From an uncultured Alphaproteobacteria bacterium (GTDB lineage Bacteria > Pseudomonadota > Alphaproteobacteria > Rhizobiales > Xanthobacteraceae), in contig CAWIXM010000045.1 in the NCBI GenBank assembly GCA_963840055.1, forward strand, positions 79,971-143,970: a stretch of DNA of 64,000 bases. Direction: 5' to 3'. This document shows, piece after piece, positions 1 through 64,000 of this stretch. A program made the position numbers and the translations under genes. How positions within the stretch are numbered: position 1 is the stretch's first letter; each line of letters begins with the position of its first letter. The notes under the pieces are model-generated. The model was given only the letters and a program-made list of their open reading frames with translations. It did not search any database and was not told the DNA's origin.

Positions 1-1
1 C

Positions 2-571
2 GTATCCATCGCGCGCGCCGAGGTCGTCGACGTCGCCGAACTGATGCAGCCGAGCAAGCTTGGCGACATTACCATCGGATCGGACACCGCGCCGGTGACC
101 ATCGTCGAATACGCGTCGATGACCTGCGGCCATTGCGCGGATTTCAGCGTACACACCTTCCCGCAGATCAAAGAGCGCTACATCGATACCGGGAAGGTTC
201 GCTACATCCTGCGCGAATTTCCGCTCGACCCGCTTGCCGCCGGCGCGTTCATGCTCGCGCGCTGCGCCGGCAAGGACAAGTACTACTCCCTCGTCGAAAC
301 GCTGTTCGCCCAAACCAGCAAGTGGGTGGTGCCGAACCCGCTTCCGGCGTTGTTCGCGATCGCCAAGCAGGCAGGCTTCACCCAGCAGAGTTTTGATGAG
401 TGTCTATCGAATCAGAAGCTGCTCGACGAGCTCGAAGAGGTGCGCAAGCGCGGGGCCGACAAGTTCAAAATTCAAGCGACGCCGACTTTTTTCATCAATG
501 GCGAGCGCCTTACGGGAGCCCAGCCGTTCTCCGAATTCGAGAAGGTAATCGAAAAACATCTTAAGTCATAA
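2..571 (+). CDS. DsbA-family thiol:disulfide oxidoreductase, 5' end outside the window
   Basis: The frame is open from base 2, and the listed ORF 44..571 is only its first in-window Met. It has the thioredoxin-fold CGHC active site (YASMTCGHCADF) and a DsbA-like length. Confidence 0.85.
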   Translation, partial: VSIARAEVVDVAELMQPSKLGDITIGSDTAPVTIVEYASMTCGHCADFSVHTFPQIKERYIDTGKVRYILREFPLDPLAAGAFMLARCAGKDKYYSLVETLFAQTSKWVVPNPLPALFAIAKQAGFTQQSFDECLSNQKLLDELEEVRKRGADKFKIQATPTFFINGERLTGAQPFSEFEKVIEKHLKS

Positions 572-823
572 CAAAGACTTAAGCGTAATTACGGCAGTGC
601 GGCAATAAACTGCAACGACCTCTCGAGGCGCAGCGCAGAACAGACAAAAAGCTGGACAAGCCGTCGCGCCTGTTGCGTACGGACTCTGCGTCTGATTCAT
701 TCTCCGCTTGATGCGGCTATCTCTGATTCGACCCCGGCCGGGCCCGCCCCGGATTAGGCATGCGCCACCGCACGCCGCGAGCGTAGATATGAGCGCGCGC
801 CATCCGGAGGGAGGCGACGCGCG

Positions 824-3800
824 ATGAAGCTCACGCGGCTGCGCCTAATCGGATTCAAGTCGTTCGTCGAACCGACCGATTTCATCATTGCGCCGGGCCT
901 GACCGGCGTCGTCGGTCCGAACGGCTGTGGCAAGTCGAATCTCGTCGAAGCGTTGCGCTGGGTCATGGGCGAGTCCTCGCACAAAGCGATGCGCGCCGAC
1001 GACATGGATGATGTGATCTTCTCCGGCAACCAAAACCGGCCCGCCCGCAACACTGCCGAAGTCTCGGTCCTGATCGACAATAGCGATCGCACGGCGCCGG
1101 CTCAGTTCAACGGCGAGGAAAACCTCGACGTATCGCGTCGGATCGCGCGCGAAGAAGGTTCGACTTACCGCGTGAACGGCCGCGAGGTGCGCGCACGTGA
1201 CGTGCAGATCCTGTTCGCCGACGCCTCGACCGGCGCGCGTTCGCCCGCTCTTGTCCATCAAGGGCGCATCGGCGAAATCGTCCAAGCCAAACCGCAACAG
1301 CGCCGCCGGGTCTTGGAAGAAGCGGCGGGCATTGCCGGGCTGCATGCGCGTCGCCATGAGGCGGAGCTGCGCCTGCGCGCCGCCGAGCAGAACCTGCTCC
1401 GGCTCGAGGACGTGATAGGCCAGCTCGCGCAGCAGATCGATTCGCTCAAGCGTCAGGCCCGCCAGGCCGTGCGCTACCGCGCGCTGTCGCAGCACGTGCG
1501 CAAGGCCGAAGCGACCTTGTTCCACGTCCGCTATCGCCGGGCCACGGAGGAATTGGCGGAGGCCGCGCACGCAGAAGAAGCAAGCATACGCGAGTTGGCG
1601 GCGCGCACCGGAGAGCAGGCGGAAGCGGCGAAGCGCCAGGCGATCGCCGCGGCGCAGCTCCCTGACCTGCGAGAGGCGGAAGCGAAGGCCGCCGCCGCCT
1701 TGCAGCGGCTTGTCGCGGCGCGCGACGCCCTCGAACGCGAGGAAATCCGGGCGAAAGAGCGCATGGCCGAGCTCGATCGCCGCATGGCGCAAACCACCGA
1801 GGACCGCGACCGGGAAGCGCGGCTGCTGTCCGATGCGGAAGCGACGCTTGCCCGGCTCGACGCCGAACGCGAGGCGTTGGAGCGCGAAGCCGGAGCTGCC
1901 GCCGAACGCCGCGCCGGGGTAGACACGCGCGTCGCCGCAGCCGATGCGGCGCTCGAGGTGACCGAACGCGAGCTTGCGGAACGAACCGCGGCGCTCGCCG
2001 AGTTGACCGCGCGGCGCAGCCAGCTCGAAGCGACGGTCCGCGACCATCAGGACCGGCATCAGCGTACCGAGGCCGAGCTTGCCGGCGTCAGCGCCGAGCT
2101 TGCCGAACTATTGGCCGGCGCGACGGCCACGGTTGATCTGGCGGCGCTGGCCAGCGCGACCGAAGCGGCAGAGGCGGCGCTTGCCGCGGCGGAAGCCGCT
2201 ACGCTCCAAGCGGAGGCCGCCCATTCGGCGGCGCGCCAGAACCATGATCTTACGCGGCACCCGCTCGCCGAGGCCGAGCGCCGCGTGCATCGCCTGGAGA
2301 CGGAGGCGAGGACGCTTGCCAAGGTCCTGCACGTCGACGCCAAGCAGCTCTGGCCGCCGGTTATCGATCTTGTGAGCGTCGAGAAGGGCTATGAGACGGC
2401 GCTCGGCGCCGCGCTCGGCGACGACCTCAACGCGCCGATCGAACCGACCGCGCCGATGCGCTGGGGGCTCGCCGGAGGCGAGGGAAACGATCCAGCATTG
2501 CCGGACGGCATCGAAGCGTTGGCGCAACACGTGGTGGCGGCGCCACAGGAATTGCAGCGGCGGCTCGCCCAGATCGGCGTCGTCGAGCGCACCGAAGGCG
2601 ACGCTTTGGCGCAACACTTGAAAGTGGGCCAGCGCCTCGTCTCGCGCGAGGGCGATCTCTGGCGCTGGGACGGGTTCGCCGTCGCCGCCCATGCTCCAAC
2701 GTTAGCTGCGCGAAGGCTCGCCGAAGCCAACCGGCTGGCGGATATCGAGGCAGAGCTTGGCGGCGCGCGCGCCGCGGCGCAGGCGTGCCGCGACGCGGCG
2801 GCGGCTGCCGAAGCCGAAGTTACCGCAGCAGCGGCTGCAGAGACCGAGAGCCGTAACCGCTGGCGCGAGCTGCAGCACGACGCTGCCTCCACGCGCGAAA
2901 TCCACGCCGCGGCCGAGCGCGAGCTCAACCGCCTGACCGCGCGCCGCTCCGCGCTCGAGGAGGCGCAGTCCCGCCTTGCCGCCGCGCGGGAGGAGGCTCA
3001 CGCCGCCGCCGCCGAGGCTGCGGCCGCGCTTTCGAACCAAGAACCGACCGACCAATTGGAAGCCGAACTTGCGGCGATCCGGACGAAAGTCGCGCAGGAG
3101 CGCGGCGCGCTCGCGGAGGCGCGCGCCGAAGCGCAGGCGCTTGCGCGCGAAATCGAACTGACGCACCGCCGGCTCGAACTCGATCAGCGCCGATGGAGAA
3201 GCCTGGCGCACCCGCAAGGACGCCGCCGCCGGCCAAATCGCCAACCTTGACGCTCGCTTGACGGAAACGGCCCTGGAACGCGCAAGCCTCGCCGACGCGC
3301 CGAACCAGTTCGCTGAGAAGCGGCGCGCTTTGATGGGCGACATCGATCATGCCGAGGCCGAGCGTCGAAACGCCGCCGACGCGCTGGTTCTAGGCGAGAC
3401 CGCGCTTGCCGAGGCGGACAAGGCCGCCCGAGACGCGCTCGAAGCGATGGCGCTCGCCCGCACTGAGACGGCCCGCGCCGAAGAACGCCACAAGGCGGCT
3501 GCGCGCCGGCGCGACGACGTCGCGCACGAAATCGCCGAAATGCTCGAAGTCGAGCCGGCCGAGCTGCCCGGTCTAGCCGGTCTCGCGGCGGACGCCGCGC
3601 TGCCGGACGTCGCCGAGGTCGAGGATCGGCTCGAGCGTCTGCGGCGCGAGCGCGAGCGGCTTGGGGCGGTCAATCTGCGCGCCGACGAGGAATTGCGCGA
3701 GGTCGAGGCCCAACACGCGACACTCACCGCCGAGCGCGAGGACCTCATCGCCGCAATCAAGCGACTGCGCCAGGGCATCCAGAACCTCAACCGCGAGGCC

Positions 3801-4286
3801 CGCGAGCGGCTGCTCGCCTCATTCGAAACGGTGAACAATCAGTTCAAGCGCCTGTTCGCCGAATTGTTCGGCGGCGGCACGGCGGAGCTGCAACTCATCG
3901 AAAGCGAAGACCCGCTGGAAGCAGGCCTCGATATTCTGGCAAAGCCCCCGGGCAAGAAACCGGCGACGCTGTCGCTCCTCTCCGGTGGCGAGCAAGCGCT
4001 CACCGCGCTCGCGCTGATCTTCGCAGTGTTCCTCACCAATCCGGCGCCGATTTGCGTGCTCGACGAGGTCGACGCGCCGCTCGACGATCAGAACGTCGAT
4101 CGCTTCTGCAATCTGCTCGACGAAATGGCGCGGTCGACCGAAACCCGTTTCCTTATCATCACCCACAACCCGATCACCATGGCGCGGATGAACCGGCTGT
4201 TCGGCGTGACGATGGCCGAGCGCGGCGTTTCTCAGCTCGTATCGGTGGACCTCGAGGGCGCGGTGAAGTTCAAGGAAGCGGTCTGA
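824..4286 (+). pseudogene. smc: chromosome segregation protein SMC, frame broken by a 1-nt shift near 3176-3186 (ORFs 824..3250 and 3258..4286)
   Basis: Walker A GPNGCGKSN, long Ala/Glu/Arg coiled coils, the [15 protein letters not shown] signature and Walker [11 protein letters not shown] are all present. The two parts total 808+342 aa, the normal SMC length of about 1150 aa. The second frame is open from 3162 and reads [27 protein letters not shown] ahead of its listed start, which continues the coiled coil. Confidence 0.9.
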
Positions 4287-4445
4287 CGGGCGGGCGCATG
4301 GAACTCCCGGCTCATCCAGCATTTAATGAATAATCCACGTCGGCGCCGTTCAGTGCAGGTTCACCTGCGCTGGCGCAGCTTCATCGCGGGCGACGACGTG
4401 ACTAAGCCATTGAATAACAAAACGATAATATCGTATTGGGAGAGC

Positions 4446-4853
4446 ATGATGCTGGGCAAAATCTCGATTGCTGCGGCGCTCGCGGCCCTGCTGATCGTCT
4501 TCAGCGCGCCGGCCGACGCCCGCGCCGGCGGCGGGCGCGGCGGGTTCCATGGCGGCGGCTTCCGCGGCGCTGCCGTCTACCGCGGTGGATTCCGCGGCGG
4601 CGGGTTCTATCGCAGGGGTTATGTCGGGCGGCCCTTCTACGGCTACCGACGCGGCTTTTACGCGCGGCGATTCTATGGGCGGCCCTTCTATCGCGCCGGC
4701 TTCTACCGGCGCTATGGATGGCGCTACCGGCCTTACCGATGGCGCTGGCGTTACCGGCGGCCCTACTTTGCGGTGGGCTACTACGGTTATTCATGCTGGC
4801 GCTGGCGGCCGACGTGGTGGGGTTGGCGGCGCGTTTGGGTGTGCGGCTACTGA
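4446..4853 (+). CDS. secreted Gly/Arg/Tyr/Trp-rich low-complexity protein (hypothetical)
   Basis: The ATG at 4446 is preceded by GGGAGAG. The signal peptide is MMLGKISIAAALAALLIVFSAPADA. The mature part consists of RGGF/RRGY/RPFY/WRWR-type repeats with two C-terminal Cys, and a terminator follows. Confidence 0.6.
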   Translation: MMLGKISIAAALAALLIVFSAPADARAGGGRGGFHGGGFRGAAVYRGGFRGGGFYRRGYVGRPFYGYRRGFYARRFYGRPFYRAGFYRRYGWRYRPYRWRWRYRRPYFAVGYYGYSCWRWRPTWWGWRRVWVCGY

Positions 4854-4886
4854 TAAGGCCGCAACCGATCAGCTGATTGAGTTTGT

Positions 4887-4914
4887 CGGCCCCGCATAAG
4901 ACGATGCGGGGCCG
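4887..4914 (+). terminator. rho-independent terminator
   Basis: Perfect 10-bp stem CGGCCCCGCA / TGCGGGGCCG with an 8-nt loop, followed by ATATCTTCA. Confidence 0.7.
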
Positions 4915-5063
4915 ATATCTTCATGGAGCGCGCCGCGCTTGAACGCGGGGCGCAGTTGTTGTTGTAACTTATCCGGAGTATTCGGCTTCTGCCCCGCGTC
5001 GCCTTGCGTCGTTTTGCACCGCCTCGTGTCGCCTTGCGCCCCCTATCCTTTTAGGAGCTTCGA

Positions 5064-5627
5064 ATGTCCATCGCCGGTTGGATCGTGCTTGGGCTGATCG
5101 TCGTCGTCGTGTTGTGGGCCGTCATGACCTACAACGGGCTTATTTCGCTGCGGCAACGGGTGAACCAGGCCTTCGCCGACATCGATGTGCAGCTCAAGCA
5201 GCGGCACGACCTCATTCCCAATCTGGTCGAGACGGTAAAGGGCTATGCGAGCCATGAGCGCGGAACGCTGGAGGCTGTCGTCCAGGCACGCAACGCGGCG
5301 ATCTCGGCGCAGGGCCCGGCCGCGCAGGCCGCCGCGGAAAACCAGCTCACCGGCGCGCTGCGCCAGCTGTTCGCGCTGTCCGAGGCCTATCCCGACCTCA
5401 AGGCCAACACCAATTTCCAACAACTGCAGTCCGAACTGTCGGACATCGAGAACAAGCTCGCCGCCGCGCGTCGCTTCTTCAACAACACGGTGAGCGAGTA
5501 CAACGCGAGCATTCAGCAGTTCCCGGCGGCGCTGTTCGCCGGCCCGCTCGGGTTCCGCGAGCACCAGTTCTTCGACGTCGGCGACGAGCGCAAGACGCTC
5601 GAACAAGCGCCGCAGGTGAAGTTCTGA
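5064..5627 (+). CDS. LemA family protein
   Basis: N-terminal TM helix followed by YNGLISLRQRVNQAFADIDVQLKQRHDLIPNLVETVKGYASHE, a typical LemA sequence, at the expected length of 187 aa. Confidence 0.9.
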   Translation: MSIAGWIVLGLIVVVVLWAVMTYNGLISLRQRVNQAFADIDVQLKQRHDLIPNLVETVKGYASHERGTLEAVVQARNAAISAQGPAAQAAAENQLTGALRQLFALSEAYPDLKANTNFQQLQSELSDIENKLAAARRFFNNTVSEYNASIQQFPAALFAGPLGFREHQFFDVGDERKTLEQAPQVKF

Positions 5628-5691
5628 TGTTTGCCCCAACGGCTGCGCGCGGCCGTCTTGCCCCGGCTTCGGCGCACCGCTCCGGCGCCGG

Positions 5692-6910
5692 TCAGGCGGT
5701 GGCGACGAGCCCGGCTGTTGGTCGCGCCGCCGCGCTGTCGGGAAAGACGGCCGTCTCAAGGTCCCCGTCGGAAACGCGCAGGTGATCGCGGAGCACGCCC
5801 TTCATCACCGCGCGCAGATCGGTCGTCGGCCGTAGATCGCGCCCCTCATACAGTTTGTCTGCCGAAAGCCCCGGCCAATCGGCAATAACTTGACCGCCCT
5901 TCACCGCACCGCCGGCAAGCAGCGCCACCGTCGCGGTGCCGTGGTCGGTGCCGTCCGTTTCGTTGATGCGCGCGGTGCGGCCGAACTCCGTCACCACCGC
6001 GACCACCGTGTCGCGCCAGGCTTCCCCCATTCCTGTTTCGACCGCGGCAATCGCGCCATCGAGCGCGCCGAGGAGCGCGGCCAGGCGTCCGCTTGCTGCG
6101 CCTTCATTGGCGTGAGTGTCCCAGCCGTCGAAGGCAAGCGCGCCAATGCGGGGCCCGTCGGGGCGCGCGAGGAACTTGGCGGCAGCGCCGGCCGACTCAA
6201 GGAACCGCGCCGCCCCCACCCGGCATAGCCGACATATCGCCGTCCTTGGCGATGGCCGCAACGCCGATGCGCTCTTCAAGCGAGCGCGCCAAGTCCGGAT
6301 CGGTATGGCGATACAGATCGAGAAGCCGCGCCACGGTGCCATCGGCGGCGGGCGGCAGGCGCGGCGGCGTCCACGACAGGATCTGCGCTTTGCCACGCAC
6401 GACCAGCGGCGTCGCCGGTCCGACGGCGAATGTCGCGCGCCCTTGCGCGGCGACCGGCTCGTCGCGCGCGAGCGTCGCTAGCGCGCGATTAAGCCAGCCG
6501 CTGCCGGTCTGGCCGGGCTTCGCAAAGCCGCTCTCGAGCACGTCCTGCCCATCGAAATGCGACCGCTCCCGGTAAGGCGTGGCGACGGCGTGCACGATCG
6601 TCGCTTGCTTCGCTTTGTAGAGGCGGTGCAGATTCGGCATCGCAGGATTGAGGGCGAAGAAGCTGTCGAGCGCGAGGCCTGGACTGGCGCCGTCGAGTAT
6701 AAGCGCCTTGTCGCCGCGCAGCCGCACCCAACCCGGATCGCCCACCGGCGCGACCGCGGCAAGCCCGTCGAGCGCGCCGCGCAGCACGATTACGAGAAAG
6801 CGCGGATCGCGCCGCTCGGCCCGTGCAAGCTTTGGCAGATAGGCCCACGCAAACAGGACGCCGGAAGCGAGCAGCATTTCACGGCGGGTCGGAGCATGAA
6901 GAGAGCGCAT
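5692..6910 (-). pseudogene. DUF1501 domain protein (Tat-signal sulfatase-like fold), frame broken in a C5 run at 6213-6217 (ORFs 6197..6910 and 5692..6396)
   Basis: The N-terminal part has a Tat-like leader (TRREMLLASGVLFAWAY). The C-terminal part carries the DUF1501 hallmarks FDGWDTHANEG and TEFGRTARINETDGTDHG. The two frames join at PGGG/AARFLES, for about 406 aa in total. Confidence 0.8.
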
Positions 6911-6918
6911 GGCTTCAC

Positions 6919-7248
6919 CTACGTTGGAATTCCGGCGACATGAGAAGGAGCGTCATCGCGCGCGGCGCGTCGTGCCGCCCGTCTCTCCTGCCTGAACTCG
7001 AACGCGGCGCGCCCTGCTTCGCCACTTGTCAAAAGATGGGGATCCAATAACCGGCCAGTGGCCGGCCGGTCGAGCTCGGCGAGCAGCGCTCCGCGCGGGT
7101 CTGTTGCAATCGCAGCAATGCCGTCAGACCGCGGTCCGAAGCCGAAGCGGTGGAGCATCAATGCTGCATGGGTGTTGGGGTCGATTGCCATCGAAGGCCT
7201 CCGGCCTTCATCCGCCTGTCGCAAAAGCGAACCAATCGCCCCGCGCAA
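6919..7248 (-). pseudogene. DUF1800 family protein, N-terminal fragment only (about 90 of the roughly 450-500 aa expected)
   Basis: The likely start is the ATG at 7191 (MAIDPNTHAALMLHRFGFGPRSDG...), a typical DUF1800 N-terminus. The ORF stops 9 nt before the DUF1501 start, so the bulk of the gene is missing. Confidence 0.6.
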
Positions 7249-7379
7249 AGCTGGAGACAGACAATGGCGAGACTGGGGCGGCTTACCGCGACGCGGTTGC
7301 GCCGGTGCCTAGTTCCAATGCGCTTTCCAGAGCTTAATTCGCCTGGACGAGGTCGAGACACCCGGAATAAACATGGCGC

Positions 7380-8540
7380 ATGGCCGCCTACGGGCTTTAT
7401 ACGCATATCCAATCCAACAAGCGCCGCTCGATCGCGCTGTTGGCGAGCCTGTTTTTGCTCGTCTACTTGCTCGTCTATGCCGGCGCGCTTGCAGGCGAAG
7501 CGCTGTCCTATGACGCTTCGCTGCAATGGCTGATGCAACGGGCCTGGCGCGATTTTCTGAGCGCGGCGCCGTGGGCGACCATCGGCGCCGTGGTGTGGAT
7601 CGTCATCGCCTATTATTTCCACCAAAACATCATCGACGCCGTCACCGGCGGCCACGCGGTGACCCGCAAGGAGGAGCCGCGCCTCTACAATCTCCTGGAA
7701 AATCTGTGCATCTCGCGCGGCATTCCGATGCCGGCGCTGAAAGTGACGCAAAGCGACGCGCTCAATGCCTTCGCCACCGGCATGAACGAAAAGCAATACG
7801 CGATCACGGTGACGACCGGCCTCCTCAGTCGGCTCGACGACGCCGAGATCGAAGCGGTTCTCGGCCACGAGTTGACCCACATCCGCAACGGCGATGTGCG
7901 CATGATGGTGATCGCCATGATTATCGCCGGCGTCGTCGCCTTCTTCGCCGAATTGCTGTTCCGGATGTGGTTCAACGCCGGCTTCGGCTGGCGTAGCCGG
8001 CGGTCGGATGACGGCGACAGCGACGGTCGAGGCAAAGGCGGCGCCGGCGCCGCGCTTCTCATCGCGGCCGTGCTGATTGGCCTCGCCTGGCTCTTATCCG
8101 CGATGGTGCGCTTCGCCTTGTCGCGCTCGCGCGAATTGCTTGCCGACGCCGGCTCGGTCGAATTGACCAAGAACCCGGACGCGATGATCTCCGCCTTGCG
8201 CAAAATCGAAGGTCGCGGCGAACTCGAAGGCGCCACCTCTGCGGTGATGGAAATGTGCGTCGACAATCCGCGGTCGGGCTTTGCCGATCTATTCGCGACC
8301 CACCCTTCGATCGACAGCCGCGTCGAGGCGCTCGTCAAATACGCCGGCGGCCATGATCCCGGCCCGATCGCACTGCCGCCGCTGGGGGAAGCTCCAGCGC
8401 CAGAGGCAGAGGCCGCCCCCGCCCCTGCTTCGGAAAACCCTGCGACCCCCTACCCCGGCCCGTGGTCAAACGGATCCGACGCTTCGACGAATGCGCCGCC
8501 CGCGCCGCCCTTGCCCGGCCCGTGGGGTCCGCACCGCTAG
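7380..8540 (+). CDS. M48 family zinc metallopeptidase (HtpX-like) with Pro/Ala-rich C-terminal tail
   Basis: HELTHIRNGD contains the HExxH motif. There are four hydrophobic segments and a conserved ATHPSIDSRV near the C-terminus. Confidence 0.9.
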   Translation: MAAYGLYTHIQSNKRRSIALLASLFLLVYLLVYAGALAGEALSYDASLQWLMQRAWRDFLSAAPWATIGAVVWIVIAYYFHQNIIDAVTGGHAVTRKEEPRLYNLLENLCISRGIPMPALKVTQSDALNAFATGMNEKQYAITVTTGLLSRLDDAEIEAVLGHELTHIRNGDVRMMVIAMIIAGVVAFFAELLFRMWFNAGFGWRSRRSDDGDSDGRGKGGAGAALLIAAVLIGLAWLLSAMVRFALSRSRELLADAGSVELTKNPDAMISALRKIEGRGELEGATSAVMEMCVDNPRSGFADLFATHPSIDSRVEALVKYAGGHDPGPIALPPLGEAPAPEAEAAPAPASENPATPYPGPWSNGSDASTNAPPAPPLPGPWGPHR

Positions 8541-8662
8541 CGAATTCCGTTCCAATCGAATCGGAATTCGCTCCGGTTGTCCCTGAGTGGTCGCATTTTC
8601 TGCGGCGAACCGGTTCCCACCCCGGATCAAGTCCGGGGCAGGCTTCGCCGGAAAATGCTCTA
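8539..8662 (+). repeat. MITE-like palindromic intergenic element, copy A
   Basis: The same sequence recurs at 44013..44139 in the same orientation and at 26805..26905 inverted and internally deleted. Module 1 is the palindrome GCGAATTCCG...CGGAATTCGC. Module 2 is the long stem GCATTTTC-GCGAA / TTCGCC-GAAAATGC capped by CCCCGGATCAAGTCCGGGG. Confidence 0.85.
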
Positions 8663-8665
8663 AGT

Positions 8666-10241
8666 CTAGTCGACGATGCCCAGACTTTCCCGCAGTCTGA
8701 GAACTTGCGGTCGGAGGCGCTCACAGGCGAGATCGCGCTCGAAACGCAGCACGTCCTTGCGTACAGGGCTCGCGCGCAGACGGACGAGCGTTTCCCGGTC
8801 CTGCTGGCAAGGATCTGAGGAGCGGCTCGATGCGGCTTTCTTGCTGTCCTGTTTCGGCTGCGGGGTGCTTTCGATCGCATTGCTCTGCGGCGTGCGACCT
8901 CCGTCGTCGCCTTCGATCGGCACCGCGGGTGCGACCGCAGCCGCGCCGGTCCCCGGCAGTTCGCCGACAACACTCTCGCGTAGGCGCACGACCTGCAGCC
9001 GAAGCCGCTCGCAGGTAAGCTCCCGCTCCAGATGAATGATCTCGTCCCGCACCGGCTTGGCGCGCAGCCGCGTAAGCTTTTCCTGTTCCTGTTTGCACGA
9101 ATCGACGGCGATGGCCGAAGCGGCGGAACCTGGGGAGGACTCGTGGACATCCTCGGTCGGCTTGGGCTCGAGCTTTGCCTGTTGGTCCTTTTGCGGCGGC
9201 GCCCTGGGCGTTGAATCGCTGTCGTCGCGATTTTGCGGGTCGCGCGAAGCGATGACCGGCGGCAACGCTTTCTCCGCGGTCTCATTGAGCTTGGCGAGTT
9301 GCGCCCGAGCGAGGCCGGCGTAATAGCCAGTGCTGTGCACCTGCAGAAACGACTCCCAGGCCTGCTGCGTGCCGATGCGTTCGGCAAACTCGTAATCCCG
9401 GATATCGTATCTCGAAGCGCTCGAGCCCATCCTCCCCGATGCGATAGCCGGCGGATCGGGGGCCTTGACCAGCGCGATCGTCGTTCCGCCCAGCGAGCCG
9501 TAAACGAATGGCTCCTGTCGGTTCGCGGTCATTTTCAAGACTTCGTCGCGGACTCGGCCCAATGCGATCCTGATGTCGAGGCCGGGTTCGAAGAGGTGTT
9601 TTATCAGCGCCGTGGTGAACGGGCTGTTCGGACCGACGCCATCATAGGAAACGGAGCCCGCCTTTGCCGCGTAGGCGATAAGCGTATTGCCGGCACTGGG
9701 TTCGACCGTGGCAAGGCCGCCAGTCACCGCCCGCACCGCAAGCGTGCGCTGCATCCTGCGAAGGAAGGGATTGTCGCGGCACGCGTCCAGAATGATCAGG
9801 CGCAGCTGCTTGACCGGCTCCACGGCCAGAATGAGGCGTTCGAGCGAGATCGCTTCATCGTCGGCGTCGTAGTCGCTCCGAAGCTTTGCATCCACCGGAA
9901 TGAGATAATTGGAGCCGCGAATCTCGATGCCATGCCCGGCGAAATACACCACTGCGATGTCGGCATCGTGCGCCGTGAACATGAATTCCCGAAGCGCCCG
10001 CTTGAACTCCACCACGCCAAGATCGGTGCGCGAACTCGACGACGTCGAACCCGGCTTTTTCCAACATACGCGCCATCGCCTTCGCATCGCTGACGGTGTT
10101 CGTCAGACTGGAGGCGTTCTGATAGGCCGCATTGCCGATCACGAGCGCAACGCGCCGTTCGGCCAGGGCGTTTGTCGCCGAAATGGCGACGAACGCCAAG
10201 CCGGCCAGCGCGGCCGCTATGGAGATAAGGCGTCGTCGCAT
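8666..10241 (-). pseudogene. exported caspase-family (peptidase C14) protein, frame broken near 10028-10036 (ORFs 9855..10253 and 8666..10087)
   Basis: The ATG at 10241 follows GGAGG. The signal peptide is MRRRLISIAAALAGLAFVAISA. The catalytic His lies in YFAGHG and the catalytic Cys in LDACRDNPF. The two frames join at MLEKAGFDVVE / RTDLGVVEFK. The C-terminus has two 42-aa Cys-containing repeats. Confidence 0.8.
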
Positions 10242-10268
10242 CCTTGCCTCCAAGTACCCTCCTCCTCG

Positions 10269-11186
10269 TTAGCGATGCCGCCTGCTTCTCCGCGACCGCG
10301 GCCTGCGACCGTCTTCCGTCACCGTCACCGTGATCGGCTTGGACATGACCGGCGGATCATGCGGCACATGGTGTTCGTCACCGAGCAGGAGCTGCAGCGT
10401 ATGCACGCCCAATGGGAGCGTAACTTTCGCCTCCGTTTGTCCTGCACCGAAATGCAGATGGTTGAAGTCATTCGGAATAGGTTGGTCGAGCGGGGGCACC
10501 GGAGTGTCGATCAAAAGATGGTGATGCCCGGTATTGGGCTTTGCCACCCCGGCCGGCGCAACGCCCATACCGACCAAGCCGAACCGGATGATCGGCGTCC
10601 GCGAAACATAACCTCCGTTGAGCGGATAAACGAAATAAACCTTCGCATTCGCGGGAGACGGATGTCGTTGCGCCGCCGGCGGCGCCGAAGCGGTTGCGGG
10701 AGGCGATCCTTCCTCGACAACCCGGACATGAATCTTCGGCGAGTAAAGAGGCGGGGAATGCGGGATGTGATCCTTATCCGCGAATAGCAGCTGCAGGGTG
10801 TGCTCGCCCGGCGTCAGCGTCACCTCAGCTTCGGTCTGCCCCGCGCCGAAATGCAGGTGGTTGAAGTCGTTTGGGATGGGTTGGTCGAGCGGCGGTAATT
10901 CGGTGTCGATCAGCAGATGATGGTGACCGGAATTGGCCCGGTTTGACCCGGCCGGCGCGACGCCCATCCCGTGCAGGCCAAAATGAATGGTGGCTTTCGT
11001 CGGAATCGTGGCTCCGTCCTTGAGGTCGATGAAATAGACCCCGGCGCCCGGCGGCGATGCCACCGGACCTCCCGTCGCGCGATCCTGAGCGTGAACCGCG
11101 CCGCAAGCCGCGCCCAAAGCCACCATGACCAACAGCATCAAATTTCGCAGCACGAGCTTGATCCTCCAGAGAGTGCACCGCACCAT
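10269..11186 (-). CDS. periplasmic protein with two tandem DUF4399 domains
   Basis: The block GHHHLLIDT..PPLDQPIPNDFNHLHFGAGQTEA.VTL occurs twice. There is an N-terminal signal-like segment LMLLVMVALGAACGAVHA. The start codon is uncertain. Confidence 0.8.
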   Translation of the reverse strand: MVRCTLWRIKLVLRNLMLLVMVALGAACGAVHAQDRATGGPVASPPGAGVYFIDLKDGATIPTKATIHFGLHGMGVAPAGSNRANSGHHHLLIDTELPPLDQPIPNDFNHLHFGAGQTEAEVTLTPGEHTLQLLFADKDHIPHSPPLYSPKIHVRVVEEGSPPATASAPPAAQRHPSPANAKVYFVYPLNGGYVSRTPIIRFGLVGMGVAPAGVAKPNTGHHHLLIDTPVPPLDQPIPNDFNHLHFGAGQTEAKVTLPLGVHTLQLLLGDEHHVPHDPPVMSKPITVTVTEDGRRPRSRRSRRHR

Positions 11187-11488
11187 CGTTTCGATTCAAT
11201 CTGATCGAATTAATTCGTAGTTGTCGGTGACCTACATCTCACACCATCAACTAGTGTCGCATTCCCTGGATTGCGACAAAAGGGGTGAGGATGCGATTGA
11301 TTATTGTCCGACTTTCCCATCGTGCATAGGATGCACGCAGACAAAGGCGCGGTTCATCGAATAGGCGACATTGTCGCGGATTGACGTGGGTGTTCCAAAC
11401 CTCCGCAAGCGCTGCGCCGCATCGGCAGCTTCTGGGCTCTCGCACGTGTAATTTTCTCGCCCATCGGCGAGCGAACAGGAAGCAGAAA

Positions 11489-13120
11489 ATGAAGTGGCGC
11501 CTGGCACTTCTCCTTCTTTTGATTGTCGGCGCAACGACCAACCTGGGGTTGGCGCAGGCCCAGCAACCCGCGGCGGCCGTTCGGCCGGAGCCGCGGATGG
11601 CTTTGCTCATCGCCAATTCCAACTATCGCGATTCCGATGTGAAGTTGCCCAATCCGGTCAGGGACGCCCGCGCGCTTGCCGAAGAACTGCGGCGCGACGG
11701 CTTCGAGGTGGTGCTCAAAGAAAATCTCGGCAAGGAAGATATGCAGCGAACAATCGACCAGTTCGCGGCCACGATCCCGTCCGGCGCGACGGCATTATTT
11801 TATTTTAGCGGGTTCGGCATTCAGATCAATCGCCAGAATTTTCTTATCCCGACCGACGCGAGAATTTGGTCCGAACGGGACGTGCAACAGGATGAAGTCA
11901 GCGTCGAGCGGATTCTCGGTCAAATTCACGCGAAGGGCGTGAAAGCAATGCTGCTGATTATCGACGCCTCGCGCAAGAACCCGTTCGAGCGACGCTTTCG
12001 CAGCTATTCCGCAGGACTGTCGGCGACGGCCGTTCCCGAGCGCACGGTCGCGATCAGCAGCGCCTCCCTCGACAAGGCGCACGATGACGTCGATGCCAAT
12101 CCAAGTTTGTTCATGGACGAACTGTTGAAAGAGATTCGCTCGCCCAGGTCGGCCACGGCCGAGCAGACCTTTCTGCGCGCCCGCAACGGCGTGGCGCGTG
12201 CGTCAAAGGGTGACCGCGTGCCGTGGATATCGTCGTCCTTGACCGAGGATTTCTATTTCAACCGGCCGAGCGCCGCCGCGTCGACGTCGCCTCCGCCGGC
12301 CGAACCGCTGCCCGCGCGCAAGGCCGAACAGCCCGCTCCGGCCGCTTCGGCGGCGGCGGAGCCGGCGCAGGCGACGCAGGCGACGCAGGCGAGCGGCAAC
12401 ATGCCCGGCGAGACCTTCCGCGATTGCGCCGAATGTCCGCAAATGATCGTCATCCCGGCGGGCGAGTTTGAGATGGGCTCGAACGATACTCCGAGGGAGA
12501 AGCCCGTCCACCGCGTCGGTATCGCGCGCCCGATCGCGATCGGCCGTCGGGAGGTCACGTTTGCGGAATGGGACCAGTGCGTCGCCGCGGGGGCCTGCAG
12601 CTATCGACCAAATGATCGGGGCTGGGGACGAGCCAATCGGCCGGTTATCGATGTCAGCTGGGACGACGCCAAGACATACATCAACTGGCTATCGAAAAAG
12701 ACGGGAAAGCAGTATCGGCTGCCGACGGAAGCCGAGTGGGAATACGCAGCGCGCGCCGGTACTAAATCACCATTCTGGTGGGGACGCGACACGGGGAAAG
12801 GGCTCGCCAACTGCCATGACTGCGGCGCGCCTGACGGTGGATCGAAAACCGCGGCGGCTGGATCGTTCCGGCCCAATGCCTTCGGCTTGTACGATACCGC
12901 CGGCAACGCCGCCGAATGGGTGGAGGACTGCTGGAACGATTCTTATCGCGGCGCCCCGAAAGACGGCTCGGCCTGGACCACCGGTCAATGCGGACTTCGC
13001 GTGCTGCGCGGCGGCTCATTCGGCAACAAGGCAGATGCGGTCCGTTCGCCGGCCCGCTTTCGCTATGACAGGGACGTGCGGTATTTCGCCAATGGTTTTC
13101 GCGTCGCGCGCGACTTGTGA
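11489..13120 (+). CDS. exported pseudo-caspase (C14-like, catalytic His replaced by Phe and Cys by Ser) fused to an FGE-sulfatase/SUMF1-like domain
   Basis: The ATG at 11489 follows AGGAAG, and the signal peptide is MKWRLALLLLLIVGATTNLGLAQA. FYFSGFGIQ aligns with YFAGHGIE of the neighbouring caspase, and IIDASRKNPF aligns with ILDACRDNPF. The C-terminal domain reads AGEFEMGS...RLPTEAEWEYAAR...RGGSF. Confidence 0.8.
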   Translation: MKWRLALLLLLIVGATTNLGLAQAQQPAAAVRPEPRMALLIANSNYRDSDVKLPNPVRDARALAEELRRDGFEVVLKENLGKEDMQRTIDQFAATIPSGATALFYFSGFGIQINRQNFLIPTDARIWSERDVQQDEVSVERILGQIHAKGVKAMLLIIDASRKNPFERRFRSYSAGLSATAVPERTVAISSASLDKAHDDVDANPSLFMDELLKEIRSPRSATAEQTFLRARNGVARASKGDRVPWISSSLTEDFYFNRPSAAASTSPPPAEPLPARKAEQPAPAASAAAEPAQATQATQASGNMPGETFRDCAECPQMIVIPAGEFEMGSNDTPREKPVHRVGIARPIAIGRREVTFAEWDQCVAAGACSYRPNDRGWGRANRPVIDVSWDDAKTYINWLSKKTGKQYRLPTEAEWEYAARAGTKSPFWWGRDTGKGLANCHDCGAPDGGSKTAAAGSFRPNAFGLYDTAGNAAEWVEDCWNDSYRGAPKDGSAWTTGQCGLRVLRGGSFGNKADAVRSPARFRYDRDVRYFANGFRVARDL

Positions 13121-13129
13121 CCCCGAAGC

Positions 13130-14116
13130 TTACGGAGGCGGCTTTTTCTCGATCACCCACCCAACCTTCTCGACCGGCGCCTCCATCCGGTATTTCAAAC
13201 CCGATTCCGCATACTCGACTTGGTGCTTGCCGATGCGCCGCATCGTATCCTCGATGATCCGGCGTCCATAGCCGGTGCGGCTCGGTTGAGTCACAGCCGG
13301 TCCCCCCGTCTCCTCCCACGACAAGACGAACAGGCCGGGGCGCTGTTCTCGGTCGACGTCCCAGCGCACATCGACGCGGCCAGCGGGAACGGACAGCGCG
13401 CCGTACTTGACCGCGTTGGTGGTCAGTTCATGCAGGAGTAGCGCGAAGCTCTGCGCCGCCTTCTGCCGCACCATCACGTCGAGCCCGGAAAGGCTGACGC
13501 GGTCGGCAAAGGCCGAGGTTTCGGCGACAAGAATTTGTCGGAGCGGCGCGCCGCGCCACTCTTGCTCTGTCATCATCGTATAGGCGCGGCCGAGCGATTG
13601 CAGGCGATCGATGAACATCTCGCGGGCCTCCACCAACGGGTGGTTTCCACCGAGGCTGTGCAGCGCCACCGACTGAACGACCGCAAACAGATTCTGGATG
13701 CGATGATTAAGCTCGCCGATGAGCAGTCGCTGCCGGTCTTCGATACGCTTGCGCTCACTGATATCGACGATGACGACGATGACGTAATCTTTTCCCTCGG
13801 ACCGGATCGGCTTAAGCCCGATCTCGACCGGGACTTCGGCGCCGTCGCGCCGCCGCGCCCACAGGTCGCGACCCGCCCCCATCGACCGTTCGCGGGGGGC
13901 GCGTGCAAATAATTGCCGCAAACCGGCGTGCTGGACGCGCGACCGGTCGGGAACCAGAAGGTCGACCGATTGACCCACCAACTCGTCCCGGCGATAGCCC
14001 AACAACCGCTCGACGTAGTCGTTAAGGAAAACGATTCGCGCCTCGGCGTCGGTTACGAGCAGGCCATTCAGCGAGGATTCCAGCAGGCTATAAAGGACGT
14101 CTTGCGACAGGCGCAT
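13130..14116 (-). CDS. PAS-domain sensor histidine kinase, HWE family
   Basis: A PAS region (LLVTDAEARIVFLNDYVERLLGY) is followed by the H-box ELNHRIQN, then HELTTNAVKYGA and WEETGGPAV..P...GYG, which are typical of HWE_HK. Confidence 0.85.
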   Translation of the reverse strand: MRLSQDVLYSLLESSLNGLLVTDAEARIVFLNDYVERLLGYRRDELVGQSVDLLVPDRSRVQHAGLRQLFARAPRERSMGAGRDLWARRRDGAEVPVEIGLKPIRSEGKDYVIVVIVDISERKRIEDRQRLLIGELNHRIQNLFAVVQSVALHSLGGNHPLVEAREMFIDRLQSLGRAYTMMTEQEWRGAPLRQILVAETSAFADRVSLSGLDVMVRQKAAQSFALLLHELTTNAVKYGALSVPAGRVDVRWDVDREQRPGLFVLSWEETGGPAVTQPSRTGYGRRIIEDTMRRIGKHQVEYAESGLKYRMEAPVEKVGWVIEKKPPP

Positions 14117-14406
14117 ATCAGGCCGAAGGTTGCAGCCAAGTTATTCCACAGTCTCTAGATCCAGGTGACGGGACCGCGTCGCGAGCGAAGCTCCGGGCCG
14201 TCATATCGGATTGCAGTCTCGATAACCACTGCTCCCCGTTCGGTGGCGGCCACCGAACGTGTGCGGCGAAAGGCGGCAGGGTGGCCTGTCGCCTCGGCAA
14301 TTGTCAAGAACACGCATGGGACGCTCATTTCGCGCATTTGACCGGCGGACCAGCCACGACGTCTTCTGCGCCCGAAGGTGCTATGGCCATTGGCCGCCGC
14401 GATTCG

Positions 14407-14955
14407 TCAGCGTTCGAGAAAGTCGCCGCAGCGTTGCACCGTATCGTTCGCGCCCCACGGCATGATCGGCACGCTCGAGGTCGAGTTCTTCGGCGACCCC
14501 TCGATCAAGCGATCGGAATAAACCATATAAACGAGGACGTTACGTTTAACGTCGCAGCCCCGCACGATCTGCATTTTCTTGAAAAACAGCGACCGCCGGC
14601 GACGAAACATGTCCTCGCCCTGGGCGAATTTCTGTTTGAACCGGATCGGCCCGATTTGCCGGCAGGCAAGCGAAATGTCCGATACCTCCTCGGCGACTCC
14701 CAGCCACCCCTTGACGCCGCCGCGCTCCGGTACGGTGAAGTGACAGGCAACGCCCTCGACATCCGGGTCGTCGATCCCGTAGGTCGCAAGCTTGTCATTC
14801 GGGGTGAGCAGCTTGAAGACGGTCGAGCGGCGGAAAATCAGATCAGGCTCTTCGGTAGCGCCGCTGGCGTCCACCATGGCAAGGCAAACCACTAGACCCA
14901 GCAGCAGCGCCGGTTGCCATATCGCGACGATCCTTCGCAACGCCCTCGCTCGCAT
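14407..14955 (-). CDS. CreA family protein
   Basis: Matches E. coli CreA along most of its length as I recall that sequence (DDPDVEGVACH, ACRQIGPI, VYMVYSDRLIEGSPKNSTSSVPIMPW). The start is taken at the ATG at 14955, ahead of the signal-like segment. Confidence 0.85.
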   Translation of the reverse strand: MRARALRRIVAIWQPALLLGLVVCLAMVDASGATEEPDLIFRRSTVFKLLTPNDKLATYGIDDPDVEGVACHFTVPERGGVKGWLGVAEEVSDISLACRQIGPIRFKQKFAQGEDMFRRRRSLFFKKMQIVRGCDVKRNVLVYMVYSDRLIEGSPKNSTSSVPIMPWGANDTVQRCGDFLER

Positions 14956-15127
14956 ATATCGGCTCCATGAATCTTGGGAATATCGGCTCATCCCGAGACG
15001 CTGAGATAGTGCGTTGCGGCGGCAAGTTGAAGCACGCAATTCAGGGCTTTACCTCGGACAAGGAACAGCCGCCGACGGTCGGCTTTCGCCTACTTGGCCG
15101 GCGCATCATGCAAGTGACTTCGTCGGT

Positions 15128-15209
15128 AAAACGCCCGGCGCGCGGCAGTGAAGCCACGTCATCACCAGAAAACGCCCGGCGCGCGGCGCTGAAGCAACGT
15201 CATCACCAG
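15128..15209. repeat. 41-bp tandem duplication (2 units, 3 mismatches)
   Basis: AAAACGCCCGGCGCGCGGCAGTGAAGCCACGTCATCACCAG is followed directly by AAAACGCCCGGCGCGCGGCGCTGAAGCAACGTCATCACCAG. Confidence 0.9.
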
Positions 15210-15220
15210 GCTTGCCAACA

Positions 15221-15256
15221 TAAAAAAGCGTCCTTCCATCTCCGCTGGAAGGACGC
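15221..15256 (-). terminator. rho-independent terminator, minus strand
   Basis: 11-bp stem GCGTCCTTCCA / TGGAAGGACGC with a 7-nt loop, followed on the minus strand by TTTTTTAT. Confidence 0.7.
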
Positions 15257-15289
15257 CGAAATACCCCTAGTAGCTAGGTCAAATGTCAA

Positions 15290-16517
15290 CGCCCATTCAA
15301 CAGTGAAGTGCAACGGGCAGATTTCTGGCGCTGAAGAAAATCTCGCGAGGGGTTTGGTAGCCGAGTATCTTTCTGGGGCGAGAGTTGAGTTTGTCCTCGA
15401 CCCTTTGGACATCGGCATCGGACAAAATAGAGAAGTCGGAACCTTTTGGGAAGTACTGCCTGAAGAGGCCGTTAGTGTGTTCGTTGAGGCCGCGTTCCCA
15501 CGAGTGATAGGGCTTGGCAAAATAGGATAGTGCCCCCAGCGAGGTTGCGATTTGGGCGTGAGAGGCGAACTCTTTTCCATTGTCGTAAGTGATTGTTTCG
15601 ATTTGGTCAGCGAGCGGCAAAAGCACGCGTGCGCAGGCCTGCACGACAGAGTCCGCGTTCTTGTCCGGCAGTTTGGCGAGCTTGGTGTATTTGGAGGTTC
15701 GCTCGACGTGCGACATGACAACGCCTTTGTGATTGGCGCCGATAATCGTGTCGGCCTCCCAGTCTCCGATGCGGATTTTTGCGGCGACAATAGGAGGCCG
15801 CTGATCGATATCGACGCGGTTCGGAATCAGCCCGCGCCCCGAATTCTTGCCCTTGCGCCTGTTGTATTTTTTGCCGCTGTGACGCAAGTGAAGATACAGC
15901 GTGCCCCCGTCTTTCTTGTCTTTCCAGACATGCTGATAGATGCGCTCGTGACTGATAAAGGCGACGCCATCCTTCGCCAGACGCCCGCTGATCTGATCGG
16001 GACTCCACTGCTGTTGCGTCAGTTTTTCTTCGATCAGCTCCACCAAATCTGGCGTTATTTTGCGCGGCTTGTCCGAGGCCTCTTGGCGTCTCTGCGAGGC
16101 CTTCTCGTGCGCTTGCTTGAAGCGATAGCCGCGCGCGCCGGTGTTGCGAACAAGCTCGCGGCTGATCGTCGACGGATCGACGCCAATTTGCCGCGCGATG
16201 TGGGCTTGCGAGTGGCCGCTTTGCAAGAGCGCGTAAATCTGGCAGCGTTGTTCGCAGGTCAGATGGAGATAGCCTTCGGGCATTTTTCCTCCGTGAGATG
16301 TGCTGTCCCACGCAAGGATAGTCTTCCATCTGACCGCCAGAAAAACCGGCATACACAACATGGCAAAGTCTGGCGGGAGAAAACGTCGGCCTCAAGGGTG
16401 CTCGCTGCGCTCGCATCGTCTCCGGCGACTAAAGCCCTTGACCCCGACCCTTTCCCCCGCCACTCACTCCGCCATGCCGTCTATGCTGCCCTGTTGCACT
16501 TCGGATTTGAAACGGCG
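15290..16517 (-). mobile_element. IS30-family insertion sequence, 1,228 bp, flanked by a 3-bp CAA direct repeat
   Basis: The terminal inverted repeats are CGCCCATTCAACAGTGAAGTGCAAC-GGGCAG (15290..15320) and the reverse complement of 16486..16517, CGCCGTTTCAAATCCGAAGTGCAACAGGGCAG. By hand they match at 25 of 31 positions with one gap. CAA occurs at 15287-15289 and at 16518-16520. GC content is visibly lower than in the flanks. Confidence 0.8.
15297..16283 (-). CDS. IS30 family transposase
   Basis: The ATG at 16283 follows GGAGGA. An N-terminal HTH (CEQRCQIYALLQSGHSQAHIARQIGVDPSTISRE) is followed by a DDE core (WEADTI, ITYDNGKEF, SWERGLNEHTNGL). The stop codon lies inside the right IR. Confidence 0.92.
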   Translation of the reverse strand: MPEGYLHLTCEQRCQIYALLQSGHSQAHIARQIGVDPSTISRELVRNTGARGYRFKQAHEKASQRRQEASDKPRKITPDLVELIEEKLTQQQWSPDQISGRLAKDGVAFISHERIYQHVWKDKKDGGTLYLHLRHSGKKYNRRKGKNSGRGLIPNRVDIDQRPPIVAAKIRIGDWEADTIIGANHKGVVMSHVERTSKYTKLAKLPDKNADSVVQACARVLLPLADQIETITYDNGKEFASHAQIATSLGALSYFAKPYHSWERGLNEHTNGLFRQYFPKGSDFSILSDADVQRVEDKLNSRPRKILGYQTPREIFFSARNLPVALHC

Positions 16518-16520
16518 CAA

Positions 16521-17165
16521 TCAATAGTACTGACGCCTCCCATAATATTGCTGTCTCGCATAGTACTGCCGGCCTCCGTAGCCGCCGCCCCATCCGAAGA
16601 AGTTGTTCTGATAACCGGACGCATAATTGGACCTGCGCCTTCTTTTTTTAGCTGTCCGGCGAACACGCGCCTTCCGTTTCGCCTTGGGCGGCTCACTTGC
16701 CGCTGCAGCAGTTTCATCGGCAGGTTTGATCTCTGCAACCGACTCGGACGCCGGAATCGGCGCGTTAGCGACCGCTTGCGCCGATGCGGCGGCGTTCGGT
16801 TCGCCGCCAAGCGCCTCACCGGCACGGCCGTTGCCGCCGCGCCCGTCGGTAGCGGCGCTCGGCAGAGGCCCGCGGGTGCCAATGCTCGGCAGGGTTACTT
16901 TCGCGACCGAGCGCGAGCGGCTGCGCGTGACCGTGTCGGCCGCCGCCGGCGCAGTTGCCGTCGCATAGATCGGGACGTGCGCAAGAGCACCTTCTTCCGC
17001 CGGCGGGGCGGTGGGCCGAAGAAAATCAGTCACAACGTTGTGAGCGGCGACAGCGCAAACGATGCCAATCGAAAACCCGCCAATAGCAAGGGTCATCGGG
17101 ATGGCGCGACGCGGGCGCGCCTGCGCGGGCCAAAGGGAATAACTTGAGCGGTAGCGTATAGACAT
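16521..17165 (-). CDS. single-pass membrane protein with Ala/Pro-rich linker, Lys/Arg block and Tyr/Gly/Gln-rich C-terminal tail (hypothetical)
   Basis: The ATG at 17165 follows GGGGGGAA. The TM helix is AIPMTLAIGGFSIGIVCAVAAHNVV. The protein ends KKRRRRSNYASGYQNNFFGWGGGYGGRQYYARQQYYGRRQYY. Confidence 0.55.
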   Translation of the reverse strand: MSIRYRSSYSLWPAQARPRRAIPMTLAIGGFSIGIVCAVAAHNVVTDFLRPTAPPAEEGALAHVPIYATATAPAAADTVTRSRSRSVAKVTLPSIGTRGPLPSAATDGRGGNGRAGEALGGEPNAAASAQAVANAPIPASESVAEIKPADETAAAASEPPKAKRKARVRRTAKKRRRRSNYASGYQNNFFGWGGGYGGRQYYARQQYYGRRQYY

Positions 17166-17295
17166 GACTATTCCCCCCGGCCGGGCGTGGGCAACGCGAC
17201 TATGGCGTAACGCTGTACATGCCTCGGAGTTCCACTCGCAGGCTGAATCTTTGTCGATCGCGGAGCGGGTGGGGTTCGAGGTGGGCGTCACGCAT

Positions 17296-17994
17296 TCATG
17301 CCTGCACCGGCTTGCCTTTTTCCGGCACGATCACTTTGGTGGCATGCCCTTTCATCTCGGCGACAAACTTGTCGGCCGTCGGATCGATGATCGGGAACGA
17401 GCCGTAATGGCACGGGACGACGGCATCGAGCTTGAAGTACCGCTTAACCGCAAGCGCGGCGGTTCGCGCCCCCATGGTGAACCGATCGCCGATCGGCACC
17501 ATCGCGATCTTCGGCTCGTAAAGCTCGGAAATCAGCGCCATGTCCGAGAAGATGTCGGTGTCGCCCATATGGTAGACGGTCGGCTCGCCCGCCGCCTTGA
17601 CAATCACCCCGCACGGGTTGCCGAGGTAGATCGGAATTTCTCCCATCACGTCGCCGGACGAGTGGTCGGCCCGCACCAGCGTCATGGTGAACCCGCCGAG
17701 GTCCGTGGTGCCCCCGGTGTTCATCGGATTGAATTTCTCCAGTCCCTTCGACACCAGCCACATGCCAAGATCGTAATTGGTGCTTACGGTCGCGCCGGTT
17801 TTTTTTGCGATGTCGAGGGTGTCGCCGACATGGTCGGCATGGCCGTGAGTCAACAGGATATGGCTTACGCCCTTGATCGCCGCCTCCTTGTCGGAGACGA
17901 AGGCCGGGTTGCCGGTGAAGAATGGATCGATCAGGACGGCCATGCCGTTAAAATCAAGGCGGAAGGCGGAATGTCCGAACCAGGTGATCTGCAT
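17296..17994 (-). CDS. UPF0173-type metal-dependent hydrolase (MBL fold)
   Basis: Starts [26 protein letters not shown] and contains [14 protein letters not shown]. Length is about 232 aa from the ATG at 17994. Confidence 0.85.
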
Positions 17995-18135
17995 GGGAAA
18001 TGTCCTCGGCTGGAGTATGCGGCGCAGGCAGCGGCGCGCCCGCGCATCGACAAGAATGCGCTGCGAGGATAACCTAAAGGTGGCTGCCGCCGTCAATCGG
18101 CTCGCGCTGCGCGGACGCGCGTGCTAGGCGGGTGC

Positions 18136-18612
18136 ATGCCCGGCGCGATCGTTCCGCTCGCCGAACTGCATGCGCTGTTGCCCCCGACCGGCGCCCTGAT
18201 CGGGCTTGACCTCGGCGACAAGACAATCGGTGTGGCCACCAGCGATCCTGACCGGCGGCTCGCGACGGGAGTGGAAACGATCGCGCGCAAAACCTTCACG
18301 GCCGATGCCGCGCGCCTTCTGGAACTCGCGGCGAAGCGGAGCGCGGTCGGATTCGTGCTTGGGTTGCCCATCAATATGGACGGAAGCGAAGGTCCGCGGG
18401 CGCAATCGACGCGTGCCTTCGCGCGAAATCTTGCCCAACGCACCGAACTTCCGATCGGTCTGTGGGACGAGCGTCTGTCGACCGCAGCGGTCGAGCGTGA
18501 GCTGATCGCAGCCGACGCGAGCCGGCGCAAGCGCAAAGCGGTGATCGACCAACACGCGGCCGCCTTCATCCTGCAGGGCGCGCTCGATCGACTGCGGCGC
18601 GGCGCGGCGTGA
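18136..18612 (+). CDS. ruvX: Holliday junction resolvase-like protein RuvX (YqgF)
   Basis: Contains LIGLDLGDKTIGVATSD, LGLPINMDGSEGP and DERLSTAAVERELI..RRKRKAVIDQHAAAFILQGALD. The start is either the ATG at 18136 or the GTG at 18121. Confidence 0.9.
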   Translation: MPGAIVPLAELHALLPPTGALIGLDLGDKTIGVATSDPDRRLATGVETIARKTFTADAARLLELAAKRSAVGFVLGLPINMDGSEGPRAQSTRAFARNLAQRTELPIGLWDERLSTAAVERELIAADASRRKRKAVIDQHAAAFILQGALDRLRRGAA

Positions 18613-18638
18613 AAGTAATCTGCCTGCCTTCCAAATTC

Positions 18639-18797
18639 ACCTCTCCCCGCCGGGGAGAGGTCGGCAAGCATTGAGGCACGAAATGCGAGCCGGGTGAGGG
18701 GGAACTACGATCGTCGTCGCAACAACCCAATGGTTGCCCCCCTCACCCGGATTCCTCGCTTCGCTCGGACTCCGACCTCTCCCCAGCGGGGAGAGGT
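18639..18797. repeat. G/C-rich nested-palindrome intergenic element (REP-like)
   Basis: Hairpin ACCTCTCCCC-GCC-GGGGAGAGGT sits at 18639-18661, with a near-identical hairpin at 18775-18797. They bracket the long-range pair GGGTGAGGGGG (18692) / CCCCCCTCACCC (18737). The element lies between convergent genes. Confidence 0.75.
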
Positions 18798-18805
18798 GAA
18801 GAGAA

Positions 18806-20437
18806 TTACTCCGGCATCGCCCGCTGGATCAGCCGGTCGACGCTCGCGCGCGCGAGACCGCGTGCGCCATAGGTTTTGCCCCCTTCGCCGGCCAGGCGGG
18901 TGGAGGCGAAGGCTTCGGTAAAGGGCAAGGACGCCGCACGCATGGCTTCTGCCGCGGCGAGCAGCGCGAGGCGTTCGACCGCAGCGCGGGCGACGAAATC
19001 GCTTCCGGGGTTCGCGAGGCTCTGCTCGACAAAGCTTGCCGCCTCCTTCGCGCCCGGCAAATCGCCCGCCGCCTTCTTGATTTCGGCCACCACCCCAAGC
19101 GCCGCGTCGCGGTCCTGAGCGAGCATCCGCAATACGTCGAGGCAGAGGACGTTGCCCGAGCCCTCCCAGATCGTGTTGACCGGGGCTTCCCGATAGAGCC
19201 GCGGCATGACGCTCTCCTCGATGAAGCCATTGCCACCGACGCACTCCATCGCCTCCGCGACGAAAGCAGGGGCCTGCTTGCAGATCCAGTATTTCGCCAC
19301 CGGGGTGAGCAGGCGCGCCCGCGCCCGCTCGCTGTCCTTTGCCGCCGACAGGTCGAGCGAGCGGCAAAGCCGCAACGCAAGCGCGAGCGCCGCCTCGACT
19401 TCGAGGGCGAGATCGGCCAGCACCGCCCGCATCAGGGGCTGATCGGACAAAGGCTTGTTGAAGACGTTACGGTGGCGGGCGTGATAGAGCGCCTGCGCCA
19501 GCGCCCCTCGCATAAGACCAGCCGAGCCGACGGCGCAGTCGGCGCGGGTGAGCTGAACGCTGGCCATGATGGTGGCGATCCCATCGCCCTCCCCGCCAAT
19601 CCGCCAACCGAAGGCTTTGTCGAACTCCATTTCGGTCGAGGCGTTCGAGCGGTTGCCTAGCTTGTCCTTAAGGCGCTGAAACTCCAACGCGTTCACTATC
19701 CCGTCCGGCCGGAAGCGGGGGACGAGGAAGGCGGTCGGACCGTCCTTGGCCTGCGCGAGCGCGAGAAAAGCGTCGCTCATCGGCGCCGAGACGAACCACT
19801 TGTGTCCGGTCAGCTCATAGCCGTCGCTCGTCGGCTCGGCGCGGGTGATATTGGTGCGGACGTCGGTACCGCCCTGCCGCTCGGTCATGGCGATGCCGAG
19901 CGTCAATCCAAACTTCTCCTCCCACGGCCGAAAGCTCGAATCGTAGTGGCGCGTCACCACTTTCTTGAGCATTTCGGCGGTGACGTCGGGTTGGCGCGCG
20001 AGCGCCGCAACGGCCGCGCGCGTCATCGTCACCGGGTTCATATGCCCGTTCTCGACCTGCGCCACCATGTAGCAGCGGGCCGCGCGCGCGACCTCCGCCG
20101 GGGCATCTTCGCGCTCCCCCTCAGCCGTCCAGGTCGAAGCGTGCAGGTTGGCGCCGATGCTCTCTTTCAGAAAGTGATGGTACGACGGATGGTACTCGAC
20201 GACGTCCCGGCGGAAGCCCTTGGCGTCGTAGGCATGGAGCTTGGGCGGGTTTTCATTGGCGAGGCGCGCCTGCTCGATCATGTCGGCTGCGCCCCACCGG
20301 CGTCCGAAGGCAGCCAGCAGCAGCGCCTCGTCTTCCGCCCCGTTCGCCGCGACCACCTCCTTGAGCGGCTGGTCGCTCGCGAAGAGGTCGACATCGACAT
20401 AGGGCGGGGATTGATTGAACCCCTCTTGGCTAGCCAT
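18806..20437 (-). CDS. acyl-CoA dehydrogenase family protein, AidB-like
   Basis: 543 aa. It has the AidB-type N-terminal extension ([18 protein letters not shown]...YHPSYHHF), the ACAD middle and C-terminal domains, and TNITRAEP...GHKWFVSAP. Confidence 0.85.
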
Positions 20438-20569
20438 CCTCAGTTCCTTCCGCGGCGCTGGGCGAGCGCCCGGGCTCGCTTAGCGGGGCCGCCGTTTGGG
20501 GACAAGTATTTAAAGCTGTCAGGGCCGCGCTTGCCGGCGCTCTCAGGAGCGCATATACGTCGGGCTTTA

Positions 20570-21523
20570 ATGAATGTCGCGCCCAAACCTTCGTTCGTTC
20601 TCCACCAGCGGCACTTGTTGGGGATCGATGGGCTTTCTCGCGAGGAGATTATTGGGCTTCTCGACCTCGCGGAGGAGTTTGTCCATCTCAACCGGCAAAT
20701 CGAGAAGAAGCGGGCGTCGCTACGCGGCCGCACCCAGATCAACCTGTTTTTCGAGGTCTCGACCCGCACCCAGTCCTCCTTCGAGCTTGCCGGCAAGCGG
20801 CTCGGGGCGGACGTCATGAACATGGTGGTCGGCTCCTCCTCCATGCGCAAAGGGGAGACGCTGGTCGACACCGCGATCACCCTCAACGCCATGCGGCCCG
20901 ATATTCTGGTGGTGCGCCATCACGCCTCGGGCGCGGTCGCCCTGCTCGCGCGCAAGGTGGATTGCTGCGTGGTCAACGCCGGTGATGGCGCGCATGAGCA
21001 TCCGACCCAGGCGCTGCTCGATGCGCTCACCATCCGCCGCAACAAGGGCCGGATCGAACGGCTCATCGTCGCGATCTGCGGGGACGTCGCCCATTCGCGG
21101 GTGGCGCGCTCGAATATCCTGTTGTTGAACGCGCTCGACGCCCGGGTGCGGGTGATCGCGCCGTCGACGCTGCTGCCGCCGGGGATCGAGCGGCTCGGCG
21201 TCGAAGTCTATCGCGACATGCGCGAGGGTTTGCGCGACGCCGACATCGTGATGATGCTGCGCCTGCAGCGTGAGCGCATGAACGGGTCGTTCGTGCCGTC
21301 CTCGCAGGAATACTTCGCCTATTTCGGCCTTGACGAGAAGAAGCTCGGCTACGCCAAGCCGGATGCGCTGGTGATGCATCCCGGACCGATGAATTGCGGT
21401 GTCGAGATCAGTTCGACCGTCGCCGACGGCGCGCGCTCGCTCATCCGCGAGCAAGTGGAGATGGGGGTGGCGGCGCGCATGGCGGTGCTGGAGGCGCTGT
21501 CGCGCAACCTGCCGAATGCCTGA
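20570..21523 (+). CDS. pyrB: aspartate carbamoyltransferase catalytic subunit
   Basis: The ATG at 20570 gives [13 protein letters not shown], the carbamoyl-phosphate site [13 protein letters not shown], then HPTQALLD and HPGPMN. The upstream part of listed ORF 19802..21523 is antisense to the ACAD gene. Confidence 0.93.
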
Positions 21524-21570
21524 GCGGACGATGTTGGCGCGCGTCCCGTGGCGTAACTAGGTGTAAGTCG

Positions 21571-22873
21571 ATGCTTTCCGACCGGCGACCGATCCTGCTC
21601 ACCAATGCGCGCATCCTCGACCCCGCCCGCGACCTCGATCTCGTCGGCGATCTGCTGATGGCCGACGGCGTGATCCGCGAGGTCAAGCGCGGCATCGGTG
21701 CGGCGGGCGTGCCGGAAGGAACGGAGGTGATCGACTGCCGCGGCAAGGTGGTCGCCCCCGGACTGACCGACATGCGGGCCTTCGTCGGCGAGCCGGGCGC
21801 CGAGTACCGCGAGACGCTTGCCTCGGCGAGCCACGCCGCGGCGGCGGGCGGCGTCACCACCATCATCTGTCAGCCCGACACCGACCCGCCCATCGACGAC
21901 CCGGCCATGGTCGACTTCGTGCAGCGGCGCGCCCGCGATACCGCGATTGTTCGCGTGCATCCGATGGCGGCGTTGACCAAAGCCCTCCAGGGCGAGGAGA
22001 TGACCGAAATCGGCCTGCTCAAGGCCGCGGGCGCGGTCGCCTTCACCGATGGGGCGAAGAGCGTGACCAATGCGCGGGTGATGCGCCGCGCGCTCACCTA
22101 CGCGCGGGACTTCGATGCGCTGGTCGCCCACCACACCGAGGACCCCGACCTCGTGGGCGAGGGCGTGATGAACGAGGGCGAATTCGCCGCCCGGCTCGGC
22201 CTCATCGGCGTGCCCAAGGCGGCGGAGACGATCATGCTCGAGCGCGACCTGCGGCTGGTTGCGCTCTCGCAGGCGCGCTACCACGCCGCGTCGCTGACCT
22301 GCGCGGAATCGCTCGACGTGCTCCTGCGCGGCAAGGAGTTCGGGCCTCGACGTCACCGCGGCCGCTTCGATCAACCATCTCGCGCTCAACGAGATGGATG
22401 TCGGCGCCTACCGCACCTTCTGCAAAGTCTCTCCGCCGCTGCGGCCGGAGGCCGACCGCATGGCGCTGGTCGCAGCGCTCGCCTCCGGCCTGATCGACGT
22501 GGTGATGTCCGATCACAATCCGCAGGACGTGGAGACCAAGCGCCTGCCCTTCGCCGAGGCTGAGCCGGGCGCGATCGGCATCGAGACCATGCTGACGGCG
22601 GCGCTGCGGCTCGTGCATTCCGGCGACATCAAGCTGATGACGCTGCTCAAGGCGATGTCGAGTCGGCCGGCGGAAATTTTAGGGCTGCCCGGCGGCAATC
22701 TGCGGCCCGGCAGCCCCGCCGACGTGATCGTCATCGATCTCGAGGTGCCCTGGGTGCTCGACCGCGAGGAACTGAAATCGAAGTGCAAGAACTCGCCCTT
22801 CGACGAAGCGCGCCTGCAAGGCCGCGTCCTGCGCACCATCGTCGCCGGCCGCACGGTATATGAGTTTGTGTGA
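21571..22873 (+). pseudogene. dihydroorotase-like protein (PyrC'/PyrX type, lacks HxH), frame broken near 22341-22347 (ORFs 21394..22563 and 22394..22873)
   Basis: Amidohydrolase fold immediately downstream of pyrB. The frames join at LLRGKEFG / LDVTAAASINHLALNEMDVG. The span of 1303 nt equals 434 codons plus 1 nt. The canonical DxHxH position reads PGLTDMRAFVGEPG. Confidence 0.8.
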
Positions 22874-23050
22874 GCGCGTTGGCGCCAAGCAGAAACAATC
22901 CTCGTCGATGTGACAACTCGTCCCCCGTCGTTTCATTACCTTTTATTCATCGACCCGAAAGGGTCCTGTAATGCGAACGCAGTCATTTTCAACGCGTCAC
23001 GGTTCCGTGCTTCCTCGATATGACCCGCGCAATCATCATAGAGGTGTCTT

Positions 23051-23803
23051 ATGAACGGAAAATATTTAGCATCAACAGCCTTTGCGGCTGTCCTGGCGTC
23101 GTCTCTGCTCGCCCTGCCTGCTTCGGCTGAGAGCACGAAAAGCGCCCCCAAGCCCGCGGCCACCACCTCGGCGCCTGCCGCCGCATCGACCTCGGCGCCT
23201 GTCGCCACGGGCGACGCCAAGTCCGACGCTAGTTCTGATGCGCTGTCGATCATGCGGTATTCGCAAGACGGCAGCAGAGCCATCCGCCAAATTGGCTTGG
23301 CCCGGGTTGCGATCTTCAATGGCGACCCGAAGCTCGCCTCCGATCTGATCGCCAAAGCAAAGGCTTCCGTCGCCAAAGCCGAGCAGGAAGCGCCGACCTT
23401 CGCGGTTAAGGTGTCAGCCGTAGCGAATGGCAAGGTGGTTGGCACCGAGTCCGAAACCGGTAAAGCCCAGATGGTGCCCGTCGATGGCGATCTGGTGCTC
23501 GCCGAGGACTTTGTGCCCACGCCGGAGAAGCGTGCGCGCATCGACAAGGCCAACGAGCATTTCAAGAACGGCAGGGCCAAGGAGGCGCTGGAAGAATTGC
23601 GTCTCGGCGACATTTCGGTGATGTACACCCGCGCGTGGATGCCGCTTGCCTCGGCCACCAAGCACCTCGACCAGGCCACCAAGTTTATGGATGACCATAA
23701 GTATTACGAGGCCAACCTCGCGCTCAAGGCGATCGGCGACAGCATCACGCTGGATTCCGTGGCCATCAACGAGCCGACAACAAAGACAAAAACAAAGTCG
23801 TAA
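23051..23803 (+). CDS. YfdX family periplasmic protein
   Basis: Signal peptide present. The sequence aligns well by eye with E. coli YfdX as I recall it (ARVAIFNGDP, TPEKRARIDKANEHFKNGRAKEALEELRLG, HKYYEANLALKAIGDSITLDS). Confidence 0.8.
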   Translation: MNGKYLASTAFAAVLASSLLALPASAESTKSAPKPAATTSAPAAASTSAPVATGDAKSDASSDALSIMRYSQDGSRAIRQIGLARVAIFNGDPKLASDLIAKAKASVAKAEQEAPTFAVKVSAVANGKVVGTESETGKAQMVPVDGDLVLAEDFVPTPEKRARIDKANEHFKNGRAKEALEELRLGDISVMYTRAWMPLASATKHLDQATKFMDDHKYYEANLALKAIGDSITLDSVAINEPTTKTKTKS

Positions 23804-23848
23804 AACGATAAATTCAAAAGCCACATCGGCCACAATCCACCGTGCAAA

Positions 23849-23874
23849 AGGGCGGCGTCAGCCGCCCTCTTTCT
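23849..23874. terminator. bidirectional rho-independent terminator
   Basis: Stem AGGGCGGC / GCCGCCCT with loop GTCA. It is followed by CTTTCT on the plus strand and by TTTTGC on the minus strand, and sits between convergent genes. Confidence 0.65.
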
Positions 23875-23899
23875 AGACCCTGCGCCAGAACAGATTGGA

Positions 23900-24830
23900 T
23901 TATTGCTTAAAGCCATAGTACCGCATAGCAGCTTCGGTTAGCACGCTTGTGGCTACAGCAATTCCCACTTTCCACGTCCCGTCCGCTGCCTTTCCAATAT
24001 TTTTGGCGATCCATGCTTTCGCTCTCTTTCCAAATGGCTCCGTCTTACTCTCCGGTTCCTCCGAAACAACAATGCGGGACAATTCTTCTGCATCTGACTT
24101 CGCGATGCCTGCTACTACTAGCGCCTCAATAAATGCGTTGCCGTCGCCCTCTGATACATTTACTCGGATTATCGCGCTGTCGCCCGTATTTGAAATACTC
24201 GTATAATTGCCATGAATAATCTGCTGAGTTATTTGAGTCACTTTCTCTCCGTCTGCTGCGGGCGGCACAGCGACAGGTGGCGGCCCAAGTGTGATTTCAG
24301 CCGCCGCAGGCAGTGTCTTTTCAATTTGAATTGTTAATTCAAGCACTCTAGTGCGAACAGCGTTCTGCAATTCGGTCAGCGCAGCCTTTGAAACAATTCC
24401 AACAACGCTATTACAGGCGTAATCCTCATATACCTTACCCTGCAGCAATAAGATTAGATTAGAAGCCTCTATCTGTAGCGTTCCGCCGTTTTCCTTATCT
24501 CCGGCAACCAAGTCATCAATAGCCGCCACGCTTTGCCTTATCTCGTACTGCGTCCAATGTTTCCCAGCAAATTTTTCAATGAGATACGGCGATCGGAGCA
24601 TTACTTATTCCAGAGCCAAATGGGCCGGAAAAGGTACCTTTATAGGAAACGCCTATCTTCCGATAACTTGGAACCTCGACATCGTTAGGATATCCTTCTA
24701 ACTCGTGCTTTACCCACTCTTCGAGCACAACGCTACCAAGTCGAGAAGCGAGAAAACGAAGCTTGAGCAGAATTGGACCAATTTCACGGCCTTCCAACAG
24801 AGAAGACTGGATTTCTCGAAGCAGGCTCAC
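23900..24830 (-). pseudogene. AbiTii-domain protein (abortive-infection-like), frame broken near 24579-24598 (ORFs 24576..24830 and 23900..24601)
   Basis: The N-terminus SLLREIQSSLLEG..IGPILLKLRFLASRLGS..LEEWVKHELEGYP...VPSYRKI...GPFGSGISNAPI matches my recollection of the AbiTii N-terminal domain. GC content is clearly lower than in the surrounding genes. Confidence 0.6.
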
Positions 24831-24923
24831 AGGTGCACCCGTTCATATGGTACATAATAGCGAATCGCCCGCACCATACAACCATATCGAGCGCCATTTA
24901 TCGAATTAGTCGCTCGGTTCGCT

Positions 24924-25001
24924 CTACCGCACCAGCTCCCGCATCGCCTTGTCCAACCCCTCCAGGGTCAACGGATACATGCGTCCGGCCATCAGCTGGC
25001 G
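24924..25001 (-). repeat. relic second copy of the last 25 codons plus stop of the vWA gene
   Basis: Encodes RQLMAGRMYPLTLEGLDKAMRELVR-stop, identical in protein to 25549..25626. The DNA differs at 10 of 78 positions, and all differences within sense codons are synonymous. Confidence 0.9.
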
Positions 25002-25018
25002 TCCTACAGATGCTCGCT

Positions 25019-25309
25019 TTATGCGGCCGCTTCAACCTTGGCGGTGAACGGCACGGCGGCGACTACCGCATCTTCCGCCTGCTCGCAAAAAACAGGATCG
25101 GACCTCAACTCGTCGATGGTTCGTGGAATAGGAAAGCTTTCGCCGGTTAGCCTAGACCAATCCTCGGCCGCGAACTCCAAGACTTCAACCGCGTTTTGCA
25201 TCGCCTCGTCGATCGTGTCCCCAGCCGTGATGACCCCGGGGATGTCAGGAAAAGAGACGCCGTAACAGCTGTCACGATCTTTATGGATCAGCGCAATGTA
25301 GTACGGCAT
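25019..25309 (-). CDS. hicB: type II antitoxin HicB
   Basis: Starts MPYYIALIHKDRDSCYGVSFPDIPGVITAGDTIDEAMQNAVEVLEF, a typical HicB N-terminal domain. It lies directly downstream of hicA. Confidence 0.88.
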   Translation of the reverse strand: MPYYIALIHKDRDSCYGVSFPDIPGVITAGDTIDEAMQNAVEVLEFAAEDWSRLTGESFPIPRTIDELRSDPVFCEQAEDAVVAAVPFTAKVEAAA

Positions 25310-25320
25310 CGTATCTCCAA

Positions 25321-25515
25321 TCAGTCTTTCGGCCAGTGCGCTTGTCGGTAGATAGACCGAATTGTACCCCAGGGAATATCCTTACGCGGATGAGGAACCG
25401 TTACGACCAATCTTGATATGGGGTGTACGAATTTATGGTGCGATCCCTTCACCGCCACCAATTCGAAGCCGTCCCGCCGCAGCCGCGCGATGATGTCACG
25501 GCTGTCCCGCAACAT
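25321..25515 (-). CDS. hicA: type II toxin HicA (mRNA interferase)
   Basis: 64 aa. Contains RDIIARLRRDGFELVAVKGSHHKFVHP....VTVPHP.KDIPWGTIRSIYRQA. Confidence 0.9.
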   Translation of the reverse strand: MLRDSRDIIARLRRDGFELVAVKGSHHKFVHPISRLVVTVPHPRKDIPWGTIRSIYRQAHWPKD

Positions 25516-25548
25516 TGAAGGGCCTCCCTCAACTCACCGCCGACGTCC

Positions 25549-26724
25549 TCACCTCACCAGTTCCCGCATCGCCTTATCCAAGCCCTCCAGGGTCAGCGGG
25601 TACATGCGTCCGGCCATGAGCTGGCGCACCATCTTGATCGACTGGGTGTAGCCCCAGTGCTCCTCGGGAAGCGGGTTGAGCCACACGCAGGCGGGATAGG
25701 TGCGGGCCACGCGGTCGAGCCACACCTGCCCCGCCTCTTCGTTTATGTGCTCGACCGAGCCGCCCGGCACGACGATCTCATAGGGGCTCATGGAGGCGTC
25801 GCCGATGAAGATCACCTTGTAGTCGTGCGGATAGGTGTGCAGCACGTCCCAGGTCGGCGTGGTGTGGTCCCAGCGGCGGCGGTTCTCCTTCCACACCTTC
25901 TCGTACAGGCAGTTGTGGAAGTAGAAATATTCGAGATGCTTGAATTCGAGCCGGGCGGCGGAGAACAGCTCCTCGGTGAGCTTGATGTGCCAGTCCATCG
26001 AGCCGCCGACGTCGAAGAAGGCGAGCACCCTCACCGCGTTGTGCCGCTCCGGGCGCAGCTTGATGTCGAGATAGCCCTTGTGCGCCGTCTCCTTGATGGT
26101 GCCGTCGAGATCGAGTTCCTCCGGCGCGCCGGTGCGGGCGAACTTGCGCAACCTCCGCAGCGCGATCTTGATGTTGCGGGTGCCGAGCTCGACGTCGCCG
26201 TCGAGGTCCTTGAACTCGCGCTTGTCCCACACCTTCACCGCGCGGAAATTGCGGTTCTTGTCCTGGCCGATGCGGATGCCTTCCGGATTGTAGCCGTAGG
26301 CGCCGTAGGGCGAGGTGCCGCCGGTGCCGATCCATTTCGAGCCGCCGTGATGGGCGCCCTTCTGCTCGGCCAGCCGCTTCATGAACTCCTCGATGAGCTT
26401 GTCGAGCCCGCCCATCGCCTCGATCTGCTGCTTCTCCTCCTCGGTGAGATACTTCTCCGCGAGCTTCTTCAGCCACTCGGCGGGGATCTCGACGGTGACC
26501 GCCTCGCTCATCAGGTCGAGGCCCTTGAACACATGGCCGAACACGCGGTCGAACTTGTCGAGATTGCGCTCGTCCTTTACCAGCGTCGCGCGCGCGAGGT
26601 AGTAGAAGTCCTCGACCCGGCGCGAGGCGAGATCGGCCTCCATCGCCTCCATCAGCGTCAGGTACTCGCGCAGCGTCACCGGCAGGCCGGCGCTTTTGAG
26701 CTCATGAAAGAAGGTGACGAACAT
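25549..26724 (-). CDS. VWA domain-containing protein (CoxE-like)
   Basis: The ATG at 26724 follows GGAGAG. It starts MFVTFFHELKSAGLPVTLREYLTLMEAMEADL, has a VWA core (VLAFFDVGGSMD) and is 391 aa long. No MoxR-type ATPase gene is adjacent. Confidence 0.8.
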   Translation of the reverse strand: MFVTFFHELKSAGLPVTLREYLTLMEAMEADLASRRVEDFYYLARATLVKDERNLDKFDRVFGHVFKGLDLMSEAVTVEIPAEWLKKLAEKYLTEEEKQQIEAMGGLDKLIEEFMKRLAEQKGAHHGGSKWIGTGGTSPYGAYGYNPEGIRIGQDKNRNFRAVKVWDKREFKDLDGDVELGTRNIKIALRRLRKFARTGAPEELDLDGTIKETAHKGYLDIKLRPERHNAVRVLAFFDVGGSMDWHIKLTEELFSAARLEFKHLEYFYFHNCLYEKVWKENRRRWDHTTPTWDVLHTYPHDYKVIFIGDASMSPYEIVVPGGSVEHINEEAGQVWLDRVARTYPACVWLNPLPEEHWGYTQSIKMVRQLMAGRMYPLTLEGLDKAMRELVR

Positions 26725-26804
26725 CCGTTTCTCTCCGGCCGTCGCCCCATGTTTGTAATACGGACGTCGGCACCCGTCGAGCGGATGCCCAAGCGGCCGG
26801 CACG

Positions 26805-26905
26805 AGAGCATTTTCCGGCGAAGTGGAAACCGGTTCGCCGCAGAAAATGCGACCACTCAAGGACAATTAGAGCGAATTCCGATTCCAATGGAACGGAATT
26901 CGCTC
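26805..26905 (-). repeat. MITE-like palindromic element, copy B (inverted, lacks the apical 24-nt hairpin)
   Basis: It is the reverse complement of copies A and C, except that CCTGCCCCGGACTTGATCCGGGGT is absent. It lies between the divergent vWA and yihY-like genes. Confidence 0.85.
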
Positions 26906-27964
26906 GAGCGCACGACCCGCGGCGTCGAGCCAAGCGTCGCGCAACGGGCCGACGCGGCGGTATTCGCAGCAGACGCGGAACCCGCCCATCCCTATCCAGT
27001 TATTCAGGCACTCGCCCGGGCGCACGCCGCGGCAGAAGCGGAGTGTGACCCGGTGGCCAGTTCCAAACGTGAAATAAGAGCCGATCCGCCCGTGTACGGG
27101 TGGTTCAGCGTATTGAAGCGAATATTCGTTCGCTTCGGCGAAGACCGCGTCATGACGGTTGCGGGGGGCGTCACTTTCTTTTCGCTGCTTGCAATTTTTC
27201 CAGCGATCGCGGCGCTCGTCTCGATCTACGGCCTGTTCTCCGATCCTTCGCGCCTGACCGGACAAATTCAAACCCTCCATGACGTGTTGCCGAGCGGCGG
27301 CATGGAGGTGTTGGGCGACCAGATGAGCCGCGTCGCCTCGCAGGGCCGCAGCGCGCTGGGAACCACGTTTCTCATCAGCCTGGCGATTTCGCTGTGGAGC
27401 GCAAACTCCGGCATGAAAGCTTTGTTCGACGCGCTCAACATTGTCTACGACGTGCCCGAGAGACGCAGTTTCATTCGCCTCAATGCCGTAACGCTGACGT
27501 TCACGCTCGGAGCGATCGGTTTCATTTTACTTGCACTAGCGGCGCTCGTCGTGTTGCCGGTGGCGGCCAGTTACGTTGGGCTCGGCAGCGAGATCGCGCA
27601 GATCCTGAATGTCGGCCGCTGGCCGGTGCTGCTGATCGTGCTCATGTTCGCCCTCGTCTTGATCTATCGCTTCGGCCCTAACCGCGAGCGCGCAAAGTGG
27701 CGCTGGATCACCTGGGGCAGCGCAATCGCGGCGCTGCTGTGGCTCGGAGCATCAGCGCTTTTTTCCTGGTACGCGGAAAATTTTGGCAATTTCAATAGGA
27801 CCTACGGGACGCTTGGCGCCGTCATCGGCTTCATGATGTGGCTGTGGATTTCCGCGATGGTCATCCTCATCGGCGCGGAGCTTGACGCCGAGTTCGAACG
27901 CCGGGATCCCTCGTCAAGCAAGCCCTCGGGCGGCGAGACCTCGCCCGAGAGCGTTAGACCTTAG
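26888..27964 (+). CDS. YihY/BrkB family membrane protein (start uncertain, possibly GTG at 27053)
   Basis: Contains RFGEDRVMTVAGGVTFFSLLAIFPAIAALVSIYGLF and six hydrophobic segments. The listed ATG at 26888 lies inside repeat copy B, so the true start is probably downstream. Confidence 0.8.
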   Translation: MERNSLERTTRGVEPSVAQRADAAVFAADAEPAHPYPVIQALARAHAAAEAECDPVASSKREIRADPPVYGWFSVLKRIFVRFGEDRVMTVAGGVTFFSLLAIFPAIAALVSIYGLFSDPSRLTGQIQTLHDVLPSGGMEVLGDQMSRVASQGRSALGTTFLISLAISLWSANSGMKALFDALNIVYDVPERRSFIRLNAVTLTFTLGAIGFILLALAALVVLPVAASYVGLGSEIAQILNVGRWPVLLIVLMFALVLIYRFGPNRERAKWRWITWGSAIAALLWLGASALFSWYAENFGNFNRTYGTLGAVIGFMMWLWISAMVILIGAELDAEFERRDPSSSKPSGGETSPESVRP

Positions 27965-28127
27965 TCTTGCCGACAATTTGACCTCCCAGGTCCGGCGCAA
28001 ACATCCCGGAGTGCGCGAGATTTCGGTCGCGCGGAACGACGCAGGTCACGCGCGGCATTTCAGCGGCCACGGTTCTGCCCTGATGTTGCCGTGCGGGTGT
28101 TTAGAACAGAGTCCAAGGAGAACGCGA

Positions 28128-30158
28128 ATGCGTCGCCGGGCCTGGTCATCCATCATTGCTGCGTGCGCGGGCGTAGTTCTGCTCGGCGCGTCGGGCGAAT
28201 TCGTTTCGGCTCAGCTCGCGCTCACGCCGCCGGATGCCGTGACTTCGGCGCCGCTGCCGGAGCCCGCCGTGGGCGTCACGATCGAGTGGCGGGTGCGCAA
28301 CCGTTTCCGCTTGTTTCGCGAGGAACGCGATTTCGATCGTCACGTCGCGGCGCAATTGGGACGCAGCATCCTCGCCGCTGAGCAGACGCTCGCGCTCGAG
28401 AGCGACGGCCGTGGATGGGCCCGCGACATGGTTGCGCGGCTCTGCGTTGATTCCGCCGGCAACGTGGTCGAGGAATGCGTACGCGACGGCGTGCGTGAAT
28501 CCTATCTCGCTCCGGTCGATCATTTGGTTGAGACGCGCCTGGCGGGTCCCATCGACGCGTCGGCTAGCTGCGCCTGGAGCTTCGAGGATGGCGACGGTGA
28601 GCCGCGCAGTCTGACCGTCGGCTGTGGCGAACCGATCAATATACGCGTCGTGTACGGTCGGCCGACCATCGCCGTGGTCGACATAACCGCGAACGGCAAG
28701 ACCACCCGGGCGACGACGGAAATTCTCGTGCGCGATCTCCTGATCGCCGGACTTGGCGACTCGATCGCGTCGGGCGAAGGCAATCCGGATCGGCCGGTCG
28801 CCCTGGCCGACGACGGCTTCTGTTTCCGCCAGTTCATCGCCACGGGAGCAAGCGAGTATTTCCGCCCCGGCCGCGCTGGCTATCGGGGCGACAAATCCTG
28901 CGGCGGAGGGCAAAGCGCCGAATCCGATCGCGTCGCCTGGGCGCGGCTCGCTGCTCGCTGGATGAGCGCGCCTTGTCACCGCTCACTTTATTCTTATCAA
29001 CTGCGGGCAGCGCTTGCGCTGGCGGTGGAGAATCCGCGGATCGCGGTGACGTTCATCCCGCTCGCCTGCACCGGCGCGACGATCGAAGCGGGGCTGTTCG
29101 GCTCGCAGCGCGCCCGCGAACTTAATTGCGGCGTCAGTGGCGCTTCATCGTGCCCGTCGAGCGTTCCCGCTCAACTCGGACGGCTGCGTGAGCTGGCCGC
29201 CCGCGCGCAACGGGCGATGCCCGGCCGAAGCCTCGATCTCGTTTTTCTGACCATCGGCGCCAACGATATTGATTTCTCCGGACTCGTCGCCGACGTGATC
29301 ATCGAGGCGCGCGCGGAACGATTGCTGTTTCAGCGCGCCGGTATGATCTCGAATGTCGCGGCGGCGCAATCTGCCCTCGACCGCAAGCTCCCCTCCGCCT
29401 TCGCCAAATTGCGGCTCGCGCTCGCGCCGCTCGTCGGGGGGCACCTCGATCGGGTCGTCTACACCTCTTACGGCAATCCGACGCTCAGCCCCATAGGAGG
29501 CGTCTGTCCGGGCGGCCGCGATGGATTCGATATTCATCCCGCCTTCGGCGTGGACGGGGGGCGCCTGCATCGGGTGACGTCGTTCGTCGAGAACCGGTTT
29601 TTCCCCCGGCTCAAGGCGCTTGCGACATGCAGCGGCGGTGCCCTGTGCAACGATCCCATCAATCAGCGCATGACCTTCGTCGACGCCCATCAATTCAGCT
29701 TTGGCGAACATGGGTTTTGCGCACGGGCGGCAAGCGACCCTGTTTTCGATCAGGACTGTTTCTCCGCCGAGGGAGCGAGTTTCGCCTCAGGCCCGGTGGA
29801 GGGCGCGACAGATCCGCTTCGCTGCAACCATCGAGCAAGCGAGTTCCGCCCCTACGCCTCGCGCGCCCGCTGGATCAGGACCGCCAACGACAGCTACTTC
29901 GCGGCGATGACCTTCCCCGAAGGCGTCTCGGCGGCGTTGCAGCCGAGCAATCTGCATGACGCGACTTGGGGCGTGCTGTCGGCGGTCTATGGCGGCGCGA
30001 TTCATCCAACCGCCGAAGGACACGCTGCCATGGCCGACGCCGCCGCCGCGGCCGCACGCACCGTGCTCAATCTCCAACAACCCTTCAATAATTCGATCGT
30101 GGCGACGCCGCTCTCCGAGCCAATCGCGGTAGCGCCGAACCAGGGCGCACCGCGCTGA
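28128..30158 (+). CDS. secreted SGNH/GDSL-type hydrolase family protein with about 200-aa N-terminal domain of unknown function
   Basis: The ATG at 28128 follows AAGGAG, and the signal peptide is MRRRAWSSIIAACAGVVLLGASGEFVSA. Block I is GLGDSIASGEG, block III is LTIGANDIDF and block V is HPTAEGH. Confidence 0.7.
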   Translation: MRRRAWSSIIAACAGVVLLGASGEFVSAQLALTPPDAVTSAPLPEPAVGVTIEWRVRNRFRLFREERDFDRHVAAQLGRSILAAEQTLALESDGRGWARDMVARLCVDSAGNVVEECVRDGVRESYLAPVDHLVETRLAGPIDASASCAWSFEDGDGEPRSLTVGCGEPINIRVVYGRPTIAVVDITANGKTTRATTEILVRDLLIAGLGDSIASGEGNPDRPVALADDGFCFRQFIATGASEYFRPGRAGYRGDKSCGGGQSAESDRVAWARLAARWMSAPCHRSLYSYQLRAALALAVENPRIAVTFIPLACTGATIEAGLFGSQRARELNCGVSGASSCPSSVPAQLGRLRELAARAQRAMPGRSLDLVFLTIGANDIDFSGLVADVIIEARAERLLFQRAGMISNVAAAQSALDRKLPSAFAKLRLALAPLVGGHLDRVVYTSYGNPTLSPIGGVCPGGRDGFDIHPAFGVDGGRLHRVTSFVENRFFPRLKALATCSGGALCNDPINQRMTFVDAHQFSFGEHGFCARAASDPVFDQDCFSAEGASFASGPVEGATDPLRCNHRASEFRPYASRARWIRTANDSYFAAMTFPEGVSAALQPSNLHDATWGVLSAVYGGAIHPTAEGHAAMADAAAAAARTVLNLQQPFNNSIVATPLSEPIAVAPNQGAPR

Positions 30159-30232
30159 CGCCCCTCACCGCCGCTAGCGGTAAGACGTCCACCTAGCATC
30201 GCGGAGGAGCGCGCCGGTTCCGGCGGCATGGC

Positions 30233-31372
<1,140 letters not shown>

Positions 31373-31392
31373 TCAACAACTCTTCGGATCAT

Positions 31393-31713
31393 TTAAGCCT
31401 GTCGCTCCGGCGTTCGCACCACCAGCCCGTCGAGTTCCTCGCTCACCTTGATCTGACAGGACAGACGCGAGTTCGGCCGAACATCATATCCGAAATCGAG
31501 CATATCCTCTTCCATCGCCGCGGGCGGCCCGACTTTCTCGCGCCAAGCCTCGTCGACATACACGTGGCAGGTGGCGCAGGCGCAGGCGCCTCCGCATTCA
31601 GCTTCGATACCGGGCACACCGTTCTTGATCGCCGTTTCCATCACCGTTGCGCCCACTTGGGCGTCGACGGTGCGCTCAGTCCCGGCGACATCAATGTATG
31701 TGATCTTGACCAT
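31393..31713 (-). CDS. 2Fe-2S ferredoxin, adrenodoxin/putidaredoxin type
   Basis: 106 aa. Cluster ligands lie in [12 protein letters not shown] and a later Cys lies in SRLSCQI. Confidence 0.9.
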
Positions 31714-32468
31714 GTGGGTAGCGATAAAGAATGGCAGGGATTGGCAATTTTAAGTAAACTCGCCGCCTCTCATTATCTCAATCGCTCTCTTTGTATAGCT
31801 GCTGAGCAACCCGCGGCCGGCCGCTTGCGCTTTCCTCAACAGAGGGTTTTTTGTCGCCCAGGTAAGCAAATGGCCCCGGCTTTTGACCGGGGCCACTGTC
31901 CGCCGGACGATGTGAGGGGGGGTGGGGGGCTCGTCCAGCTTCCAGGGGTAAAAGTTAGGGCCTCCGTTATCTTTTACAAGGCGGCATCCGCACCCGCTTC
32001 ACTCTGACGCATCCCGCCAGGGCCTGCCGGGACGCGGCCCATCGCCGGCAAATTCACGAGGATGTAGAAGGACATCTCACCATCGACCGGTTCGGTCGGA
32101 ACGGCGGAAGCCGGATCGATCAAGCCGTTTTCAAGCAAGGATCCGCCGATCCCCTCTCGCCCAGCGAGGCCTTGGGGCGCTGTCCGTCATCATCTCGTCG
32201 CCGCATAGCCGCCGCATTGTCGCCGTCAGGCTGGGAGCGCCGAACCCGGCAGGCCCGGCTTTGCGCGTTAACGATGATTAAAAAGAGGTTACCGAACTGG
32301 TTTCCTTGGGGCTGTCAGAACGTTAGGATGCTTGCCTGCGGGGGCAGACGAGCGGCCGTGCCTGCTTGTCTGGGCGTGGCGGCCTTAGTGGCGTGCCCGC
32401 AAATCGGTGGACCCCGACAGTCCTCAGGGCCTCAGTCCTGTTTGGCGTAGCATGCGAGGCGACAAGCA

Positions 32469-35400
32469 ATGGCGAACTATCCGAAAAAGGCCAACGACCC
32501 GACGGAGGTCGCTCTTTCGGCGATTCAAGAGGCGCTGAATATGCGGACTTCCGAGGAGACGTTCGAAGAACCGCTGCCCCCCGACAATCGCTTCGACCCC
32601 CAACCCACCGACGCCGTGCAGGACGAGCCGCACCCGCGGCTTCCCTTCAAGGATGAGCTTCCGCCGTTCCCGGCTCCGCGCAGCCGTGGCGAGGAGGCCT
32701 TGCGCCGAGCCGCCAATGACGACCGCGAGACCATCGGGCAGGTGCTGCAGTCCCTCCAACGTCGGCCGACGCGGACGCCCTACATCGTCGCCGCGCTATT
32801 CGCCGCCGCTTGGGCGATCTCGGCGCTAGGCGTCGCACTCGGCTACTGGACGGAACTGAAGAGCATGTTCGCGCAGGCGAGCGTCGCCGTACCGCTTGCA
32901 GTCGCGCTCTTGTCGGGATTCGCCGCGCCGATCCTGTTCTTCTTTGTGCTCGCGCACATGGTGGCGCGCTCGCAGGAGTTGCGATACGTCGCCCAGGCGA
33001 TGGCGCGCGCCGCCGTCCGTTTCGTCGAACCGGAATCGATCGCCAATGATTCGATCGTAACCGTTGGCCAGGCGATCCGCCGCGAAGTCGCCGCGATGGG
33101 CGACGGGGTCGAGCGAGCGGTCGCCCGCGCTGCGGAGCTCGAAGCGCTGGTCAGCAGCGAGGTCGCCGCGCTCGAACGGGCCTACGACGACAACGAGATG
33201 CGCATCCGCGGCCTCATCGACGGCATCGCCCAACAGCGCGAGACGCTGGTCGGCGAAGCCGAACAAGTGCGCAACGCCGTCAGCAATGTACATGTCGACC
33301 TGTCGCATGACATTTTCACCGCGAGCGAGATGATCAGCGAACGCGTCAACGAGCTGTCGCAACGGATCACCAATGCGCTCGCCGAAGAGGTGACGCTCAA
33401 GACCAATCAGCTCAGCGAAACGATCGTCGAAATCGCCGGCAACATGCAGGAAATGCTGGCGAGCCGTGTCACTCGGATCGCCGACGAATTATCCGAGAAG
33501 TCGTTGTCGCTGGTCGAGATGATGGAGACCCGTTCGCGCGAGATCGTCGGAACGGTGCTTGCCCAGTCGGACGCGGTCACCAATACGCTCGTCGACACAT
33601 CAGGCCGGATCACCGAGACGATCGCGAGCCGTGTCGACGAGGTGAACAACACCCTGAAAACGACCGGCGACTCGATCGTGCTGGACCTTAGCCTGCGCGG
33701 CGGCGACATCGTCGCCAAGCTGGAGGAGACCGGTGGACGCGTCACCGAATCCCTGAATGCGCGCGGCGGGGACTATACGCAGGCGCTCACCCAGAACGCG
33801 GCCGAATTGGTGGACGCGATCCAGGTGCGTGGCGACGCGACGCGCGAGATGCTGGCCGAACGTCTCGCCGCCTTTGAAGCCATTCTCACCGAAGGGACGG
33901 CCGCGCTCACCGATCGGATCGGGGTGCGCAGCGATACCGCTTACGACATGCTGGCTGAACGCCTTGCGACCTTCGAGGACATCCTCGCCAACGGCACGAA
34001 CGAGCTTGCCGACCGGCTCACCTCGCGCGGCGACGCAGTGCGCGACATGCTGGCCGAACGCCTCGCCGCCTTCGAAGCCACTCTCACCGAAGGGACGGCC
34101 GCGCTCACCGATCGGGTCGGGGCGCGCAGCGATGCCGCGTACGGCTTGCTGGCTGAACGCCTTGCGACCTTCGAGGACATCCTCGCCAACGGCACGAACG
34201 AGCTTGCCGACCGGCTCACCTCGCGCGGCGACGCAGTGCGCGATATGCTGGCCGAACGCCTGCAGACGCTCGAGGGCATCTTCGCCCATGGCGGCGGCGA
34301 CTTCGCCGAGCGGATCGACATGCTCTCCGAGCGGCTTAAGGCGTTCGAGGAGATATTCACCAAGGACGGCCGCGAGCTCGCGGAACGGCTTGGACGCGAC
34401 ACGACGACGCTCGGCAGCCTAATCACCCGCCATCTGTCCGAATTCGATCGGACCGTGAAGATCTATGGAGGCGAGCTGGTTGAGCGGATCGATCAGCGCA
34501 CGCAAGACATTAACGAGACGATGAAGGCTTATGTCGACGGGTTCGACGAGCTGATCGATGCGAAAACAAGCGAGGTCGGGGCGACGCTCGAAAGTCAGTT
34601 GGTTCGCTTCGAGGACGCCCTGGATTCGCGCACACATTCGATCGGCGCCACCTGGGCTGCGCGCGTCGCCGAAATGAGCAAGAGCGTCGGCGAGAGCAGT
34701 AGGGATGTGGTCGCGACGCTCGACAGGCGCATCAACGAGATCACTGGCATTATCGCTAGCAGCGGCACGAATTTTGTCGAGACAATCGGCGCCAGGCTGG
34801 TGGCGCTCGACAGCTCGCTTGGCGCGCATGCGAGCGACATTGCCGACGCCCTTGACGGGCGGATCGCGCGGCTCGAGGACCTGCTGATCAACCGGGCGGA
34901 GGCGCTCACAACCGGCATCGAGTCACGCAGCCAAGCGGCCGCCGATCTGTTGTTCGACCGCGCCAATTCCATCACGCGCGACATCGAATCGCGCACCCAA
35001 GCCACAGCCGACCTCCTGCTCGGCCGAGCCAACTCCGTCGCCGCCGAAATCGAGACGTCCGCGAAGACTGCAACCGGTAATCTGTTGGATCGCGCCAGTT
35101 CTGTCGTCGCCGAGATCGAGACCCGCACGCGAACCGCAGCGGATCACCTGCTTGGAACTGCCAGTTCCGTCGCGACCTCGGCCGATCAGCTCCTCAGCCG
35201 CGCCGAGACAGTCGCTGGCGACATCGAAGCGCGCAACAGAGCCGCGGGCGATCAGCTGCTTGCGCGCGCCGAATCGATCGCGAGCGAGATTGAGAACCGC
35301 ACCAAGGCGGCGGCGGCCCTGGCTATGGAGAACGCCGGTTTGATCGCAAACGATGTCGACGCCCGTGCCAAAGCGGCGACTGATCTTTTGGCCGACCGCG

Positions 35401-38400
35401 TCGGGGCGGTCATCGCCAGCGTTGAGCAGTCGACCGGGTCGGCAGCAGAAACGCTTGCCGGCCGCGTGACCCAGCTTGCCGCTGAGATCGCGAACCGCAG
35501 CGACACCTCGGCGTCGTTGATCACCAGCCGGTTCGACGAATTCGCGCGCGACGTCGAAGTCCGCAGCAATACCGCCGCTTCGTTCCTGACCCAGCGGCTG
35601 GACAGCTTCGGCACGGACATGCAGGTCAAGAGCGACAGCGCGGCCGGATTCTTGGCCGAGCGCGCCGAGACCGCGGCGCGCTCCATCGAAGAGCGCAGCC
35701 ATACGGCGATCGAGTTCTTCGTAACGCGGCTCGACACGGCGACGGACGGGGCAGAGCAACGCAGTCGATCGGCTACCGAAGGACTGGCGGGCCGTCTCGA
35801 GCAGCTCTCCGCCGCTGCTGCTACGAGCGCCAGCGGCGCGCAACAAGCGATGGAATCGCTGATCGCTCGGACAACCGCCGCGATCGATGGCAGCGCGGAG
35901 GTCTGCGAAACGCGCGCCGGCGATATCGAGACCCTGCTGCGCAGACTCGCGAGCGAGATTGAGAACCGCACCAAGGCGGCGGCGGCCCTGGCCATGGAGA
36001 ACGCCGGTTTGATCGCAAACGATGTCGACGCCCGTACCAAAACGGCGGCTGATCTTTTGGCCGACCGCGTCGGGGCGGTCATCGCCAGCGTTGAGCAGTC
36101 GACCGGGTCGGCAGCAGAAACGCTTGCCGGCCGCGTGACCCAGCTTGCCGCTGAGATCGCGAACCGCAGCGACACCTCGGCGTCGTTGATCACCAGCCGG
36201 TTCGACGAATTCGCGCGCGACGTCGAAGTCCGCAGCAATACCGCCGCTTCGTTCCTGACCCAGCGGCTAGACAGCTTCGGCACGGACATGCAGGTCAAGA
36301 GCGACAGCGCGGCCGGATTCTTGGCCGAGCGCGCCGAGACCGCGGCGCGCTCCATCGAAGAGCGCAGCCATACGGCGATCGAGTTCTTCGTAACGCGGCT
36401 TGACACGGCGACGGACGAGGCAGAGCAACGCAGTCGATCGGCTACCGAAGCGCTAGCGGGCCGTCTCGAGCAGCTCTCCGCCGCTGCTGCTACGAGCGCC
36501 AGCGGCGCGCAACAAGCGATGGAATCGCTGATCGCTCGGACAACCGCCGCGATCGATGGCAGCGCGGAGGTCTGCGAAACGCGCGCCGGCGATATCGAGA
36601 CCCTGCTGGGCAGACTGTTGTCGGATCTCGGCGGCACGCTCAAGCGCGACGCCGCCGAACTGCAGCAGCTGCTGACCACGGCATCCGCGGAGGTGAGCGG
36701 AGCGCTCAAGCAGGACGTGGCCGAAGCCGAGCGCGCGCTTGGCGAGTTCGGGTCGAGTCTGCGCATGACGTTCAAACAAGATGCGGCCGAGGCCGAGCAA
36801 CTGCTTGGCGTGGTGGTCGGCCGCCTGAGCGGCACGATGAAGCAGGAAGCGGTCGACGTCGAGCGGCTGCTGGCGACGATTTCTTCCGGACTGCGTGAGG
36901 GGATCAAGCAGGACACAGCCGCGGTGAAGAACATGCTGACCACGCTCTCCACCAGCGTCGGCGACACGCTGAAGCGGGACGCGGCGGAGGTCGAGCGCAC
37001 GCTGACCACCCTCTCCTCGGGCATGAGCGGCACGCTCCGACAGGACACGGCGGAGGTCGAGCGCATGCTGACCGCCCTCTCCTCGGGCATGAGCGGCACG
37101 CTCAAGCAGGATGCGGCCGAGGTCGAGCGCATGCTCACCACTTTCGGGGGCATGAGCGACACGCTCAAGCAGGATGCGGCCGAGGTCGAGCGCATGCTGA
37201 ACGCCGCTTCCTCCGATATGGGCAGCGCGCTCAAGCAGAATTCCGCCGATGTCGAACGCTTGCTGGCCGCCATGTCCGCGGGAATGAGCAGCATGATCAA
37301 GAAAGACGCGGCGGAGGTCGAGCGGACGTTCGCGGAACTTTCTACGCGGATGAACGAGACGCTTCGACACGACGCGGCGCAGATCGAGCGAATGCTCGAA
37401 ACCCTGTTCACCGCGATGAGCGGATCGCTTAAGCACGATGCGGCGGAGGTCGAACGGCTCATCACCTCCGTGTCGTCCGGCATGAGCAATCTGCTCAAGG
37501 AGGATGCCGCCGAGGCGAATCGCGTGCTCAGCGCCCTGTCCGCCCATATGAGCGAAATGTTGAAGCACGACACCACCGCGCTCGAACAGACGCTTGCGGC
37601 GGCCGCGGCGAACGCCAGCGGCTCGGTCAGGCAGAACGCGACCGACGTCGAGCAGAGCTTGCGCGAACTCAGCGCGGACGTCGCCCGCAATTTCGTCGGC
37701 AAGGCCGATGAGATCGTGGCCGCGGTCGAGAATCGATGCGCTGACCTCAATCGGATTCTCGACGAGAAGAGCAACAGCCTGATCAATGCGCTCACCGTCA
37801 AGGGAAGCGAATTCACCGATGGCATGACGCGAATCACCGACGAGGCGGTGAAATCGATCGAGACGAAGGGTTTCGCCTTCACTCAGACGATGGTGGACAA
37901 CAGCAATGAACTCACGCGCCTGATCACCGAGGCGAGCGTGACGGCGACCGGCGCCGTCACTCGCAACCTCAAAGAGCTGCAGGACACGTCGCGCAGTTCT
38001 ATCGGCGAATCTGCCGCCGCCCTGACCAAGCGCATGCAGGACTGGCAGGAGACGACGAGAACGACGGTCGCGCAGTCCTCCGCCAATCTGACGCAGACTC
38101 TGCACGAACTGCACGAGACGGTGCGCGCCTCCGCCGACCAGGCGATCGCCACCCTCACTCAGAAGGCGCAGGAACTGCAAGAGACCACGCACACTTCGGT
38201 CACGCAATCGACCGCGTTGCTCACGCAGAAGGTGCATGAGCTACGTGACACGGCGCATACGGCCGTTACGCACTCTACCGCCGATCTGTCGCAGCGGACG
38301 CACGAGCTGCAGCAGGTCACCCGACAGATGGTGGAGGAATCGGTCACGGCGATCACGCAGCGGATGGAAGAGCTGCAACAATCGACGCAAGGCGCGGTCG

Positions 38401-39995
38401 AGCAGTCGAAGCAGACCGGGATCGCGGCCGTCGCCGAGATTCTCGAGACGCACGGAATGCTGCGCTCCGACACGACCGCTTTGTTTGAGCGGCTGCGTGA
38501 GGCGAACGAGCTTATCCGAGAGGTTCTGAGCGGCGCGCAGGATAATCTCTTCGCGATCGAGCAAACCCTGTCTTCGCGCTTCAATCAGTTCCTCGAGTCG
38601 ATGAACCTGCTGCTGTCGCGCACGAGCTCGACGACGGACAAGGTCTCGGATGGCCTCGGGTCTTTCCAGGACATCACCGGCAAGGTGCTGAGTGAGCTCG
38701 GCGACGTCGCGATGCAGTTCGACCGTCATGGCCGTTTGCTCTCCGCCATGCTGGAACTGGTCGAAGGAACCAGCCGGCGTACCGAAGAAGCCGTAACCGA
38801 GCGGCAGCAGGAGCTCGACAACGCGGTCACCGCGCTCGATACCCGCACCGAGGCCATCGATCTGCGCCTGAAGCAGTTCTCCGGGCTGCTCGAGGAGTCG
38901 CTCGTCGCGGCGGAAGCCCGCGCGAACGACATCGTGCGCCTCGTGGCGGAGGTCAGCGCGCAGGGCGCCGACGTCATCGCCGATCACCATCAGCGGATCC
39001 GCGCCGCGTCCGACGAGGAGCGGCAACGCACGATGGAGACGCTGCACGGGGTCTATGAGCAGGCGTCGAACGAGACTCACGCGCTGTTCCAGCAAACCGC
39101 GAGCGAAGCAGAGGCCATGCTGCAGAGCGCGACCGATCGCTTCTCCGACGTATTGCAATCGGTGCGGCAGATGTCCGCCGCAATGCAGCGCGACCTGGAA
39201 GGCGCGCGCGAAGAGCTGCGCCGCGGCATTTTCCAGCTGCCGCAGGAGACCACCGACATCGTCGGCGAGTTACGGCGGGTGATCGTCGATCAGATCGAGG
39301 CGTTGGCGGAACTGAACCAGATCGTCGCCCGCCACGGCCGCAACATCGACGCCACGACGACCGAGCCGGCGCGGCGCATCTATCGCGAAGAACCCTTGCT
39401 CGCGAGCGTCAGCGGAGGACGGCATGAGGCCCCGCCGCCGCGGCAAATGCCGCCGGTGGAGCACCTCGAGCCTCCCGCCGCGCCGCCGCCGCCCCACCGC
39501 GCCGAAGCGCTTGCGCCGGAGAACGACAAGACCCGCGGCGGCTGGTTGTCCGACCTGTTGAGCCGCGCCTCTCGCGACAATGACGAGGAACCGGAGCCGG
39601 AGGAACAGCCGGCGCGTGGGGATGGGCATACGGATGAGCGTTTGGTGCGTCATACGATCGAGTCGCTCGATTCGCTCTCGGTCGACATCTCCCATATGAT
39701 CGATCACGATGCCGCCGCCGAGCTGTGGGACAGGTACAATCGCGGCGAACACAATGTCTTTACCCGGCAGCTCTACACCATTCAGGGTCAGAAGACCTTC
39801 GAGGAAATCCGCAGGCGGTATCACGCCGACCGCGATTTCAAGGATACCGTCGATCGCTATATCGATGAATTCGAGCAGCTGCTCGAACAGGTCTCACGCA
39901 ATGATCGCGGGCGGGCCGTCGCCAGCACCTACCTCACTTCGGAAACGGGCAAGGTGTACACGATGCTCGCCCATGCAGCGGGCCGGCTCGGATAG
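32469..39995 (+). CDS. giant (2,508 aa) membrane-anchored apolipoprotein-like repeat protein; growth-pole-ring (GPR)-like candidate
   Basis: This is a single open frame. Two N-terminal TM helices are followed by about 2,000 aa of Ala/Glu/Arg/Thr-rich helical repeats with 22/33/66/223-aa units, a Pro-rich linker and a unique C-terminal domain. A strong terminator lies at 40026. Confidence 0.85.
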   Translation: MANYPKKANDPTEVALSAIQEALNMRTSEETFEEPLPPDNRFDPQPTDAVQDEPHPRLPFKDELPPFPAPRSRGEEALRRAANDDRETIGQVLQSLQRRPTRTPYIVAALFAAAWAISALGVALGYWTELKSMFAQASVAVPLAVALLSGFAAPILFFFVLAHMVARSQELRYVAQAMARAAVRFVEPESIANDSIVTVGQAIRREVAAMGDGVERAVARAAELEALVSSEVAALERAYDDNEMRIRGLIDGIAQQRETLVGEAEQVRNAVSNVHVDLSHDIFTASEMISERVNELSQRITNALAEEVTLKTNQLSETIVEIAGNMQEMLASRVTRIADELSEKSLSLVEMMETRSREIVGTVLAQSDAVTNTLVDTSGRITETIASRVDEVNNTLKTTGDSIVLDLSLRGGDIVAKLEETGGRVTESLNARGGDYTQALTQNAAELVDAIQVRGDATREMLAERLAAFEAILTEGTAALTDRIGVRSDTAYDMLAERLATFEDILANGTNELADRLTSRGDAVRDMLAERLAAFEATLTEGTAALTDRVGARSDAAYGLLAERLATFEDILANGTNELADRLTSRGDAVRDMLAERLQTLEGIFAHGGGDFAERIDMLSERLKAFEEIFTKDGRELAERLGRDTTTLGSLITRHLSEFDRTVKIYGGELVERIDQRTQDINETMKAYVDGFDELIDAKTSEVGATLESQLVRFEDALDSRTHSIGATWAARVAEMSKSVGESSRDVVATLDRRINEITGIIASSGTNFVETIGARLVALDSSLGAHASDIADALDGRIARLEDLLINRAEALTTGIESRSQAAADLLFDRANSITRDIESRTQATADLLLGRANSVAAEIETSAKTATGNLLDRASSVVAEIETRTRTAADHLLGTASSVATSADQLLSRAETVAGDIEARNRAAGDQLLARAESIASEIENRTKAAAALAMENAGLIANDVDARAKAATDLLADRVGAVIASVEQSTGSAAETLAGRVTQLAAEIANRSDTSASLITSRFDEFARDVEVRSNTAASFLTQRLDSFGTDMQVKSDSAAGFLAERAETAARSIEERSHTAIEFFVTRLDTATDGAEQRSRSATEGLAGRLEQLSAAAATSASGAQQAMESLIARTTAAIDGSAEVCETRAGDIETLLRRLASEIENRTKAAAALAMENAGLIANDVDARTKTAADLLADRVGAVIASVEQSTGSAAETLAGRVTQLAAEIANRSDTSASLITSRFDEFARDVEVRSNTAASFLTQRLDSFGTDMQVKSDSAAGFLAERAETAARSIEERSHTAIEFFVTRLDTATDEAEQRSRSATEALAGRLEQLSAAAATSASGAQQAMESLIARTTAAIDGSAEVCETRAGDIETLLGRLLSDLGGTLKRDAAELQQLLTTASAEVSGALKQDVAEAERALGEFGSSLRMTFKQDAAEAEQLLGVVVGRLSGTMKQEAVDVERLLATISSGLREGIKQDTAAVKNMLTTLSTSVGDTLKRDAAEVERTLTTLSSGMSGTLRQDTAEVERMLTALSSGMSGTLKQDAAEVERMLTTFGGMSDTLKQDAAEVERMLNAASSDMGSALKQNSADVERLLAAMSAGMSSMIKKDAAEVERTFAELSTRMNETLRHDAAQIERMLETLFTAMSGSLKHDAAEVERLITSVSSGMSNLLKEDAAEANRVLSALSAHMSEMLKHDTTALEQTLAAAAANASGSVRQNATDVEQSLRELSADVARNFVGKADEIVAAVENRCADLNRILDEKSNSLINALTVKGSEFTDGMTRITDEAVKSIETKGFAFTQTMVDNSNELTRLITEASVTATGAVTRNLKELQDTSRSSIGESAAALTKRMQDWQETTRTTVAQSSANLTQTLHELHETVRASADQAIATLTQKAQELQETTHTSVTQSTALLTQKVHELRDTAHTAVTHSTADLSQRTHELQQVTRQMVEESVTAITQRMEELQQSTQGAVEQSKQTGIAAVAEILETHGMLRSDTTALFERLREANELIREVLSGAQDNLFAIEQTLSSRFNQFLESMNLLLSRTSSTTDKVSDGLGSFQDITGKVLSELGDVAMQFDRHGRLLSAMLELVEGTSRRTEEAVTERQQELDNAVTALDTRTEAIDLRLKQFSGLLEESLVAAEARANDIVRLVAEVSAQGADVIADHHQRIRAASDEERQRTMETLHGVYEQASNETHALFQQTASEAEAMLQSATDRFSDVLQSVRQMSAAMQRDLEGAREELRRGIFQLPQETTDIVGELRRVIVDQIEALAELNQIVARHGRNIDATTTEPARRIYREEPLLASVSGGRHEAPPPRQMPPVEHLEPPAAPPPPHRAEALAPENDKTRGGWLSDLLSRASRDNDEEPEPEEQPARGDGHTDERLVRHTIESLDSLSVDISHMIDHDAAAELWDRYNRGEHNVFTRQLYTIQGQKTFEEIRRRYHADRDFKDTVDRYIDEFEQLLEQVSRNDRGRAVASTYLTSETGKVYTMLAHAAGRLG
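33831..34290 (+). repeat. in-frame 198-bp (66-aa, 2 x 33 aa) tandem units within the giant gene
   Basis: Units start at 33831, 34029 and 34227 (GDAxRxMLAERLAAFEAxLTEGTAALTDR.G.RSD.AY..LAERLATFEDILANGTNELADRLTSR). Units 1 and 2 share a stretch of more than 100 bp that is nearly identical. Confidence 0.85.
35280..36617 (+). repeat. near-identical in-frame 669-bp tandem duplication within the giant gene
   Basis: 35280..35948 and 35949..36617 each encode 223 aa (ASEIENRTKAAAALAMENAGLIANDVDAR...AGDIETLL.RL). I saw about ten nucleotide differences by eye. Confidence 0.9.
36639..37691 (+). repeat. sixteen in-frame 66-bp (22-aa) tandem repeats within the giant gene
   Basis: The units have the form LK.DAAEVER.L...SSGMSGT. 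One unit is 21 aa, and the total of 351 codons fits exactly. Confidence 0.9.
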
Positions 39996-40025
39996 CGACG
40001 GCAGGAAACCCGATAACTTGCGATG

Positions 40026-40053
40026 GGGCGCGCCAGCATGGCGCGCCCTTTTT
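40026..40053 (+). terminator. rho-independent terminator of the giant gene
   Basis: 9-bp G/C stem GGGCGCGCC / GGCGCGCCC with loop AGCAT, followed by TTTTT. Confidence 0.8.
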
Positions 40054-40074
40054 CGTTGGCGCGAAGTCGGGCGG

Positions 40075-40929
40075 TTAACGTCGTCGCAAATACCGGCCGC
40101 CCGCCGGCCGCGCCGGCGCGCCGCCGAACAAGAGCCTGCTCGGATTCTGGTCGATATTCTTGACCGTCTCCTCGAGGGTCAGGATCGCCCGCCGGCCGTC
40201 AACCGCGAGCTTTTCCCATTCGCGCAGGCCCGAATTACTGAACCGCGCCAGGCCGGTCGACACTTCGGAGACGTTCTTGTCGAGATTGTCGGCGAGCGAA
40301 CGCACCGAACGCGCGGCTTCGGCGATATCGTTTAGCTTCGCGTCCGCTCCGCTGACCACGCCGTCGGCGTTGGCGATGATGCGCTCGATGCGGTCCGCAT
40401 TGTTCGCGAGCGTCCCGGTGAACACTTCCAAGTTCTTGAGCGAAGTGCGCACGGAGGTTTCGTTCTCGGTTACGACCGTATCCAGCCGCCGCAGCACGCT
40501 GCGGGCCGCCGAACTCAGGTCCTGGGTTGAGGCGAGATCAGCGTGCAAGATCGGCGGATCGAGCACCGGCGAGGTCGCCGAGCCGCCGCGCAGCGCGATG
40601 GTGGCGAAGCCGGTCAAGCCCTGAAATTCCAGGCCGACGCCGGTGTCCTGGCGCAACACGACATCCTTATCGACGTAGATGACGGCGATCACCTGGCGCG
40701 GGGCGTCAGGATCGATCCGCAAGCTCGCCACCTCGCCCACCCGCAGTCCATTGAACAGCACCCAGCCGCCCGGCTTCAGTCCCGAGACCGTGCCGTCGAA
40801 CACGACTTCGTAACGCTTGCGCTCGGGCCCGCTGCTCGGGGAGTTGAACCAGTAGACGAAACCGAAACCGCCGGCGATCACCGCCAGCGCGAACAGGCCC
40901 ACCAGGATGTAGTTCGCTCTTGTTTCCAT
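40075..40929 (-). CDS. MlaD/MCE family protein (ABC transporter periplasmic component)
   Basis: An N-terminal anchor (METRANYILVGLFALAVIAGGFGFVYW) is followed by an MCE domain (VVFDGTVSGLKPGGWVLFNGLRVGEV). It is the last gene of a permease-ATPase-MCE operon. Confidence 0.85.
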   Translation of the reverse strand: METRANYILVGLFALAVIAGGFGFVYWFNSPSSGPERKRYEVVFDGTVSGLKPGGWVLFNGLRVGEVASLRIDPDAPRQVIAVIYVDKDVVLRQDTGVGLEFQGLTGFATIALRGGSATSPVLDPPILHADLASTQDLSSAARSVLRRLDTVVTENETSVRTSLKNLEVFTGTLANNADRIERIIANADGVVSGADAKLNDIAEAARSVRSLADNLDKNVSEVSTGLARFSNSGLREWEKLAVDGRRAILTLEETVKNIDQNPSRLLFGGAPARPAGGRYLRRR

Positions 40930-40947
40930 GCGCCTGGTCCCCTCGCC

Positions 40948-41736
40948 TCAGGCTATCCGGGCTGCGCCGTTTGCGCGCGAACGCTTGCCGCGGAAATACG
41001 CCTTCACCCAGGGATGGTCGGATGCGAGCATGGCCGCCATCGGCCCGGCGGTTATCACCTTGCAATCCGCCAACACGGCGATCCGGTCGCAGACCGAATG
41101 CAGGCTATCGAGATCGTGGGTTACCATGAAAACGGTTAATCCCAAAGTCTGTTGTAACGTCTTGATCAGAAGGTCGAATTCGCCTGCGCCGATGGGGTCG
41201 AGTCCGGAGGTCGGTTCGTCCAGAAACACGATCTCCGGGTCGAGCGCCAAGGCTCGCGCGAGCGCGACGCGTTTGATCATGCCACCAGATAATTCCGCCG
41301 GATATTTGTCGCCGACATCGGGCGTCAGCCCGACCATTTCGAGCTTGGCGGCCGCAATTTCGTCCATCAGCCGGCGCGACAGGCGCAGATGCTCGCGCAT
41401 CGGGAACTGCACGTTCTGGCGCACGGTCAGCGAGGAGAACAACGCGCCCTGTTGAAACAGCACGCCCCAGCGCCGTTCGAGCGCGCGGCGGGCATCCTCG
41501 CTCAGCCCGTCGAGGTCGATCCCGAACACGGCCACCCGTCCGGCGCGGCGCGGCAACAGGCCGATGATCGTGCGCATCAGCACCGACTTGCCGACGCCGG
41601 AGGCGCCGACGAAGCCGAGGATCTCGCCCCGCAATACATCAAGTGAGACGCCGTCGAGCACAATCGCCTCGCCGAAGCCGACGATGAGGTCGCGGACCTT
41701 GATCACCGCTTCGTTGCCCGCCGCCGCCATGCTCAC
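40948..41736 (-). CDS. ABC transporter ATP-binding protein (MlaF-like)
   Basis: Walker A GASGVGKS, signature LSGGMIKRVALARA and Walker B IVFLDEPTSGLD are present. Confidence 0.9.
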   Translation of the reverse strand: MSMAAAGNEAVIKVRDLIVGFGEAIVLDGVSLDVLRGEILGFVGASGVGKSVLMRTIIGLLPRRAGRVAVFGIDLDGLSEDARRALERRWGVLFQQGALFSSLTVRQNVQFPMREHLRLSRRLMDEIAAAKLEMVGLTPDVGDKYPAELSGGMIKRVALARALALDPEIVFLDEPTSGLDPIGAGEFDLLIKTLQQTLGLTVFMVTHDLDSLHSVCDRIAVLADCKVITAGPMAAMLASDHPWVKAYFRGKRSRANGAARIA

Positions 41737-42863
41737 ATTCCAACCGCGCCGAAGAACACGGCGAACAGCCCGTCGAGCACGACGACGAGGAAAATCGATT
41801 TTACCACCGAAGCCGTCGTGTGCAGCCCGAGCGATTCGGCGCTCCCTTCCACGCTCAGCCCTTCGACGCAGGCGACAATTCCGATCGTGAGCGCGATGAA
41901 CGGCGCTTTCACGATGCCGACGACGAAATCATCGACCGAGATCGCGTCGCGCAGCCGAGACAGAAAGATTTCCGGGCTCATGCCCGCTGTAAGCCAGCAA
42001 ACCAGAAACGCCCCGAACAGCGCCGTTATAGCCCCGATGAAAGCGAGCGCCGGCAGCGCAACCACCAGCGCGACGACACGCGGCAGGATCAGGATTTCCA
42101 TCGGGTCGAACCCCATGGTGCGCAGCGCGTCGATCTCCTCGCGCATTTTCATCGAACCGAGTTCGGCGGTGTAGGAGCTGGCGGAGCGCCCAGCGACCAT
42201 CATCGACACCATGACCACGCCCAGCTCCCGCAACACCAAAATGCCGACCATGTCGATCACATAGATTTCGATGCCGAAGCGGCGGAAATGGAATAGGCCT
42301 TGCTGCGCGATGATCCCGCCGAGCAGCAAGGTGATCAAAAAGATGATCGGCACTGCGCGAAGGCCGACGCGGTCGAGATGATGGATCATCGAGGTGAAGC
42401 GGAACGTCCATGGCCGCATCAGGCACCGCGCGCCGGCGATGGAGACGGCTCCCAGCATCTGGATGATCTGGAGAAGATCGTAGCCCAGCGCCAGCGCGCC
42501 GCGCCGGAACGCGCTCAATAAAGTCGCGAACATGGGGCTGCGGGCCGATGACGCTTCGGCACGATTGACGTGTTGCGCCTCGGCGATGAGTTCGCGGTAG
42601 CGCTCGGGCAGATCGACCACTTTGGTCTCGCGTCCGACCGCCGCAAATCCGCGCACCAGCCGTTCCAGCAGCCAAGCGCCGAAGGTATCGAGCCGCTCCA
42701 CCCGGCCCATATCGATATTGACGGCGGTCGCTTGCAGCGAGCGTTGGATCGCACCTTCGACGAGCCGCTCAAGATCGTTGGCGTGATCGGCGGTCCATGC
42801 GCCGCCGGCGGCGAGCGCAAGCCGCCCGTCTTTCACGCTGACTTCCAACAAGGAGCTGTCCAC
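41733..42863 (-). CDS. MlaE family ABC permease with N-terminal STAS-like domain
   Basis: An N-terminal region of about 110 aa resembles an anti-sigma-antagonist domain. A permease core with five hydrophobic segments follows. The stop overlaps the ATPase start by 4 nt. Confidence 0.85.
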   Translation of the reverse strand: MDSSLLEVSVKDGRLALAAGGAWTADHANDLERLVEGAIQRSLQATAVNIDMGRVERLDTFGAWLLERLVRGFAAVGRETKVVDLPERYRELIAEAQHVNRAEASSARSPMFATLLSAFRRGALALGYDLLQIIQMLGAVSIAGARCLMRPWTFRFTSMIHHLDRVGLRAVPIIFLITLLLGGIIAQQGLFHFRRFGIEIYVIDMVGILVLRELGVVMVSMMVAGRSASSYTAELGSMKMREEIDALRTMGFDPMEILILPRVVALVVALPALAFIGAITALFGAFLVCWLTAGMSPEIFLSRLRDAISVDDFVVGIVKAPFIALTIGIVACVEGLSVEGSAESLGLHTTASVVKSIFLVVVLDGLFAVFFGAVGM

Positions 42864-42985
42864 CGCGCCCTTTCCCTCCTGCCGCCATCGGCCTTGCGCC
42901 GCGTAGAAGGCCTCAGCCGGATACTTGACTCGGGCGCGACGGCCTGTCGAGGTCGTCCCGTCCCGTCCACCTCATCGCCGCGCCG

Positions 42986-43969
42986 ATGCCGATCCGCCTG
43001 TCCGTCACCGCCGAGCGCTGGCCGATTGCCGGCTCGTTCACGATCAGCCGCGGCGCCAAGACCGAAGCGGAGGTCGTCGTGGCGACGCTTGCCGACGGCG
43101 ACCACATTGGGCGCGGCGAGTGCGTGCCCTATGCCCGCTATGGAGAAACGGTTGACGGGGTGATTGCGGCAATCGCGAGGCTTGCGCCGAACCTCGCGGG
43201 TGGGCTCGACCGCAACGATCTCGCCGCATCGCTCCCGGCGGGAGCCGCGCGCAACGCGCTTGATTGCGCGTTATGGGACATCGCGGCCAAGCGCAGCGGC
43301 ACCCCCGCCCATGCATTGGCCGGCCTGCCGCCACCAGGTCCGCTGGTGACCGCCTATACGATTTCGCTCGCAACCCCGGAGGCGATGGCCGACGCCGCAG
43401 CGGCGGCCTCGGCGCGTCCCTTGCTCAAAGTGAAGCTGGGCGCGCCGGGCGACCCCGCGCGCATCGCCGCCGTCCGCAAGGCTGCGCCAAACAGCGAGCT
43501 CATCGTCGACGCCAACGAAGGCTGGAACGCGGCCAATCTGATGGACAATTTCGCCGCATGCGCAGAGGCCGGCGTCCACCTCGTCGAGCAGCCGCTTCCC
43601 GCCCGCGACGACGCAGCGCTTGCCTCCATTCCGCACGTAGTCCCGATTTGCGCCGATGAAAGCGTGCATGATCGCGCTTCGCTCGCGGACCTGCGCGGAC
43701 GCTACGATACGGTCAACATCAAACTCGACAAGGCCGGCGGGCTGACCGAAGCGCTTGCGGTCGCTGCGGCGGCGCGCTCGCTGGGCTTCGACATCATGGT
43801 CGGCTGCATGGTCTCCACCTCGCTCGCCATCGCGCCCGCGCTTCTGGTCGCCCAACGCGCGCGCTATGTCGACCTCGACGGCCCGCTCCTGCTCGCGCGC
43901 GACCGCCCGGATGGCCTGCGTTTCGATGGCAGCATCGTGCATCCCGCTTCGCCAGCGCTGTGGGGCTGA
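42986..43969 (+). CDS. dipeptide epimerase (enolase superfamily, L-Ala-D/L-Glu epimerase-like)
   Basis: Contains FTISRGAKTEAEVVVATL.DGDHIGRGECVPYARYGE, KVKLG, DANEGW and DESV, which are typical of the muconate-lactonising/epimerase subgroup. Confidence 0.8.
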   Translation: MPIRLSVTAERWPIAGSFTISRGAKTEAEVVVATLADGDHIGRGECVPYARYGETVDGVIAAIARLAPNLAGGLDRNDLAASLPAGAARNALDCALWDIAAKRSGTPAHALAGLPPPGPLVTAYTISLATPEAMADAAAAASARPLLKVKLGAPGDPARIAAVRKAAPNSELIVDANEGWNAANLMDNFAACAEAGVHLVEQPLPARDDAALASIPHVVPICADESVHDRASLADLRGRYDTVNIKLDKAGGLTEALAVAAAARSLGFDIMVGCMVSTSLAIAPALLVAQRARYVDLDGPLLLARDRPDGLRFDGSIVHPASPALWG

Positions 43970-44012
43970 GGCAAAGCCGCTCGGCGCGCCGCCTCCAGGC
44001 ATTGCCCTCGCT

Positions 44013-44139
44013 AGAGCGAATTCCGTTCCGGTGGAATCGGAATTCGCTCTCATTATCCTTTAATGGTCGCATTTTCTGCGGCGAACCGGTTCCCACCCCG
44101 GATCAAGTCCGGGGCAGGCTTCGCCGGAAAATGCTCTAG
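44013..44139 (+). repeat. MITE-like palindromic element, copy C (full length)
   Basis: Collinear with copy A. The ends CTAGAGCGAATTCCG and, on the reverse complement, CTAGAGCATTTTCCG form an imperfect terminal inverted repeat matching at 12 of 15 positions. TA/CTAG is present at both junctions. Confidence 0.85.
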
Positions 44140-45302
44140 ACGCGGCCCAGCCGCCGCGCGACCGCGATGATCGCCGCGCCGGCAAGCGCCGAAGCGGCCA
44201 TTGCGAGGTAGGCGTAGGCGCCGAACTGCCCGACCAGCACGCCCGCCAGCCCCATCTCCGCCGCAAACACGACCGCGACGACGGTGGAGTAATCGCCTTG
44301 CGCGGTTGCCCCTTGTCGCTCGGCGGCAAAGCCGGCGAGGAAATGCATCGCACCGAGATGCGTCGCGCCGAACGACAATCCGTGCAGACATTGCAGCATC
44401 GGCAAGAACAACGCTGGGGGATCGAACGCCATCGCCGTCCAACGCAGGATTGCGCCGATCGCTCCTAGTCCGATCAAGTCGATCGGACGCAGCCAGGTCA
44501 TGACCCGGCGGGAAACCGCGAACAACCCGATCTCGGCCACGACGCCAATTGCCCACAGCGCGCCGATGGCGGGGCCATCGAGGCCCTTCGCCTCCCATTG
44601 CAGGCTCGCGAAGCCGTACAGCACCGCGTGGCTTGCCTGAATGAGGCTGGTCGCCGCGACCACGGCGACGAAGACCGGCGATCGCCACAACGAAAGCGCG
44701 CTCTGATTCGACGCGGCAGGGTCGCGGCTGACCGGCGCGAGCGGCATAAGCATGGAGGCGCTCAGCGCGGTTGCCGCAATCGTCGCGACCAAGGCCCAGA
44801 TCACGTGGCTCGCGCCAACACGTTCAAGCACATACCCGCCGCCGAGATTGGCGGCGATGAAGGTGACCGAACCCCACAGCCGCACCGGACCGTAAGCGCG
44901 CTCGCGCACGGCGAGTCCGCGCAGCGCATAGGCGTCGGCGAGCGGCATAACCAGGGCCTGCGGCAGCGCGGAGATCGCAAAAGTGACAATGATCGCGGCA
45001 AAGCCGTCGCTCAGCGCAACCGCCACGAATGTGATGCAGGCCGCCCAGGCGGCGCCGACCAGCGGTCCTTTCGCCCAGCCGCGGCGATCGATGATCCGCA
45101 TCGCCCCAGGCACAATGACCGGCCGCGCCACCATGGCTGTCGCGAGCACAAGGCCGATTTCCTGAGCATTGAGGCCTTTCGCCTGGAGCCACACCGGCAG
45201 GTACGGTATTTGAATGCCGGCAAACGCAAAGATCGCCGCATAGAGCAGCGCCATGCGCAGAGCGAAGCCATCATCGCGCGGGCTCGGTCGGCGAAACGCC
45301 AT
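44136..45302 (-). CDS. MFS transporter (PPP/HcaT-like subfamily)
   Basis: The ATG at 45302 gives LRMALLYAAIFAFAGIQIPYLPVWLQAKGL and about 12 hydrophobic segments. The upstream part of listed ORF 44136..45563 has no support. Confidence 0.8.
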   Translation of the reverse strand: MAFRRPSPRDDGFALRMALLYAAIFAFAGIQIPYLPVWLQAKGLNAQEIGLVLATAMVARPVIVPGAMRIIDRRGWAKGPLVGAAWAACITFVAVALSDGFAAIIVTFAISALPQALVMPLADAYALRGLAVRERAYGPVRLWGSVTFIAANLGGGYVLERVGASHVIWALVATIAATALSASMLMPLAPVSRDPAASNQSALSLWRSPVFVAVVAATSLIQASHAVLYGFASLQWEAKGLDGPAIGALWAIGVVAEIGLFAVSRRVMTWLRPIDLIGLGAIGAILRWTAMAFDPPALFLPMLQCLHGLSFGATHLGAMHFLAGFAAERQGATAQGDYSTVVAVVFAAEMGLAGVLVGQFGAYAYLAMAASALAGAAIIAVARRLGRV

Positions 45303-45405
45303 GGGACGGATTGCGCGTTTTGTGTCGCCGTTATTGTCGCGGCCACGAGCAGCGGGACGCAGGCGACCGGGAAGAAGCCGAAGTGATGGGAGAAACGTAT
45401 AAGCC

Positions 45406-46407
45406 CTACGATACGAGCCGGGCAAACAGATCGGCGTCCACATTGCCGCCGGACAGAACCGCGACGGCGATCCTTCCCTCGACATTGACCTTGCCGGAGA
45501 GCAGCGCGGCCAGCGCAACGGCGCCGCCCGGCTCGACCACGAGCTTGAGCTCATGGAAGGCAAAGGCGACCGCGCGGGCGACCTCGGCTTCGCTTGCCAC
45601 GACGCCCTGCCCGACCAGCGTGCGGTTGATCTCGAAAGTAAGCATTCCGGGCGAGGGCGACATCAGCGCATCGCAAATCGATCCCGTGACCTGCGCGTTG
45701 CGCTCGCGCTGGCCGCTGCGGAACGAACGCGCGTGATCGTCGAAACCGGCCGGCTCCGCCGTATAGATCTGCGCCGACGGCTCGTGCGCCTTCACCGCGA
45801 GCGCGACGCCCGCGGTCAACCCGCCACCCGAGGCATTGACGATCACGACGTCGGGCGAAAGCCCGAGCGCCGCCAAATCCTCGACGATTTCGCGGCCTGC
45901 GGTCCCCTGCCCGGCGATGATCATCGGATCGTCATAGGGCGGCACGATCTCGGCGCGCCGCTGAGCGGCGATCTCGTGGGCGATCGCTTCGCGGTCCCCA
46001 TGCTCCCGGTCGCACAACACGATTTCCGCGCCGAGCGCGGCGGTGCGCGCGAGCTTGCTCGCCGGCGCATCGCGCGGCATCACGATCACCGCCGGCATGT
46101 GGAGAAGCGCAGCCGCCGCGGCGACCCCCTGGGCGTGATTGCCCGACGAATAGGCGACGACGCCACAGGCGCGCCGCGCCGGAGCGATGGTGCTGAGCTT
46201 GTTGTAGGCGCCGCGGAACTTGAACGAGCCGGTCCGCTGCAACATCTCGGCCTTGAGAAACACCTGGCCGCCGGTCAATTCGTCGAGCACGCCGGAAGAG
46301 ACGAGCGGTGTGCGGGTGGCGATGCCGGCGAGCCGTTCGGCAGCCTTGTCCACGTCGGCCGCGGTCGGCAGCACGGGCGCGCGTCCGGCGGAGTCGGATG
46401 TGGTCAT
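45406..46407 (-). CDS. PLP-dependent threonine/serine dehydratase family protein (threo-3-hydroxyaspartate ammonia-lyase-like)
   Basis: The PLP-lysine motif is QRTGSFKFRGAYNK, and the glycine loop is ASGGGLTAG. Length is 333 aa. Confidence 0.85.
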   Translation of the reverse strand: MTTSDSAGRAPVLPTAADVDKAAERLAGIATRTPLVSSGVLDELTGGQVFLKAEMLQRTGSFKFRGAYNKLSTIAPARRACGVVAYSSGNHAQGVAAAAALLHMPAVIVMPRDAPASKLARTAALGAEIVLCDREHGDREAIAHEIAAQRRAEIVPPYDDPMIIAGQGTAGREIVEDLAALGLSPDVVIVNASGGGLTAGVALAVKAHEPSAQIYTAEPAGFDDHARSFRSGQRERNAQVTGSICDALMSPSPGMLTFEINRTLVGQGVVASEAEVARAVAFAFHELKLVVEPGGAVALAALLSGKVNVEGRIAVAVLSGGNVDADLFARLVS

Positions 46408-46495
46408 GCGCGAAGCCTAGACTCGCGAGGCGCGGCTCTGCAAGGGCTGCACTTTGGTGTAAACCGGTCATGGGCCAGTCCATTGGGGTGGCAGA

Positions 46496-47125
46496 ATGAC
46501 CGAGCTCGACATCTACCGGCGGCAAAATTTCGGCAACAGCAGCGGATTCGGCCGACGGCCGGCGCTGCTCATCATCGATTTCCAGGTCGGCTTTGCCGAC
46601 CCGGCTCATTTGGGCGGCGGCAATATCAAAGAGGCAATCGCGCGCACGACCGGGCTGCTCGAACGGTTCCGCGTCTGGCGCCTGCCAATCGCCTTCACCC
46701 GCACCGTCTACGCCGAGGACGGCTCCGACGCCGGTGTCTTTTGCTTAAAGGCGCCCGGCCTGCGCACGCTGACCGAGGACGCGCCGATCAGCCAGATCGT
46801 GCCGGAGTTGGCACCCCGGCCCGGCGAGCACGTCATGCGCAAGACTCAGCCCTCCGCTTTCTTCGGCACCGACTGCGCGCCTTGGTTGGCCTTCCGGGGC
46901 GCCGACACGGTCGTGGTTACGGGTTGCACCACCTCGGGCTGCGTGCGCGCATCGGTCATCGATTCGATGAGCAACAATTTCCGCACCGTCGTCGTCCGCG
47001 ATTGCGTCGGTGACCGCGCGCTCGGCCCCCACGAGGCCAATCTCTTCGACATGGCGCAGAAATACGCCGACGTCATGGACCGCGACGAAACCCTCGCCGT
47101 CCTCGACAAGCTAGTCACCGCCTGA
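46496..47125 (+). CDS. isochorismatase-family cysteine hydrolase (N-carbamoylsarcosine amidase-like)
   Basis: Contains ALLIIDFQ, and the catalytic Cys lies in VVVTGCTTSGCVRAS. Confidence 0.85.
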   Translation: MTELDIYRRQNFGNSSGFGRRPALLIIDFQVGFADPAHLGGGNIKEAIARTTGLLERFRVWRLPIAFTRTVYAEDGSDAGVFCLKAPGLRTLTEDAPISQIVPELAPRPGEHVMRKTQPSAFFGTDCAPWLAFRGADTVVVTGCTTSGCVRASVIDSMSNNFRTVVVRDCVGDRALGPHEANLFDMAQKYADVMDRDETLAVLDKLVTA

Positions 47126-47812
47126 TCAGGCCGCCTCGGAACGCTCCTCTGCAAGCCGGCGGAACCGCACCAGGGTGTAGACACCGAACGGCTTGACCGG
47201 ACGACGCTCGATCAGCTCCGCGCCGCCGTGATTGCGCGCCCAGGCGGCGAGCCGGGCGAACGGGAACTCCGGGCGCAGCCCGAGCGCCCGCGCCGGTTGC
47301 GCGCACCAGCGCTCGATCGCAGCGGTGACGCCGGTCTCCGAGTAAAGATGATTCACCAGGATGATTTCACCGCCTGGCCGCACCACCCGCGCGCATTCGG
47401 TCAGCACGCGTTCGGCGTCGGCCACCAATGTGATGACGAATTGCGCTACGACGCAGTCGAAGACGCCGTCGGGAAAGGCGAGGTTCTCCGCATCCATCAC
47501 CATGACCGATTTCACGTGGGGGTATTGCCCGCCGGCGAGCCGCGCCCGCGCCTTGGCGACCATCGGCTCCGACAAATCGATTCCGATGATCTCCGTCGTG
47601 TGGTCGTAGTCGGAAAAGGACAGGCCGGTGCCGACCCCGACTTCGAGGATACGCCCGCCGACCGCGCGGGCGGCAGTGGCGGCGGCGTGCCGGCCGGTCT
47701 CGAAGATCGGTCCGCAGATTGCGTCATAGAGAGGCGCCCAGCGCGCATAGGCCTTCTCGATCACGTGACGGTCGGGATCGGACAATTCGCGCAGACGCAC
47801 AAGCTTTGCCAT
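47126..47812 (-). CDS. class I SAM-dependent methyltransferase, Rhodobacter-type phospholipid N-methyltransferase (PmtA)-like
   Basis: Contains KAYARWAPLYDAICGPIFETGR, the SAM motif ILEVGVGTGL, IGIDLSEPM, and MDAENLAFPDGVFDCVVAQFV. This resembles my recollection of R. sphaeroides PmtA. Confidence 0.6.
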   Translation of the reverse strand: MAKLVRLRELSDPDRHVIEKAYARWAPLYDAICGPIFETGRHAAATAARAVGGRILEVGVGTGLSFSDYDHTTEIIGIDLSEPMVAKARARLAGGQYPHVKSVMVMDAENLAFPDGVFDCVVAQFVITLVADAERVLTECARVVRPGGEIILVNHLYSETGVTAAIERWCAQPARALGLRPEFPFARLAAWARNHGGAELIERRPVKPFGVYTLVRFRRLAEERSEAA

Positions 47813-47871
47813 GCGGATACTCCGGGCTTCGTCAGTTCAAGCTAATTGAAGGGGAAATCGCGTGGCGCGAA

Positions 47872-48780
47872 TCACGCAGCCTGGGCGGCGACGGCCGCCG
47901 GCTCACGCTCATCGAGCCGTTCGGCGCGCGTCCAGGTGATGATTTCGAACTGTCCGTCATGGTGCTCGGCGATGGCGGTGCAGCTCTCGACCCAATCGCC
48001 GCAATTGACGTAATGCACGCCGAAGGAGTGATGCATCGTGGCATGGTGAATATGGCCGCAGATCACGCCATCGACGCCGTGACGCTCCGCTTCCGTCGCC
48101 AGCGTCCGCTCGAAGTCGCCGATGTAATTGACCGCATTCTTCACCTTGAACTTCGCCCATTTCGACAGTGACCAGTAGCCGAAACCGAGACGGCGCCGGA
48201 TGCTGTTGAACAGGCGATTGACCGTAATGGAAAAGTCATAAGCCTTGTCGCCGAGCAAGGCAAGCCAGCGGGCCTGGGTGACGACCAGATCGAAATTGTC
48301 CCCGTGAATGACGAGATAACGATGTCCGGTCGGCGAGGCATGGATGGCGTGCTCGGCGACTTCAATGCCGCCGAAATGAGTGCCGTAATAGCCGCGCAGG
48401 AACTCGTCGTGATTGCCGGGCACGTATACGATGCGCGCCCCCTTGCGGCTCTTGCGCAATAGTTTTTGCACGACGTCATTATGCGGCTGCGGCCAATACC
48501 AGGTCGACTTGAGATGCCATCCGTCGACGATGTCGCCGACGAGATAGATCGTTTCCGCGTCGTGCCAACGCAGAAAATCAAGCAGCCGATCGGCCTGGCA
48601 TCCGCGCGTGCCGAGATGCACGTCGGAGATGAAAAGCGTCCGGAACTTCCGCAGTCCGGTTTCCACCGTTGCGCTTGCCCCCGTTGAGTCTTCGGTCTGT
48701 GTCTGGCAGAGTCCTGTTGCGATTACATGACGGCGCCTTGCGTCGCATGCGGCACGCCAATTCAACGTGACCATTGTCAT
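47872..48780 (-). CDS. LpxH-like metallophosphoesterase, PlcP-type phospholipase C candidate (start uncertain; alternative GTG at 48666)
   Basis: All calcineurin-like motifs are present: FISDVHLG, VGDIVDGW, GNHDEF, IHGD and CGHIHHA. The N-terminal 40 aa of the listed ORF are not conserved-looking. Confidence 0.7.
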   Translation of the reverse strand: MTMVTLNWRAACDARRRHVIATGLCQTQTEDSTGASATVETGLRKFRTLFISDVHLGTRGCQADRLLDFLRWHDAETIYLVGDIVDGWHLKSTWYWPQPHNDVVQKLLRKSRKGARIVYVPGNHDEFLRGYYGTHFGGIEVAEHAIHASPTGHRYLVIHGDNFDLVVTQARWLALLGDKAYDFSITVNRLFNSIRRRLGFGYWSLSKWAKFKVKNAVNYIGDFERTLATEAERHGVDGVICGHIHHATMHHSFGVHYVNCGDWVESCTAIAEHHDGQFEIITWTRAERLDEREPAAVAAQAA

Positions 48781-48791
48781 TGCGCCGTCAC
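48774..48791 (+). promoter_or_regulatory. Pho-box-like direct repeat (candidate PhoB site)
   Basis: TTGTCAT-TGCG-CCGTCAC compared with the E. coli consensus CTGTCAT-N4-CTGTCAY matches 6 of 7 positions in each half with the correct 11-bp register. It lies about 25 nt upstream of the GT21 ATG at 48816. Confidence 0.35.
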
Positions 48792-48815
48792 ACCGGCGTT
48801 GTACTCGCGCCGTTG

Positions 48816-49946
48816 ATGACCCTGATGATTCTCGCTGCTCTATTCTGCGGCTTAGCCATCCTCTTTCACGTTCTCAGCATCGTTGCGGCCGCGATTCGCT
48901 GTAAGGCGCGCTCGGACGCGCTGCCGGCGCCGATCGATGCGCCGCCGGTGACGATCATTCGTCCGGTGTGCGGCGTCGAGAATCACATCACCGAAACGTT
49001 GCAGTCGACCTTCAAGCTCGATTATCCCGACTATGAGACGATCTTCTGCGCCGCTTCGGCGAAGGACCCGATCGTGCCCATCGTCGAGGAGCTGCTCCGC
49101 AAACACCCGCGCGCCCGCGCGCGTCTGCTGGTCGGCGACGAGCGAATCAGCACCAACCCCAAACTCAACAATTGCGTCAAAGGCTGGAGAGCGGCCACCC
49201 ACGATTGGATCATCATCGCCGATAGCAATGTTCTGATGCCTCCCGACTACATTCAGCGGCTGTTCGCGCCATGGACGGAGAAGACCGGGCTGGTTTGCGC
49301 GCCGCCGATCGGCGGACGGCCGGAGGGCTTCTGGGCCGAACTCGAATGCGCATTCCTCAACACGTATCAGGCGCGCGCGCAGTATTTCGCCGATACGGTG
49401 GGATTAGGCTTCGCGCAGGGCAAGACGATGTTCTGGCGTCGCGCCGTGCTCGAACAGGCGGGCGGGATTCGCGTGCTCGCGGCGGACCTCGCCGAGGACG
49501 CCGCGTCCACCAAGGTGGTGCGCGCGGCGGGTCGCAAGGTGCAACTGGTCGATCGGCCATTCGTGCAGCCGCTCGGCTATCGTAGCGCGCTCGACGTGTG
49601 GCGGCGGCAATCGCGCTGGTCGCGGCTGCGACGCGCCTGCTTTCCGCATTTCTTTCTGCCGGAAATCGCCACCGGCGGAATCTTTCCGATGATCGCCCTT
49701 GCTGTGTTCGTCCAGGGGATGGACTGGCCCGCAACTCCCTTCGTTCTTGCGCTCGGGCTTGCGTGGTACGGCGGCGAGGTCGCGCTCGCGCGGGTGGCCG
49801 GATGGCATCTGTCGCCGCTTTATCCGGTGCAGGCGCTGTTGCGCGACCTGCTGCTGCCCATCCTGTGGATCGACGGGCTGTTCGGTTCGAAGTTCAATTG
49901 GCGCGGCAACGCGATGAGCGTCGCCGTCGACAGTCAGACGGCGTAA
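48816..49946 (+). CDS. GT21/GT2 glycosyltransferase, ceramide-glucosyltransferase-like (Pgt-type glycolipid synthase candidate)
   Basis: An N-terminal TM segment is followed by VTIIRPVCG, IIADSNV and the Q/RxxRW motif QSRWSRLRR. The start is taken at the ATG at 48816; the listed TTG at 48774 is less likely. Confidence 0.7.
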   Translation: MTLMILAALFCGLAILFHVLSIVAAAIRCKARSDALPAPIDAPPVTIIRPVCGVENHITETLQSTFKLDYPDYETIFCAASAKDPIVPIVEELLRKHPRARARLLVGDERISTNPKLNNCVKGWRAATHDWIIIADSNVLMPPDYIQRLFAPWTEKTGLVCAPPIGGRPEGFWAELECAFLNTYQARAQYFADTVGLGFAQGKTMFWRRAVLEQAGGIRVLAADLAEDAASTKVVRAAGRKVQLVDRPFVQPLGYRSALDVWRRQSRWSRLRRACFPHFFLPEIATGGIFPMIALAVFVQGMDWPATPFVLALGLAWYGGEVALARVAGWHLSPLYPVQALLRDLLLPILWIDGLFGSKFNWRGNAMSVAVDSQTA

Positions 49947-49962
49947 CGCGACGCTGCCGCCG

Positions 49963-51018
49963 TCACGGCTCACGCGCCTCCAGCACCGCCTGCAGCGAAA
50001 TGCGCGACCAGGGCGCGATTCGGCTTTGGAACGCCGCATAGGAATCGCGCACCTTGCGCGCCATGTCGCCGCGCCGTCCGACTTCGGCGAGGATATCGGC
50101 CGCCTGCTGGCGCGCCGCAGTCATGATTTCCCCGGGGAAAGTCTTGAGTCGAACATTGTGGCGTTCGACCAGCGCGGCGAGCGCTTCGGCGTTGAGCCGC
50201 TCCATTTCGGCGAGCGCGAACGCGGCTTCCGCCGCGCCGGCGTGGGCAATAATCGCCTTCAATTCGGAATCGAGCGCGCTCCACGCCGTCAACGCGACGA
50301 TGCATTCGCCGGTCCCGTTCGGCTTGTTGAAGCCAGGGCCGTAGTAGAGCGGCGCGACTCGATATAGCCCGAGCGCGATGTCGGTGCCTGGTCCGACAAA
50401 CTCGGCGCCGTCGAGCACACCTGATTGCAGACTGGTCAGGATTTCTCCAGGCGAGGTCGTTTGCGGCGTTGCCCCAAGGCGGCGGTATACCTCGCCGCCG
50501 AGTCCAAGGGAGCGAATCTTGAGACCCCTCAAATCAGCGAGGCCATCGAGTTCCTGCCGGAACCAGCCGCCCATGCAGACCCCGGTGTTACCGCCCATGA
50601 AAGGCTTCACCCCGAACGGCGCATAAAGCTCATCCCACAGCGCCTGACCGCCTCCAGCCTCGACCCAGGCGACATGCTCGATCGGCGTCAGCCCGAATGG
50701 AACCGTGGTGTAGAACGCGGCTGCGGGCTGCTTCCCCTGCCAGTAGAAAGCGGCGGTGTGGCCCATTTCGGCGACGCCGCCGCCAACGGCGTCAAGCACC
50801 TCGAAGGCCGGCACCACCTCGCCCGCGGCATGCACGGTGATTTGCAGCCGCCCACCCGACAGCGCCGCGATGCGCTCGGCGATCCGCTCGGCCGACATGC
50901 CCGGCCCGGGCAGCCGCTTCGGCCAGGAGGTAACCATGCGCCAGCGCCGCGTCTGCGCGCGCGCGACGGACGGCGCGGCCAGCGCGGCAAGACCACCGCC
51001 GGCTGCCGATCGAAACAT
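49963..51018 (-). CDS. TRAP transporter substrate-binding protein (DctP family, COG4663-like)
   Basis: Contains WRMVTSWPK...GGRLQITVHAAGEVVPAFEVLDAV and FVGPGTDIALGLYRVAPLYYGPGF. The start is taken at the ATG at 51018, because the longer listed ORF runs through a repeat element. No DctQ or DctM gene is nearby. Confidence 0.8.
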   Translation of the reverse strand: MFRSAAGGGLAALAAPSVARAQTRRWRMVTSWPKRLPGPGMSAERIAERIAALSGGRLQITVHAAGEVVPAFEVLDAVGGGVAEMGHTAAFYWQGKQPAAAFYTTVPFGLTPIEHVAWVEAGGGQALWDELYAPFGVKPFMGGNTGVCMGGWFRQELDGLADLRGLKIRSLGLGGEVYRRLGATPQTTSPGEILTSLQSGVLDGAEFVGPGTDIALGLYRVAPLYYGPGFNKPNGTGECIVALTAWSALDSELKAIIAHAGAAEAAFALAEMERLNAEALAALVERHNVRLKTFPGEIMTAARQQAADILAEVGRRGDMARKVRDSYAAFQSRIAPWSRISLQAVLEAREP

Positions 51019-51067
51019 GCGTCGGCGAGTAATTCCTGGATTGCCGAGTCCGCTTACGCGGCCTTCG

Positions 51068-51171
51068 CCTCCCCCCTTGAGGGGGAGGTCGGATCGCGCA
51101 GCGATCCGGGAGGGGGGTGCTTGCTTGCGTAGATACCCCCCTCCCCAACCCTCCCCCTCAAGGGGGGAGGG
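51068..51171. repeat. G/C-rich nested-palindrome intergenic element (REP-like), second type
   Basis: It contains hairpins CCTCCCCC-CTTGA-GGGGGAGG, CGGATCGC-GCA-GCGATCCG and CCCTCCCCC-TCAA-GGGGGAGGG, plus the long-range pair GGGAGGGGGGT / ACCCCCCTCCCC. Confidence 0.75.
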
Positions 51172-51258
51172 AGGAAGGGCTATCGCCTGCGAATGATCGA
51201 CTGTAAAGAGGATCCGGCCATCTTTGTCGAACACTGCTTGCTCCTGTTCGCGCAGCAC

Positions 51259-52056
51259 TCACCACCAGGCATGCAGATGGTGGACCGGGCCATGGCCCGA
51301 CCCGATCGCGAGGCGGCCGGCCGCGGCGATCGCTCGGCTAATGAAATCCTTGGCGGCCCCAACCGCGTCGGTAAGCGCGGCGCCCTTGGCAAGCCCCGCG
51401 GCGATCGCCGCGGATAGCGTGCAACCGGAACCGTGGGTATTTTCGGTGGCGATGCGGCTCGCCGCAAAGCGCGCAACGCCTGCCCGCTCGACCAGAAGAT
51501 CGACGCACTCCGCCCCGGAGCCATGGCCACCCTTGATCAGCACCGCCTGAGCGCCGAGCGCGAGCAGCCGGTCCGCCTGCGCATGCATCTCCGCCTCGTT
51601 CGTGGCGACCCCAGTGTCAAGCAGCGCCGCCGCCTCGGGCAGATTGGGGGTAATCAGGCGCGCGCGCGGGAAGAGCCGGCGCTTCAGCGTCTCGACCGCC
51701 TCCGGAGCGAGGAGCCGCGCACCCGTCGCTGCCACCATCACGGGATCGAGCACGATTCTTTTCTGCCCATAGCGGTCAAGCCCTTCAGCCACCGCCTCGA
51801 TCGCCGCAGGGGTCGACAGCATGCCGATCTTGACCGCGTCCACTGCCAGGTCGGAAAATACCGCGTCGATCTGGGCGGCGATGAAGTCGGGCGGAACGTC
51901 ATGGATCGCGCTCACGCCCCGCGTGTTCTGCGCTGTCAGCGCCGCGATGACCGACGCGCCGTAGACGCCGAGCGCGGAGAACGTTTTCAGGTCCGCCTGA
52001 ATCCCTGCGCCGCCGCTCGAATCGGAGCCTGCAATGGTGACGGCGATGGCGGTCAT
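51259..52056 (-). CDS. thiD: bifunctional hydroxymethylpyrimidine/phosphomethylpyrimidine kinase
   Basis: Contains TIAGSDSSGGAGIQADLKTFSALGVYG, KIGML, and GTGCTLSAAIAAGLAKG-like HGSGCTLSAAIAAGLAKG. Confidence 0.93.
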   Translation of the reverse strand: MTAIAVTIAGSDSSGGAGIQADLKTFSALGVYGASVIAALTAQNTRGVSAIHDVPPDFIAAQIDAVFSDLAVDAVKIGMLSTPAAIEAVAEGLDRYGQKRIVLDPVMVAATGARLLAPEAVETLKRRLFPRARLITPNLPEAAALLDTGVATNEAEMHAQADRLLALGAQAVLIKGGHGSGAECVDLLVERAGVARFAASRIATENTHGSGCTLSAAIAAGLAKGAALTDAVGAAKDFISRAIAAAGRLAIGSGHGPVHHLHAWW

Positions 52057-52086
52057 GGTGACATTCTAAAAGGCTGATCGTTCGCA

Positions 52087-52857
52087 TCACGCGAACCTTG
52101 CGCGCGCAAGTAAGTCTGTTCGGTCAAGTCTATGTAGCGCGTCGATGATGCCCGTGGCGAGGCTGCCCGGCCCGCGAGCCGTCTCGGCCGCTATCTCGCC
52201 GGCAATGGACAGCGCGAGCACCCCGGTTCCCGTCGCCCGCCAAGGGTCGGGCTCCACCGCGAGGCAGGCCGCGACCAAACCCGCGCCGGCGCAGCCCATG
52301 GCAGTGACCAACGACATCCACGGATGGCCATTGGCGATGCGGATCGACTTCGCGCCATCGGTGACAAGATCGGTTTCTCCCGTCAGCGCGATCACTGCTC
52401 CGACGTCCCTCGCATAGCGAGCGGCGGCCGTCGCAGTGGCGCGGCTCGCAGCGATGGTCAGGAACTCACGATCATTGAGATGCATGGCTGTCGGCCGCAT
52501 ACGCACAAGCGCCTCGGCGAAAATGGCGCGTCCTTGCGAGCGGTCGATAAACACCGGGTCGAAAATCCAGCGCACGCCCAGTTCACTCGCCTTGTCGATC
52601 GCGATCCCGATCGCCTCACGGCGTGAGGCGTCGAGCGTTCCGAGATTGACAAGCATTGCGTCGGCGCCTCTGACGAAATCGGCGACCTCGTCGGGCGCGA
52701 TGGTCATCGTCGGCATGGCGCCAACCGCCAACAGTATATTGGCGGTGAACGTCTGCGCGACCGCGTTGGTGACGCAATGCACGCGTGGGCGGAGCTGGCG
52801 CAAGCGTCCAAGAATGTCGGCGGCGATTAACGGAAATTCGCCTTCCGGCGCACGCAT
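52087..52857 (-). CDS. thiM: hydroxyethylthiazole kinase
   Basis: Contains VHCVTNAVAQTFTANILLAVGAMPTM and GMGCAGAGLVAACLAV-type motifs. It lies downstream of a TPP riboswitch and upstream of thiD. Confidence 0.9.
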   Translation of the reverse strand: MRAPEGEFPLIAADILGRLRQLRPRVHCVTNAVAQTFTANILLAVGAMPTMTIAPDEVADFVRGADAMLVNLGTLDASRREAIGIAIDKASELGVRWIFDPVFIDRSQGRAIFAEALVRMRPTAMHLNDREFLTIAASRATATAAARYARDVGAVIALTGETDLVTDGAKSIRIANGHPWMSLVTAMGCAGAGLVAACLAVEPDPWRATGTGVLALSIAGEIAAETARGPGSLATGIIDALHRLDRTDLLARARFA

Positions 52858-52861
52858 CTCA

Positions 52862-52966
52862 AACTCCCTTCGCCGGCATGACCCGGATCAGGTTCGACGG
52901 GTTGGCCAAAGCCTCTCAGCCCGACGGCGAATTCCGTCGGACACCCCGTTGAGATCGCCCGTGAAA
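52862..52966 (-). promoter_or_regulatory. TPP (THI-box) riboswitch
   Basis: The minus strand reads CGGGGTGTCCGACGGAATTCGCCGTCGGGCTGAGAGGCTTTGGCCAACCCGTCGAACCTGATCCGGGTCATGCCGGCGAAGGGAG. This contains the conserved GGGGTG, CTGAGA, ACCTGATC-GG-T-ATGCC-GCG and AGGGA elements. The 3' GGGAG doubles as the thiM Shine-Dalgarno sequence. Confidence 0.9.
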
Positions 52967-53092
52967 GGCTAGTCATATATCTGTTCAGTTGCAAGGGGCC
53001 GCGGAGCGCGGGCGGGTCCCGGAGACTTGTCAAAACGCGGGAGTTTTGCTCGATTGCGCGATGTCGCCGAAAAAGGCGCGCGGGAGGCGGAA

Positions 53093-53329
53093 ATGGTTCC
53101 CTTTTTTATACAAATCAAGTGCCAGCTCGGCAAAGCCTACCAAGTCGCCAACCAACTCGCCGATGCCGAGATAGCATCGGAGATCTATTCGACGGCCGGC
53201 GACTTTGATCTCCTGGCGAAGTTCTATGTCGACCGCAACGTCGACATCGGCCACTTCGTCAACGAGAAGGTGCAGACGATCCCCGGCATTCAGGACACCC
53301 GCACCATCATCACCTTCAAGGCGTTCTGA
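53093..53329 (+). CDS. stand-alone Lrp/AsnC ligand-binding (RAM) domain protein, 78 aa
   Basis: The ATG at 53093 follows GGGAGG. The sequence is MVPFFIQIKCQLGKAYQVANQLAD.EIASEIYSTAGDFDLLAKFYV... Confidence 0.75.
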   Translation: MVPFFIQIKCQLGKAYQVANQLADAEIASEIYSTAGDFDLLAKFYVDRNVDIGHFVNEKVQTIPGIQDTRTIITFKAF

Positions 53330-53342
53330 CCGGGAACTGCAT

Positions 53343-53663
53343 CTATTTCGGCGGCGGCCGCGGACCCTCGACCGGCGGCAGCGACTTGAGATAGGCCGCC
53401 ATCGCCGCGCGATCTCCGGATGGAAGCTGCGACGTGTTGCGTACGACGTCGCGCATGTTTCCCCCGACCGAATCCCCCTTAGGCAATTCGCCGGTCTCCA
53501 ACAGATATTCGATGTCTTTGGCCGACCATTTGGCAAGGCCCTTCTGGGTGATGTTCGGCACCCACCCTTCGCCTTCCAGGTTGGGGCCGCCGGCGAAGCG
53601 CTGTCCCCCTTTCAAGCCGCCCAGCACGTCGCGAAAAGCGGCGGCAGCGCCGCATGCGATCAC
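53343..53663 (-). pseudogene. cytochrome c-like C-terminal remnant without CxxCH or signal peptide
   Basis: GGPNLEGEGWVPNITQKGLAKWSAKDIEYLLETGELPKGDSVGGNM....MAAYLKSLPP resembles the distal half of a class I cytochrome c domain. Where the heme motif is expected the sequence reads ACGAAAAF. Only 49 nt separate it from the upstream gene. Confidence 0.4.
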
Positions 53664-53712
53664 GATGCCGCGACACCTTTTGGCTATTCCAGCATTTTTG
53701 CGTGACCTAAAA

Positions 53713-56013
53713 TTACAACGTATGCAGGCGCTTGCGCTCTTCGATCGCAGCCCAAAGGCGCTCGGGCGTCGCCGGCATGTCGACATGGCGAATCCGGTAG
53801 GCGCGCCACAACGCATCGACGACGGCGTTGATCACCGCCGGGCACGCGCCGATTGTCCCTGCCTCGCCTGCTCCCTTCACCCCAAGCGGATTGGTCGCGC
53901 AGCGCACGTTTCGGGTCTCAAATATGAAAGCGGGCGTATCGTCCGCGCGCGGCAGCGCGTAGTCGAGCAGGCTCGCGGTAATCAACTGGCCGGAGTCGCT
54001 GTCATAGACCGTGCGTTCCATCAGCGCTTGGCCGATGCCCTGGACCGCTCCGCCCTCGACCTGGCCTTCGAGCAGCAACGGATTGAGCGTTACGCCGAAA
54101 TCATCGACCACCACATAGTTCACGATTTCGACAAGCCCGGTGTCGGCATCGATCTCGACTTCGGCGATATGCGTGCCGTTGGGATAGGTCGCCGCATTGG
54201 GGGCAAACGTGTCTTCAGTGGTCAATCGCTCTGGACTCGCCTTGGGCGTCTGCGCCAGCTCGGCAAGGGAGAGCGCGCGATCGGTTCCGGCGATGCGGAC
54301 ATGGCCCGCGGCGAATTCGAGATCGGCGATGCTCGCCTCGAGCGCGTCGGCCGCGATGTCTTTCAGATTATCGGCGAGCTTCTTCGCTGCGCCTGCCGCC
54401 GCGACGCCCCCGCAGGGAATCGAGCTCGACCCGCCGGTTCCGGCGCCGGTCGCGATCAGCCTGGTGTCGCCTTGGATCACCTGCACTTGCTCGGGCGGAA
54501 GGTCGAGATACTCAGCGATCAGTTGCGCATAGGCGGTGTGATGGCCCTGGCCGGTCGACTGCGAGCCGATCAGCACCGTGACGATCCCGTCCTTGCCAAG
54601 CGTGAGCTTGGCCGTCTCCGGCCCGACCGCGCCGCACGCCTCGACATAGGTCGCAAGGCCGATGCCGCGCAGCTTGCCGGCCTTTTTCGCCGCGGCCACG
54701 CGACGGTTGAAGCCCTTCCAGTCGGCGATCTCCTGCGCGCGCGCCATGTGTCCGGCGAATTCGCCGGAATCGTAGACCTTTCCGGTCGCGGTCCGGTACG
54801 GCATCGCCTGCGGCTTGATGAAGTTGCGCTTGCGCAGCGTGTCCGGGGCAACGCCAAGATCGCGGGCGGCGGCGTCGACCAGTCGCTCGATCACATAAGC
54901 CGCTTCCGGCCGCCCGGCGCCGCGATAGGCATCGACGGGCACCGTGTTGGTGTAGGCCGCCCGGATGCGGATGAAGCAGGTCGGAATATCATAGACACCC
55001 GGCAGCATGCCGGCGCCGACATAGGGGATGAAGGGTGCGAAGAAGGAGAGATACGCCCCCATGTCGCACACCATATCAACCGCGAGCGCGAGAAATCGCC
55101 CCTTCTCGTCAAGTGCAAGCTTGGCGGTCGTGACATTGTCGCGTCCTTGCGTGTCGGCGACGAAGTGCTCCATGCGATCGGCGACCCACGCGACCGGCCG
55201 GCCGAGCCGCTGCGCCGCGACCGCGCAAAGCGCATATTCCCGATAGGGAAAAATCTTCGTCCCGAAGCCGCCGCCGACGTCGGGCGTGACCACATGCAGA
55301 CGATCTTCGGGAATGCGCAGGATGGTCCCGGCAACGACCCTCTTCAGCATGTGGGAGCCCTGGCTGCCGAGGGTCAAGGTGAAGCTTTCGCTCGCCGGGT
55401 CGTATGCGGCGAGCACCGCCCGGGTGTCGAGATAATTGGTGACGAGGCGCTGGTTGACGAGCCTCAGCGATATGGTCTGCGCTGCGCCTGCAAATGCCGC
55501 CGCCGTCTCTGTTTCGTCGCCGAGCGTCTGTTCATAGGCGAGATTGCCGGGGCGATCTTCCCATACCAGCGGAGCGCCAGGCTCAAGGGCTGCGACTGCA
55601 TCGACGGCATGTGGCAGAGCCTCCCAATCGACCTCGATGGCTTCGGCCGCGTCCTTTGCCTGGTCAAGCGTGTCGGCGACGACGAATGCGATGGCGTCGC
55701 CGACATGACGCACGATGCCGCCGACTAGGATCGGGCTCTCCCGCGCATCGACGGTGATCCCGGGCGGTACGCCGAAGCACGGCAACGGACCAAGTTCAGT
55801 GATGTCGGCGGCCGTCAAGATCAGGCGAACGCCCGGCATGGTGCGCGCCGCGTCGACATCGATGCGGGTCAGGCGCGCATGCGCGTGCGGCGAGCGGAGC
55901 ACCACGGCACGACACGTGTCGGGCGGAACGAGATCGGCAACATAACGCCCATTCCCGCGAAGGAACGCGTCATCCTCCTTGCGGGTGACGGATTGCGAGA
56001 CGCCGAACTTCAT
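53713..56013 (-). CDS. xanthine dehydrogenase-family molybdopterin-binding subunit, form II CoxL-like
   Basis: 766 aa. It starts MKFGVSQSVTRKEDDAFLRGNGRYVAD and has the active-site loop VDAYRGAGRPEA (the AYRGAGR type). No CoxS or CoxM genes are adjacent. Confidence 0.88.
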   Translation of the reverse strand: MKFGVSQSVTRKEDDAFLRGNGRYVADLVPPDTCRAVVLRSPHAHARLTRIDVDAARTMPGVRLILTAADITELGPLPCFGVPPGITVDARESPILVGGIVRHVGDAIAFVVADTLDQAKDAAEAIEVDWEALPHAVDAVAALEPGAPLVWEDRPGNLAYEQTLGDETETAAAFAGAAQTISLRLVNQRLVTNYLDTRAVLAAYDPASESFTLTLGSQGSHMLKRVVAGTILRIPEDRLHVVTPDVGGGFGTKIFPYREYALCAVAAQRLGRPVAWVADRMEHFVADTQGRDNVTTAKLALDEKGRFLALAVDMVCDMGAYLSFFAPFIPYVGAGMLPGVYDIPTCFIRIRAAYTNTVPVDAYRGAGRPEAAYVIERLVDAAARDLGVAPDTLRKRNFIKPQAMPYRTATGKVYDSGEFAGHMARAQEIADWKGFNRRVAAAKKAGKLRGIGLATYVEACGAVGPETAKLTLGKDGIVTVLIGSQSTGQGHHTAYAQLIAEYLDLPPEQVQVIQGDTRLIATGAGTGGSSSIPCGGVAAAGAAKKLADNLKDIAADALEASIADLEFAAGHVRIAGTDRALSLAELAQTPKASPERLTTEDTFAPNAATYPNGTHIAEVEIDADTGLVEIVNYVVVDDFGVTLNPLLLEGQVEGGAVQGIGQALMERTVYDSDSGQLITASLLDYALPRADDTPAFIFETRNVRCATNPLGVKGAGEAGTIGACPAVINAVVDALWRAYRIRHVDMPATPERLWAAIEERKRLHTL

Positions 56014-56065
56014 CCGTAATGCTCCCCCTCATGTGCGTCGCCTTTCGGCGCGCCGGCCGATCCAT

Positions 56066-59000
56066 TCACTCCGCCGGGTGGCCGGCAGACGCCCCTGACG
56101 CAGCGCGGCGTTTTCGGCCCAGCCCCGCCAACCACCGGCATACGACGTAGAACACCGGCGTGAAGACGAGCCCGAACGCCGTCACCCCGATCATTCCCGA
56201 AAATACCGCCGTGCCCAGCGTCTGGCGCAGTTCAGCGCCGGCGCCAACCGCCCAGACCAGCGGCATCACCCCGAAAATGAAAGCAAACGAGGTCATCAGA
56301 ATCGGGCGAAGCCGCAGGCGCGCCGCCTCGATCGCAGCGGCGAAGCGATCGCGGCCCTGGTCTTCGAGTCGCTTGGCGAACTCGACGATAAGGATGGCGT
56401 TCTTGGCGGCTAGTCCGATCAGCACGATAAAACCCACTTGGGTGAGGATGTTGTTGTCCTGTCCGCGCAGGATCACGCCGGTGATCGAAGCGATGAGGCA
56501 CATCGGCACGATCAGGATGACGGCGAGCGGCAGCGTCAGGCTCTCAAACTGCGCCGCCAACACCAAGAACACGAACACCACCGCCAAGGCGAAGGCGAAG
56601 CCGGCCGTGCTGCCGGCGCGAATCTGCTGGAAAGCGAGCGTCGTCCACTCATAGGCGAAGCCCTCCGGCAAGGTCTCGGCGGCGAGCCGCTCCATGATCG
56701 CGATCGCTTGGCCTTGCGCATAGCCGGGCGCCGCCGCCCCGTCGAGCTCGGCCGCCGGATAGAGATTGTAGCGCGGCACCCGGAACGGCCCCGACATGTC
56801 GCGCACGGTGGTGAAGGAGCCGAGCGGAACGGTCAATCCGGCGGAGTTGCGCACCCTGATCCTGAGCACGTCCTTGTAATCGGTGCGATAGGGCGCGTCG
56901 GCCTGCACGGTCACGCGGAAGGTGCGGCCGAGCAGATTGAAGTCGTTGACATAGTTCGACCCGATGAAGACTTGCAGCGCGGCGAACACATCCGCCACGT
57001 TTACCCCGAGGAGCTGCGCCTTGGTGCGATCGATATCGAGATAGAGCTCCGGGGTCTGCGTCTCGAACAACGAGAACACCTGCTGAAGGCCCGGTGTTTG
57101 CGCCGCGCGGCCGATCATGGCGACCACCGCGCCTTGCAGCGCCTGCGGTCCGTTCCCGGCGCGATCCTCCACCATCATGCGAAAGCCGCCCGCATTGCCG
57201 ATGCCGGATACAGGCGGCGGCTGCACGACGACAATGAAGGCCTCCTCGATCGCCGCGTAGCGTCCGAACAGCGTTCTCTGGATCGCGGCAGCCGACTTGC
57301 GCGGATCCTGCGCGCGAGTCGCCCACGGTTCGAGGACGAGAAAAAGCGCGCCGGCATTCGGCGCCTGCGTGAACGTCGCCCCCGAAAAGCCGACGATGTT
57401 GACGGCATGAGATACGCCCGGAACCTGCAGGGCCATGTCGCGCGCGCGGCGCATGACCGCGTCGGTTCGCGCCAAAGACGCGCCCGGAGGGAGCTGCGCC
57501 GCCACGATCAGATAGCCGCGGTCGAGTTGCGGGATGAATCCCGTCGGCGTGCGGGAGAACTCGAAGAGCCCGTACCCGATGATCCCCGCATAAAGCACCA
57601 GCATCAGGACGGCAAAACGCACGACGCGCGCGGCCATCCAGCCATAGCCGCTGGCAATCGCGTTGAAGCCGCGATTGAACAGCCGGAAGAAAACATGGAG
57701 CGGCCACTCGTACCAGCGGTCGCGATGATGCGGATCATGCGGCTTGAGCAGAAGCGCGCACATCGCCGGAGAAAGCGTCAGCGAGACGATCAGCGAGATC
57801 ACTGTCGCGCCGGCAATGGTGAGGGCGAACTGACGGTAGAACTGCCCCGAGATGCCGGTGATGAACGCGGAAGGCACGAAAACCGCGCACAGGACGAGCG
57901 CGATCGCGATGAGCGCCGCGCCGACCTCGTCCATGCTCTTGAACGCGGCGTCGCGCGGACTTAGCCCGCGCGCGATGTTGCGCTCGACGTTCTCGACCAC
58001 GACGATCGCGTCGTCGACCACAATGCCGATCGCAAGCACAAGCCCGAATAGCGACAGATTGTTGAGTGAAAACCCGAACAGCGACATGAAGAAGAAGGTG
58101 CCGATCAGCGACACCGGGATCGCGACGATCGGAATCACCGCAGCGCGCCAGGTCTGCAGGAAAATGATCACGACGAGAACGACGAGAATGATCGCCTCGA
58201 TGATGGTTTGGATCACTGCATTGACCAACTCCGAGATGAACTCGGTGGGATTGTAGACAATGTCGTATTTGATCCCGGTCGGGAAGCGCTTCGCCACCTG
58301 TTGCATGGCGTCGCGCACGCCTTGCGCGGTCGCGAGCGCGTTCGATCCCGGGCGCTGGAACAGCGCCAGCGCCACCGCTTCGTGGTTATCGAGATAGGAA
58401 TTGGAGGAATAGTCGAGCGCGCCCAGCTCGACGCGCCCGACATCCTTGAGGCGCACCACCGCGTTCGGCGTCTGTTTGACCACGACATTGGCGAATTCGT
58501 CGGCGTTGGCGAGACGTCCGAGCGTCTGCACCGCGATCTGGAATGCTCCTTGATTGGGGATCGGCGGCTGATTGATCACGCCCGACGCCACTTGCAGATT
58601 CTGCGCCTGCAACGCGCGCACAACGTCGGTCGCGGTCATCTCCATCGATTGCAGACGGTCGGGATCGAGCCAGATGCGCATCGAATAGTCGCGGCTGCCG
58701 AATACAATGATGCTCCCGACGCCGTCGACGCGCGCCAGCACGTCCTTGATCTCCAAGGTGGCGTAGTTGGACACGAACAGGATGTCGCGCGACTTGTCGG
58801 GCGAATAAAGGTGCACGATCATCATGAGATCGGGCGAGGCCTTGTTCACTGTGACGCCGATATTGCGCACCTCCGAGGGCAGGCGCGGCAGCGCGATCGA
58901 CACGCGGTTCTGAACCTGCACCTGCGCGATATCGAGATCGGTGCCGAGATCGAACGTCACCGAAATGGAGAAACGCCCATCCGCGGTCGAATTCGACGAG

Positions 59001-59245
59001 AGATAGAGCATTCTCTCGACGCCGTTGATCTGTTCCTCGATCGGCGCCACCACGGTGGCGGCGACCACTTCGGCGCTGGCCCCGGGATACTGGCCACGGA
59101 CGTTGATGACCGGAGGCGCAATTTCGGGATATTGCGCGACCGGCAGGCGGAAGAACGAGACCGCCCCGATGATGACCAAGACGATCGACACGACCGAGGC
59201 GAAGATCGGACGATCAATGAAGAAATGCGATATGCGCACGGTCAA
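56066..59245 (-). CDS. RND efflux transporter permease (HAE1, AcrB/MexB-like)
   Basis: 1059 aa. It starts ISHFFIDRPIFASVVSIVLVIIGAVSF, has 12 TM segments and two large periplasmic loops, and overlaps the adaptor gene by 4 nt. Confidence 0.93.
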   Translation of the reverse strand: MTVRISHFFIDRPIFASVVSIVLVIIGAVSFFRLPVAQYPEIAPPVINVRGQYPGASAEVVAATVVAPIEEQINGVERMLYLSSNSTADGRFSISVTFDLGTDLDIAQVQVQNRVSIALPRLPSEVRNIGVTVNKASPDLMMIVHLYSPDKSRDILFVSNYATLEIKDVLARVDGVGSIIVFGSRDYSMRIWLDPDRLQSMEMTATDVVRALQAQNLQVASGVINQPPIPNQGAFQIAVQTLGRLANADEFANVVVKQTPNAVVRLKDVGRVELGALDYSSNSYLDNHEAVALALFQRPGSNALATAQGVRDAMQQVAKRFPTGIKYDIVYNPTEFISELVNAVIQTIIEAIILVVLVVIIFLQTWRAAVIPIVAIPVSLIGTFFFMSLFGFSLNNLSLFGLVLAIGIVVDDAIVVVENVERNIARGLSPRDAAFKSMDEVGAALIAIALVLCAVFVPSAFITGISGQFYRQFALTIAGATVISLIVSLTLSPAMCALLLKPHDPHHRDRWYEWPLHVFFRLFNRGFNAIASGYGWMAARVVRFAVLMLVLYAGIIGYGLFEFSRTPTGFIPQLDRGYLIVAAQLPPGASLARTDAVMRRARDMALQVPGVSHAVNIVGFSGATFTQAPNAGALFLVLEPWATRAQDPRKSAAAIQRTLFGRYAAIEEAFIVVVQPPPVSGIGNAGGFRMMVEDRAGNGPQALQGAVVAMIGRAAQTPGLQQVFSLFETQTPELYLDIDRTKAQLLGVNVADVFAALQVFIGSNYVNDFNLLGRTFRVTVQADAPYRTDYKDVLRIRVRNSAGLTVPLGSFTTVRDMSGPFRVPRYNLYPAAELDGAAAPGYAQGQAIAIMERLAAETLPEGFAYEWTTLAFQQIRAGSTAGFAFALAVVFVFLVLAAQFESLTLPLAVILIVPMCLIASITGVILRGQDNNILTQVGFIVLIGLAAKNAILIVEFAKRLEDQGRDRFAAAIEAARLRLRPILMTSFAFIFGVMPLVWAVGAGAELRQTLGTAVFSGMIGVTAFGLVFTPVFYVVCRWLAGLGRKRRAASGASAGHPAE

Positions 59246-60462
59246 TCCGCCTTGCTGCCGGACGCCTGCGGCGCAACCGCGGCCTGCGGGCTTGCTTGCC
59301 CCGGCGGCGGGCTTGCCTGCGGCGGTGGCGCGCTCGCTTCTAGCGGCTTGACCTTCTGACCAGGCCGCGCCTTCACCAGCCCCTTGGTCACCACGCGGTC
59401 GCTCGGTGTCAGCCCCTCGCGAATCACCCGCAGGTCGCCGACCGCTTCGCCAAGCTTGACGTATTTCTGGTGCACGACGTTGTTGGCATCGACGACCGAG
59501 ACGAATTTGCGGGTCTGCTCCGAGCCGATCGCGACGTCCGGCACCAGCAGCGCCTTGTAGGCCGACGAGCCAGGCACGCGGATACGGGCGAACATACCGG
59601 GCGTCAACACGCCGGTCGGATTGGAGAACACGGCCCGACCGCGGATCGTACCTGTCGCGCGATCGATGACATTGTCAACGAAGTCCATGCTGCCTGCGTG
59701 CTCGAAGCTGTTCTCGTCGAGCAGCTTGAGCGTCACGTCGACGCCGCCCGAGGGATTCGTAACGTCGCTCCCCGTCTTGGCCAAGCGCTGGTAGCGCAGA
59801 TACGACGCTTCGTCGAACGTGAACTCGAACCGGATCGGATCATAGGTCACGATGGTCGCGAGCAACGTCGTGTTGCCGCCGGTGCCGCCGGTCACGAGAT
59901 TGCCGGGCGACACGCGACGGTCGCCGATCCGGCCGGTGACCGGAGCGCGCAGCTCGGTGAATTCGAGGTCGAGGGTCGCCTGGCGCACGGCCGCCTCCTG
60001 CGCGGCGACCGACGCCTCGGCAACGCGCTTGGCCTGCGTGCGCTGATCGAAGGTCTGCTCGGTGATTGTCCGGTCGCGGACGAGCTGCTGGGCGCGGCGG
60101 AGATCCCCCTCCGCAAAGGCGAGATTGGCGCGCGCTTGCGTGAGCGTCGCCTTGGCCTGGTCGAGCGCGGTCTGGAACGGGCGCTTGTCGATGGTGATCA
60201 GGAGATCGCCCTGATTGACGATCTGGCCGTCGGTGAAATGCACGCTGTCGAGATAGCCTGACACCCGCGAGCGCACTTCAACCGACTCGATCGGGACGAA
60301 GCGCCCGACATATTCGTCATAGTCGATAACCGTGCGTTGGGTCGGATGGTCGACTGTAACCTGCGGCGGAGGCGGGGCGACCGATTGTTGCTTTCCCTCG
60401 CTGCAGCCAGCCATCGCAAGCGCAAAAAGGATGGCGGCAAGCCGCGCCGAAAACGATCTCAT
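59242..60462 (-). CDS. RND efflux periplasmic adaptor (membrane fusion) lipoprotein
   Basis: The ATG at 60462 follows GGAG. It has the lipobox LAMAGC, a coiled-coil hairpin and beta-barrel regions typical of the AcrA family, and a Pro/Ala-rich tail. Confidence 0.9.
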   Translation of the reverse strand: MRSFSARLAAILFALAMAGCSEGKQQSVAPPPPQVTVDHPTQRTVIDYDEYVGRFVPIESVEVRSRVSGYLDSVHFTDGQIVNQGDLLITIDKRPFQTALDQAKATLTQARANLAFAEGDLRRAQQLVRDRTITEQTFDQRTQAKRVAEASVAAQEAAVRQATLDLEFTELRAPVTGRIGDRRVSPGNLVTGGTGGNTTLLATIVTYDPIRFEFTFDEASYLRYQRLAKTGSDVTNPSGGVDVTLKLLDENSFEHAGSMDFVDNVIDRATGTIRGRAVFSNPTGVLTPGMFARIRVPGSSAYKALLVPDVAIGSEQTRKFVSVVDANNVVHQKYVKLGEAVGDLRVIREGLTPSDRVVTKGLVKARPGQKVKPLEASAPPPQASPPPGQASPQAAVAPQASGSKAD

Positions 60463-60610
60463 GGGAACTCCGTTGGCATATCGAACGCCGATAGCCGGTG
60501 CATTGGGCCTGACCAAGGCAAGCGAATCGACCCATGCCGATCGAGTCGATCGGCGGCGGAAAATCCCGTCCTTTTCACACCGACGCCCCGTCCCCATATT
60601 CGACGCCGAC

Positions 60611-61699
60611 ATGTCAGTCCATTCCATCCGCACAATAGTTGCCGCTCCGCGCCGCCGCCCCATGGTTGTCGACGTACATAACTCGCCCTCTGCGTGTAAT
60701 CCGGATGACGGCGCACATTCACCCGATCTTGCCGCTGATGCCTCCGCGCAGCCGGCCGAGGGCGAACTGCTCGATGCCTATTCCCGCGCCGTGATCGGGG
60801 TCGTCGACCGCATCGGCCCCGCGGTCGTGCGTCTCGACGTTGCTCACGACAATCGCGCCGGCGGTTCGGGCTCCGGCGTAATCGTCGCGCCCGATGGGTT
60901 GATCCTTACCAACCACCATGTGGTTGGATCGAGTTCGCGGGTCAAGGCGACCACCGCCGAAGGGATGAGCCTGACCGCGCGGGTTGTCGGCGTCGACCCC
61001 GATACCGATCTCGCGCTCATTCGTATAAATGAAAGCGTCGCCCTGCCGGCGGCTCGCCTCGGCGATTCCAAGCAACTGCGCCGCGGCCAGCTGGTGATCG
61101 CCATCGGCAATCCGCTCGGATTCGAATCGACGGTGACGGCGGGAGTGGTGTCTGCGCTCGGCCGCTCGCTGCGCGCCAGCAGCGGCCGGTTGATCGACGA
61201 CCTGATCCAGACCGACGCGGCGCTCAACCCCGGGAATTCCGGCGGTCCCCTCGTCGCCTCGCATGGCGAGGTGGTCGGAATCAACACCGCGATCATTCTC
61301 GGGGCGCAGGGAATCTGTTTCGCCATCGCGGCGAACACGGCGCAACATGTGCTCGGCGAACTGGTGCGGCACGGCCGTGTGCGGCGCGCGTTCATCGGCA
61401 TCGCCGCGGCGCAGACCGCGCTGCCGCGTCGCCTGCGCCATCAGGCCGGCGTCGCGCAGGCGAGCGCGGTGATGGTCTCCTCGGTCGAACCCGGGAGTCC
61501 AGCGGCGCAGGCCGACATCCGATCCGGCGACGTGATTCTCGGCATTGGCGGCTGCACAGTCACCGGCGCCGACGATCTGATCCGGCTTCTTACTGGCGAG
61601 CAGATCGGGCGGATGATCGAGGTCGAGTTCCTGCGCGATGGCAAGGTGCGGCAGGCATCGCTGGTTCCGCAGGAGCGGCCGCCGCGCAAGGCTGCATGA
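60611..61699 (+). CDS. S1C (HtrA/DegP-like) serine protease with one PDZ domain (start 60611 or 60662)
   Basis: The catalytic triad context is TNHHVV, DTDLALIRI and GNSGGPL. A C-terminal PDZ domain is present (GDVILGIGGCTVTGADDL). No obvious signal peptide. Confidence 0.8.
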   Translation: MSVHSIRTIVAAPRRRPMVVDVHNSPSACNPDDGAHSPDLAADASAQPAEGELLDAYSRAVIGVVDRIGPAVVRLDVAHDNRAGGSGSGVIVAPDGLILTNHHVVGSSSRVKATTAEGMSLTARVVGVDPDTDLALIRINESVALPAARLGDSKQLRRGQLVIAIGNPLGFESTVTAGVVSALGRSLRASSGRLIDDLIQTDAALNPGNSGGPLVASHGEVVGINTAIILGAQGICFAIAANTAQHVLGELVRHGRVRRAFIGIAAAQTALPRRLRHQAGVAQASAVMVSSVEPGSPAAQADIRSGDVILGIGGCTVTGADDLIRLLTGEQIGRMIEVEFLRDGKVRQASLVPQERPPRKAA

Positions 61700-61720
61700 G
61701 GCAGAACGAATTCCGTCCCC

Positions 61721-63295
61721 TCAGGTCTCGCCCGCAGGGCCGGTCAACGCCGGCGGCGACGCCGGTGGGCGCTTGCCAAATTCGCGCAGCCATCGCCGGC
61801 CGAACAATGCTGCGACGGCCGCGCCGTAGACAATGCCGCCGATAACGGTCAACGTCGCAAGCTCCGCCTCCGCCCGCAGCCGCTGCATATCGCCGAAGAC
61901 CACGTCGAGCCAGCGCTGGCTCGCCGCCAGCGCCAGCGCCAACGCTATTCCCGCGATCGCCAGTTTGATGGTCGAGCGCCGCAGCCGCCCATCGATGGCG
62001 ACGAGTCCCGCCCGCATCGCGAAAAGAACGACGAGCGCGAAGTTCACCCACGCGCCGATCGAAGTCGCGAGGGCGAGGCCCACCTGCGCATAGGTCCCCA
62101 TCAGCGCGATCTTGCATGCGACGTTGATCGCGACCGCTACGAGCAACGCCTTGACCGGCGTCGCCGTGTCGCCCCGCGCAAGGAACGTCGCGGTGAAGCT
62201 GCGGATCAGCACGAAGGGCAACAGCCCGATCGTGTAGGCCGCAAGCGTCGCAGCGGCTGCGCTGGCGTCGGCCGCGGTGAATGCTCCGCGCGAGAACAGG
62301 CCGGACATGATCCGGTCCGGCACGAGCAGGAAGGCGACGACAAACGGAATCGCCATGAGCAGCGTCAGTTCGATCACGCGGCTCTGCGCATGGCGCGCGC
62401 CCCGCTCGTCGTCAGCCGCGATGCGGCTCGCCATCTCGGGCAGCACGACCGTTCCTGCGGCGATGCCGATGACGCCGATCGGGAGTTGATTCAGCCGGTC
62501 GGCGTAATAAAGCGCAGAGAGCGCGCCGGCCGGAAGGAAGGTCGCGATGATCGTGTCCGCGAATAGCGCGATCTGCAGACCGGCCGAGCCGAGCGTCGCC
62601 GGACCGAGCGCTTTGAAAAACCGTTTGGCGTCCTCATTGTACGCAAACGCGCGGAAACGTGGCAGCCCGTCGTGGCGCGATTGGTCGGCGCCCACAAGAA
62701 GCGCCTCGAGGAAGCCTGCGATCAACACGCCCCAGGCGGCGGCATGCCCGGCATTGGGAAAGAAGGCGGCGAGCGCGAGCGTCGCCATCATCGACAGATT
62801 GAGCAGGATCGGCGCCGCGGCGGGCGACGCAAAGCGCTGCACGGCGTTGAGCATGCCGCCGTACAACGTCACCAGGCTGACGAGCAGGAGATAAGGAAAG
62901 GTTATGCGGGTCAGCGAAACCGCGAGGGCGAACTGGTCCTGGTCGTCGGCGAATCCTGGCGCCAACAGGCGGATGACTTCCGGCGTGAACACCAAGGCAA
63001 GCAGCAGCAAAATCGCTTCGGCCGCGACCAGAAGCGTGAAGATGCGGTCGGCGAATAGGCGCGCTGCACCGACGCCATCCTGCTGGCGGATGCGCGCATA
63101 GGCCGGTACGAAGGCGGAGTTGAACGCCCCTTCGGCGAAGATGGCGCGGAAATGGTTCGGCAGCCGGAGCGCGACGAAGAACGCATCGGCGATCGGCCCC
63201 GCGCCGAGAATTGCCGCCAGCATGATATCGCGCATGAAGCCGGTGATGCGCGAAAGAAGCGTGAAGCCGCCGACCGTGAGAATACGTCCGAGCAT
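61721..63295 (-). CDS. murJ: lipid II flippase MurJ
   Basis: Starts TVGGFTLLSRITGFMRDIMLAAILGAGPIADAFFVALRLPNHFRAIFAEGAFNSAFVP. Length is 524 aa with about 14 TM segments. Confidence 0.93.
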   Translation of the reverse strand: MLGRILTVGGFTLLSRITGFMRDIMLAAILGAGPIADAFFVALRLPNHFRAIFAEGAFNSAFVPAYARIRQQDGVGAARLFADRIFTLLVAAEAILLLLALVFTPEVIRLLAPGFADDQDQFALAVSLTRITFPYLLLVSLVTLYGGMLNAVQRFASPAAAPILLNLSMMATLALAAFFPNAGHAAAWGVLIAGFLEALLVGADQSRHDGLPRFRAFAYNEDAKRFFKALGPATLGSAGLQIALFADTIIATFLPAGALSALYYADRLNQLPIGVIGIAAGTVVLPEMASRIAADDERGARHAQSRVIELTLLMAIPFVVAFLLVPDRIMSGLFSRGAFTAADASAAAATLAAYTIGLLPFVLIRSFTATFLARGDTATPVKALLVAVAINVACKIALMGTYAQVGLALATSIGAWVNFALVVLFAMRAGLVAIDGRLRRSTIKLAIAGIALALALAASQRWLDVVFGDMQRLRAEAELATLTVIGGIVYGAAVAALFGRRWLREFGKRPPASPPALTGPAGET

Positions 63296-63350
63296 GCGGC
63301 CGTCACCTTCTGCTTCGCGAAAGTTTATGGCGCCACCGACGCACGAAAAT

Positions 63351-64000
63351 TCAAATGGCGACCGCCCGCCGCACCGCCTCGATGATACGGGTCTGAGTCG
63401 GTTCGTCGAGATAGGAATGCATGGGCAGGCTGATCACTTCTTCGCAGAGACGCTCTGCAACGGGCAACCCGTCCGGCGCGCAGGGGAAAGGCCGGTAGGC
63501 CGTCTGCCGGTGCAACGGTTTTGGATAATGGACCGCGGTCGGAATTCCGTCCGCTTTCAGCGACGCGGCGAAGGCGTCGCGCCGGCCGGGCCGAAGCCTG
63601 ATCGTGTACTGCGCCCAAACCGAGGTGCATCCCGTTGGAACCGAGGGAACCCGCACGACATCGGCCAACCCCTCCGCATACCGGCGCGCCACGCGGTCGC
63701 GCCCGACAATCTCGTCGGGGAATATCTTGAGCTTTTCGATCAGCACGGCCGCCTGAATGGTGTCGAGCCTGCCGTTGATGCCGACGCGAACATGGTCGTA
63801 TCGGTCCTTGCCGTACCCGTGCACGCGCAAGCTTTTCAGAGTATCGGCAAGCTCATCATCGTCGGTGAATACGGCCCCGCCATCGCCGTAGCAACCGAGC
63901 GGCTTCGCGGGGAAAAAGCTTGTCGCCGTCGCCGCCGCGATCGAACCGAGCGGTCGTCCGCGATAAGTCGCGCCGTATGCCTGAGCGGCGTCGTCGAGTA
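63351..64000 (-). CDS. DegT/DnrJ/EryC1/StrS family aminotransferase, 5' end outside the window
   Basis: The frame stays open to the window edge. It contains the PLP-lysine context SFFPAKPLGCYGDGGA and then GINGRLDTIQAAVL. The listed ORF 63351..63830 is only the part after an internal TTG. Confidence 0.88.
   Translation of the reverse strand, partial: LDDAAQAYGATYRGRPLGSIAAATATSFFPAKPLGCYGDGGAVFTDDDELADTLKSLRVHGYGKDRYDHVRVGINGRLDTIQAAVLIEKLKIFPDEIVGRDRVARRYAEGLADVVRVPSVPTGCTSVWAQYTIRLRPGRRDAFAASLKADGIPTAVHYPKPLHRQTAYRPFPCAPDGLPVAERLCEEVISLPMHSYLDEPTQTRIIEAVRRAVAI

Follow-up and report, generated by a model that had tools for sequence, protein, structure and literature searches.

Three neighboring genes for exported proteins form a conserved, uncharacterized gene module of soil and marsh alphaproteobacteria. 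They were analyzed in a 64,000-nt stretch of DNA from an uncultured Alphaproteobacteria bacterium (GCA_963840055.1 CAWIXM010000045.1:79971-143970), referred to below as the window. Close homologues of the module are named Rhodoplanes sp. or Xanthobacteraceae in their sources. The constant core of the module is a PvdO-like FGE-fold domain together with DUF4399; the caspase pair is not the core. The third part, a C14 domain, is interchangeable: it occurs as a separate active protein, as a dead or an active domain of a fusion, or as the separate active and the fused dead form together, and in one relative a membrane cyclase takes its place. In this window, both C14 forms are present: a separate active orthocaspase and a dead domain fused to the FGE fold. 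Our best reading, to which we assign a probability of roughly 0.45, is a periplasmic module with a core of DUF4399 and an FGE-fold sensor or binding domain and with a caspase fold as output or adaptor. The features of the locus are the following:

8666..10241, minus strand: exported orthocaspase-type C14 protease gene, His/Cys dyad intact (Pfam, MALT1 alignment, orthologues)
10033..10034, minus strand: single-base insertion splitting the caspase frame, in the window only (DNA alignment, public contigs)
10269..11186, minus strand: exported DUF4399 protein, two domains in tandem (Pfam, alignment, AF2 model)
11304..11333, plus strand: conserved promoter-like block, TTGTCC, 17 nt, TAGGAT (six-locus alignment)
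11381/11489-13120, plus strand: fusion gene, Peptidase_C14 and FGE-sulfatase (Pfam)
11489..11560, plus strand: signal peptide of the fusion, MKWRLALLLLLIVGATTNLGLAQA (direct reading; N-terminus conserved in homologues)
11594..12274, plus strand: pseudo-orthocaspase p20 domain, residues 36-262 (Pfam, alignments, dN/dS)
12275..12403, plus strand: Pro/Ala-rich flexible linker (low conservation, dN/dS)
12404..13120, plus strand: PvdO-like FGE-fold domain, FGE catalytic cysteines missing (Pfam, PDB PvdO, NCBIfam)

The domain composition proposed in the first-pass annotation was confirmed by Pfam: Peptidase_C14, two DUF4399 domains, and Peptidase_C14 plus FGE-sulfatase. All three proteins carry signal peptides, as read directly from the sequence (MRRRLISIAAALAGLAFVAISATNALA/ER, ...MLLVMVALGAACGAVHA/QD, and MKWRLALLLLLIVGATTNLGLAQA/QQ). 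Values of dN/dS of 0.06 to 0.22 across all module domains indicate purifying selection on each, and metatranscriptome contigs cover each of the three genes in a ~90% relative. The genes neighboring the module encode an M48 peptidase, DUF1501, an HWE kinase, CreA, and a transposase; in the window, the DUF1501 gene carries an 11–base pair (bp) deletion. Of toxin-type genes, a single one was seen, for Tlde1_dom, at a distance of about 7 kb in loci L085/86.

Linkage was assessed in an unbiased metagenome sample with 17 evaluable fusion loci and 31 loci of pseudo-caspases without FGE. A divergent DUF4399 gene was located immediately upstream at 14/17 fusion loci and at 0/31 FGE-less loci (Fisher p = 1.4e-9). 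DUF4399, initially taken for a bystander, is thus the partner at most fusion loci; it was not nearby at three of the 17 (L092, L104, and L125) and at L001, which came from a genome scan. When the search started from DUF4399, all four loci had an adjacent FGE gene and three had an adjacent C14 gene. When it started from caspase homologues at 78, 57, and 51% identity, DUF4399 and an FGE gene were found every time, and two of these three loci have unrelated flanks. The linkage of the three families expected from the window therefore extends across genomes, surviving rearrangement, altered gene order, and unrelated flanking genes. DUF4399 stays with the FGE-like domain as its invariant partner, while the C14 component varies, as can be seen from the following architectures:

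L170, L171: FGE-only protein, with DUF4399->active C14
L173/174: active C14 beside DUF4399->DUF4399->C14[HA]-FGE
L172: C14[HS]-FGE
L004, Burkholderia: C14[HC]-FGE with DUF4399
L007, Bradyrhizobium: cyclase-TM-FGE->DUF4399

The DUF4399 protein was recognized by PF14347 with 243 bits against a gathering cut-off of 28 (two domains, E = 2.2e-73); its gene starts at 11186 or at an internal ATG at 11138. Each domain contains eight invariant His (GHHH, NHxH, HTLQ, and HxPH). Arg174 is invariant within the otherwise variable linker preceding the last domain, and the C-terminal tail is basic, as it often, though not always (L175), is in homologues. The AF2 model (pLDDT 76.7) contains two FN3/Ig-like beta-sandwiches, for which Foldseek returned generic FN3 matches only. 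The invariant His and the modeled fold suggest that DUF4399 is a probable metal-binding beta-sandwich. Its dN/dS is 0.07 to 0.22. The stop codon precedes the caspase TTG at 10253 by 15 nt and the favored ATG at 10241 by 27 nt, a gap suggesting that the two genes are probably co-transcribed; one contig from an RNA run crosses the junction. DUF4399 proteins also occur in other settings; in a gene cluster of Phaeobacter, for instance, one adjoins a DoxX protein.

The second core component, the C-terminal domain of the fusion, matches PF03781 (FGE-sulfatase) over its full length (E = 2.8e-54) and FGE structures at E of about 1e-15 to 1e-16. Among solved structures, PvdO is its best match (5hha; E = 1.8e-53, about 47% identity). 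Eight Cys are invariant (C313/C316, C364/C370, C442/C445, and C481/C501), and dN/dS is 0.07 to 0.085. The stretch after RGGSF, GNKADAVRSPARFRYD, contains no Cys at the site of the two copper-binding Cys of FGE, and a check of this region (GNKADAVRSPARFRYDRDVRYFANGFRVARDL) found none here or in 21 aligned homologues. The early description of an FGE-like domain lacking the FGE cysteines was therefore correct. A formylglycine-generating enzyme (FGE/SUMF1) was ruled out since the fold matches but the two catalytic cysteines are missing. A PvdO equivalog is not supported either: NF051459 scored 214.8 bits against a cut-off of 500, and the pvdM/N/P context is absent. Given the ~47% identity to PvdO, which is genetically tied to an oxidation step, the domain may yet act as an enzyme or assist one; in purified PvdO, no cofactor or activity was detectable (PMC6206403). 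The FGE fold is also a documented periplasmic protein-binding scaffold, as in the periplasmic T6SS immunity protein Tsi3, which acts via protein-protein binding (bioRxiv 10.1101/2021.05.21.445229). The binding or sensor role first proposed for the domain gains support from L007, where this domain forms the periplasmic portion of an adenylate/guanylate cyclase anchored in the membrane; the sensor reading draws largely on this one fusion.

The N-terminal part of the fusion matches Peptidase_C14 (PF00656) at E = 2.8e-31. In phmmer alignments, YYAGHGY and LLDMCRK of MALT1 are paired with FYFSGFGI and IIDASRK of the fusion, so that Phe and Ser occupy the positions of the dyad His and Cys (His→Phe109, codon 11813-11815; Cys→Ser161, codon 11969-11971), exactly as originally read. 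Two elements flanking the lost Cys are invariant: the Asp two positions ahead of it and the NPFERRFR loop that follows. Among the best 120 C14-FGE homologues, the dyad was substituted at His and/or Cys in 120/120 (YA 64, YS 30, FS 13, FA 5, and others). The pseudo-C14 domain has a dN/dS of 0.11 to 0.16 (four pairwise comparisons), meaning that it is kept by selection rather than decaying, and the linker, with no predicted secondary structure, has 0.4 to 0.9. The AF2 model of the fusion protein is poor (pLDDT 54.7). The dead domain represents an old, family-wide pseudo-orthocaspase clade under purifying selection. Its identity is 50 to 52% to pseudo-caspases without FGE and 33% to the neighboring active caspase; this difference and the family-wide substitution of the dyad exclude a recent copy of the neighbor. 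The presumed paralogy of the two C14 domains thus holds as distant kinship, not as close kinship. The promoter-like block, which lies between the divergent genes some 155 nt ahead of the fusion ATG, is invariant across six orthologous loci, whereas its flanks vary. A simple promoter scan made no call at this block, and the fusion leader neither matched Rfam nor showed a supported RNA structure.

In the active caspase gene, Peptidase_C14 was found as two halves (8666-10087, minus strand, E = 2.4e-21; 9855-10253, minus strand, E = 1.9e-09), which together cover positions 1-225 of the 233 of PF00656. Besides its signal peptide and p20 domain, the protein has a helical motif (DYEFAERIGTQQAWESFL..YYAGLARAQLAKL) and, at the C-terminal end, two repeats with two cysteines each (at about 8972-9097 and 8684-8809). 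It matches MALT1 at E = 4e-11 (phmmer); VYFAGHGI and ILDACRD align with the MALT1 motifs, the dyad His (9934-9932) and Cys (9781-9779) are retained, and both are invariant in eight homologues. Orthocaspases cleave after basic residues, and this is also the activity predicted here. The favored start is the ATG at 10241, which matches the N-termini of orthologues; the longest open reading frame opens at the TTG at 10253. The C14 part has a dN/dS of 0.06 to 0.12.

One extra base, at 10033/10034, breaks the caspase frame in the window (TT for T; GAGTTCG versus GAG-TCG in orthologues). Orthologues are uninterrupted, at 520 to 549 amino acids. The extra base is missing in contigs from four independent metagenome runs (X1-X4, at least 99% identity) and from one metatranscriptome (X21). 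In L089, whose pseudo-C14 segment in the adjacent fusion gene is 100% identical to that of the window, the C14 reading frame is uninterrupted (5092-6690). Five independent public datasets and every orthologue lack the base, so the caspase gene appears intact at the population level. The frameshift, whose fixation would have meant a dead module, is therefore real in the window sequence yet not fixed, and it probably reflects an assembly error or a private mutation.

The first-pass annotation interpreted the locus as a sensor/effector pair of the caspase-8/cFLIP kind: the dead domain would heterodimerize with the adjacent orthocaspase and switch it according to an FGE-bound ligand, DUF4399 being accessory. 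While the underlying observation stands, the pairing as stated does not, and we consider this explanation unlikely. As in caspase-8/cFLIP and other pseudoenzyme-enzyme pairs, a dead caspase fold is encoded beside an active one, and the two occur together in two lineages of differing gene order, the window clade (window, L081-83, L088, L089, and L168) and L173/174; another active/dead pair, without FGE, is found at L117/118. The dead domain is constrained and retains the Asp and the adjoining loop, and the most similar solved structure for both C14 domains is MALT1, which is activated by dimerization. However, unlike in caspase-8/cFLIP, the proteins are bacterial and periplasmic, the domains are distant (33%), and the pairing is missing in most family members. 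An active caspase is present at only 2/17 evaluable fusion loci and is absent from the flanks of 12/14 DUF4399-linked metagenome loci; most pseudo-C14-FGE loci, including L084-87 and L105/106, have none within 8 kb. Conversely, L170 and L171 combine an active caspase with an FGE protein devoid of a caspase domain. Such a heterodimer may form within the window clade but cannot be general.

A maturation pathway is likewise doubtful. Here, DUF4399 would be the client: a His-rich periplasmic metalloprotein whose precursor has tandem domains. The PvdO-like domain would help to oxidize it or to load it with metal, and the orthocaspase would cut it after Arg, for example at the invariant linker Arg or in the basic tail; the dead domain would merely hold the client. 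The proximity of the FGE-like domain to PvdO, the eight His per domain, Arg174, the frequent basic tail, and the probable co-transcription of DUF4399 and the caspase gene are in line with this scheme. PvdP is a copper tyrosinase. PvdO always co-occurs with this periplasmic enzyme and may need partners (PMC6206403). In contrast, the FGE domain joined via a membrane helix to a cytoplasmic cyclase in L007 suits a sensor better than a maturase, and no cofactor site could be found in the FGE-like domain. The basic tail is not universal, and cleavage cannot be essential since most loci hold only a dead caspase domain.

A neighborhood without shared function, brought together by chance or shared ancestry and containing decaying dead and frameshifted caspases, is highly improbable: the frameshift, the DUF1501 deletion, and the synteny of the whole neighborhood in the window clade (M48 peptidase, HWE kinase, and CreA), where linkage alone proves little, would agree with it, but it is largely refuted by linkage that outlasts rearrangement and foreign flanks, by the specificity of the DUF4399 association for the FGE-bearing subfamily, by the low dN/dS of all domains, and by the lack of the frameshift in five other datasets.

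Pseudo-orthocaspases with the p20 dyad changed to YS, YA, or FS are concentrated in Rhizobiales (Hyphomicrobiales) and presumed non-proteolytic (Klemencic et al. 2019, PMC6426788); the C14 domain of the fusion resembles them in its substituted dyad and in sequence (50 to 52% identity). The YS and YA forms described there have long C-termini with no identifiable domains, and the FS forms have TPRs, whereas here FS, YS, and YA domains are exported, fused to a PvdO-like FGE fold, and linked to DUF4399. The metacaspase/FGE-sulfatase architecture, with the same domain order as in our fusion, was cataloged in 33/671 prokaryotic caspase homologues, at least one of which (Trichodesmium) is dyad-negative; neighborhoods were not analyzed, and FGE-sulfatase was taken as a sulfatase-modifying enzyme (Asplund-Samuelsson et al. 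2012, PMC3501461). Like PvdO, our domain is a periplasmic FGE fold lacking the FGE catalytic cysteines; unlike PvdO, it carries a further two invariant Cys pairs (CVAAGAC and NCxxC), its partner is DUF4399 instead of PvdP, and no pyoverdine genes are nearby. The FGE/FGS fold also serves as a non-enzymatic binding module C-terminal to variable partners, including caspases, in conflict systems (Aravind lab, PMC7159879); in contrast to these systems and to Tsi3, the constant partner here is DUF4399. PADLOC gave a generic caspase match only, and no vWA-MoxR, STAND NTPase/GTPase, DGR, or T6SS genes were found beside the module in the window and the related loci examined. An NTP-dependent conflict system with FGS effectors was rejected since its core genes are absent from the called neighborhoods and the three proteins carry signal peptides whereas such systems are cytoplasmic or membrane-proximal, and Tsi3-type T6SS immunity since vgrG/tse3-type effector genes are absent from the examined neighborhoods.

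DUF4399 is not mentioned in the pseudo-orthocaspase survey of Klemencic et al. 2019 (PMC6426788). In the periplasmic module that we favor, the FGE-fold domain would be a non-catalytic binding or sensor domain recognizing DUF4399 or its cargo, most plausibly a metal ion held by the invariant histidines. The output would be supplied by the domain fused to, or encoded beside, the FGE fold. In the window clade, this would be the orthocaspase, cleaving after Arg or Lys in the periplasm, and the dead caspase domain would provide a docking or adaptor surface.

The open reading frames of all six frames, searched against Pfam, yielded the same three genes, with the same domains, that the first-pass annotation had described:

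9855-10253 and 8666-10087, minus strand: Peptidase_C14 (caspase) gene, lying in two frames
10269-11186, minus strand: gene with two DUF4399 domains
11489 (ATG) to 13120, plus strand: divergent gene for a fusion of Peptidase_C14 and FGE-sulfatase domains

Signal peptides had been claimed for all three proteins, and each N terminus indeed reads, by eye, as a positively charged start and a hydrophobic stretch leading up to a cleavage site of the AxA type, so the products are predicted to be exported. The caspase start MRRRL was rejected as a Tat signal because orthologues do not conserve the RR, and GAAC in the DUF4399 protein as a lipoprotein signal because the homologous protein P0221 has Thr instead of Cys. 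Close homologues are labeled as coming from Rhodoplanes sp. or Xanthobacteraceae metagenome-assembled genomes (MAGs), and salt-marsh and soil metagenomes contain nearly identical sequence. Ahead of the fusion gene, a promoter-like block (TTGTCC-17 nt-TAGGAT, 11304-11333), unchanged in six orthologous loci, is followed by a partly conserved leader of ~155 nt ending at 11488. A riboswitch in this leader was considered and dropped, as Rfam returned no family and RNAalifold too little covariation. One leaf-litter metatranscriptome contains contigs ~90 to 92% identical to the window that cover all three genes, one of them spanning the DUF4399/caspase junction. These contigs weakly suggest that the genes are transcribed, DUF4399 and the caspase together, since DNA carry-over is possible in a metatranscriptome.

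The split of the caspase gene results from GAGTTCG in the window where three orthologous loci have GAG-TCG. The extra base, at 10033, is missing in contigs from four independent public runs that are at least 99% identical to the window and in the metatranscriptome contig of a ~90% relative, and a homologous protein with 97% identity, P0241, is an intact caspase. After position 6203, within the DUF1501 gene on the minus strand (5692-6910), each of the four public runs has 11 additional bases, AATATCTGCGC; without them, this gene is split into two overlapping frames in the window. Within 4 kb, the window thus has two or more indels that break a reading frame and are private to it, which points to an assembly error or a private lesion. 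The outcome in which a fixed frameshift leaves a dead module is therefore not borne out. Upstream of DUF1501, a 109–amino acid reading frame (6919-7248, minus strand) with a DUF1800-like N terminus (HRFGFGPR) ends right where DUF1501 starts; Pfam gave no match for it. The related loci L083 and L168 have a DUF1800 gene of 487 to 497 amino acids at this place, and ~1.2 kb is seemingly missing from the window, which public contigs match here.

Several other features of the window were recorded. A short repeat is found in the intergenic space at 8545-8660, where the M48 peptidase and caspase genes converge. It comprises an inverted repeat, GCGAATTCCG..CGGAATTCGC, and then ..CCGGATCAAGTCCGGGGCAGGCTTCGCCGGAAAA; a second, exact copy of 34 nt is at 44098-44131. 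In metagenome assemblies, its word depth exceeds that of its flanks by a factor of hundreds to thousands, and it resembles a dispersed REP/MITE-like element that is common in these communities. An IS30-type transposase (HTH_38, HTH_32, rve; 15297-16361, minus strand) lies just past CreA, a position at which the orthologous loci L081, L083, and L168 have none. A thiamine pyrophosphate (TPP) riboswitch is found at 52846-52958 (minus strand; 63.8 bits versus a gathering score of 54.3). The region 24001-26000 has a GC content of 0.54 compared to about 0.65 elsewhere and the strongest negative GC skew of the window, and is possibly foreign DNA.

In phmmer alignments, the counterparts of the catalytic AGHG and LDMCR motifs of the MALT1 paracaspase are FSGFG and IDASR in the fusion and AGHG and LDACR in the separate caspase, and a direct BLASTP comparison between the window's two domains (33% identity) agrees. 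Both catalytic residues of the fusion are thus substituted at aligned positions, as originally proposed. None of the 120 best fusion homologues has both dyad residues in the alignment; the residues at the His and Cys positions are YA in 64, YS in 30, FS in 13, FA in 5, and other pairs in a few. More distant fusions have the His without the Cys (HS in L172; HA in L173/174), and one Burkholderia fusion (L004) retains both, a series suggesting that catalysis was lost in steps. The dead domain is not a decaying one, with a dN/dS of 0.11 to 0.16 that is close to that of the FGE-like domain (0.07 to 0.085), DUF4399 (0.07 to 0.22), and the active C14 domain (0.06 to 0.12), while the Pro/Ala linker of the fusion reaches 0.4 to 0.9. 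Around the lost Cys, the Asp two positions ahead of it and the NPFERRFR loop after it are invariant.

To our knowledge, no function has been demonstrated for any dead bacterial caspase homologue. About one in eleven bacterial caspase homologues is catalytically dead, and Klemencic et al. have described, in silico, a Rhizobiales pseudo-orthocaspase clade (PMC6426788). The dead domain is 50 to 52% identical to pseudo-caspases lacking an FGE domain versus 33% to its active neighbor, which assigns it, on sequence identity, to this clade. A recent duplication of the neighboring caspase was rejected on the same values; the two C14 domains are paralogous only distantly. An active C14 gene lies directly upstream of a pseudo-C14 gene (YS) on the same strand in L117 (3495-7199) and L118 (3496-7200); this further active/dead pair has no FGE domain and a different architecture. 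The AF2 model of the fusion (mean pLDDT 54.7) supports no conclusion and was not used for a Foldseek search. The C terminus of the separate caspase contains two repeats of ~42 residues (8684-8809 and 8972-9097) of the form CxxDxExLxRLRAxPxRDxVxRFERELxCERLRPQVxRLRES, with a C-x(28)-C spacing. They are also kept in the L170, L171, and L175 caspases and in Roseiarcus and Rhodoplanes proteins, and Pfam at E ≤ 10 assigned no further family to the C-terminal 263 residues, these repeats included.

The C-terminal domain of the fusion is a full-length match to Pfam FGE-sulfatase. The reported absence of the FGE catalytic cysteines is evident from the sequence: there is no cysteine after RGGSF, the stretch where FGE holds copper. 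The domain has eight invariant cysteines arranged as four close pairs. Among solved structures, periplasmic PvdO is its nearest relative (E = 1.8e-53); against the PvdO model it scores 214.8 bits, with a cut-off of 500 bits, and there are no pyoverdine genes near the module. A binding or sensor role is favored for the domain, because the FGE active site is missing, because PvdO was inactive and cofactor-free when purified (PMC6206403), because Tsi3 uses this fold as a scaffold for binding proteins in the periplasm (bioRxiv 10.1101/2021.05.21.445229) and conflict systems use it to bind ligands (PMC7159879), and because the domain occupies the periplasmic sensor position of a membrane cyclase (L007).

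Each DUF4399 domain of ~100 residues has eight invariant His (GHHH, NHxH, HTLQ, HxPH) in the alignment; Asp, Asn, and Gln are also invariant, and there are one to five tandem copies. An Arg in the linker preceding the last domain is invariant, and a basic C-terminal tail is often present. The AF2 model (pLDDT 76.7) consists of two FN3/Ig-like sandwiches whose strands bear the HHH and HxH motifs, and this pattern together with the model suggests that DUF4399 may bind metal. Foldseek with the model returned only generic FN3 tandems and no functional homologue, a sequence search of the Protein Data Bank gave no match, Pfam at E ≤ 10 found no further families in a single domain, and no functional account was found in literature mentioning DUF4399. 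Alternatively, DUF4399 would be the client of a maturation pathway, which we consider less likely.

Close orthologues (72 to 78% identity) keep the caspase←DUF4399/→fusion order along with every surrounding gene, so linkage there proves little by itself. In L084-87, whose fusions are ~54% identical and lie in a different neighborhood, a divergent DUF4399 gene is directly upstream, with no active caspase within 8 kb. L170 and L171, two further unrelated neighborhoods, have caspase orthologues (57 and 51% identity) preceded by DUF4399 and opposite a divergent gene for an FGE-only protein, which has a signal peptide but lacks a caspase domain. Look-ups started from DUF4399 found an adjacent FGE gene in four of four cases and C14 genes in three of four, including a new order in L173/174 (active C14, then DUF4399→DUF4399→C14[HA]-FGE). 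DUF4399 also adjoins a C14[HC]-FGE fusion in Burkholderia sp. SRS-46 (L004), and FGE adjoins SH3-DUF4399 in a gammaproteobacterial MAG. In Bradyrhizobium sp. Arg816 (L007, 8990-11124), a cytoplasmic adenylate/guanylate cyclase is joined through one transmembrane helix and a Pro/Ser/Ala linker to a periplasmic PvdO-like FGE-fold domain, and a single-domain DUF4399 gene follows.

For a less biased count, metagenome contigs were scanned with motifs of the dead caspase domain only, and loci were annotated with custom hidden Markov models. A divergent DUF4399 gene was present in 14 of the 17 fusion loci whose upstream sequence reached 1 kb or more, while none of the 31 pseudo-caspase loci without FGE had DUF4399 (Fisher p = 1.4e-9); an active caspase was also present in only 2 of the 17. 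A scan of genome contigs with the full-length fusion alignment picked up FGE-domain patterns, and the matches listed were mostly unrelated FGE proteins; it gave L001, L002, L004, and L007, the rest being used as negative background. Among the matches listed, DUF4399 adjoins only the most window-like FGE proteins (L002, L004, L007) and none of the ~70 more distant ones. The conserved association is therefore between the FGE-like domain and DUF4399, and C14 is a recurrent yet variable third component; of the proposed three-gene linkage, this pair stands and the constant presence of an active caspase does not. A strict heterodimer of dead and active caspase domains, as in cFLIP, is a less likely alternative. 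Chance linkage of neighboring genes is essentially excluded. Overall, the genes form an exported, selected, and conserved three-family module with the FGE-like domain and DUF4399 at its core.

In the working we propose, the FGE-like domain would be a non-FGE binding or sensor domain of the exported module, DUF4399 its co-receptor or ligand carrier, and a variable domain, N-terminal or encoded next door, the output. In the window and its close orthologues, the orthocaspase would be the output and the dead caspase domain a docking or regulatory surface. In its fullest form, to which we give a probability of only about 15%, this reading is of a modular periplasmic signaling system that would be widespread in Hyphomicrobiales and also occur in some other proteobacteria. 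Its receptor, a PvdO-like FGE-fold domain, would sense the state of a His-rich, metal-binding DUF4399 co-receptor and drive one of several exchangeable outputs: proteolysis by an orthocaspase, a dead caspase as adaptor or inhibitor, or synthesis of cyclic nucleotides. In the window clade, the dead domain would gate the neighboring active orthocaspase through heterodimerization, as a bacterial periplasmic counterpart of caspase-8/cFLIP.

The C14/FGE-sulfatase architecture has been in catalogues since 2012 (PMC3501461) and Rhizobiales pseudo-orthocaspases have been known since 2019 (PMC6426788), but neither work ties these proteins to DUF4399, export, or a modular neighborhood, and the latter lists no recognizable C-terminal domain for the YS/YA forms. 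The module is neither FGE nor PvdO, nor a Tsi3-type immunity locus, nor an NTPase-centered conflict system. PADLOC returned a generic caspase match only, and the module is thus not assigned to known defense systems. While unsurprising in kind, it offers concrete access to two uncharacterized families and to dead bacterial caspases. Bacterial caspase homologues are abundant, and the module gives their dead forms a testable context: the partner domain (the PvdO-like FGE fold) and the partner protein (DUF4399) are fixed, and the caspase part varies naturally, being active, dead, separate, or exchanged for a cyclase. DUF4399, on which there is essentially no literature, also gains a first lead to its function, and PvdO-like proteins gain a second context that depends on a partner. 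Soil metagenomes contain a very large number of family members (more than 5000 proteins at the E-value threshold in each of three homologue searches), so any function found would apply widely.

Follow-up and report, generated by a model that had tools for sequence, protein, structure and literature searches.

Diverged copies of a vWA gene end around a hicAB cassette suggest that recombination without an integrase recurrently scars a hotspot of toxin-antitoxin and phage-defence genes

Introduction

Addiction-type restriction-modification units without mobility genes are found between long target duplications of variable length (PMC2853133). The repeats around these insertions measure tens to hundreds of bp and are sometimes imperfect, a single copy is found in the genome with the empty site, and some repeats overlap the 3′ ends of genes (Nobusato et al. 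2000, Gene 259:99; Furuta, Abe & Kobayashi 2010, PMC2853133). A gene end is also displaced at Rhs, CDI, and T6SS loci, where an incoming module recombines via the conserved upstream part and brings its own 3′ end, leaving the old end orphaned downstream (Jackson et al. 2009; Kirchberger et al. 2017, PMC5361080), and homology-facilitated illegitimate recombination is the mechanism proposed for this C-terminal displacement (PMC5361080). Little is understood of how small cassettes of toxin-antitoxin or defence genes move when no mobility gene is visible. Minimal mobile elements, reportedly described by Saunders and Snyder in 2002, are said to be alternative cassettes in one interval that are exchanged via homologous flanks and carry no mobility genes. 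The term is used in Neisseria papers such as PMC3787668.

Here we analyze a hicAB unit in a 64-kb stretch of Xanthobacteraceae DNA (hereafter the window), together with related loci designated by L numbers, most of which are metagenome-assembled contigs. Like an insertion with long target duplication, the unit is smaller than 20 kb and devoid of mobility genes, its repeats exceed 30 bp and align to one copy in a relative with an empty site (L001), and repeat length differs from event to event. It differs in that the cargo is hicAB, or a Gp49/HTH pair in L008, rather than restriction-modification, and in that an in-frame gene end is duplicated with the host gene left intact, one gene end has been hit repeatedly, and the copies are clearly diverged. 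By analogy, the unit is best read as a putative case of "insertion with long target duplication" in which a type II toxin-antitoxin pair takes the place of the restriction-modification genes; our nonexhaustive literature search found no report of such a duplication around toxin-antitoxin cassettes. As at Rhs, CDI, and T6SS loci, a resident 3′ end appears to have been shifted downstream by an incoming one. Displacement at those loci moves polymorphic toxin domains that have immunity genes, and so changes the protein. Here the same 25-aa peptide is encoded at both ends without any immunity gene, the host is a housekeeping-like gene, and the cargo follows its stop codon.

Results

Downstream of a vWA gene, the minus strand of the window carries hicA, hicB, and a second copy of the vWA gene end:

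25549 to 26724, minus strand: CoxE-like vWA gene, 391 aa from the MFVTFF start, a conserved host gene (Pfam VWA_CoxE)
25549 to 25626, minus strand: live gene end, the last 25 codons plus TGA (alignment and repeat search)
25516 to 25548, minus strand: 33-nt leader from the vWA stop to the hicA start, with a GGGAGG ribosome-binding site (sequence)
25321 to 25515, minus strand: hicA toxin gene, 64 aa (Pfam HicA_toxin PF07927, E = 1.1e-20, full length)
25019 to 25309, minus strand: hicB antitoxin gene, 96 aa (Pfam HicB_lk_antitox PF15919, E = 8e-17, residues 4 to 77)
25002 to 25018, minus strand: 17-nt trailer from the hicB stop to the relic's inner edge, where ...CTGTAGGA meets CGCCAGCT... in a novel junction (sequence and alignment)
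24924 to 25001, minus strand: displaced vWA gene-end relic, 25 codons plus TAG, with hicB in another frame (alignment)

Orthologs of the vWA protein share 72 to 98% amino acid identity across 80 species-level genomes. By domains and gene order, hicAB is a predicted toxin-antitoxin pair: as in type II HicAB systems, a HicA_toxin-domain gene lies directly 5′ of a HicB antitoxin gene, adjacent and co-oriented, with 11 nt between them. Unlike those systems, the 96-aa HicB is minimal, consisting of the N-terminal HicB fold alone with no space in its length for a DNA-binding domain, no promoter is predicted, and the pair starts 33 nt past the vWA stop. A scan limited to the sigma-70 consensus detected neither a promoter nor a terminator between vWA and hicA; the pair is thus predicted to have no promoter of its own, and it would be co-transcribed with vWA. 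About 1,900 HicB homologs were found, mainly of 96 aa and from Xanthobacteraceae metagenomes. The gene identities given for hicA, hicB, vWA, and AbiTii in a preliminary description of this DNA agree with Pfam, and its remark that a unit of ~0.6 kb contains no visible integrase is borne out by Pfam matches to hicA and hicB alone between the repeats.

That description had reported direct repeats of the gene end bracketing hicAB and encoding one peptide, and both alignment and a separate repeat search (76 nt, 91%, spacing 625) recovered them. The live and relic copies translate identically, to RQLMAGRMYPLTLEGLDKAMRELVR followed by a stop, and differ at 9 of 78 positions (88.5% identity) rather than the 10 first counted. 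Seven codons (3, 9, 11, 15, 17, 22, and 25), not eight, carry synonymous changes, and the remaining two differences lie in the stop, which is indeed TGA in the live copy and TAG in the relic; the absence of nonsynonymous changes held on re-alignment. Similarity is lost abruptly at either end, including the inner edges for which this had been noted, since the 60-nt flanks of both repeats align at random level. The unique insert between the repeats is 547 bp long and holds only hicA and hicB, and the unit with its live end measures 625 bp. BLAST of the repeat pair in other assemblies gave E-values of ~1e-22, which excludes a chance match, and the recurrence of the arrangement across independent assemblies excludes an assembly artefact. 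Had the two copies diverged in place, one of them free of constraint, seven synonymous codons out of seven would be expected with P ~0.04 to 0.05, so the synonymous-only pattern is suggestive, not overwhelming, evidence against such divergence. The earlier conclusion that purely synonymous divergence means separate lineages is not forced, because later allelic replacement of either copy fits too.

In the closest relative, L001 (96% nucleotide identity in vWA), the gene end occurs once, hicAB is missing, and the cargo is different. The two 78-nt repeats match one and the same L001 stretch (7099 to 7176), from which the live copy differs at nine positions and the relic at six, against a background of 41 differences in 1,098 positions (3.7%) in the rest of vWA. 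The excess divergence is significant for the live copy (Fisher p = 0.004) and not for the relic (p = 0.12). Resting on one 96%-identical relative and a handful of sites, this comparison hints weakly that the last ~30 nt of the live copy are foreign and the relic native relative to L001, from which we infer which copy is the native one. The proposal that hicAB brought its own replacement 3′ end is supported to that limited degree (9/78 versus 6/78).

The unit of the window is also present in seven contigs or assemblies (L003, L081, L082, L083, and L100 to L102), and the arrangement was further seen in Logan contigs of runs X1 to X4. An identical relic (0/78) is found in all of the seven except L083, and L081 to L083 encode an identical HicA protein. 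Live copies vary by two to four differences between carriers with identical hicAB, and the informative sites among carriers fit one reciprocal crossover in codons 11 to 15. The window and L003 differ at 83 of 531 positions (15.6%) in the 5′ half of vWA and at 10 of 567 in the 3′ half, then at 4 of 78 in the live copy, 0 of 547 in the hicAB unit, 0 of 78 in the relic, and 1 of 627 on the AbiTii side. The contrast between the live copy (4/78) and hicAB, relic, and AbiTii together (1/1,252) is significant (Fisher p = 5e-5). A near-identical hicAB-relic-AbiTii block next to a diverged vWA 5′ half points to spread by homologous recombination, and the divergence profiles are those of ordinary homologous-recombination crossovers within vWA. 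L083 has the cassette and junction of the window with a different, decayed relic and a different downstream flank; it differs from the window at 4 of 45 positions in the live copy, 7 of 547 in hicAB, and 1 nt in the otherwise identical leader. The trailer-relic junction of the window (CTGTAGGA followed by CGCCAGCT) recurs in L083 and L100 to L102. HicB did not co-diverge with vWA, being 75 to 79% identical to that of the window in any context, so these data do not show that the linkage to vWA was inherited vertically. In four metagenomes, no Logan contig had a joint that skips the 625 bp, although such contigs lose rare variants; the assembly graph broke at the relic and within the live copy, as expected if the cargo downstream alternates and alleles vary. 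We saw neither a donor sequence nor a circle or excision product.

Beyond the relic lies an interval of changing content:

23873 to 24923, minus strand: variable cargo slot, here with a low-GC (46 to 50%) AbiTii gene (GC profile, Pfam AbiTii)
23847 to 23875, plus strand: yfdX terminator-like hairpin GGGCGGC-GTCA-GCCGCCC with T run, the right edge of the cargo slot (sequence)
23051 to 23803, plus strand: yfdX-family gene convergent with vWA, which bounds the hotspot on the right with its conserved end (Pfam YfdX, E = 5e-36)

The AbiTii gene is split by a frameshift into ORFs 24576 to 24830 and 23900 to 24601, which match profile positions 1 to 73 and 75 to 173, and the L082 AbiTii gene was called with the same split. 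With boundaries identical to those of the window, the slot holds 1.36 kb of other DNA with an AbiH-like gene in L101 and a peroxidase-like gene in L001, which keeps just the last 45 codons of yfdX. Alternative cargo begins precisely at the vWA-type stop, and the window becomes similar to L001 and L101 again at 23872, so that AbiTii (window and L102), AbiH-like, and peroxidase-like genes each lie between a vWA-type stop and position 23872. L101 and L102 come from one sample and share the relic while differing in cargo. The heuristic ORF picking by which cargo was sought in the relatives' loci overlooked low-GC genes. The interval from the vWA-type stop to the yfdX terminator behaves as a cargo hotspot with interchangeable genes, and the suggested check of relatives for empty sites and alternative cargo thus returned both. 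Its constant flanks recall minimal mobile elements, which have no flank duplication, whereas here the duplicated flank lies inside the hotspot.

These data bear on whether the relic, rather than the cassette, was the newcomer. In such a history hicAB would be an older resident after vWA, and the AbiTii-side block would derive from a donor lacking hicAB, homologous on the yfdX side and joined illegitimately past hicB, with the donor's vWA end as its truncated left arm. The commonest context of this HicB family is indeed directly behind vWA, with gaps of 6 to 33 nt (L012, L020, and L092 to L098); relic, AbiTii, and yfdX side are co-inherited nearly without differences (window, L003, L082, L100, and L102); synonymous-only divergence fits equally well; and L083 pairs a different relic with a different downstream flank. 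We nevertheless consider this history unlikely: the closest relative, L001, is without hicAB and its gene end is nearer to the relic than to the live copy, the unusual stretch is the last 15 nt of the live copy, L101 combines the same relic with other cargo, and independent block arrivals would not reproduce the identical inner junction of L083.

Further insertions were found at gene ends. L097 carries hicAB with a 137- to 148-nt duplicate, an inner boundary at about codon -49 and a trailer of ~24 nt, and its duplicates show one difference in the final 75 nt. In L106 a 107-nt duplicate (inner boundary at about codon -37) begins 14 nt past hicB, and hicA is absent. L098 has a 37-nt relic (about codon -28) that overlaps the hicB stop at a CGCAT/GGCAT microhomology. 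An ~147-nt duplicate in L008 (about codon -49) flanks a Gp49-toxin/HTH-antitoxin pair on the opposite strand. In L084 to L086 a cassette with a 79% identical HicB lies at the end of a UvrD-type helicase gene, where the duplicate is 186 nt long and 90% identical with its inner boundary at codon -62. In the window and L083 the inner boundary is at codon -25, and over all events duplicate lengths are 37, 78, 107, ~147, ~147, and 186 nt. In every case with hicB, the right junction lies 0 to 50 nt past the hicB stop (window 17, L097 ~24, L106 14, L098 0, and L084 50 nt); random breakage would scatter it, which hints at something more specific. The suggestion that this gene end is a reusable docking site is thereby upheld by the other toxin-antitoxin pair of L008, the other relics of L097, L106, and L098, and the alternating cargo. 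Two sets of candidates were dropped: a 13-aa vWA-end-like match in L006 (E = 1.8) had no DNA-level support, and, of the other diverged direct repeats in loci totaling ~1.1 Mb, those inspected in L007 and L025 are dispersed REP-like elements beside small genes rather than gene-end duplicates.

The L084 and L008 duplicates contain nonsynonymous differences, and the outer parts of the duplicates are nearly identical in L097, L106, and L008. In L097 and L008 the inner part is far more diverged than the outer, a contrast that is not predicted by a simple single event. Near-identity of the outer parts (1 difference in 75 nt in L097) would be expected if an illegitimate event within the genome, for instance replication template switching or unequal sister exchange, had duplicated the gene end in place; the copies would have been identical at first, and one would have diverged later through gene conversion or allelic replacement. 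Recombination in vWA is demonstrably frequent, and the synonymous-only pattern is mildly improbable under such a history (P ~0.04). It is nonetheless very improbable in our judgment, as it explains neither the arrival of hicAB, the nearest relative being without it, nor the same cassette with other relics.

We did not detect an integrase within or around the unit among the Pfam-matched neighbors checked from ~15.5 to 32 kb. Those neighbors are AidB-like, PyrB, YfdX, AbiTii, BrkB, GDSL-like, and pyridine-nucleotide reductase proteins, interspersed with several ORFs without a Pfam match, and apart from AbiTii they are of housekeeping type. The 64-kb window contains neither a tRNA nor a tmRNA gene, and both were rejected as insertion targets; no Rfam family was found between 20 and 31 kb at E ≤ 0.01. 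Pairwise BLAST and inspection of leaders and trailers in nine contexts revealed no conserved cassette ends, homology being confined to the hicAB coding region, and no att-like flank or hairpin was conserved between contexts. An integron gene cassette was discarded, since a structured attC of at least ~55 nt cannot fit the 17-nt trailer or the 33-nt leader and integrase is absent.

The direct repeats of a gene 3′ end that flank foreign DNA and restore the gene, with an empty site in relatives, are shared with gene-end and tRNA islands and CIMEs and are their classical signature. A CIME-like element mobilized in trans would have the 78-nt repeats as attL and attR and the core at the inner boundary. 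An empty site with a single att copy does exist in L001, and the window and L083 share an inner junction with different relic bodies and flanks, as for an attR composed of the core and the recipient's end; a fixed recombination core would also yield their common inner boundary. We regard this explanation as decidedly improbable. No recombinase lies in or next to the element, integrase is absent within ~10 kb and tRNA genes from the window, and no constant crossover core was found, with boundaries at about codons -25, -28, -37, -49, and -49 and varying duplicate lengths among events at vWA. Unlike the known islands, the unit is only 0.6 kb, and its cassette family occurs at several genes without common flanks, a related cassette being located at uvrD. 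Conserved flanks and hairpins are missing, and leader and trailer are too short to house a site of the attC or attP type. The live copy, which the element would have brought, is also far more variable than hicAB in both L003 (4/78 versus 0/547) and L083 (4/45 versus 7/547). The likeness to tRNA- or gene-end-integrating islands drawn in the preliminary description was not sustained.

Discussion

Comparison with related genomes suggests that the locus bears a recurrent kind of recombination scar, made without an integrase, and that it belongs to a hotspot of toxin-antitoxin and phage-defence genes. Our preferred explanation, which we think is probably correct, is that hicAB was inserted at the vWA 3′ end by an event anchored in homology, without a role for a dedicated recombinase, and later spread by homologous recombination. 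A promoter-less hicAB cassette would have entered at the extreme 3′ end of vWA, with that 3′ end itself as the homology, on incoming DNA in which the donor's last vWA codons were joined to hicAB. We infer two possible molecular routes: a small circle that integrated in one Campbell-type crossover, or a one-sided join in which homology attached a linear piece on the vWA side and its other end was joined illegitimately. By either route vWA would remain intact and the resident gene end would be displaced downstream as a dead 78-nt relic. Spread among related Xanthobacteraceae would then proceed by ordinary homologous recombination with crossovers inside vWA, for which the relic could serve as a second homology arm.

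A bolder extension of this homology-anchored insertion, which we hold to be possible though rather unlikely, is that the duplicated gene end is the working part of an integrase-free mobility device. The live and relic copies would act as homology arms, or as the single arm of an excised circle, and RecA alone would insert the cassette, swap cargo, and reach new genes such as uvrD, while the position of the right junction at the hicB stop would be set by a specific process, such as the copying of a read-through transcript or break-induced copying with its end at this point. Were this true, the 25-year-old puzzle of long target duplication would gain a mechanism independent of the cargo. Both hicAB and the Gp49/HTH pair lie between repeats with a boundary at codon -49.

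In the restriction-modification case, DNA cutting by the cargo was the suspected cause of long target duplication. The hicAB and Gp49 cargo does not cut DNA, so cargo-made double-strand breaks cannot be the cause here, and a long target duplication around an RNA-targeting toxin-antitoxin pair argues that the host recombination machinery, not the cargo, is responsible. The vWA gene offers a natural series comprising an empty site and five insertion types (window/L083, L097, L106, L098, and L008), which further provides a second cargo type, a second target gene, and interspecies spread by recombination, and simple constructs would suffice to test the mechanism. In annotation work, a diverged gene-end relic could flag cargo inserted without an integrase. 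RNA runs contained at most 18% of the words, the source of which is probably the vWA genes of relatives.

A hicAB cassette enclosed by two copies of a gene end

The hicAB cassette sits at the end of a CoxE-like vWA gene, followed by a second, displaced copy of that end (the relic):

25549-26724, minus strand: CoxE-like vWA gene, 391 aa, its end being the insertion point
25321-25515, minus strand: hicA, 33 nt after vWA
25019-25309, minus strand: hicB, 11 nt after hicA
24924-25001, minus strand: relic, the last 25 vWA codons plus stop, 17 nt after hicB
23900-24830, minus strand: AbiTii, broken into two overlapping ORFs
23051-23803, convergent: yfdX with a terminator hairpin, beyond the AbiTii stretch

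The relic and the gene's own end (the live copy, 25549-25626) are 78 nt each and encode the same peptide, differing at nine positions that comprise seven synonymous codon changes and TAG versus TGA. Similarity breaks off sharply at either side, and an independent repeat finder also recovered the pair. The duplicated gene end reported around hicAB in the preliminary description is confirmed, although its counts of 10 differences and eight codons were slightly high. No integrase was found in the neighborhood of the unit, no tRNA within the window, and no Rfam match in its 20-31 kb stretch. Beyond the relic lies ~1 kb of AbiTii-side DNA with a GC content of 46-50% versus 60-70% in the surroundings. 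The AbiTii ORFs (84 and 233 aa) cover Pfam profile positions 1-73 and 75-173, and the frameshift is common to other carriers; L082 has the gene called with the same split and L003 has near-identical sequence, so the frameshift appears to be fixed (in a pseudogene or two-part gene) and not to be a sequencing error.

Past yfdX are a pyrC-like gene and then pyrB; BrkB-family, GDSL-like, and reductase genes occupy the opposite flank of vWA. The pyrC-like (dihydroorotase-like) gene has one extra T at ~22340 (GGAGTTCGGG versus GGAGT-CGGG in L100 and L001), splitting it into ORFs 21394-22563 and 22394-22873; this T occurs in the window sequence only, pointing either to an assembly error or to recent pseudogenization.

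Empty site, carriers, and evidence of spread by recombination

Relatives were scanned with one genome per species, giving a vWA orthologue at 80 loci. The closest, L001 from a Rhodoplanes MAG (96% nucleotide identity in vWA), is an empty site: its gene end is single, hicAB is absent, and the place of AbiTii is taken by a peroxidase-like gene; similarity to the window restarts at 23872, just beyond the yfdX hairpin. All that survives of yfdX in L001 is its last 45 codons and terminator (8967-9174, equivalent to window 23872-23659): here too, a gene end is left stranded, bordering replaced cargo of this hotspot. The hicAB-relic arrangement recurs in L003, L081-L083, and L100-L102 and in Logan contigs from four salt-marsh and soil metagenomes and is therefore real and circulating.

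The window and L003 otherwise represent different species-level lineages. Between them, vWA differs at 83 of 531 nt in its 5′ half and 10 of 567 in its 3′ half, the live copy at 4 of 78, the hicAB unit at 0 of 547, the relic at 0 of 78, and the AbiTii side at 1 of 627. These counts delimit a near-identical block running from mid-vWA through hicAB and the relic to AbiTii, evidence of spread by homologous recombination, with the left crossover inside vWA. L101 and L102, from one sample, share the relic without any difference as far as its stop codon, then carry unlike cargo (a weak AbiH-like gene in L101 versus AbiTii in L102), and rejoin at 23872; the vWA-type stop codon and the yfdX terminator are thus the limits of a slot with exchanged content, resembling a minimal mobile element or core-flanked hotspot.

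Which copy is native

The preliminary description proposed that hicAB arrived with a foreign, replacement gene end. The live copy differs from L001 at 9 of 78 positions, compared with 41 of 1,098 in the rest of vWA (p=0.004), and the relic at 6 of 78 (p=0.12); over the last 15 nt, stop codon excepted, the relic equals L001 and L002. An unusual GAA..AGG TGA in the live copy is common to all window-type carriers, the live copy of L083 having CGG TGA. With the relic nearer L001 than the live copy is, the proposed direction is weakly favored over the opposite one, in which the relic came along with the AbiTii block. By the carriers' consensus, the live copy resembles L001 at codons 3 and 11 and the relic does so at codons 15, 22, and 25, a distribution that, over five sites only, would match one reciprocal crossover. 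That all seven codon differences are synonymous has P ~0.04 under in-place divergence; later allelic replacement could also account for synonymous-only differences. A replacement gene end at a reusable docking site is plausible, and the suggested island-like, site-specific integration is unsupported.

Recurrence at vWA and at a helicase gene

Further cases were sought through second copies of the vWA end and sampled contexts of HicB homologues. Each further duplicate has its own boundary.

Other duplicates of the vWA gene end
L097: ~147 nt (-49 codons); hicAB between the copies
L106: 107 nt (-37 codons), beginning 14 nt past an orphan hicB that ends the insert; a second duplicated segment further along
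L098: 37-nt relic overlapping the hicB stop, with short microhomology; hicAB between the copies
L008: ~147 nt; between the copies, a Gp49-family toxin/HTH antitoxin pair encoded on the opposite strand

The duplicates of L097 and L008 have diverged far more in their inner than in their outer portions, which suggests repeated recombination within the repeats. L106 also has a diverged 320-nt direct repeat (1473-1792 and 4421-4738, 90% identity) nested with the vWA-end duplicate and spanning a small minus-strand ORF downstream of vWA; the locus seems to record two successive insertions with long target duplication.

In L084-L086 a UvrD-type helicase gene has hicA, and a HicB 79% identical to that of the window, at its end; the last 62 codons of the helicase gene recur past hicB (90% identity; 10 nonsynonymous and nine synonymous differences). 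In L012 and L092-L096, hicAB lies 6-28 nt after vWA and no relic is detectable; L012 has a tandem 169-nt repeat (7986-8154/8160-8328, 98.8%) a few hundred nucleotides downstream of hicB. Across contexts the cassettes share ~68% nucleotide identity restricted to the coding region, their leaders and trailers are unrelated, and HicB is 75-79% identical to the window's in every context.

Mechanism of insertion

The closest described match is the "insertion with long target duplication" reported for restriction-modification units, which are small addiction modules that lack mobility genes and are bounded by long, variable direct repeats, single-copy in empty-site genomes; the mechanism is unsolved (PMC2853133). 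In open-access text, no description of such a duplication around type II toxin-antitoxin cassettes was found. The hicAB insertion is a variant of this known, mechanistically unsolved kind, here with toxin-antitoxin cargo, and the locus provides an exceptionally clean set of natural variants from which to work out the mechanism.

From these sequence comparisons, we take the evidence to favor host recombination on short homology over a site-specific integrase: boundaries vary, no recombinase or conserved flank was found, the L098 junction shows microhomology, crossovers fall inside vWA, two different genes are targeted, and the cargo does not cut DNA. Incoming DNA would carry the gene's last codons next to the cassette and would integrate either as a small circle, through one Campbell-type crossover, or through a homologous join on one side; later spread would proceed by double crossover, with the relic usable as right arm. 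L083 fits such spread, having the same cassette (7 of 547 differences) and junction as the window and a different, decayed relic (5-nt deletion) and downstream flank; the same combination also fits a fixed-core, site-specific model, which we regard as a minority rival. In every hicB-containing case the relic begins 0-50 nt past the hicB stop, including L106 with its ~2-kb insert without hicA, a constancy at odds with random breakage, which would scatter the junction. The gap from host stop to hicA is 6-33 nt, except for 137 nt at uvrD. Since no promoter is predicted for hicAB and the 96-aa HicB has no DNA-binding domain, expression of the cassette probably relies on transcription reading through from the host gene.

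Other repeats and toxin-antitoxin neighbors

HicB homologues in L004 (7227-8165), L107 (2502-3291), and L106 (1973-3321) have no hicA in front of them; the genes in its place encode an unknown protein of ~188 aa, a DUF29 protein, and a TctC-family protein, suggesting toxin replacement or orphan antitoxins. A Gp49/HTH toxin-antitoxin pair lies directly past hicB in L004 and L098. In L089, L103, and L108 (3765-4350), hicA-hicB is part of a toxin-antitoxin module cluster beside an MFS transporter gene: a DUF188 gene comes next, then another gene that is HicB-like or a HicA-HicB fusion, and at a greater distance a RelE/HTH pair.

An intergenic element of ~100 nt ending in the palindrome GAGCGAATTCCGATTCCAATGGAACGGAATTCGCTC has three copies in the window (26805-26905, 8538-8569, and 44014-44045) and no Rfam match. 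Its depth in metagenome contigs is ~31,000 versus ~20-40 around it, with many loose ends at its borders, which suggests a dispersed REP/MITE-like repeat of very high abundance. Diverged copies of a dispersed REP-like element bracket small single genes, a P-loop kinase-like gene in L007 (4139-4237/4805-4903) and a methyltransferase-like gene in L025 (3515-3627/4390-4506), both genes recognized from translation only; these repeat-flanked mini-inserts, present in the same genomes, are of another kind. Finally, a 2,508-aa ORF (32469-39995) with long 66-nt and 99-nt tandem repeat arrays and a 300-nt internal duplication (99% identical) probably encodes a large repetitive surface or secreted protein.

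Follow-up and report, generated by a model that had tools for sequence, protein, structure and literature searches.

We find that the 2,508-residue gene in a 64,000-nucleotide stretch of alphaproteobacterial DNA (the window) is very probably, at a rough probability of 0.85, a genuine and intact ortholog of GPR/RgsE from a Rhodoplanes-like member of the Hyphomicrobiales. GPR/RgsE is a giant scaffold, anchored in the membrane, that organises growth from one cell end in Agrobacterium and related bacteria. The family is already known; the rod of the window protein is unusually long and oddly phased. What we add is the proline-free character of the rod, its 11/3 period, rod lengths that follow a modulo-11 rule, a rotation of the hydrophobic stripe, a 669-nt duplication, and a conserved CtrA-type box upstream. 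These regularities leave the basic picture of the protein's nature unchanged. The features discussed below are as follows.

31393-31713, - strand: 2Fe-2S ferredoxin (Fer2), 106 aa, upstream of gpr
32268-32292, + strand: two overlapping CtrA-type boxes (TTAACGATGATTAAA, TTAAAAAGAGGTTAC), each with one mismatch to TTAA-N7-TTAA
32324-32329, + strand: TAGGAT, conserved, likely -10 element; a block in a 17-locus alignment, ~45 nt downstream of the box
32469-39995, + strand: GPR/RgsE ortholog, 2,508 aa, single ORF, with a GAGG ribosome-binding site ~10 nt upstream
32469-32774, + strand: N-terminal region, aa 1-102, acidic and Pro-rich, predicted cytoplasmic from the orthologs; conserved start MAN..K..DPTE.A.SAI..AL
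32775-32966, + strand: membrane hairpin; TM1 aa 103-127, loop of ~10 aa, TM2 aa 137-166
32967-33248, + strand: conserved juxtamembrane segment, aa 167-260 (...EPESIA..I..VGQAIRREVAAMGDGVERAVARAAELE...), from the alignment to GPR
33033-39239, + strand: proline-free alpha-helical rod, aa 189-2257, 2,068 residues between Pro188 and Pro2258
33827-34321, + strand: 33/66-aa tandem repeats (R[GS]D....MLAERLA.FE..L..GT..L.DR...), 198-nt copies 93% identical
34914-35277, + strand: 22-aa IE.R...A.DLL..RA..V repeats
35278-36615, + strand: 669-nt (223-aa) tandem duplication, 11 mismatches between copies, 98% identical
36624-37679, + strand: ~16 22-aa units (..G.LKQDAAEVERML..LS.), one being 21 aa
37965-38426, + strand: seven 22-aa units (..ELQ.T....V..S...LTQ)
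38436-39365, + strand: conserved, non-repetitive C-terminal helical module, aa ~1990-2299, including ...RRGIFQLPQE...RRVIVDQIEALAELNQIVARHGR
39366-39611, + strand: Pro-rich low-complexity linker, aa 2300-2381, with a conserved GGWLSDLL motif
39648-39992, + strand: conserved C-terminal domain of ~115 aa (RHTIESLDSLSVDI...GKVYTMLAHAAGRLG), predicted all-helical
40025-40049, + strand: intrinsic terminator, an 11-bp stem (9 GC pairs) followed by TTTTT, 30 nt past the stop codon

Identity and terminal domains

The gene runs on the forward strand from an ATG at 32469 to a stop at 39995, the one uninterrupted ORF that an earlier note on this DNA had described, and its reading frame is unbroken over 7.5 kb. 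That note had also raised a relationship to the Agrobacterium protein GPR and had staked it on the terminal domains, both of which prove to match. In BLASTP, residues 1-270 align with residues 1-270 of GPR from Met1 of both proteins (37% identity, E = 8e-28). The last 340 residues align with the last 340 of GPR as far as the penultimate residue (40% identity, E = 3e-65), and the two proteins have the C-terminal end ...GKVYTMLAHAAGR in common. Full-length alignments are colinear. The Atu1348 comparison sequence was taken from Fig. S3 of PMC8262873 as OCR text holding 2,099 of 2,115 residues; this copy is adequate for BLAST, but with residues dropped it gives no meaningful hendecad phase trace and no reliable mod-11 class.

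The Pfam Apolipoprotein family (PF01442), which the same note had proposed as a check, scores 245.1 bits against a gathering cut-off of 90, across 15 stretches of the protein. Apolipoprotein A-IV is the sole PDB sequence match of the window protein (weak, direct). An NCBIfam search returned no family and noise matches only, and a search for the exact protein sequence in public assemblies found none on record. The long minus-strand ORFs within the gene (e.g., 35252-37882) are not genes but shadow ORFs of its high-GC, repetitive sequence. In the window, the smc gene seems frameshifted.

The acidic, Pro-rich N-terminus (residues 1-102, with 15 Pro and 19 Asp+Glu) and the two hydrophobic helices after it (aa 103-127 and 137-166) were both found where the note had described them. 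Hydropathy profiles of the window protein and GPR are alike in the position of the two hydrophobic segments, and Arg-rich sequence comes after TM2. A two-TM topology facing the cytoplasm has been published for GPR and RgsE. Published descriptions of both proteins further give a long helical region, a Pro-rich region, and an essential C-terminus, an order of parts that the window protein matches. The juxtamembrane segment (aa 167-260) is the best-conserved stretch of the N-terminal alignment to GPR, and the bin of residues 201-300 is 94% identical to the nearest relative.

At the other end of the protein, the hydrophobic period of the C-terminal helical module drops to ~3.6 and its phase turns steadily. 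The Pro-rich linker and non-repetitive tail of the earlier description follow; the linker (aa 2300-2381) lies in a position matching that of a 110-aa Pro-rich region of GPR. The C-terminal domain has many invariant columns among 57 sequences and is C-terminally placed in nearly all of the best 150 representative proteins, and the GPR C-terminus has been described as essential; fusions placed there disturb GPR. An AF2 model of this domain has a mean pLDDT of 65, rising to ~75-88 over the last 65 residues. A Foldseek search of the model against the PDB gave no match below E = 0.5, and a PDB profile search gave weak coiled-coil matches on the helical part only.

Periodicity, repeats, and length of the helical rod

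The hydrophobicity spectrum of residues 191-2200 peaks at 3.66 residues with a power of 890, whereas the maximum in 100 shuffles is 87. This Fourier analysis, together with self-similarity peaks at lags of 22, 66, 44, 223, 88, and 33 aa, bears out the hendecad reading of the protein. The period of the rod is 11/3 to about aa 1990 and 3.58-3.62 thereafter; eight orthologs share the 3.66-residue period (3.660-3.665). On a helical wheel, the hydrophobic residues occupy hendecad positions a, e, and h as a narrow stripe; Arg runs along one flank, and acidic residues lie on the face opposite. Such a stripe is compatible with helix-helix packing and with membrane-surface binding, and it does not tell them apart.

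All of the repeat families reported in the earlier note were located. The 33/66-aa units correspond to 99/198-nt repeats at 33827-34321, the IE.R...A.DLL units begin at 34914, about 16 LK.DAAEVER.L units occupy 36624-37679, and seven ELQ.T units occupy 37965-38426. Within the LK.DAAEVER.L array, fifteen in-register copies stand at 66-nt spacing and one spacing is 63 nt. The duplicated 223-aa unit is present as 669-nt tandem copies at 35278-35946 and 35947-36615, each containing one +3 register shift. The further assertion that all repeat lengths are multiples of 11 does not hold: the duplicated unit is 223 aa (20 x 11 + 3), and one array unit is 21 aa.

Judged by sequence, the 669-nt duplication is specific to the window genome. 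The 223-aa lag is absent from the self-similarity of the eight orthologs, and the nearest relative has ~183 aa fewer at the duplication site. A real ORF whose repeat architecture is partly an assembly artefact is an unlikely explanation, in which repeat expansion could account for the duplication and with it for the 2,508-aa length. It draws on the occurrence of the duplication in 0/8 orthologs, with the nearest relative short of about one copy, and on the outlier position that the duplication gives the window protein in the mod-11 length classes. The apparent frameshift in smc also indicates that the assembly may contain errors, and many public assemblies give orthologs in split or truncated form. 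However, the 11 positions at which the copies differ, 5 of them third-codon positions, fit real copies that have diverged rather than a duplicated read path. The frame is also intact through 7.5 kb, two relatives are equally long (2,497 and 2,647 aa), and the nearest relative comes from a short-read MAG, where collapse of repeats is likelier than their expansion.

Among orthologs of GPR/RgsE, the length of the rod from anchor to anchor ranges from 697 to 2,160 aa and is quantised modulo 11, with the window protein outside both usual mod-11 classes; short orthologs are ~1,100 aa and long ones ~2,600 aa. The hydrophobic stripe keeps roughly one phase (drift < ~70°) in the eight relatives for which it was traced, whereas in the window protein it makes one turn of ~360° around the helix in about five steps. 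There are five register shifts (four of +3, one of -1, plus a +4), and the end-to-end phase is restored within ~30°. Given this rotation and the outlying mod-11 length, assembly geometry could differ from that of relatives.

A more speculative reading, which we consider unlikely, is that the GPR/RgsE rod is a hendecad-quantised molecular ruler whose length changes almost only in 11-residue steps. If so, one straight hydrophobic stripe would join the membrane anchor to the C-terminal module, and rod length would set how large the polar ring, or how wide the pole, is. The window protein would then be a natural variant, its restored phase implying that selection acts on how the two ends are oriented to each other.

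Gene neighborhood and upstream elements

The gene order in the window is Fer2, gpr, MlaD-MlaF-MlaE, MR_MLE, and MFS. Downstream of gpr lie MlaD/MlaF/MlaE-STAS (-), then an MR_MLE enzyme (+) and an MFS transporter (-). A survey of synteny, suggested in the earlier note, finds this order common to most of ~70 other Hyphomicrobiales loci with readable flanks. A search with the GPR C-terminus led to a Rhizobium anhuiense protein, and the locus of that protein, which stands in for the Atu1348 locus, matches the window in order, except that three extra genes there separate gpr from the Mla genes. A Rhodoplanes MAG comes closest as a genome, its neighbour genes being 92-96% identical; members of Rhodoplanes are described as budding phototrophs. 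Ortholog genes are frequently split or truncated in public assemblies.

The two overlapping CtrA-type boxes lie ~190 bp upstream of the gene and contain the TTAACGAT half-site; they account for 2 of the 4 such matches in the 64-kb window. A CtrA-type box occurs 130-366 bp upstream of the ortholog start in 72/73 loci (mostly at 176-310 bp), against a background rate of 0.008 per 450 bp. For two Rhizobiaceae loci, the upstream boxes are the only ones in 21 kb. The core CGTTAACGATG is invariant in an upstream alignment of 17 loci. TAGGAT at 32324-32329 is a likely promoter element, which would give a 5' UTR of ~130 nt; a simple sigma-70 scan did not call it. Based on the conserved CtrA-type box and the -10 element, we propose that transcription is probably under cell-cycle (CtrA) control, a link to gpr or rgsE for which our literature search found no paper.

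The gene, followed by an intrinsic terminator 30 nt after its end, is probably monocistronic. Rfam identified no known RNA over the 755-bp upstream region. Two upstream candidates that seemed conserved in tblastn were rejected: 'orf219' (31348-32007) is an antisense shadow of the 2Fe-2S ferredoxin gene, and 'orf92' (32172-32450) is kept only in the closest relatives and overlies the promoter and 5' UTR.

Proposed role and comparison with known systems

Characterised orthologs localise at the new pole, and their loss gives shape defects in Agrobacterium, Sinorhizobium, and Brucella. The GPR/RgsE growth-pole ring appears as six foci with a dimension of 200 nm, and rod shape is lost on depletion; S. 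meliloti does not strictly require RgsE (Krol et al. 2020). By analogy with these orthologs, which are 24-40% identical to it, the window protein may have the same polar-ring localisation and function. Near its N-terminus the protein has a two-helix hairpin, by which it would be anchored in the inner membrane, and most of the protein would face the cytoplasm. A ring-like scaffold would assemble at the new (growing or budding) pole, where it would position membrane and peptidoglycan synthesis and so set rod shape. Function would depend on the tail, and self-assembly on the rod. An 11/3 period suggests that the helices are straight rather than supercoiled, packing side by side or lying along the membrane surface.

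A GPR descendant might instead have taken on a job other than polar growth: its apolipoprotein-like amphipathic helices could, for example, tether lipid bodies or intracytoplasmic (photosynthetic) membranes, or give them shape. We consider this quite improbable. In its favour, PMC8262873 reports bacterial PF01442 proteins on lipid droplets, the conserved neighbours of the gene include an Mla-type lipid-transport operon, and the phase pattern of the rod is atypical of the family. Yet the window protein retains, with strong conservation, the terminal modules essential to GPR, and its genomic context is as in Rhizobiaceae. The Mla genes, moreover, are convergent with gpr, with a strong terminator between, and so are not co-transcribed with it. 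Different roles have been proposed for distant RgsE homologs (Krol et al. 2020), but these are homologs outside the Rhizobiales, whereas the window genome falls within the order.

A generic coiled-coil protein, or one annotated by composition and unrelated to GPR, can be dismissed as highly improbable: fragments of relatives are named methyl-accepting chemotaxis protein, kinesin, MlaD, DivIVA, or SMC-like, and there are weak coiled-coil matches in the PDB, but the window protein has no Pfam or NCBIfam signature of the named families (the signature domains of the first four are absent), its non-repetitive termini specifically match GPR, and its periodicity is 11/3 rather than heptad.

Identification as a GPR/RgsE ortholog puts this scaffold in a Rhodoplanes-type genome. 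It also supports the published view that, across the Hyphomicrobiales, this giant protein belongs to the conserved machinery of unipolar growth, and corrects misleading database names (kinesin, MlaD, chemoreceptor) on fragments of relatives. The family is neither rare nor uncharacterised; PMC7327166 reports RgsE/GPR homologs from every family of the Rhizobiales. The GPR papers leave open how the ring is put together. The proline-free rod, the 11/3 stripe, the 11-residue length steps, and the CtrA-type box provide testable constraints on that process.

The closest known system is GPR itself (Atu1348; Zupan et al. 2019, 2021), which has a homologous N-terminus, hairpin, juxtamembrane segment, C-terminal helical module, linker, and tail, and in which the start MAN... 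and the C-terminal end are conserved. GPR also has a PF01442-rich helical rod, and apolipoprotein A-IV was used to define its domains (PMC8262873). GPR differs in length (2,115 aa versus 2,508 aa) and in its rod, which is only ~24% identical to that of the window protein and is built from other repeat families; the recent 223-aa duplication belongs to the window protein. Ring formation and function are known for GPR and are predicted for the window protein. RgsE (S. meliloti SMc00190, Brucella abortus; Krol et al. 2020, Servais et al. 2023) is of the same family, set alongside here by description: it is predicted to be cytoplasmic with a two-TM anchor, localises to the new pole only, and has TolQ, RgsA, and RgsS as interaction partners. 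Rhizobium-type loci have the Fer2/gpr/Mla/MR_MLE/MFS neighborhood of the window, but in Rhizobiaceae loci, unlike in the window, an additional Hpt gene separates gpr from the ferredoxin gene.

More distant parallels come from other amphipathic helices. Exchangeable apolipoproteins are soluble proteins of 250-400 aa with 22-mers punctuated by proline. They (apoA-IV, apoA-I, and apoE; PF01442) have 11/22-residue amphipathic helical repeats, as does the window protein. The window rod differs in being membrane-anchored, in having no proline in 2,068 residues, and in its narrow a/e/h stripe with Arg on one flank only. A functional lipid-transport apolipoprotein, which would be small and soluble with proline-punctuated class-A 22-mers, is ruled out by the 2,508-aa length, the hairpin, the proline-free rod, and the narrow stripe. 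Perilipins, alpha-synuclein, and LEA proteins have no sequence relationship to the window rod. Their 11/3 periodicity likewise keeps the hydrophobic face straight along the helix, over tens to a few hundred residues in their repeats versus ~2,000 in the window rod.

Membership of the GPR/RgsE family

The window gene belongs to the known, already characterised GPR/RgsE family, named for the growth-pole-ring protein of Agrobacterium tumefaciens (GPR, Atu1348) and its Sinorhizobium and Brucella counterpart (RgsE). It has the following layout.

32469-39995 (+): single unbroken ORF, ATG to stop, 2,508 aa
aa 1-102: acidic, Pro-rich N-terminus (15 Pro, 19 Asp+Glu)
aa 103-127 and 137-166: two hydrophobic segments
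33827-34321: 99/198-nt (33/66-aa) units, the 198-nt copies 93% identical
From 34914: 22-aa IE.R..A.DLL units
35278-35946 and 35947-36615: 669-nt tandem duplication, 11 mismatched positions
36624-37679: ~16 units of 22 aa, with one 63-nt spacing in place of 66
37965-38426: seven units of 22 aa
aa 2300-2381: Pro-rich linker, followed by a non-repetitive tail
40025-40049: strong terminator, ending the gpr transcription unit

The protein consists mainly of Ala, Leu, Glu, Thr, Arg and Ser. The earlier note had described one open frame, an acidic Pro-rich N-terminus with two hydrophobic helices, and a series of repeat blocks; the frame is open throughout, and the termini and every block were found where it had placed them. 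Its statement that all repeat lengths are multiples of 11 does not hold for the duplicated 223-aa unit (20 × 11 + 3) or for one 21-aa unit of the 22-aa array.

Both termini match GPR, the possible relative that the earlier note had named. The reference was Atu1348 as printed by Zupan et al. 2021 (PMC8262873, Fig. S3), taken from OCR text (2,099 of 2,115 residues). Full-length BLASTP gave colinear alignments. With the low-complexity filter on, aa 1-270 align with GPR 1-270 from Met1 at 37% identity (E = 8e-28), and the C-terminal 340 aa align with the C-terminal 340 of GPR at 40% identity (E = 3e-65). The latter alignment spans the Pro-rich linker and a GGW(L/I)SDLL motif and reaches ...GKVYTMLAHAAGR. 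The Pfam Apolipoprotein family, which the earlier note had proposed checking, matches as well: PF01442 (Apolipoprotein A1/A4/E) scores 245 bits (cut-off 90) over 15 stretches. No other significant family was found in Pfam, and none in NCBIfam; the sole PDB sequence matches are to apolipoprotein A-IV (E ~2e-4). Published accounts give GPR and RgsE two N-terminal transmembrane helices, ~1,700 aa of unbroken helix matching PF01442, a Pro-rich region of 110 aa and a C-terminus that is essential. The window protein has this same architecture, with its two hydrophobic segments as the predicted transmembrane helices. The earlier observation and its interpretation were both essentially right.

The family is reported from all Rhizobiales families (PMC7327166). 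At E ≤ 1e-30, its C-terminal module matches 712 representative clusters, and nearly all of the 150 best carry it at their C-terminus. Database names for family fragments (kinesin, MlaD, ElaB/YqjD, chemoreceptor, DivIVA) are inconsistent and misleading, and should be disregarded. In public assemblies, the ortholog is often called as at least two ORFs or truncated (e.g., locus L081, 4822-11668, and locus L082, 4548-11026).

Orthology and gene neighbourhood

Searching one genome per species with the last 267 aa of the window protein found 80 loci, all but one labelled Hyphomicrobiales or broader taxa. A C-terminal-domain match on a 2,973-bp contig (DATDCH010000051.1; L062) was assigned to a Kofleriaceae (Myxococcota) MAG, probably through mis-binning of a Hyphomicrobiales fragment. 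The top matches are Rhodoplanes MAGs (68-82% identity), a genus that NCBI places within Hyphomicrobiales. At the closest locus, L001, the neighbouring proteins are 92-96% identical to those of the window, which therefore most probably comes from a Rhodoplanes-like organism. When the GPR C-terminus was searched against the protein database, it returned Rhizobiaceae proteins.

The genes around gpr in the window are as follows.

Upstream: GDSL-type protein
30233-31261 (-): pyridine-nucleotide-disulphide oxidoreductase (thioredoxin-reductase-like flavoprotein), divergent from gpr
31393-31713 (-): 2Fe-2S ferredoxin, 106 aa, divergent from gpr
40075-42863 (-): Mla-type lipid-transport operon (MlaE with N-terminal STAS, ABC ATPase, MlaD), convergent to gpr
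Further downstream: MR_MLE-family enzyme (+), MFS transporter (-), metallophosphoesterase

A 219-aa plus-strand ORF (31348-32007) was rejected as an antisense shadow of the ferredoxin and flavoprotein genes. Elsewhere in the window are a TPP riboswitch (52846-52958 (-); Rfam 63.8 bits, above the gathering score) and two caspase-domain (Peptidase_C14) proteins (8666-10087 (-) and 11381-13120 (+)), the second of which carries a fused FGE-sulfatase-like domain.

Synteny was surveyed across Hyphomicrobiales, as the earlier note had proposed: the upstream ferredoxin gene and the downstream Mla and/or MR_MLE genes are kept in most loci with readable flanks, and the proximity of gpr to Mla is kept from Rhodoplanes to Bosea, Chelatococcus, Bradyrhizobium and Rhizobium. 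The Rhizobium anhuiense locus of one Rhizobiaceae protein retrieved with the GPR C-terminus reads Fer2, (Hpt), gpr, three unrelated genes, MlaD-ABC-MlaE/STAS, MR_MLE, MFS and metallophosphoesterase. It shares the order of the window save for Hpt and the three unrelated genes; in Rhizobiaceae, the ferredoxin gene and gpr have an Hpt-domain gene between them. On sequence, architecture and neighbourhood alike, the window gene is thus an ortholog of gpr.

The helical rod and its 11-residue register

Self-similarity of the window protein (BLOSUM) peaks at lags of 22, 66, 44, 223, 88 and 33 aa. The hendecad periodicity proposed in the earlier note is evident in the hydrophobicity spectrum of aa 191-2200, which has one sharp peak at 3.66 residues (11/3 = 3.667) with a power of 890, while 100 shuffles reached no more than 87. 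This is well above chance, and the peak recurs at 3.65-3.67 in each sub-segment as far as ~aa 1990. The rod contains no proline from Pro188 to Pro2258 (2,068 residues) and, as a single extended helix at 0.15 nm per residue, would be ~310 nm long. On an 11/3 helical wheel, positions a, e and h (3 of 11) hold 49-77% large hydrophobics, flanking position d is 35% Arg/Lys, and the opposite face is acidic or polar. Such a narrow, axis-parallel stripe suits straight helices that are either laterally packed or surface-lying, and the data are compatible with either. From ~aa 1990 onward, the period falls to ~3.6 and the phase turns steadily, likewise in all orthologs; the conserved C-terminal helical module is thus another type of helix assembly.

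The lengths of intact orthologs run from 1,104 to 2,647 aa (median 1,923), placing the window protein among the longest. We measured rod length as the distance between two conserved anchors: GQAIRRE follows the predicted membrane hairpin, and RRVIVDQI belongs to the C-terminal module. For 36 of the 49 proteins (Bosea, Chelatococcus, the Rhodoplanes MAG at L001) this distance is ≡ 8 (mod 11), spread over 24 different lengths between 1,328 and 1,724; for 11 of the 49 it is ≡ 4. Short Xanthobacteraceae-type rods (697-862 aa) also fall in class 4, under slightly different matching criteria. These two classes hold almost all rods over 697-2,160 residues, indicating that rod indels are nearly always of 11n residues; only the window protein (class 1), L007 (10) and L066 (7) fall outside them. 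This quantisation could result from selection on register, or merely from recombination between repeat units of 11n residues.

In the eight relatives traced (L001, L003, L011, L013, L015, a Bosea and two Rhizobiaceae), the 11/3 phase drifts by less than ~70° along the entire variable rod, so that a single hydrophobic stripe runs almost straight for 800-2,000 residues. The window protein differs: whereas its relatives keep roughly one phase, its stripe makes a full turn in ~5 steps between ~aa 580 and 1,560 (34200-37150). Four steps are of ~+65° (+3 residues each) and one, at the 21-residue unit, is of ~+98°; two fall within the copies of the 223-aa unit, both copies being affected. Its final phase is within ~30° of that of L001, and its anchor distance (2,069 ≡ 1 mod 11) is that of L001 plus 367 (33 × 11 + 4).

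L001 lacks roughly one copy of the 223-aa unit, and a 223 lag was not found in the self-similarity of eight orthologs. The two 669-nt copies in the window are 98% identical; their 11 differences, five of them in third codon positions, favour a true duplication whose copies have diverged a little. Some caution over assembly indels is warranted by smc, which is split near 3250 into ORFs in different frames: 824-3250 (+; 808 aa, N-terminal head and hinge) and 3258-4286 (+; 342 aa, C-terminal head). This apparent frameshift reflects either an error in the assembly or a pseudogene.

Upstream box and expected function

The motif TTAA-N7-TTAA (at most one mismatch) has four matches in the 64-kb window, two of them overlapping at 32268-32292, ~190 bp upstream of the gpr ATG. 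Of 73 Hyphomicrobiales loci, 72 carry a CtrA-type box upstream of the ortholog, at a distance of 130-366 bp; the background rate is 0.008 per 450 bp. At two Rhizobiaceae loci, the sole boxes in 21 kb, perfect ones included, are intergenic and upstream of gpr. The box core, CGTTAACGATG, is invariant in the upstream alignment, and a -10-like TAGGAT (32324-32329), ~45 nt downstream of the core, is nearly so. TTAA-N7-TTAA(C) is the CtrA full-site motif and TTAACCAT the half-site motif. Since the boxes match these motifs, cell-cycle control of gpr by CtrA is the likeliest reading. In the library searched, no paper connected CtrA to gpr or rgsE.

Near the growth pole, GPR assembles into a 200-nm ring of six foci. 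Cells that lose it become round and their peptidoglycan synthesis is delocalised, slight overexpression yields ectopic poles, and the protein cannot function without its last 221 residues. RgsE lies at the new pole, with TolQ, RgsA and RgsS as partners, and Brucella RgsE is likewise at the new pole. Our direct results on the window protein concern homology, architecture, periodicity and synteny; by transfer from these ortholog experiments, it would be expected to be its host's polar-growth (budding-pole) scaffold. For the last 165 residues, AF2 predicts helices throughout (mean pLDDT 65; ~75-88 over the last 65), and this tail had no match in the PDB by sequence profile or fold.

The proline-free rod, its 11-residue length steps, the turn of the stripe and the CtrA-type box are modestly interesting and testable. 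These regularities do not make the gpr locus a new kind of system.
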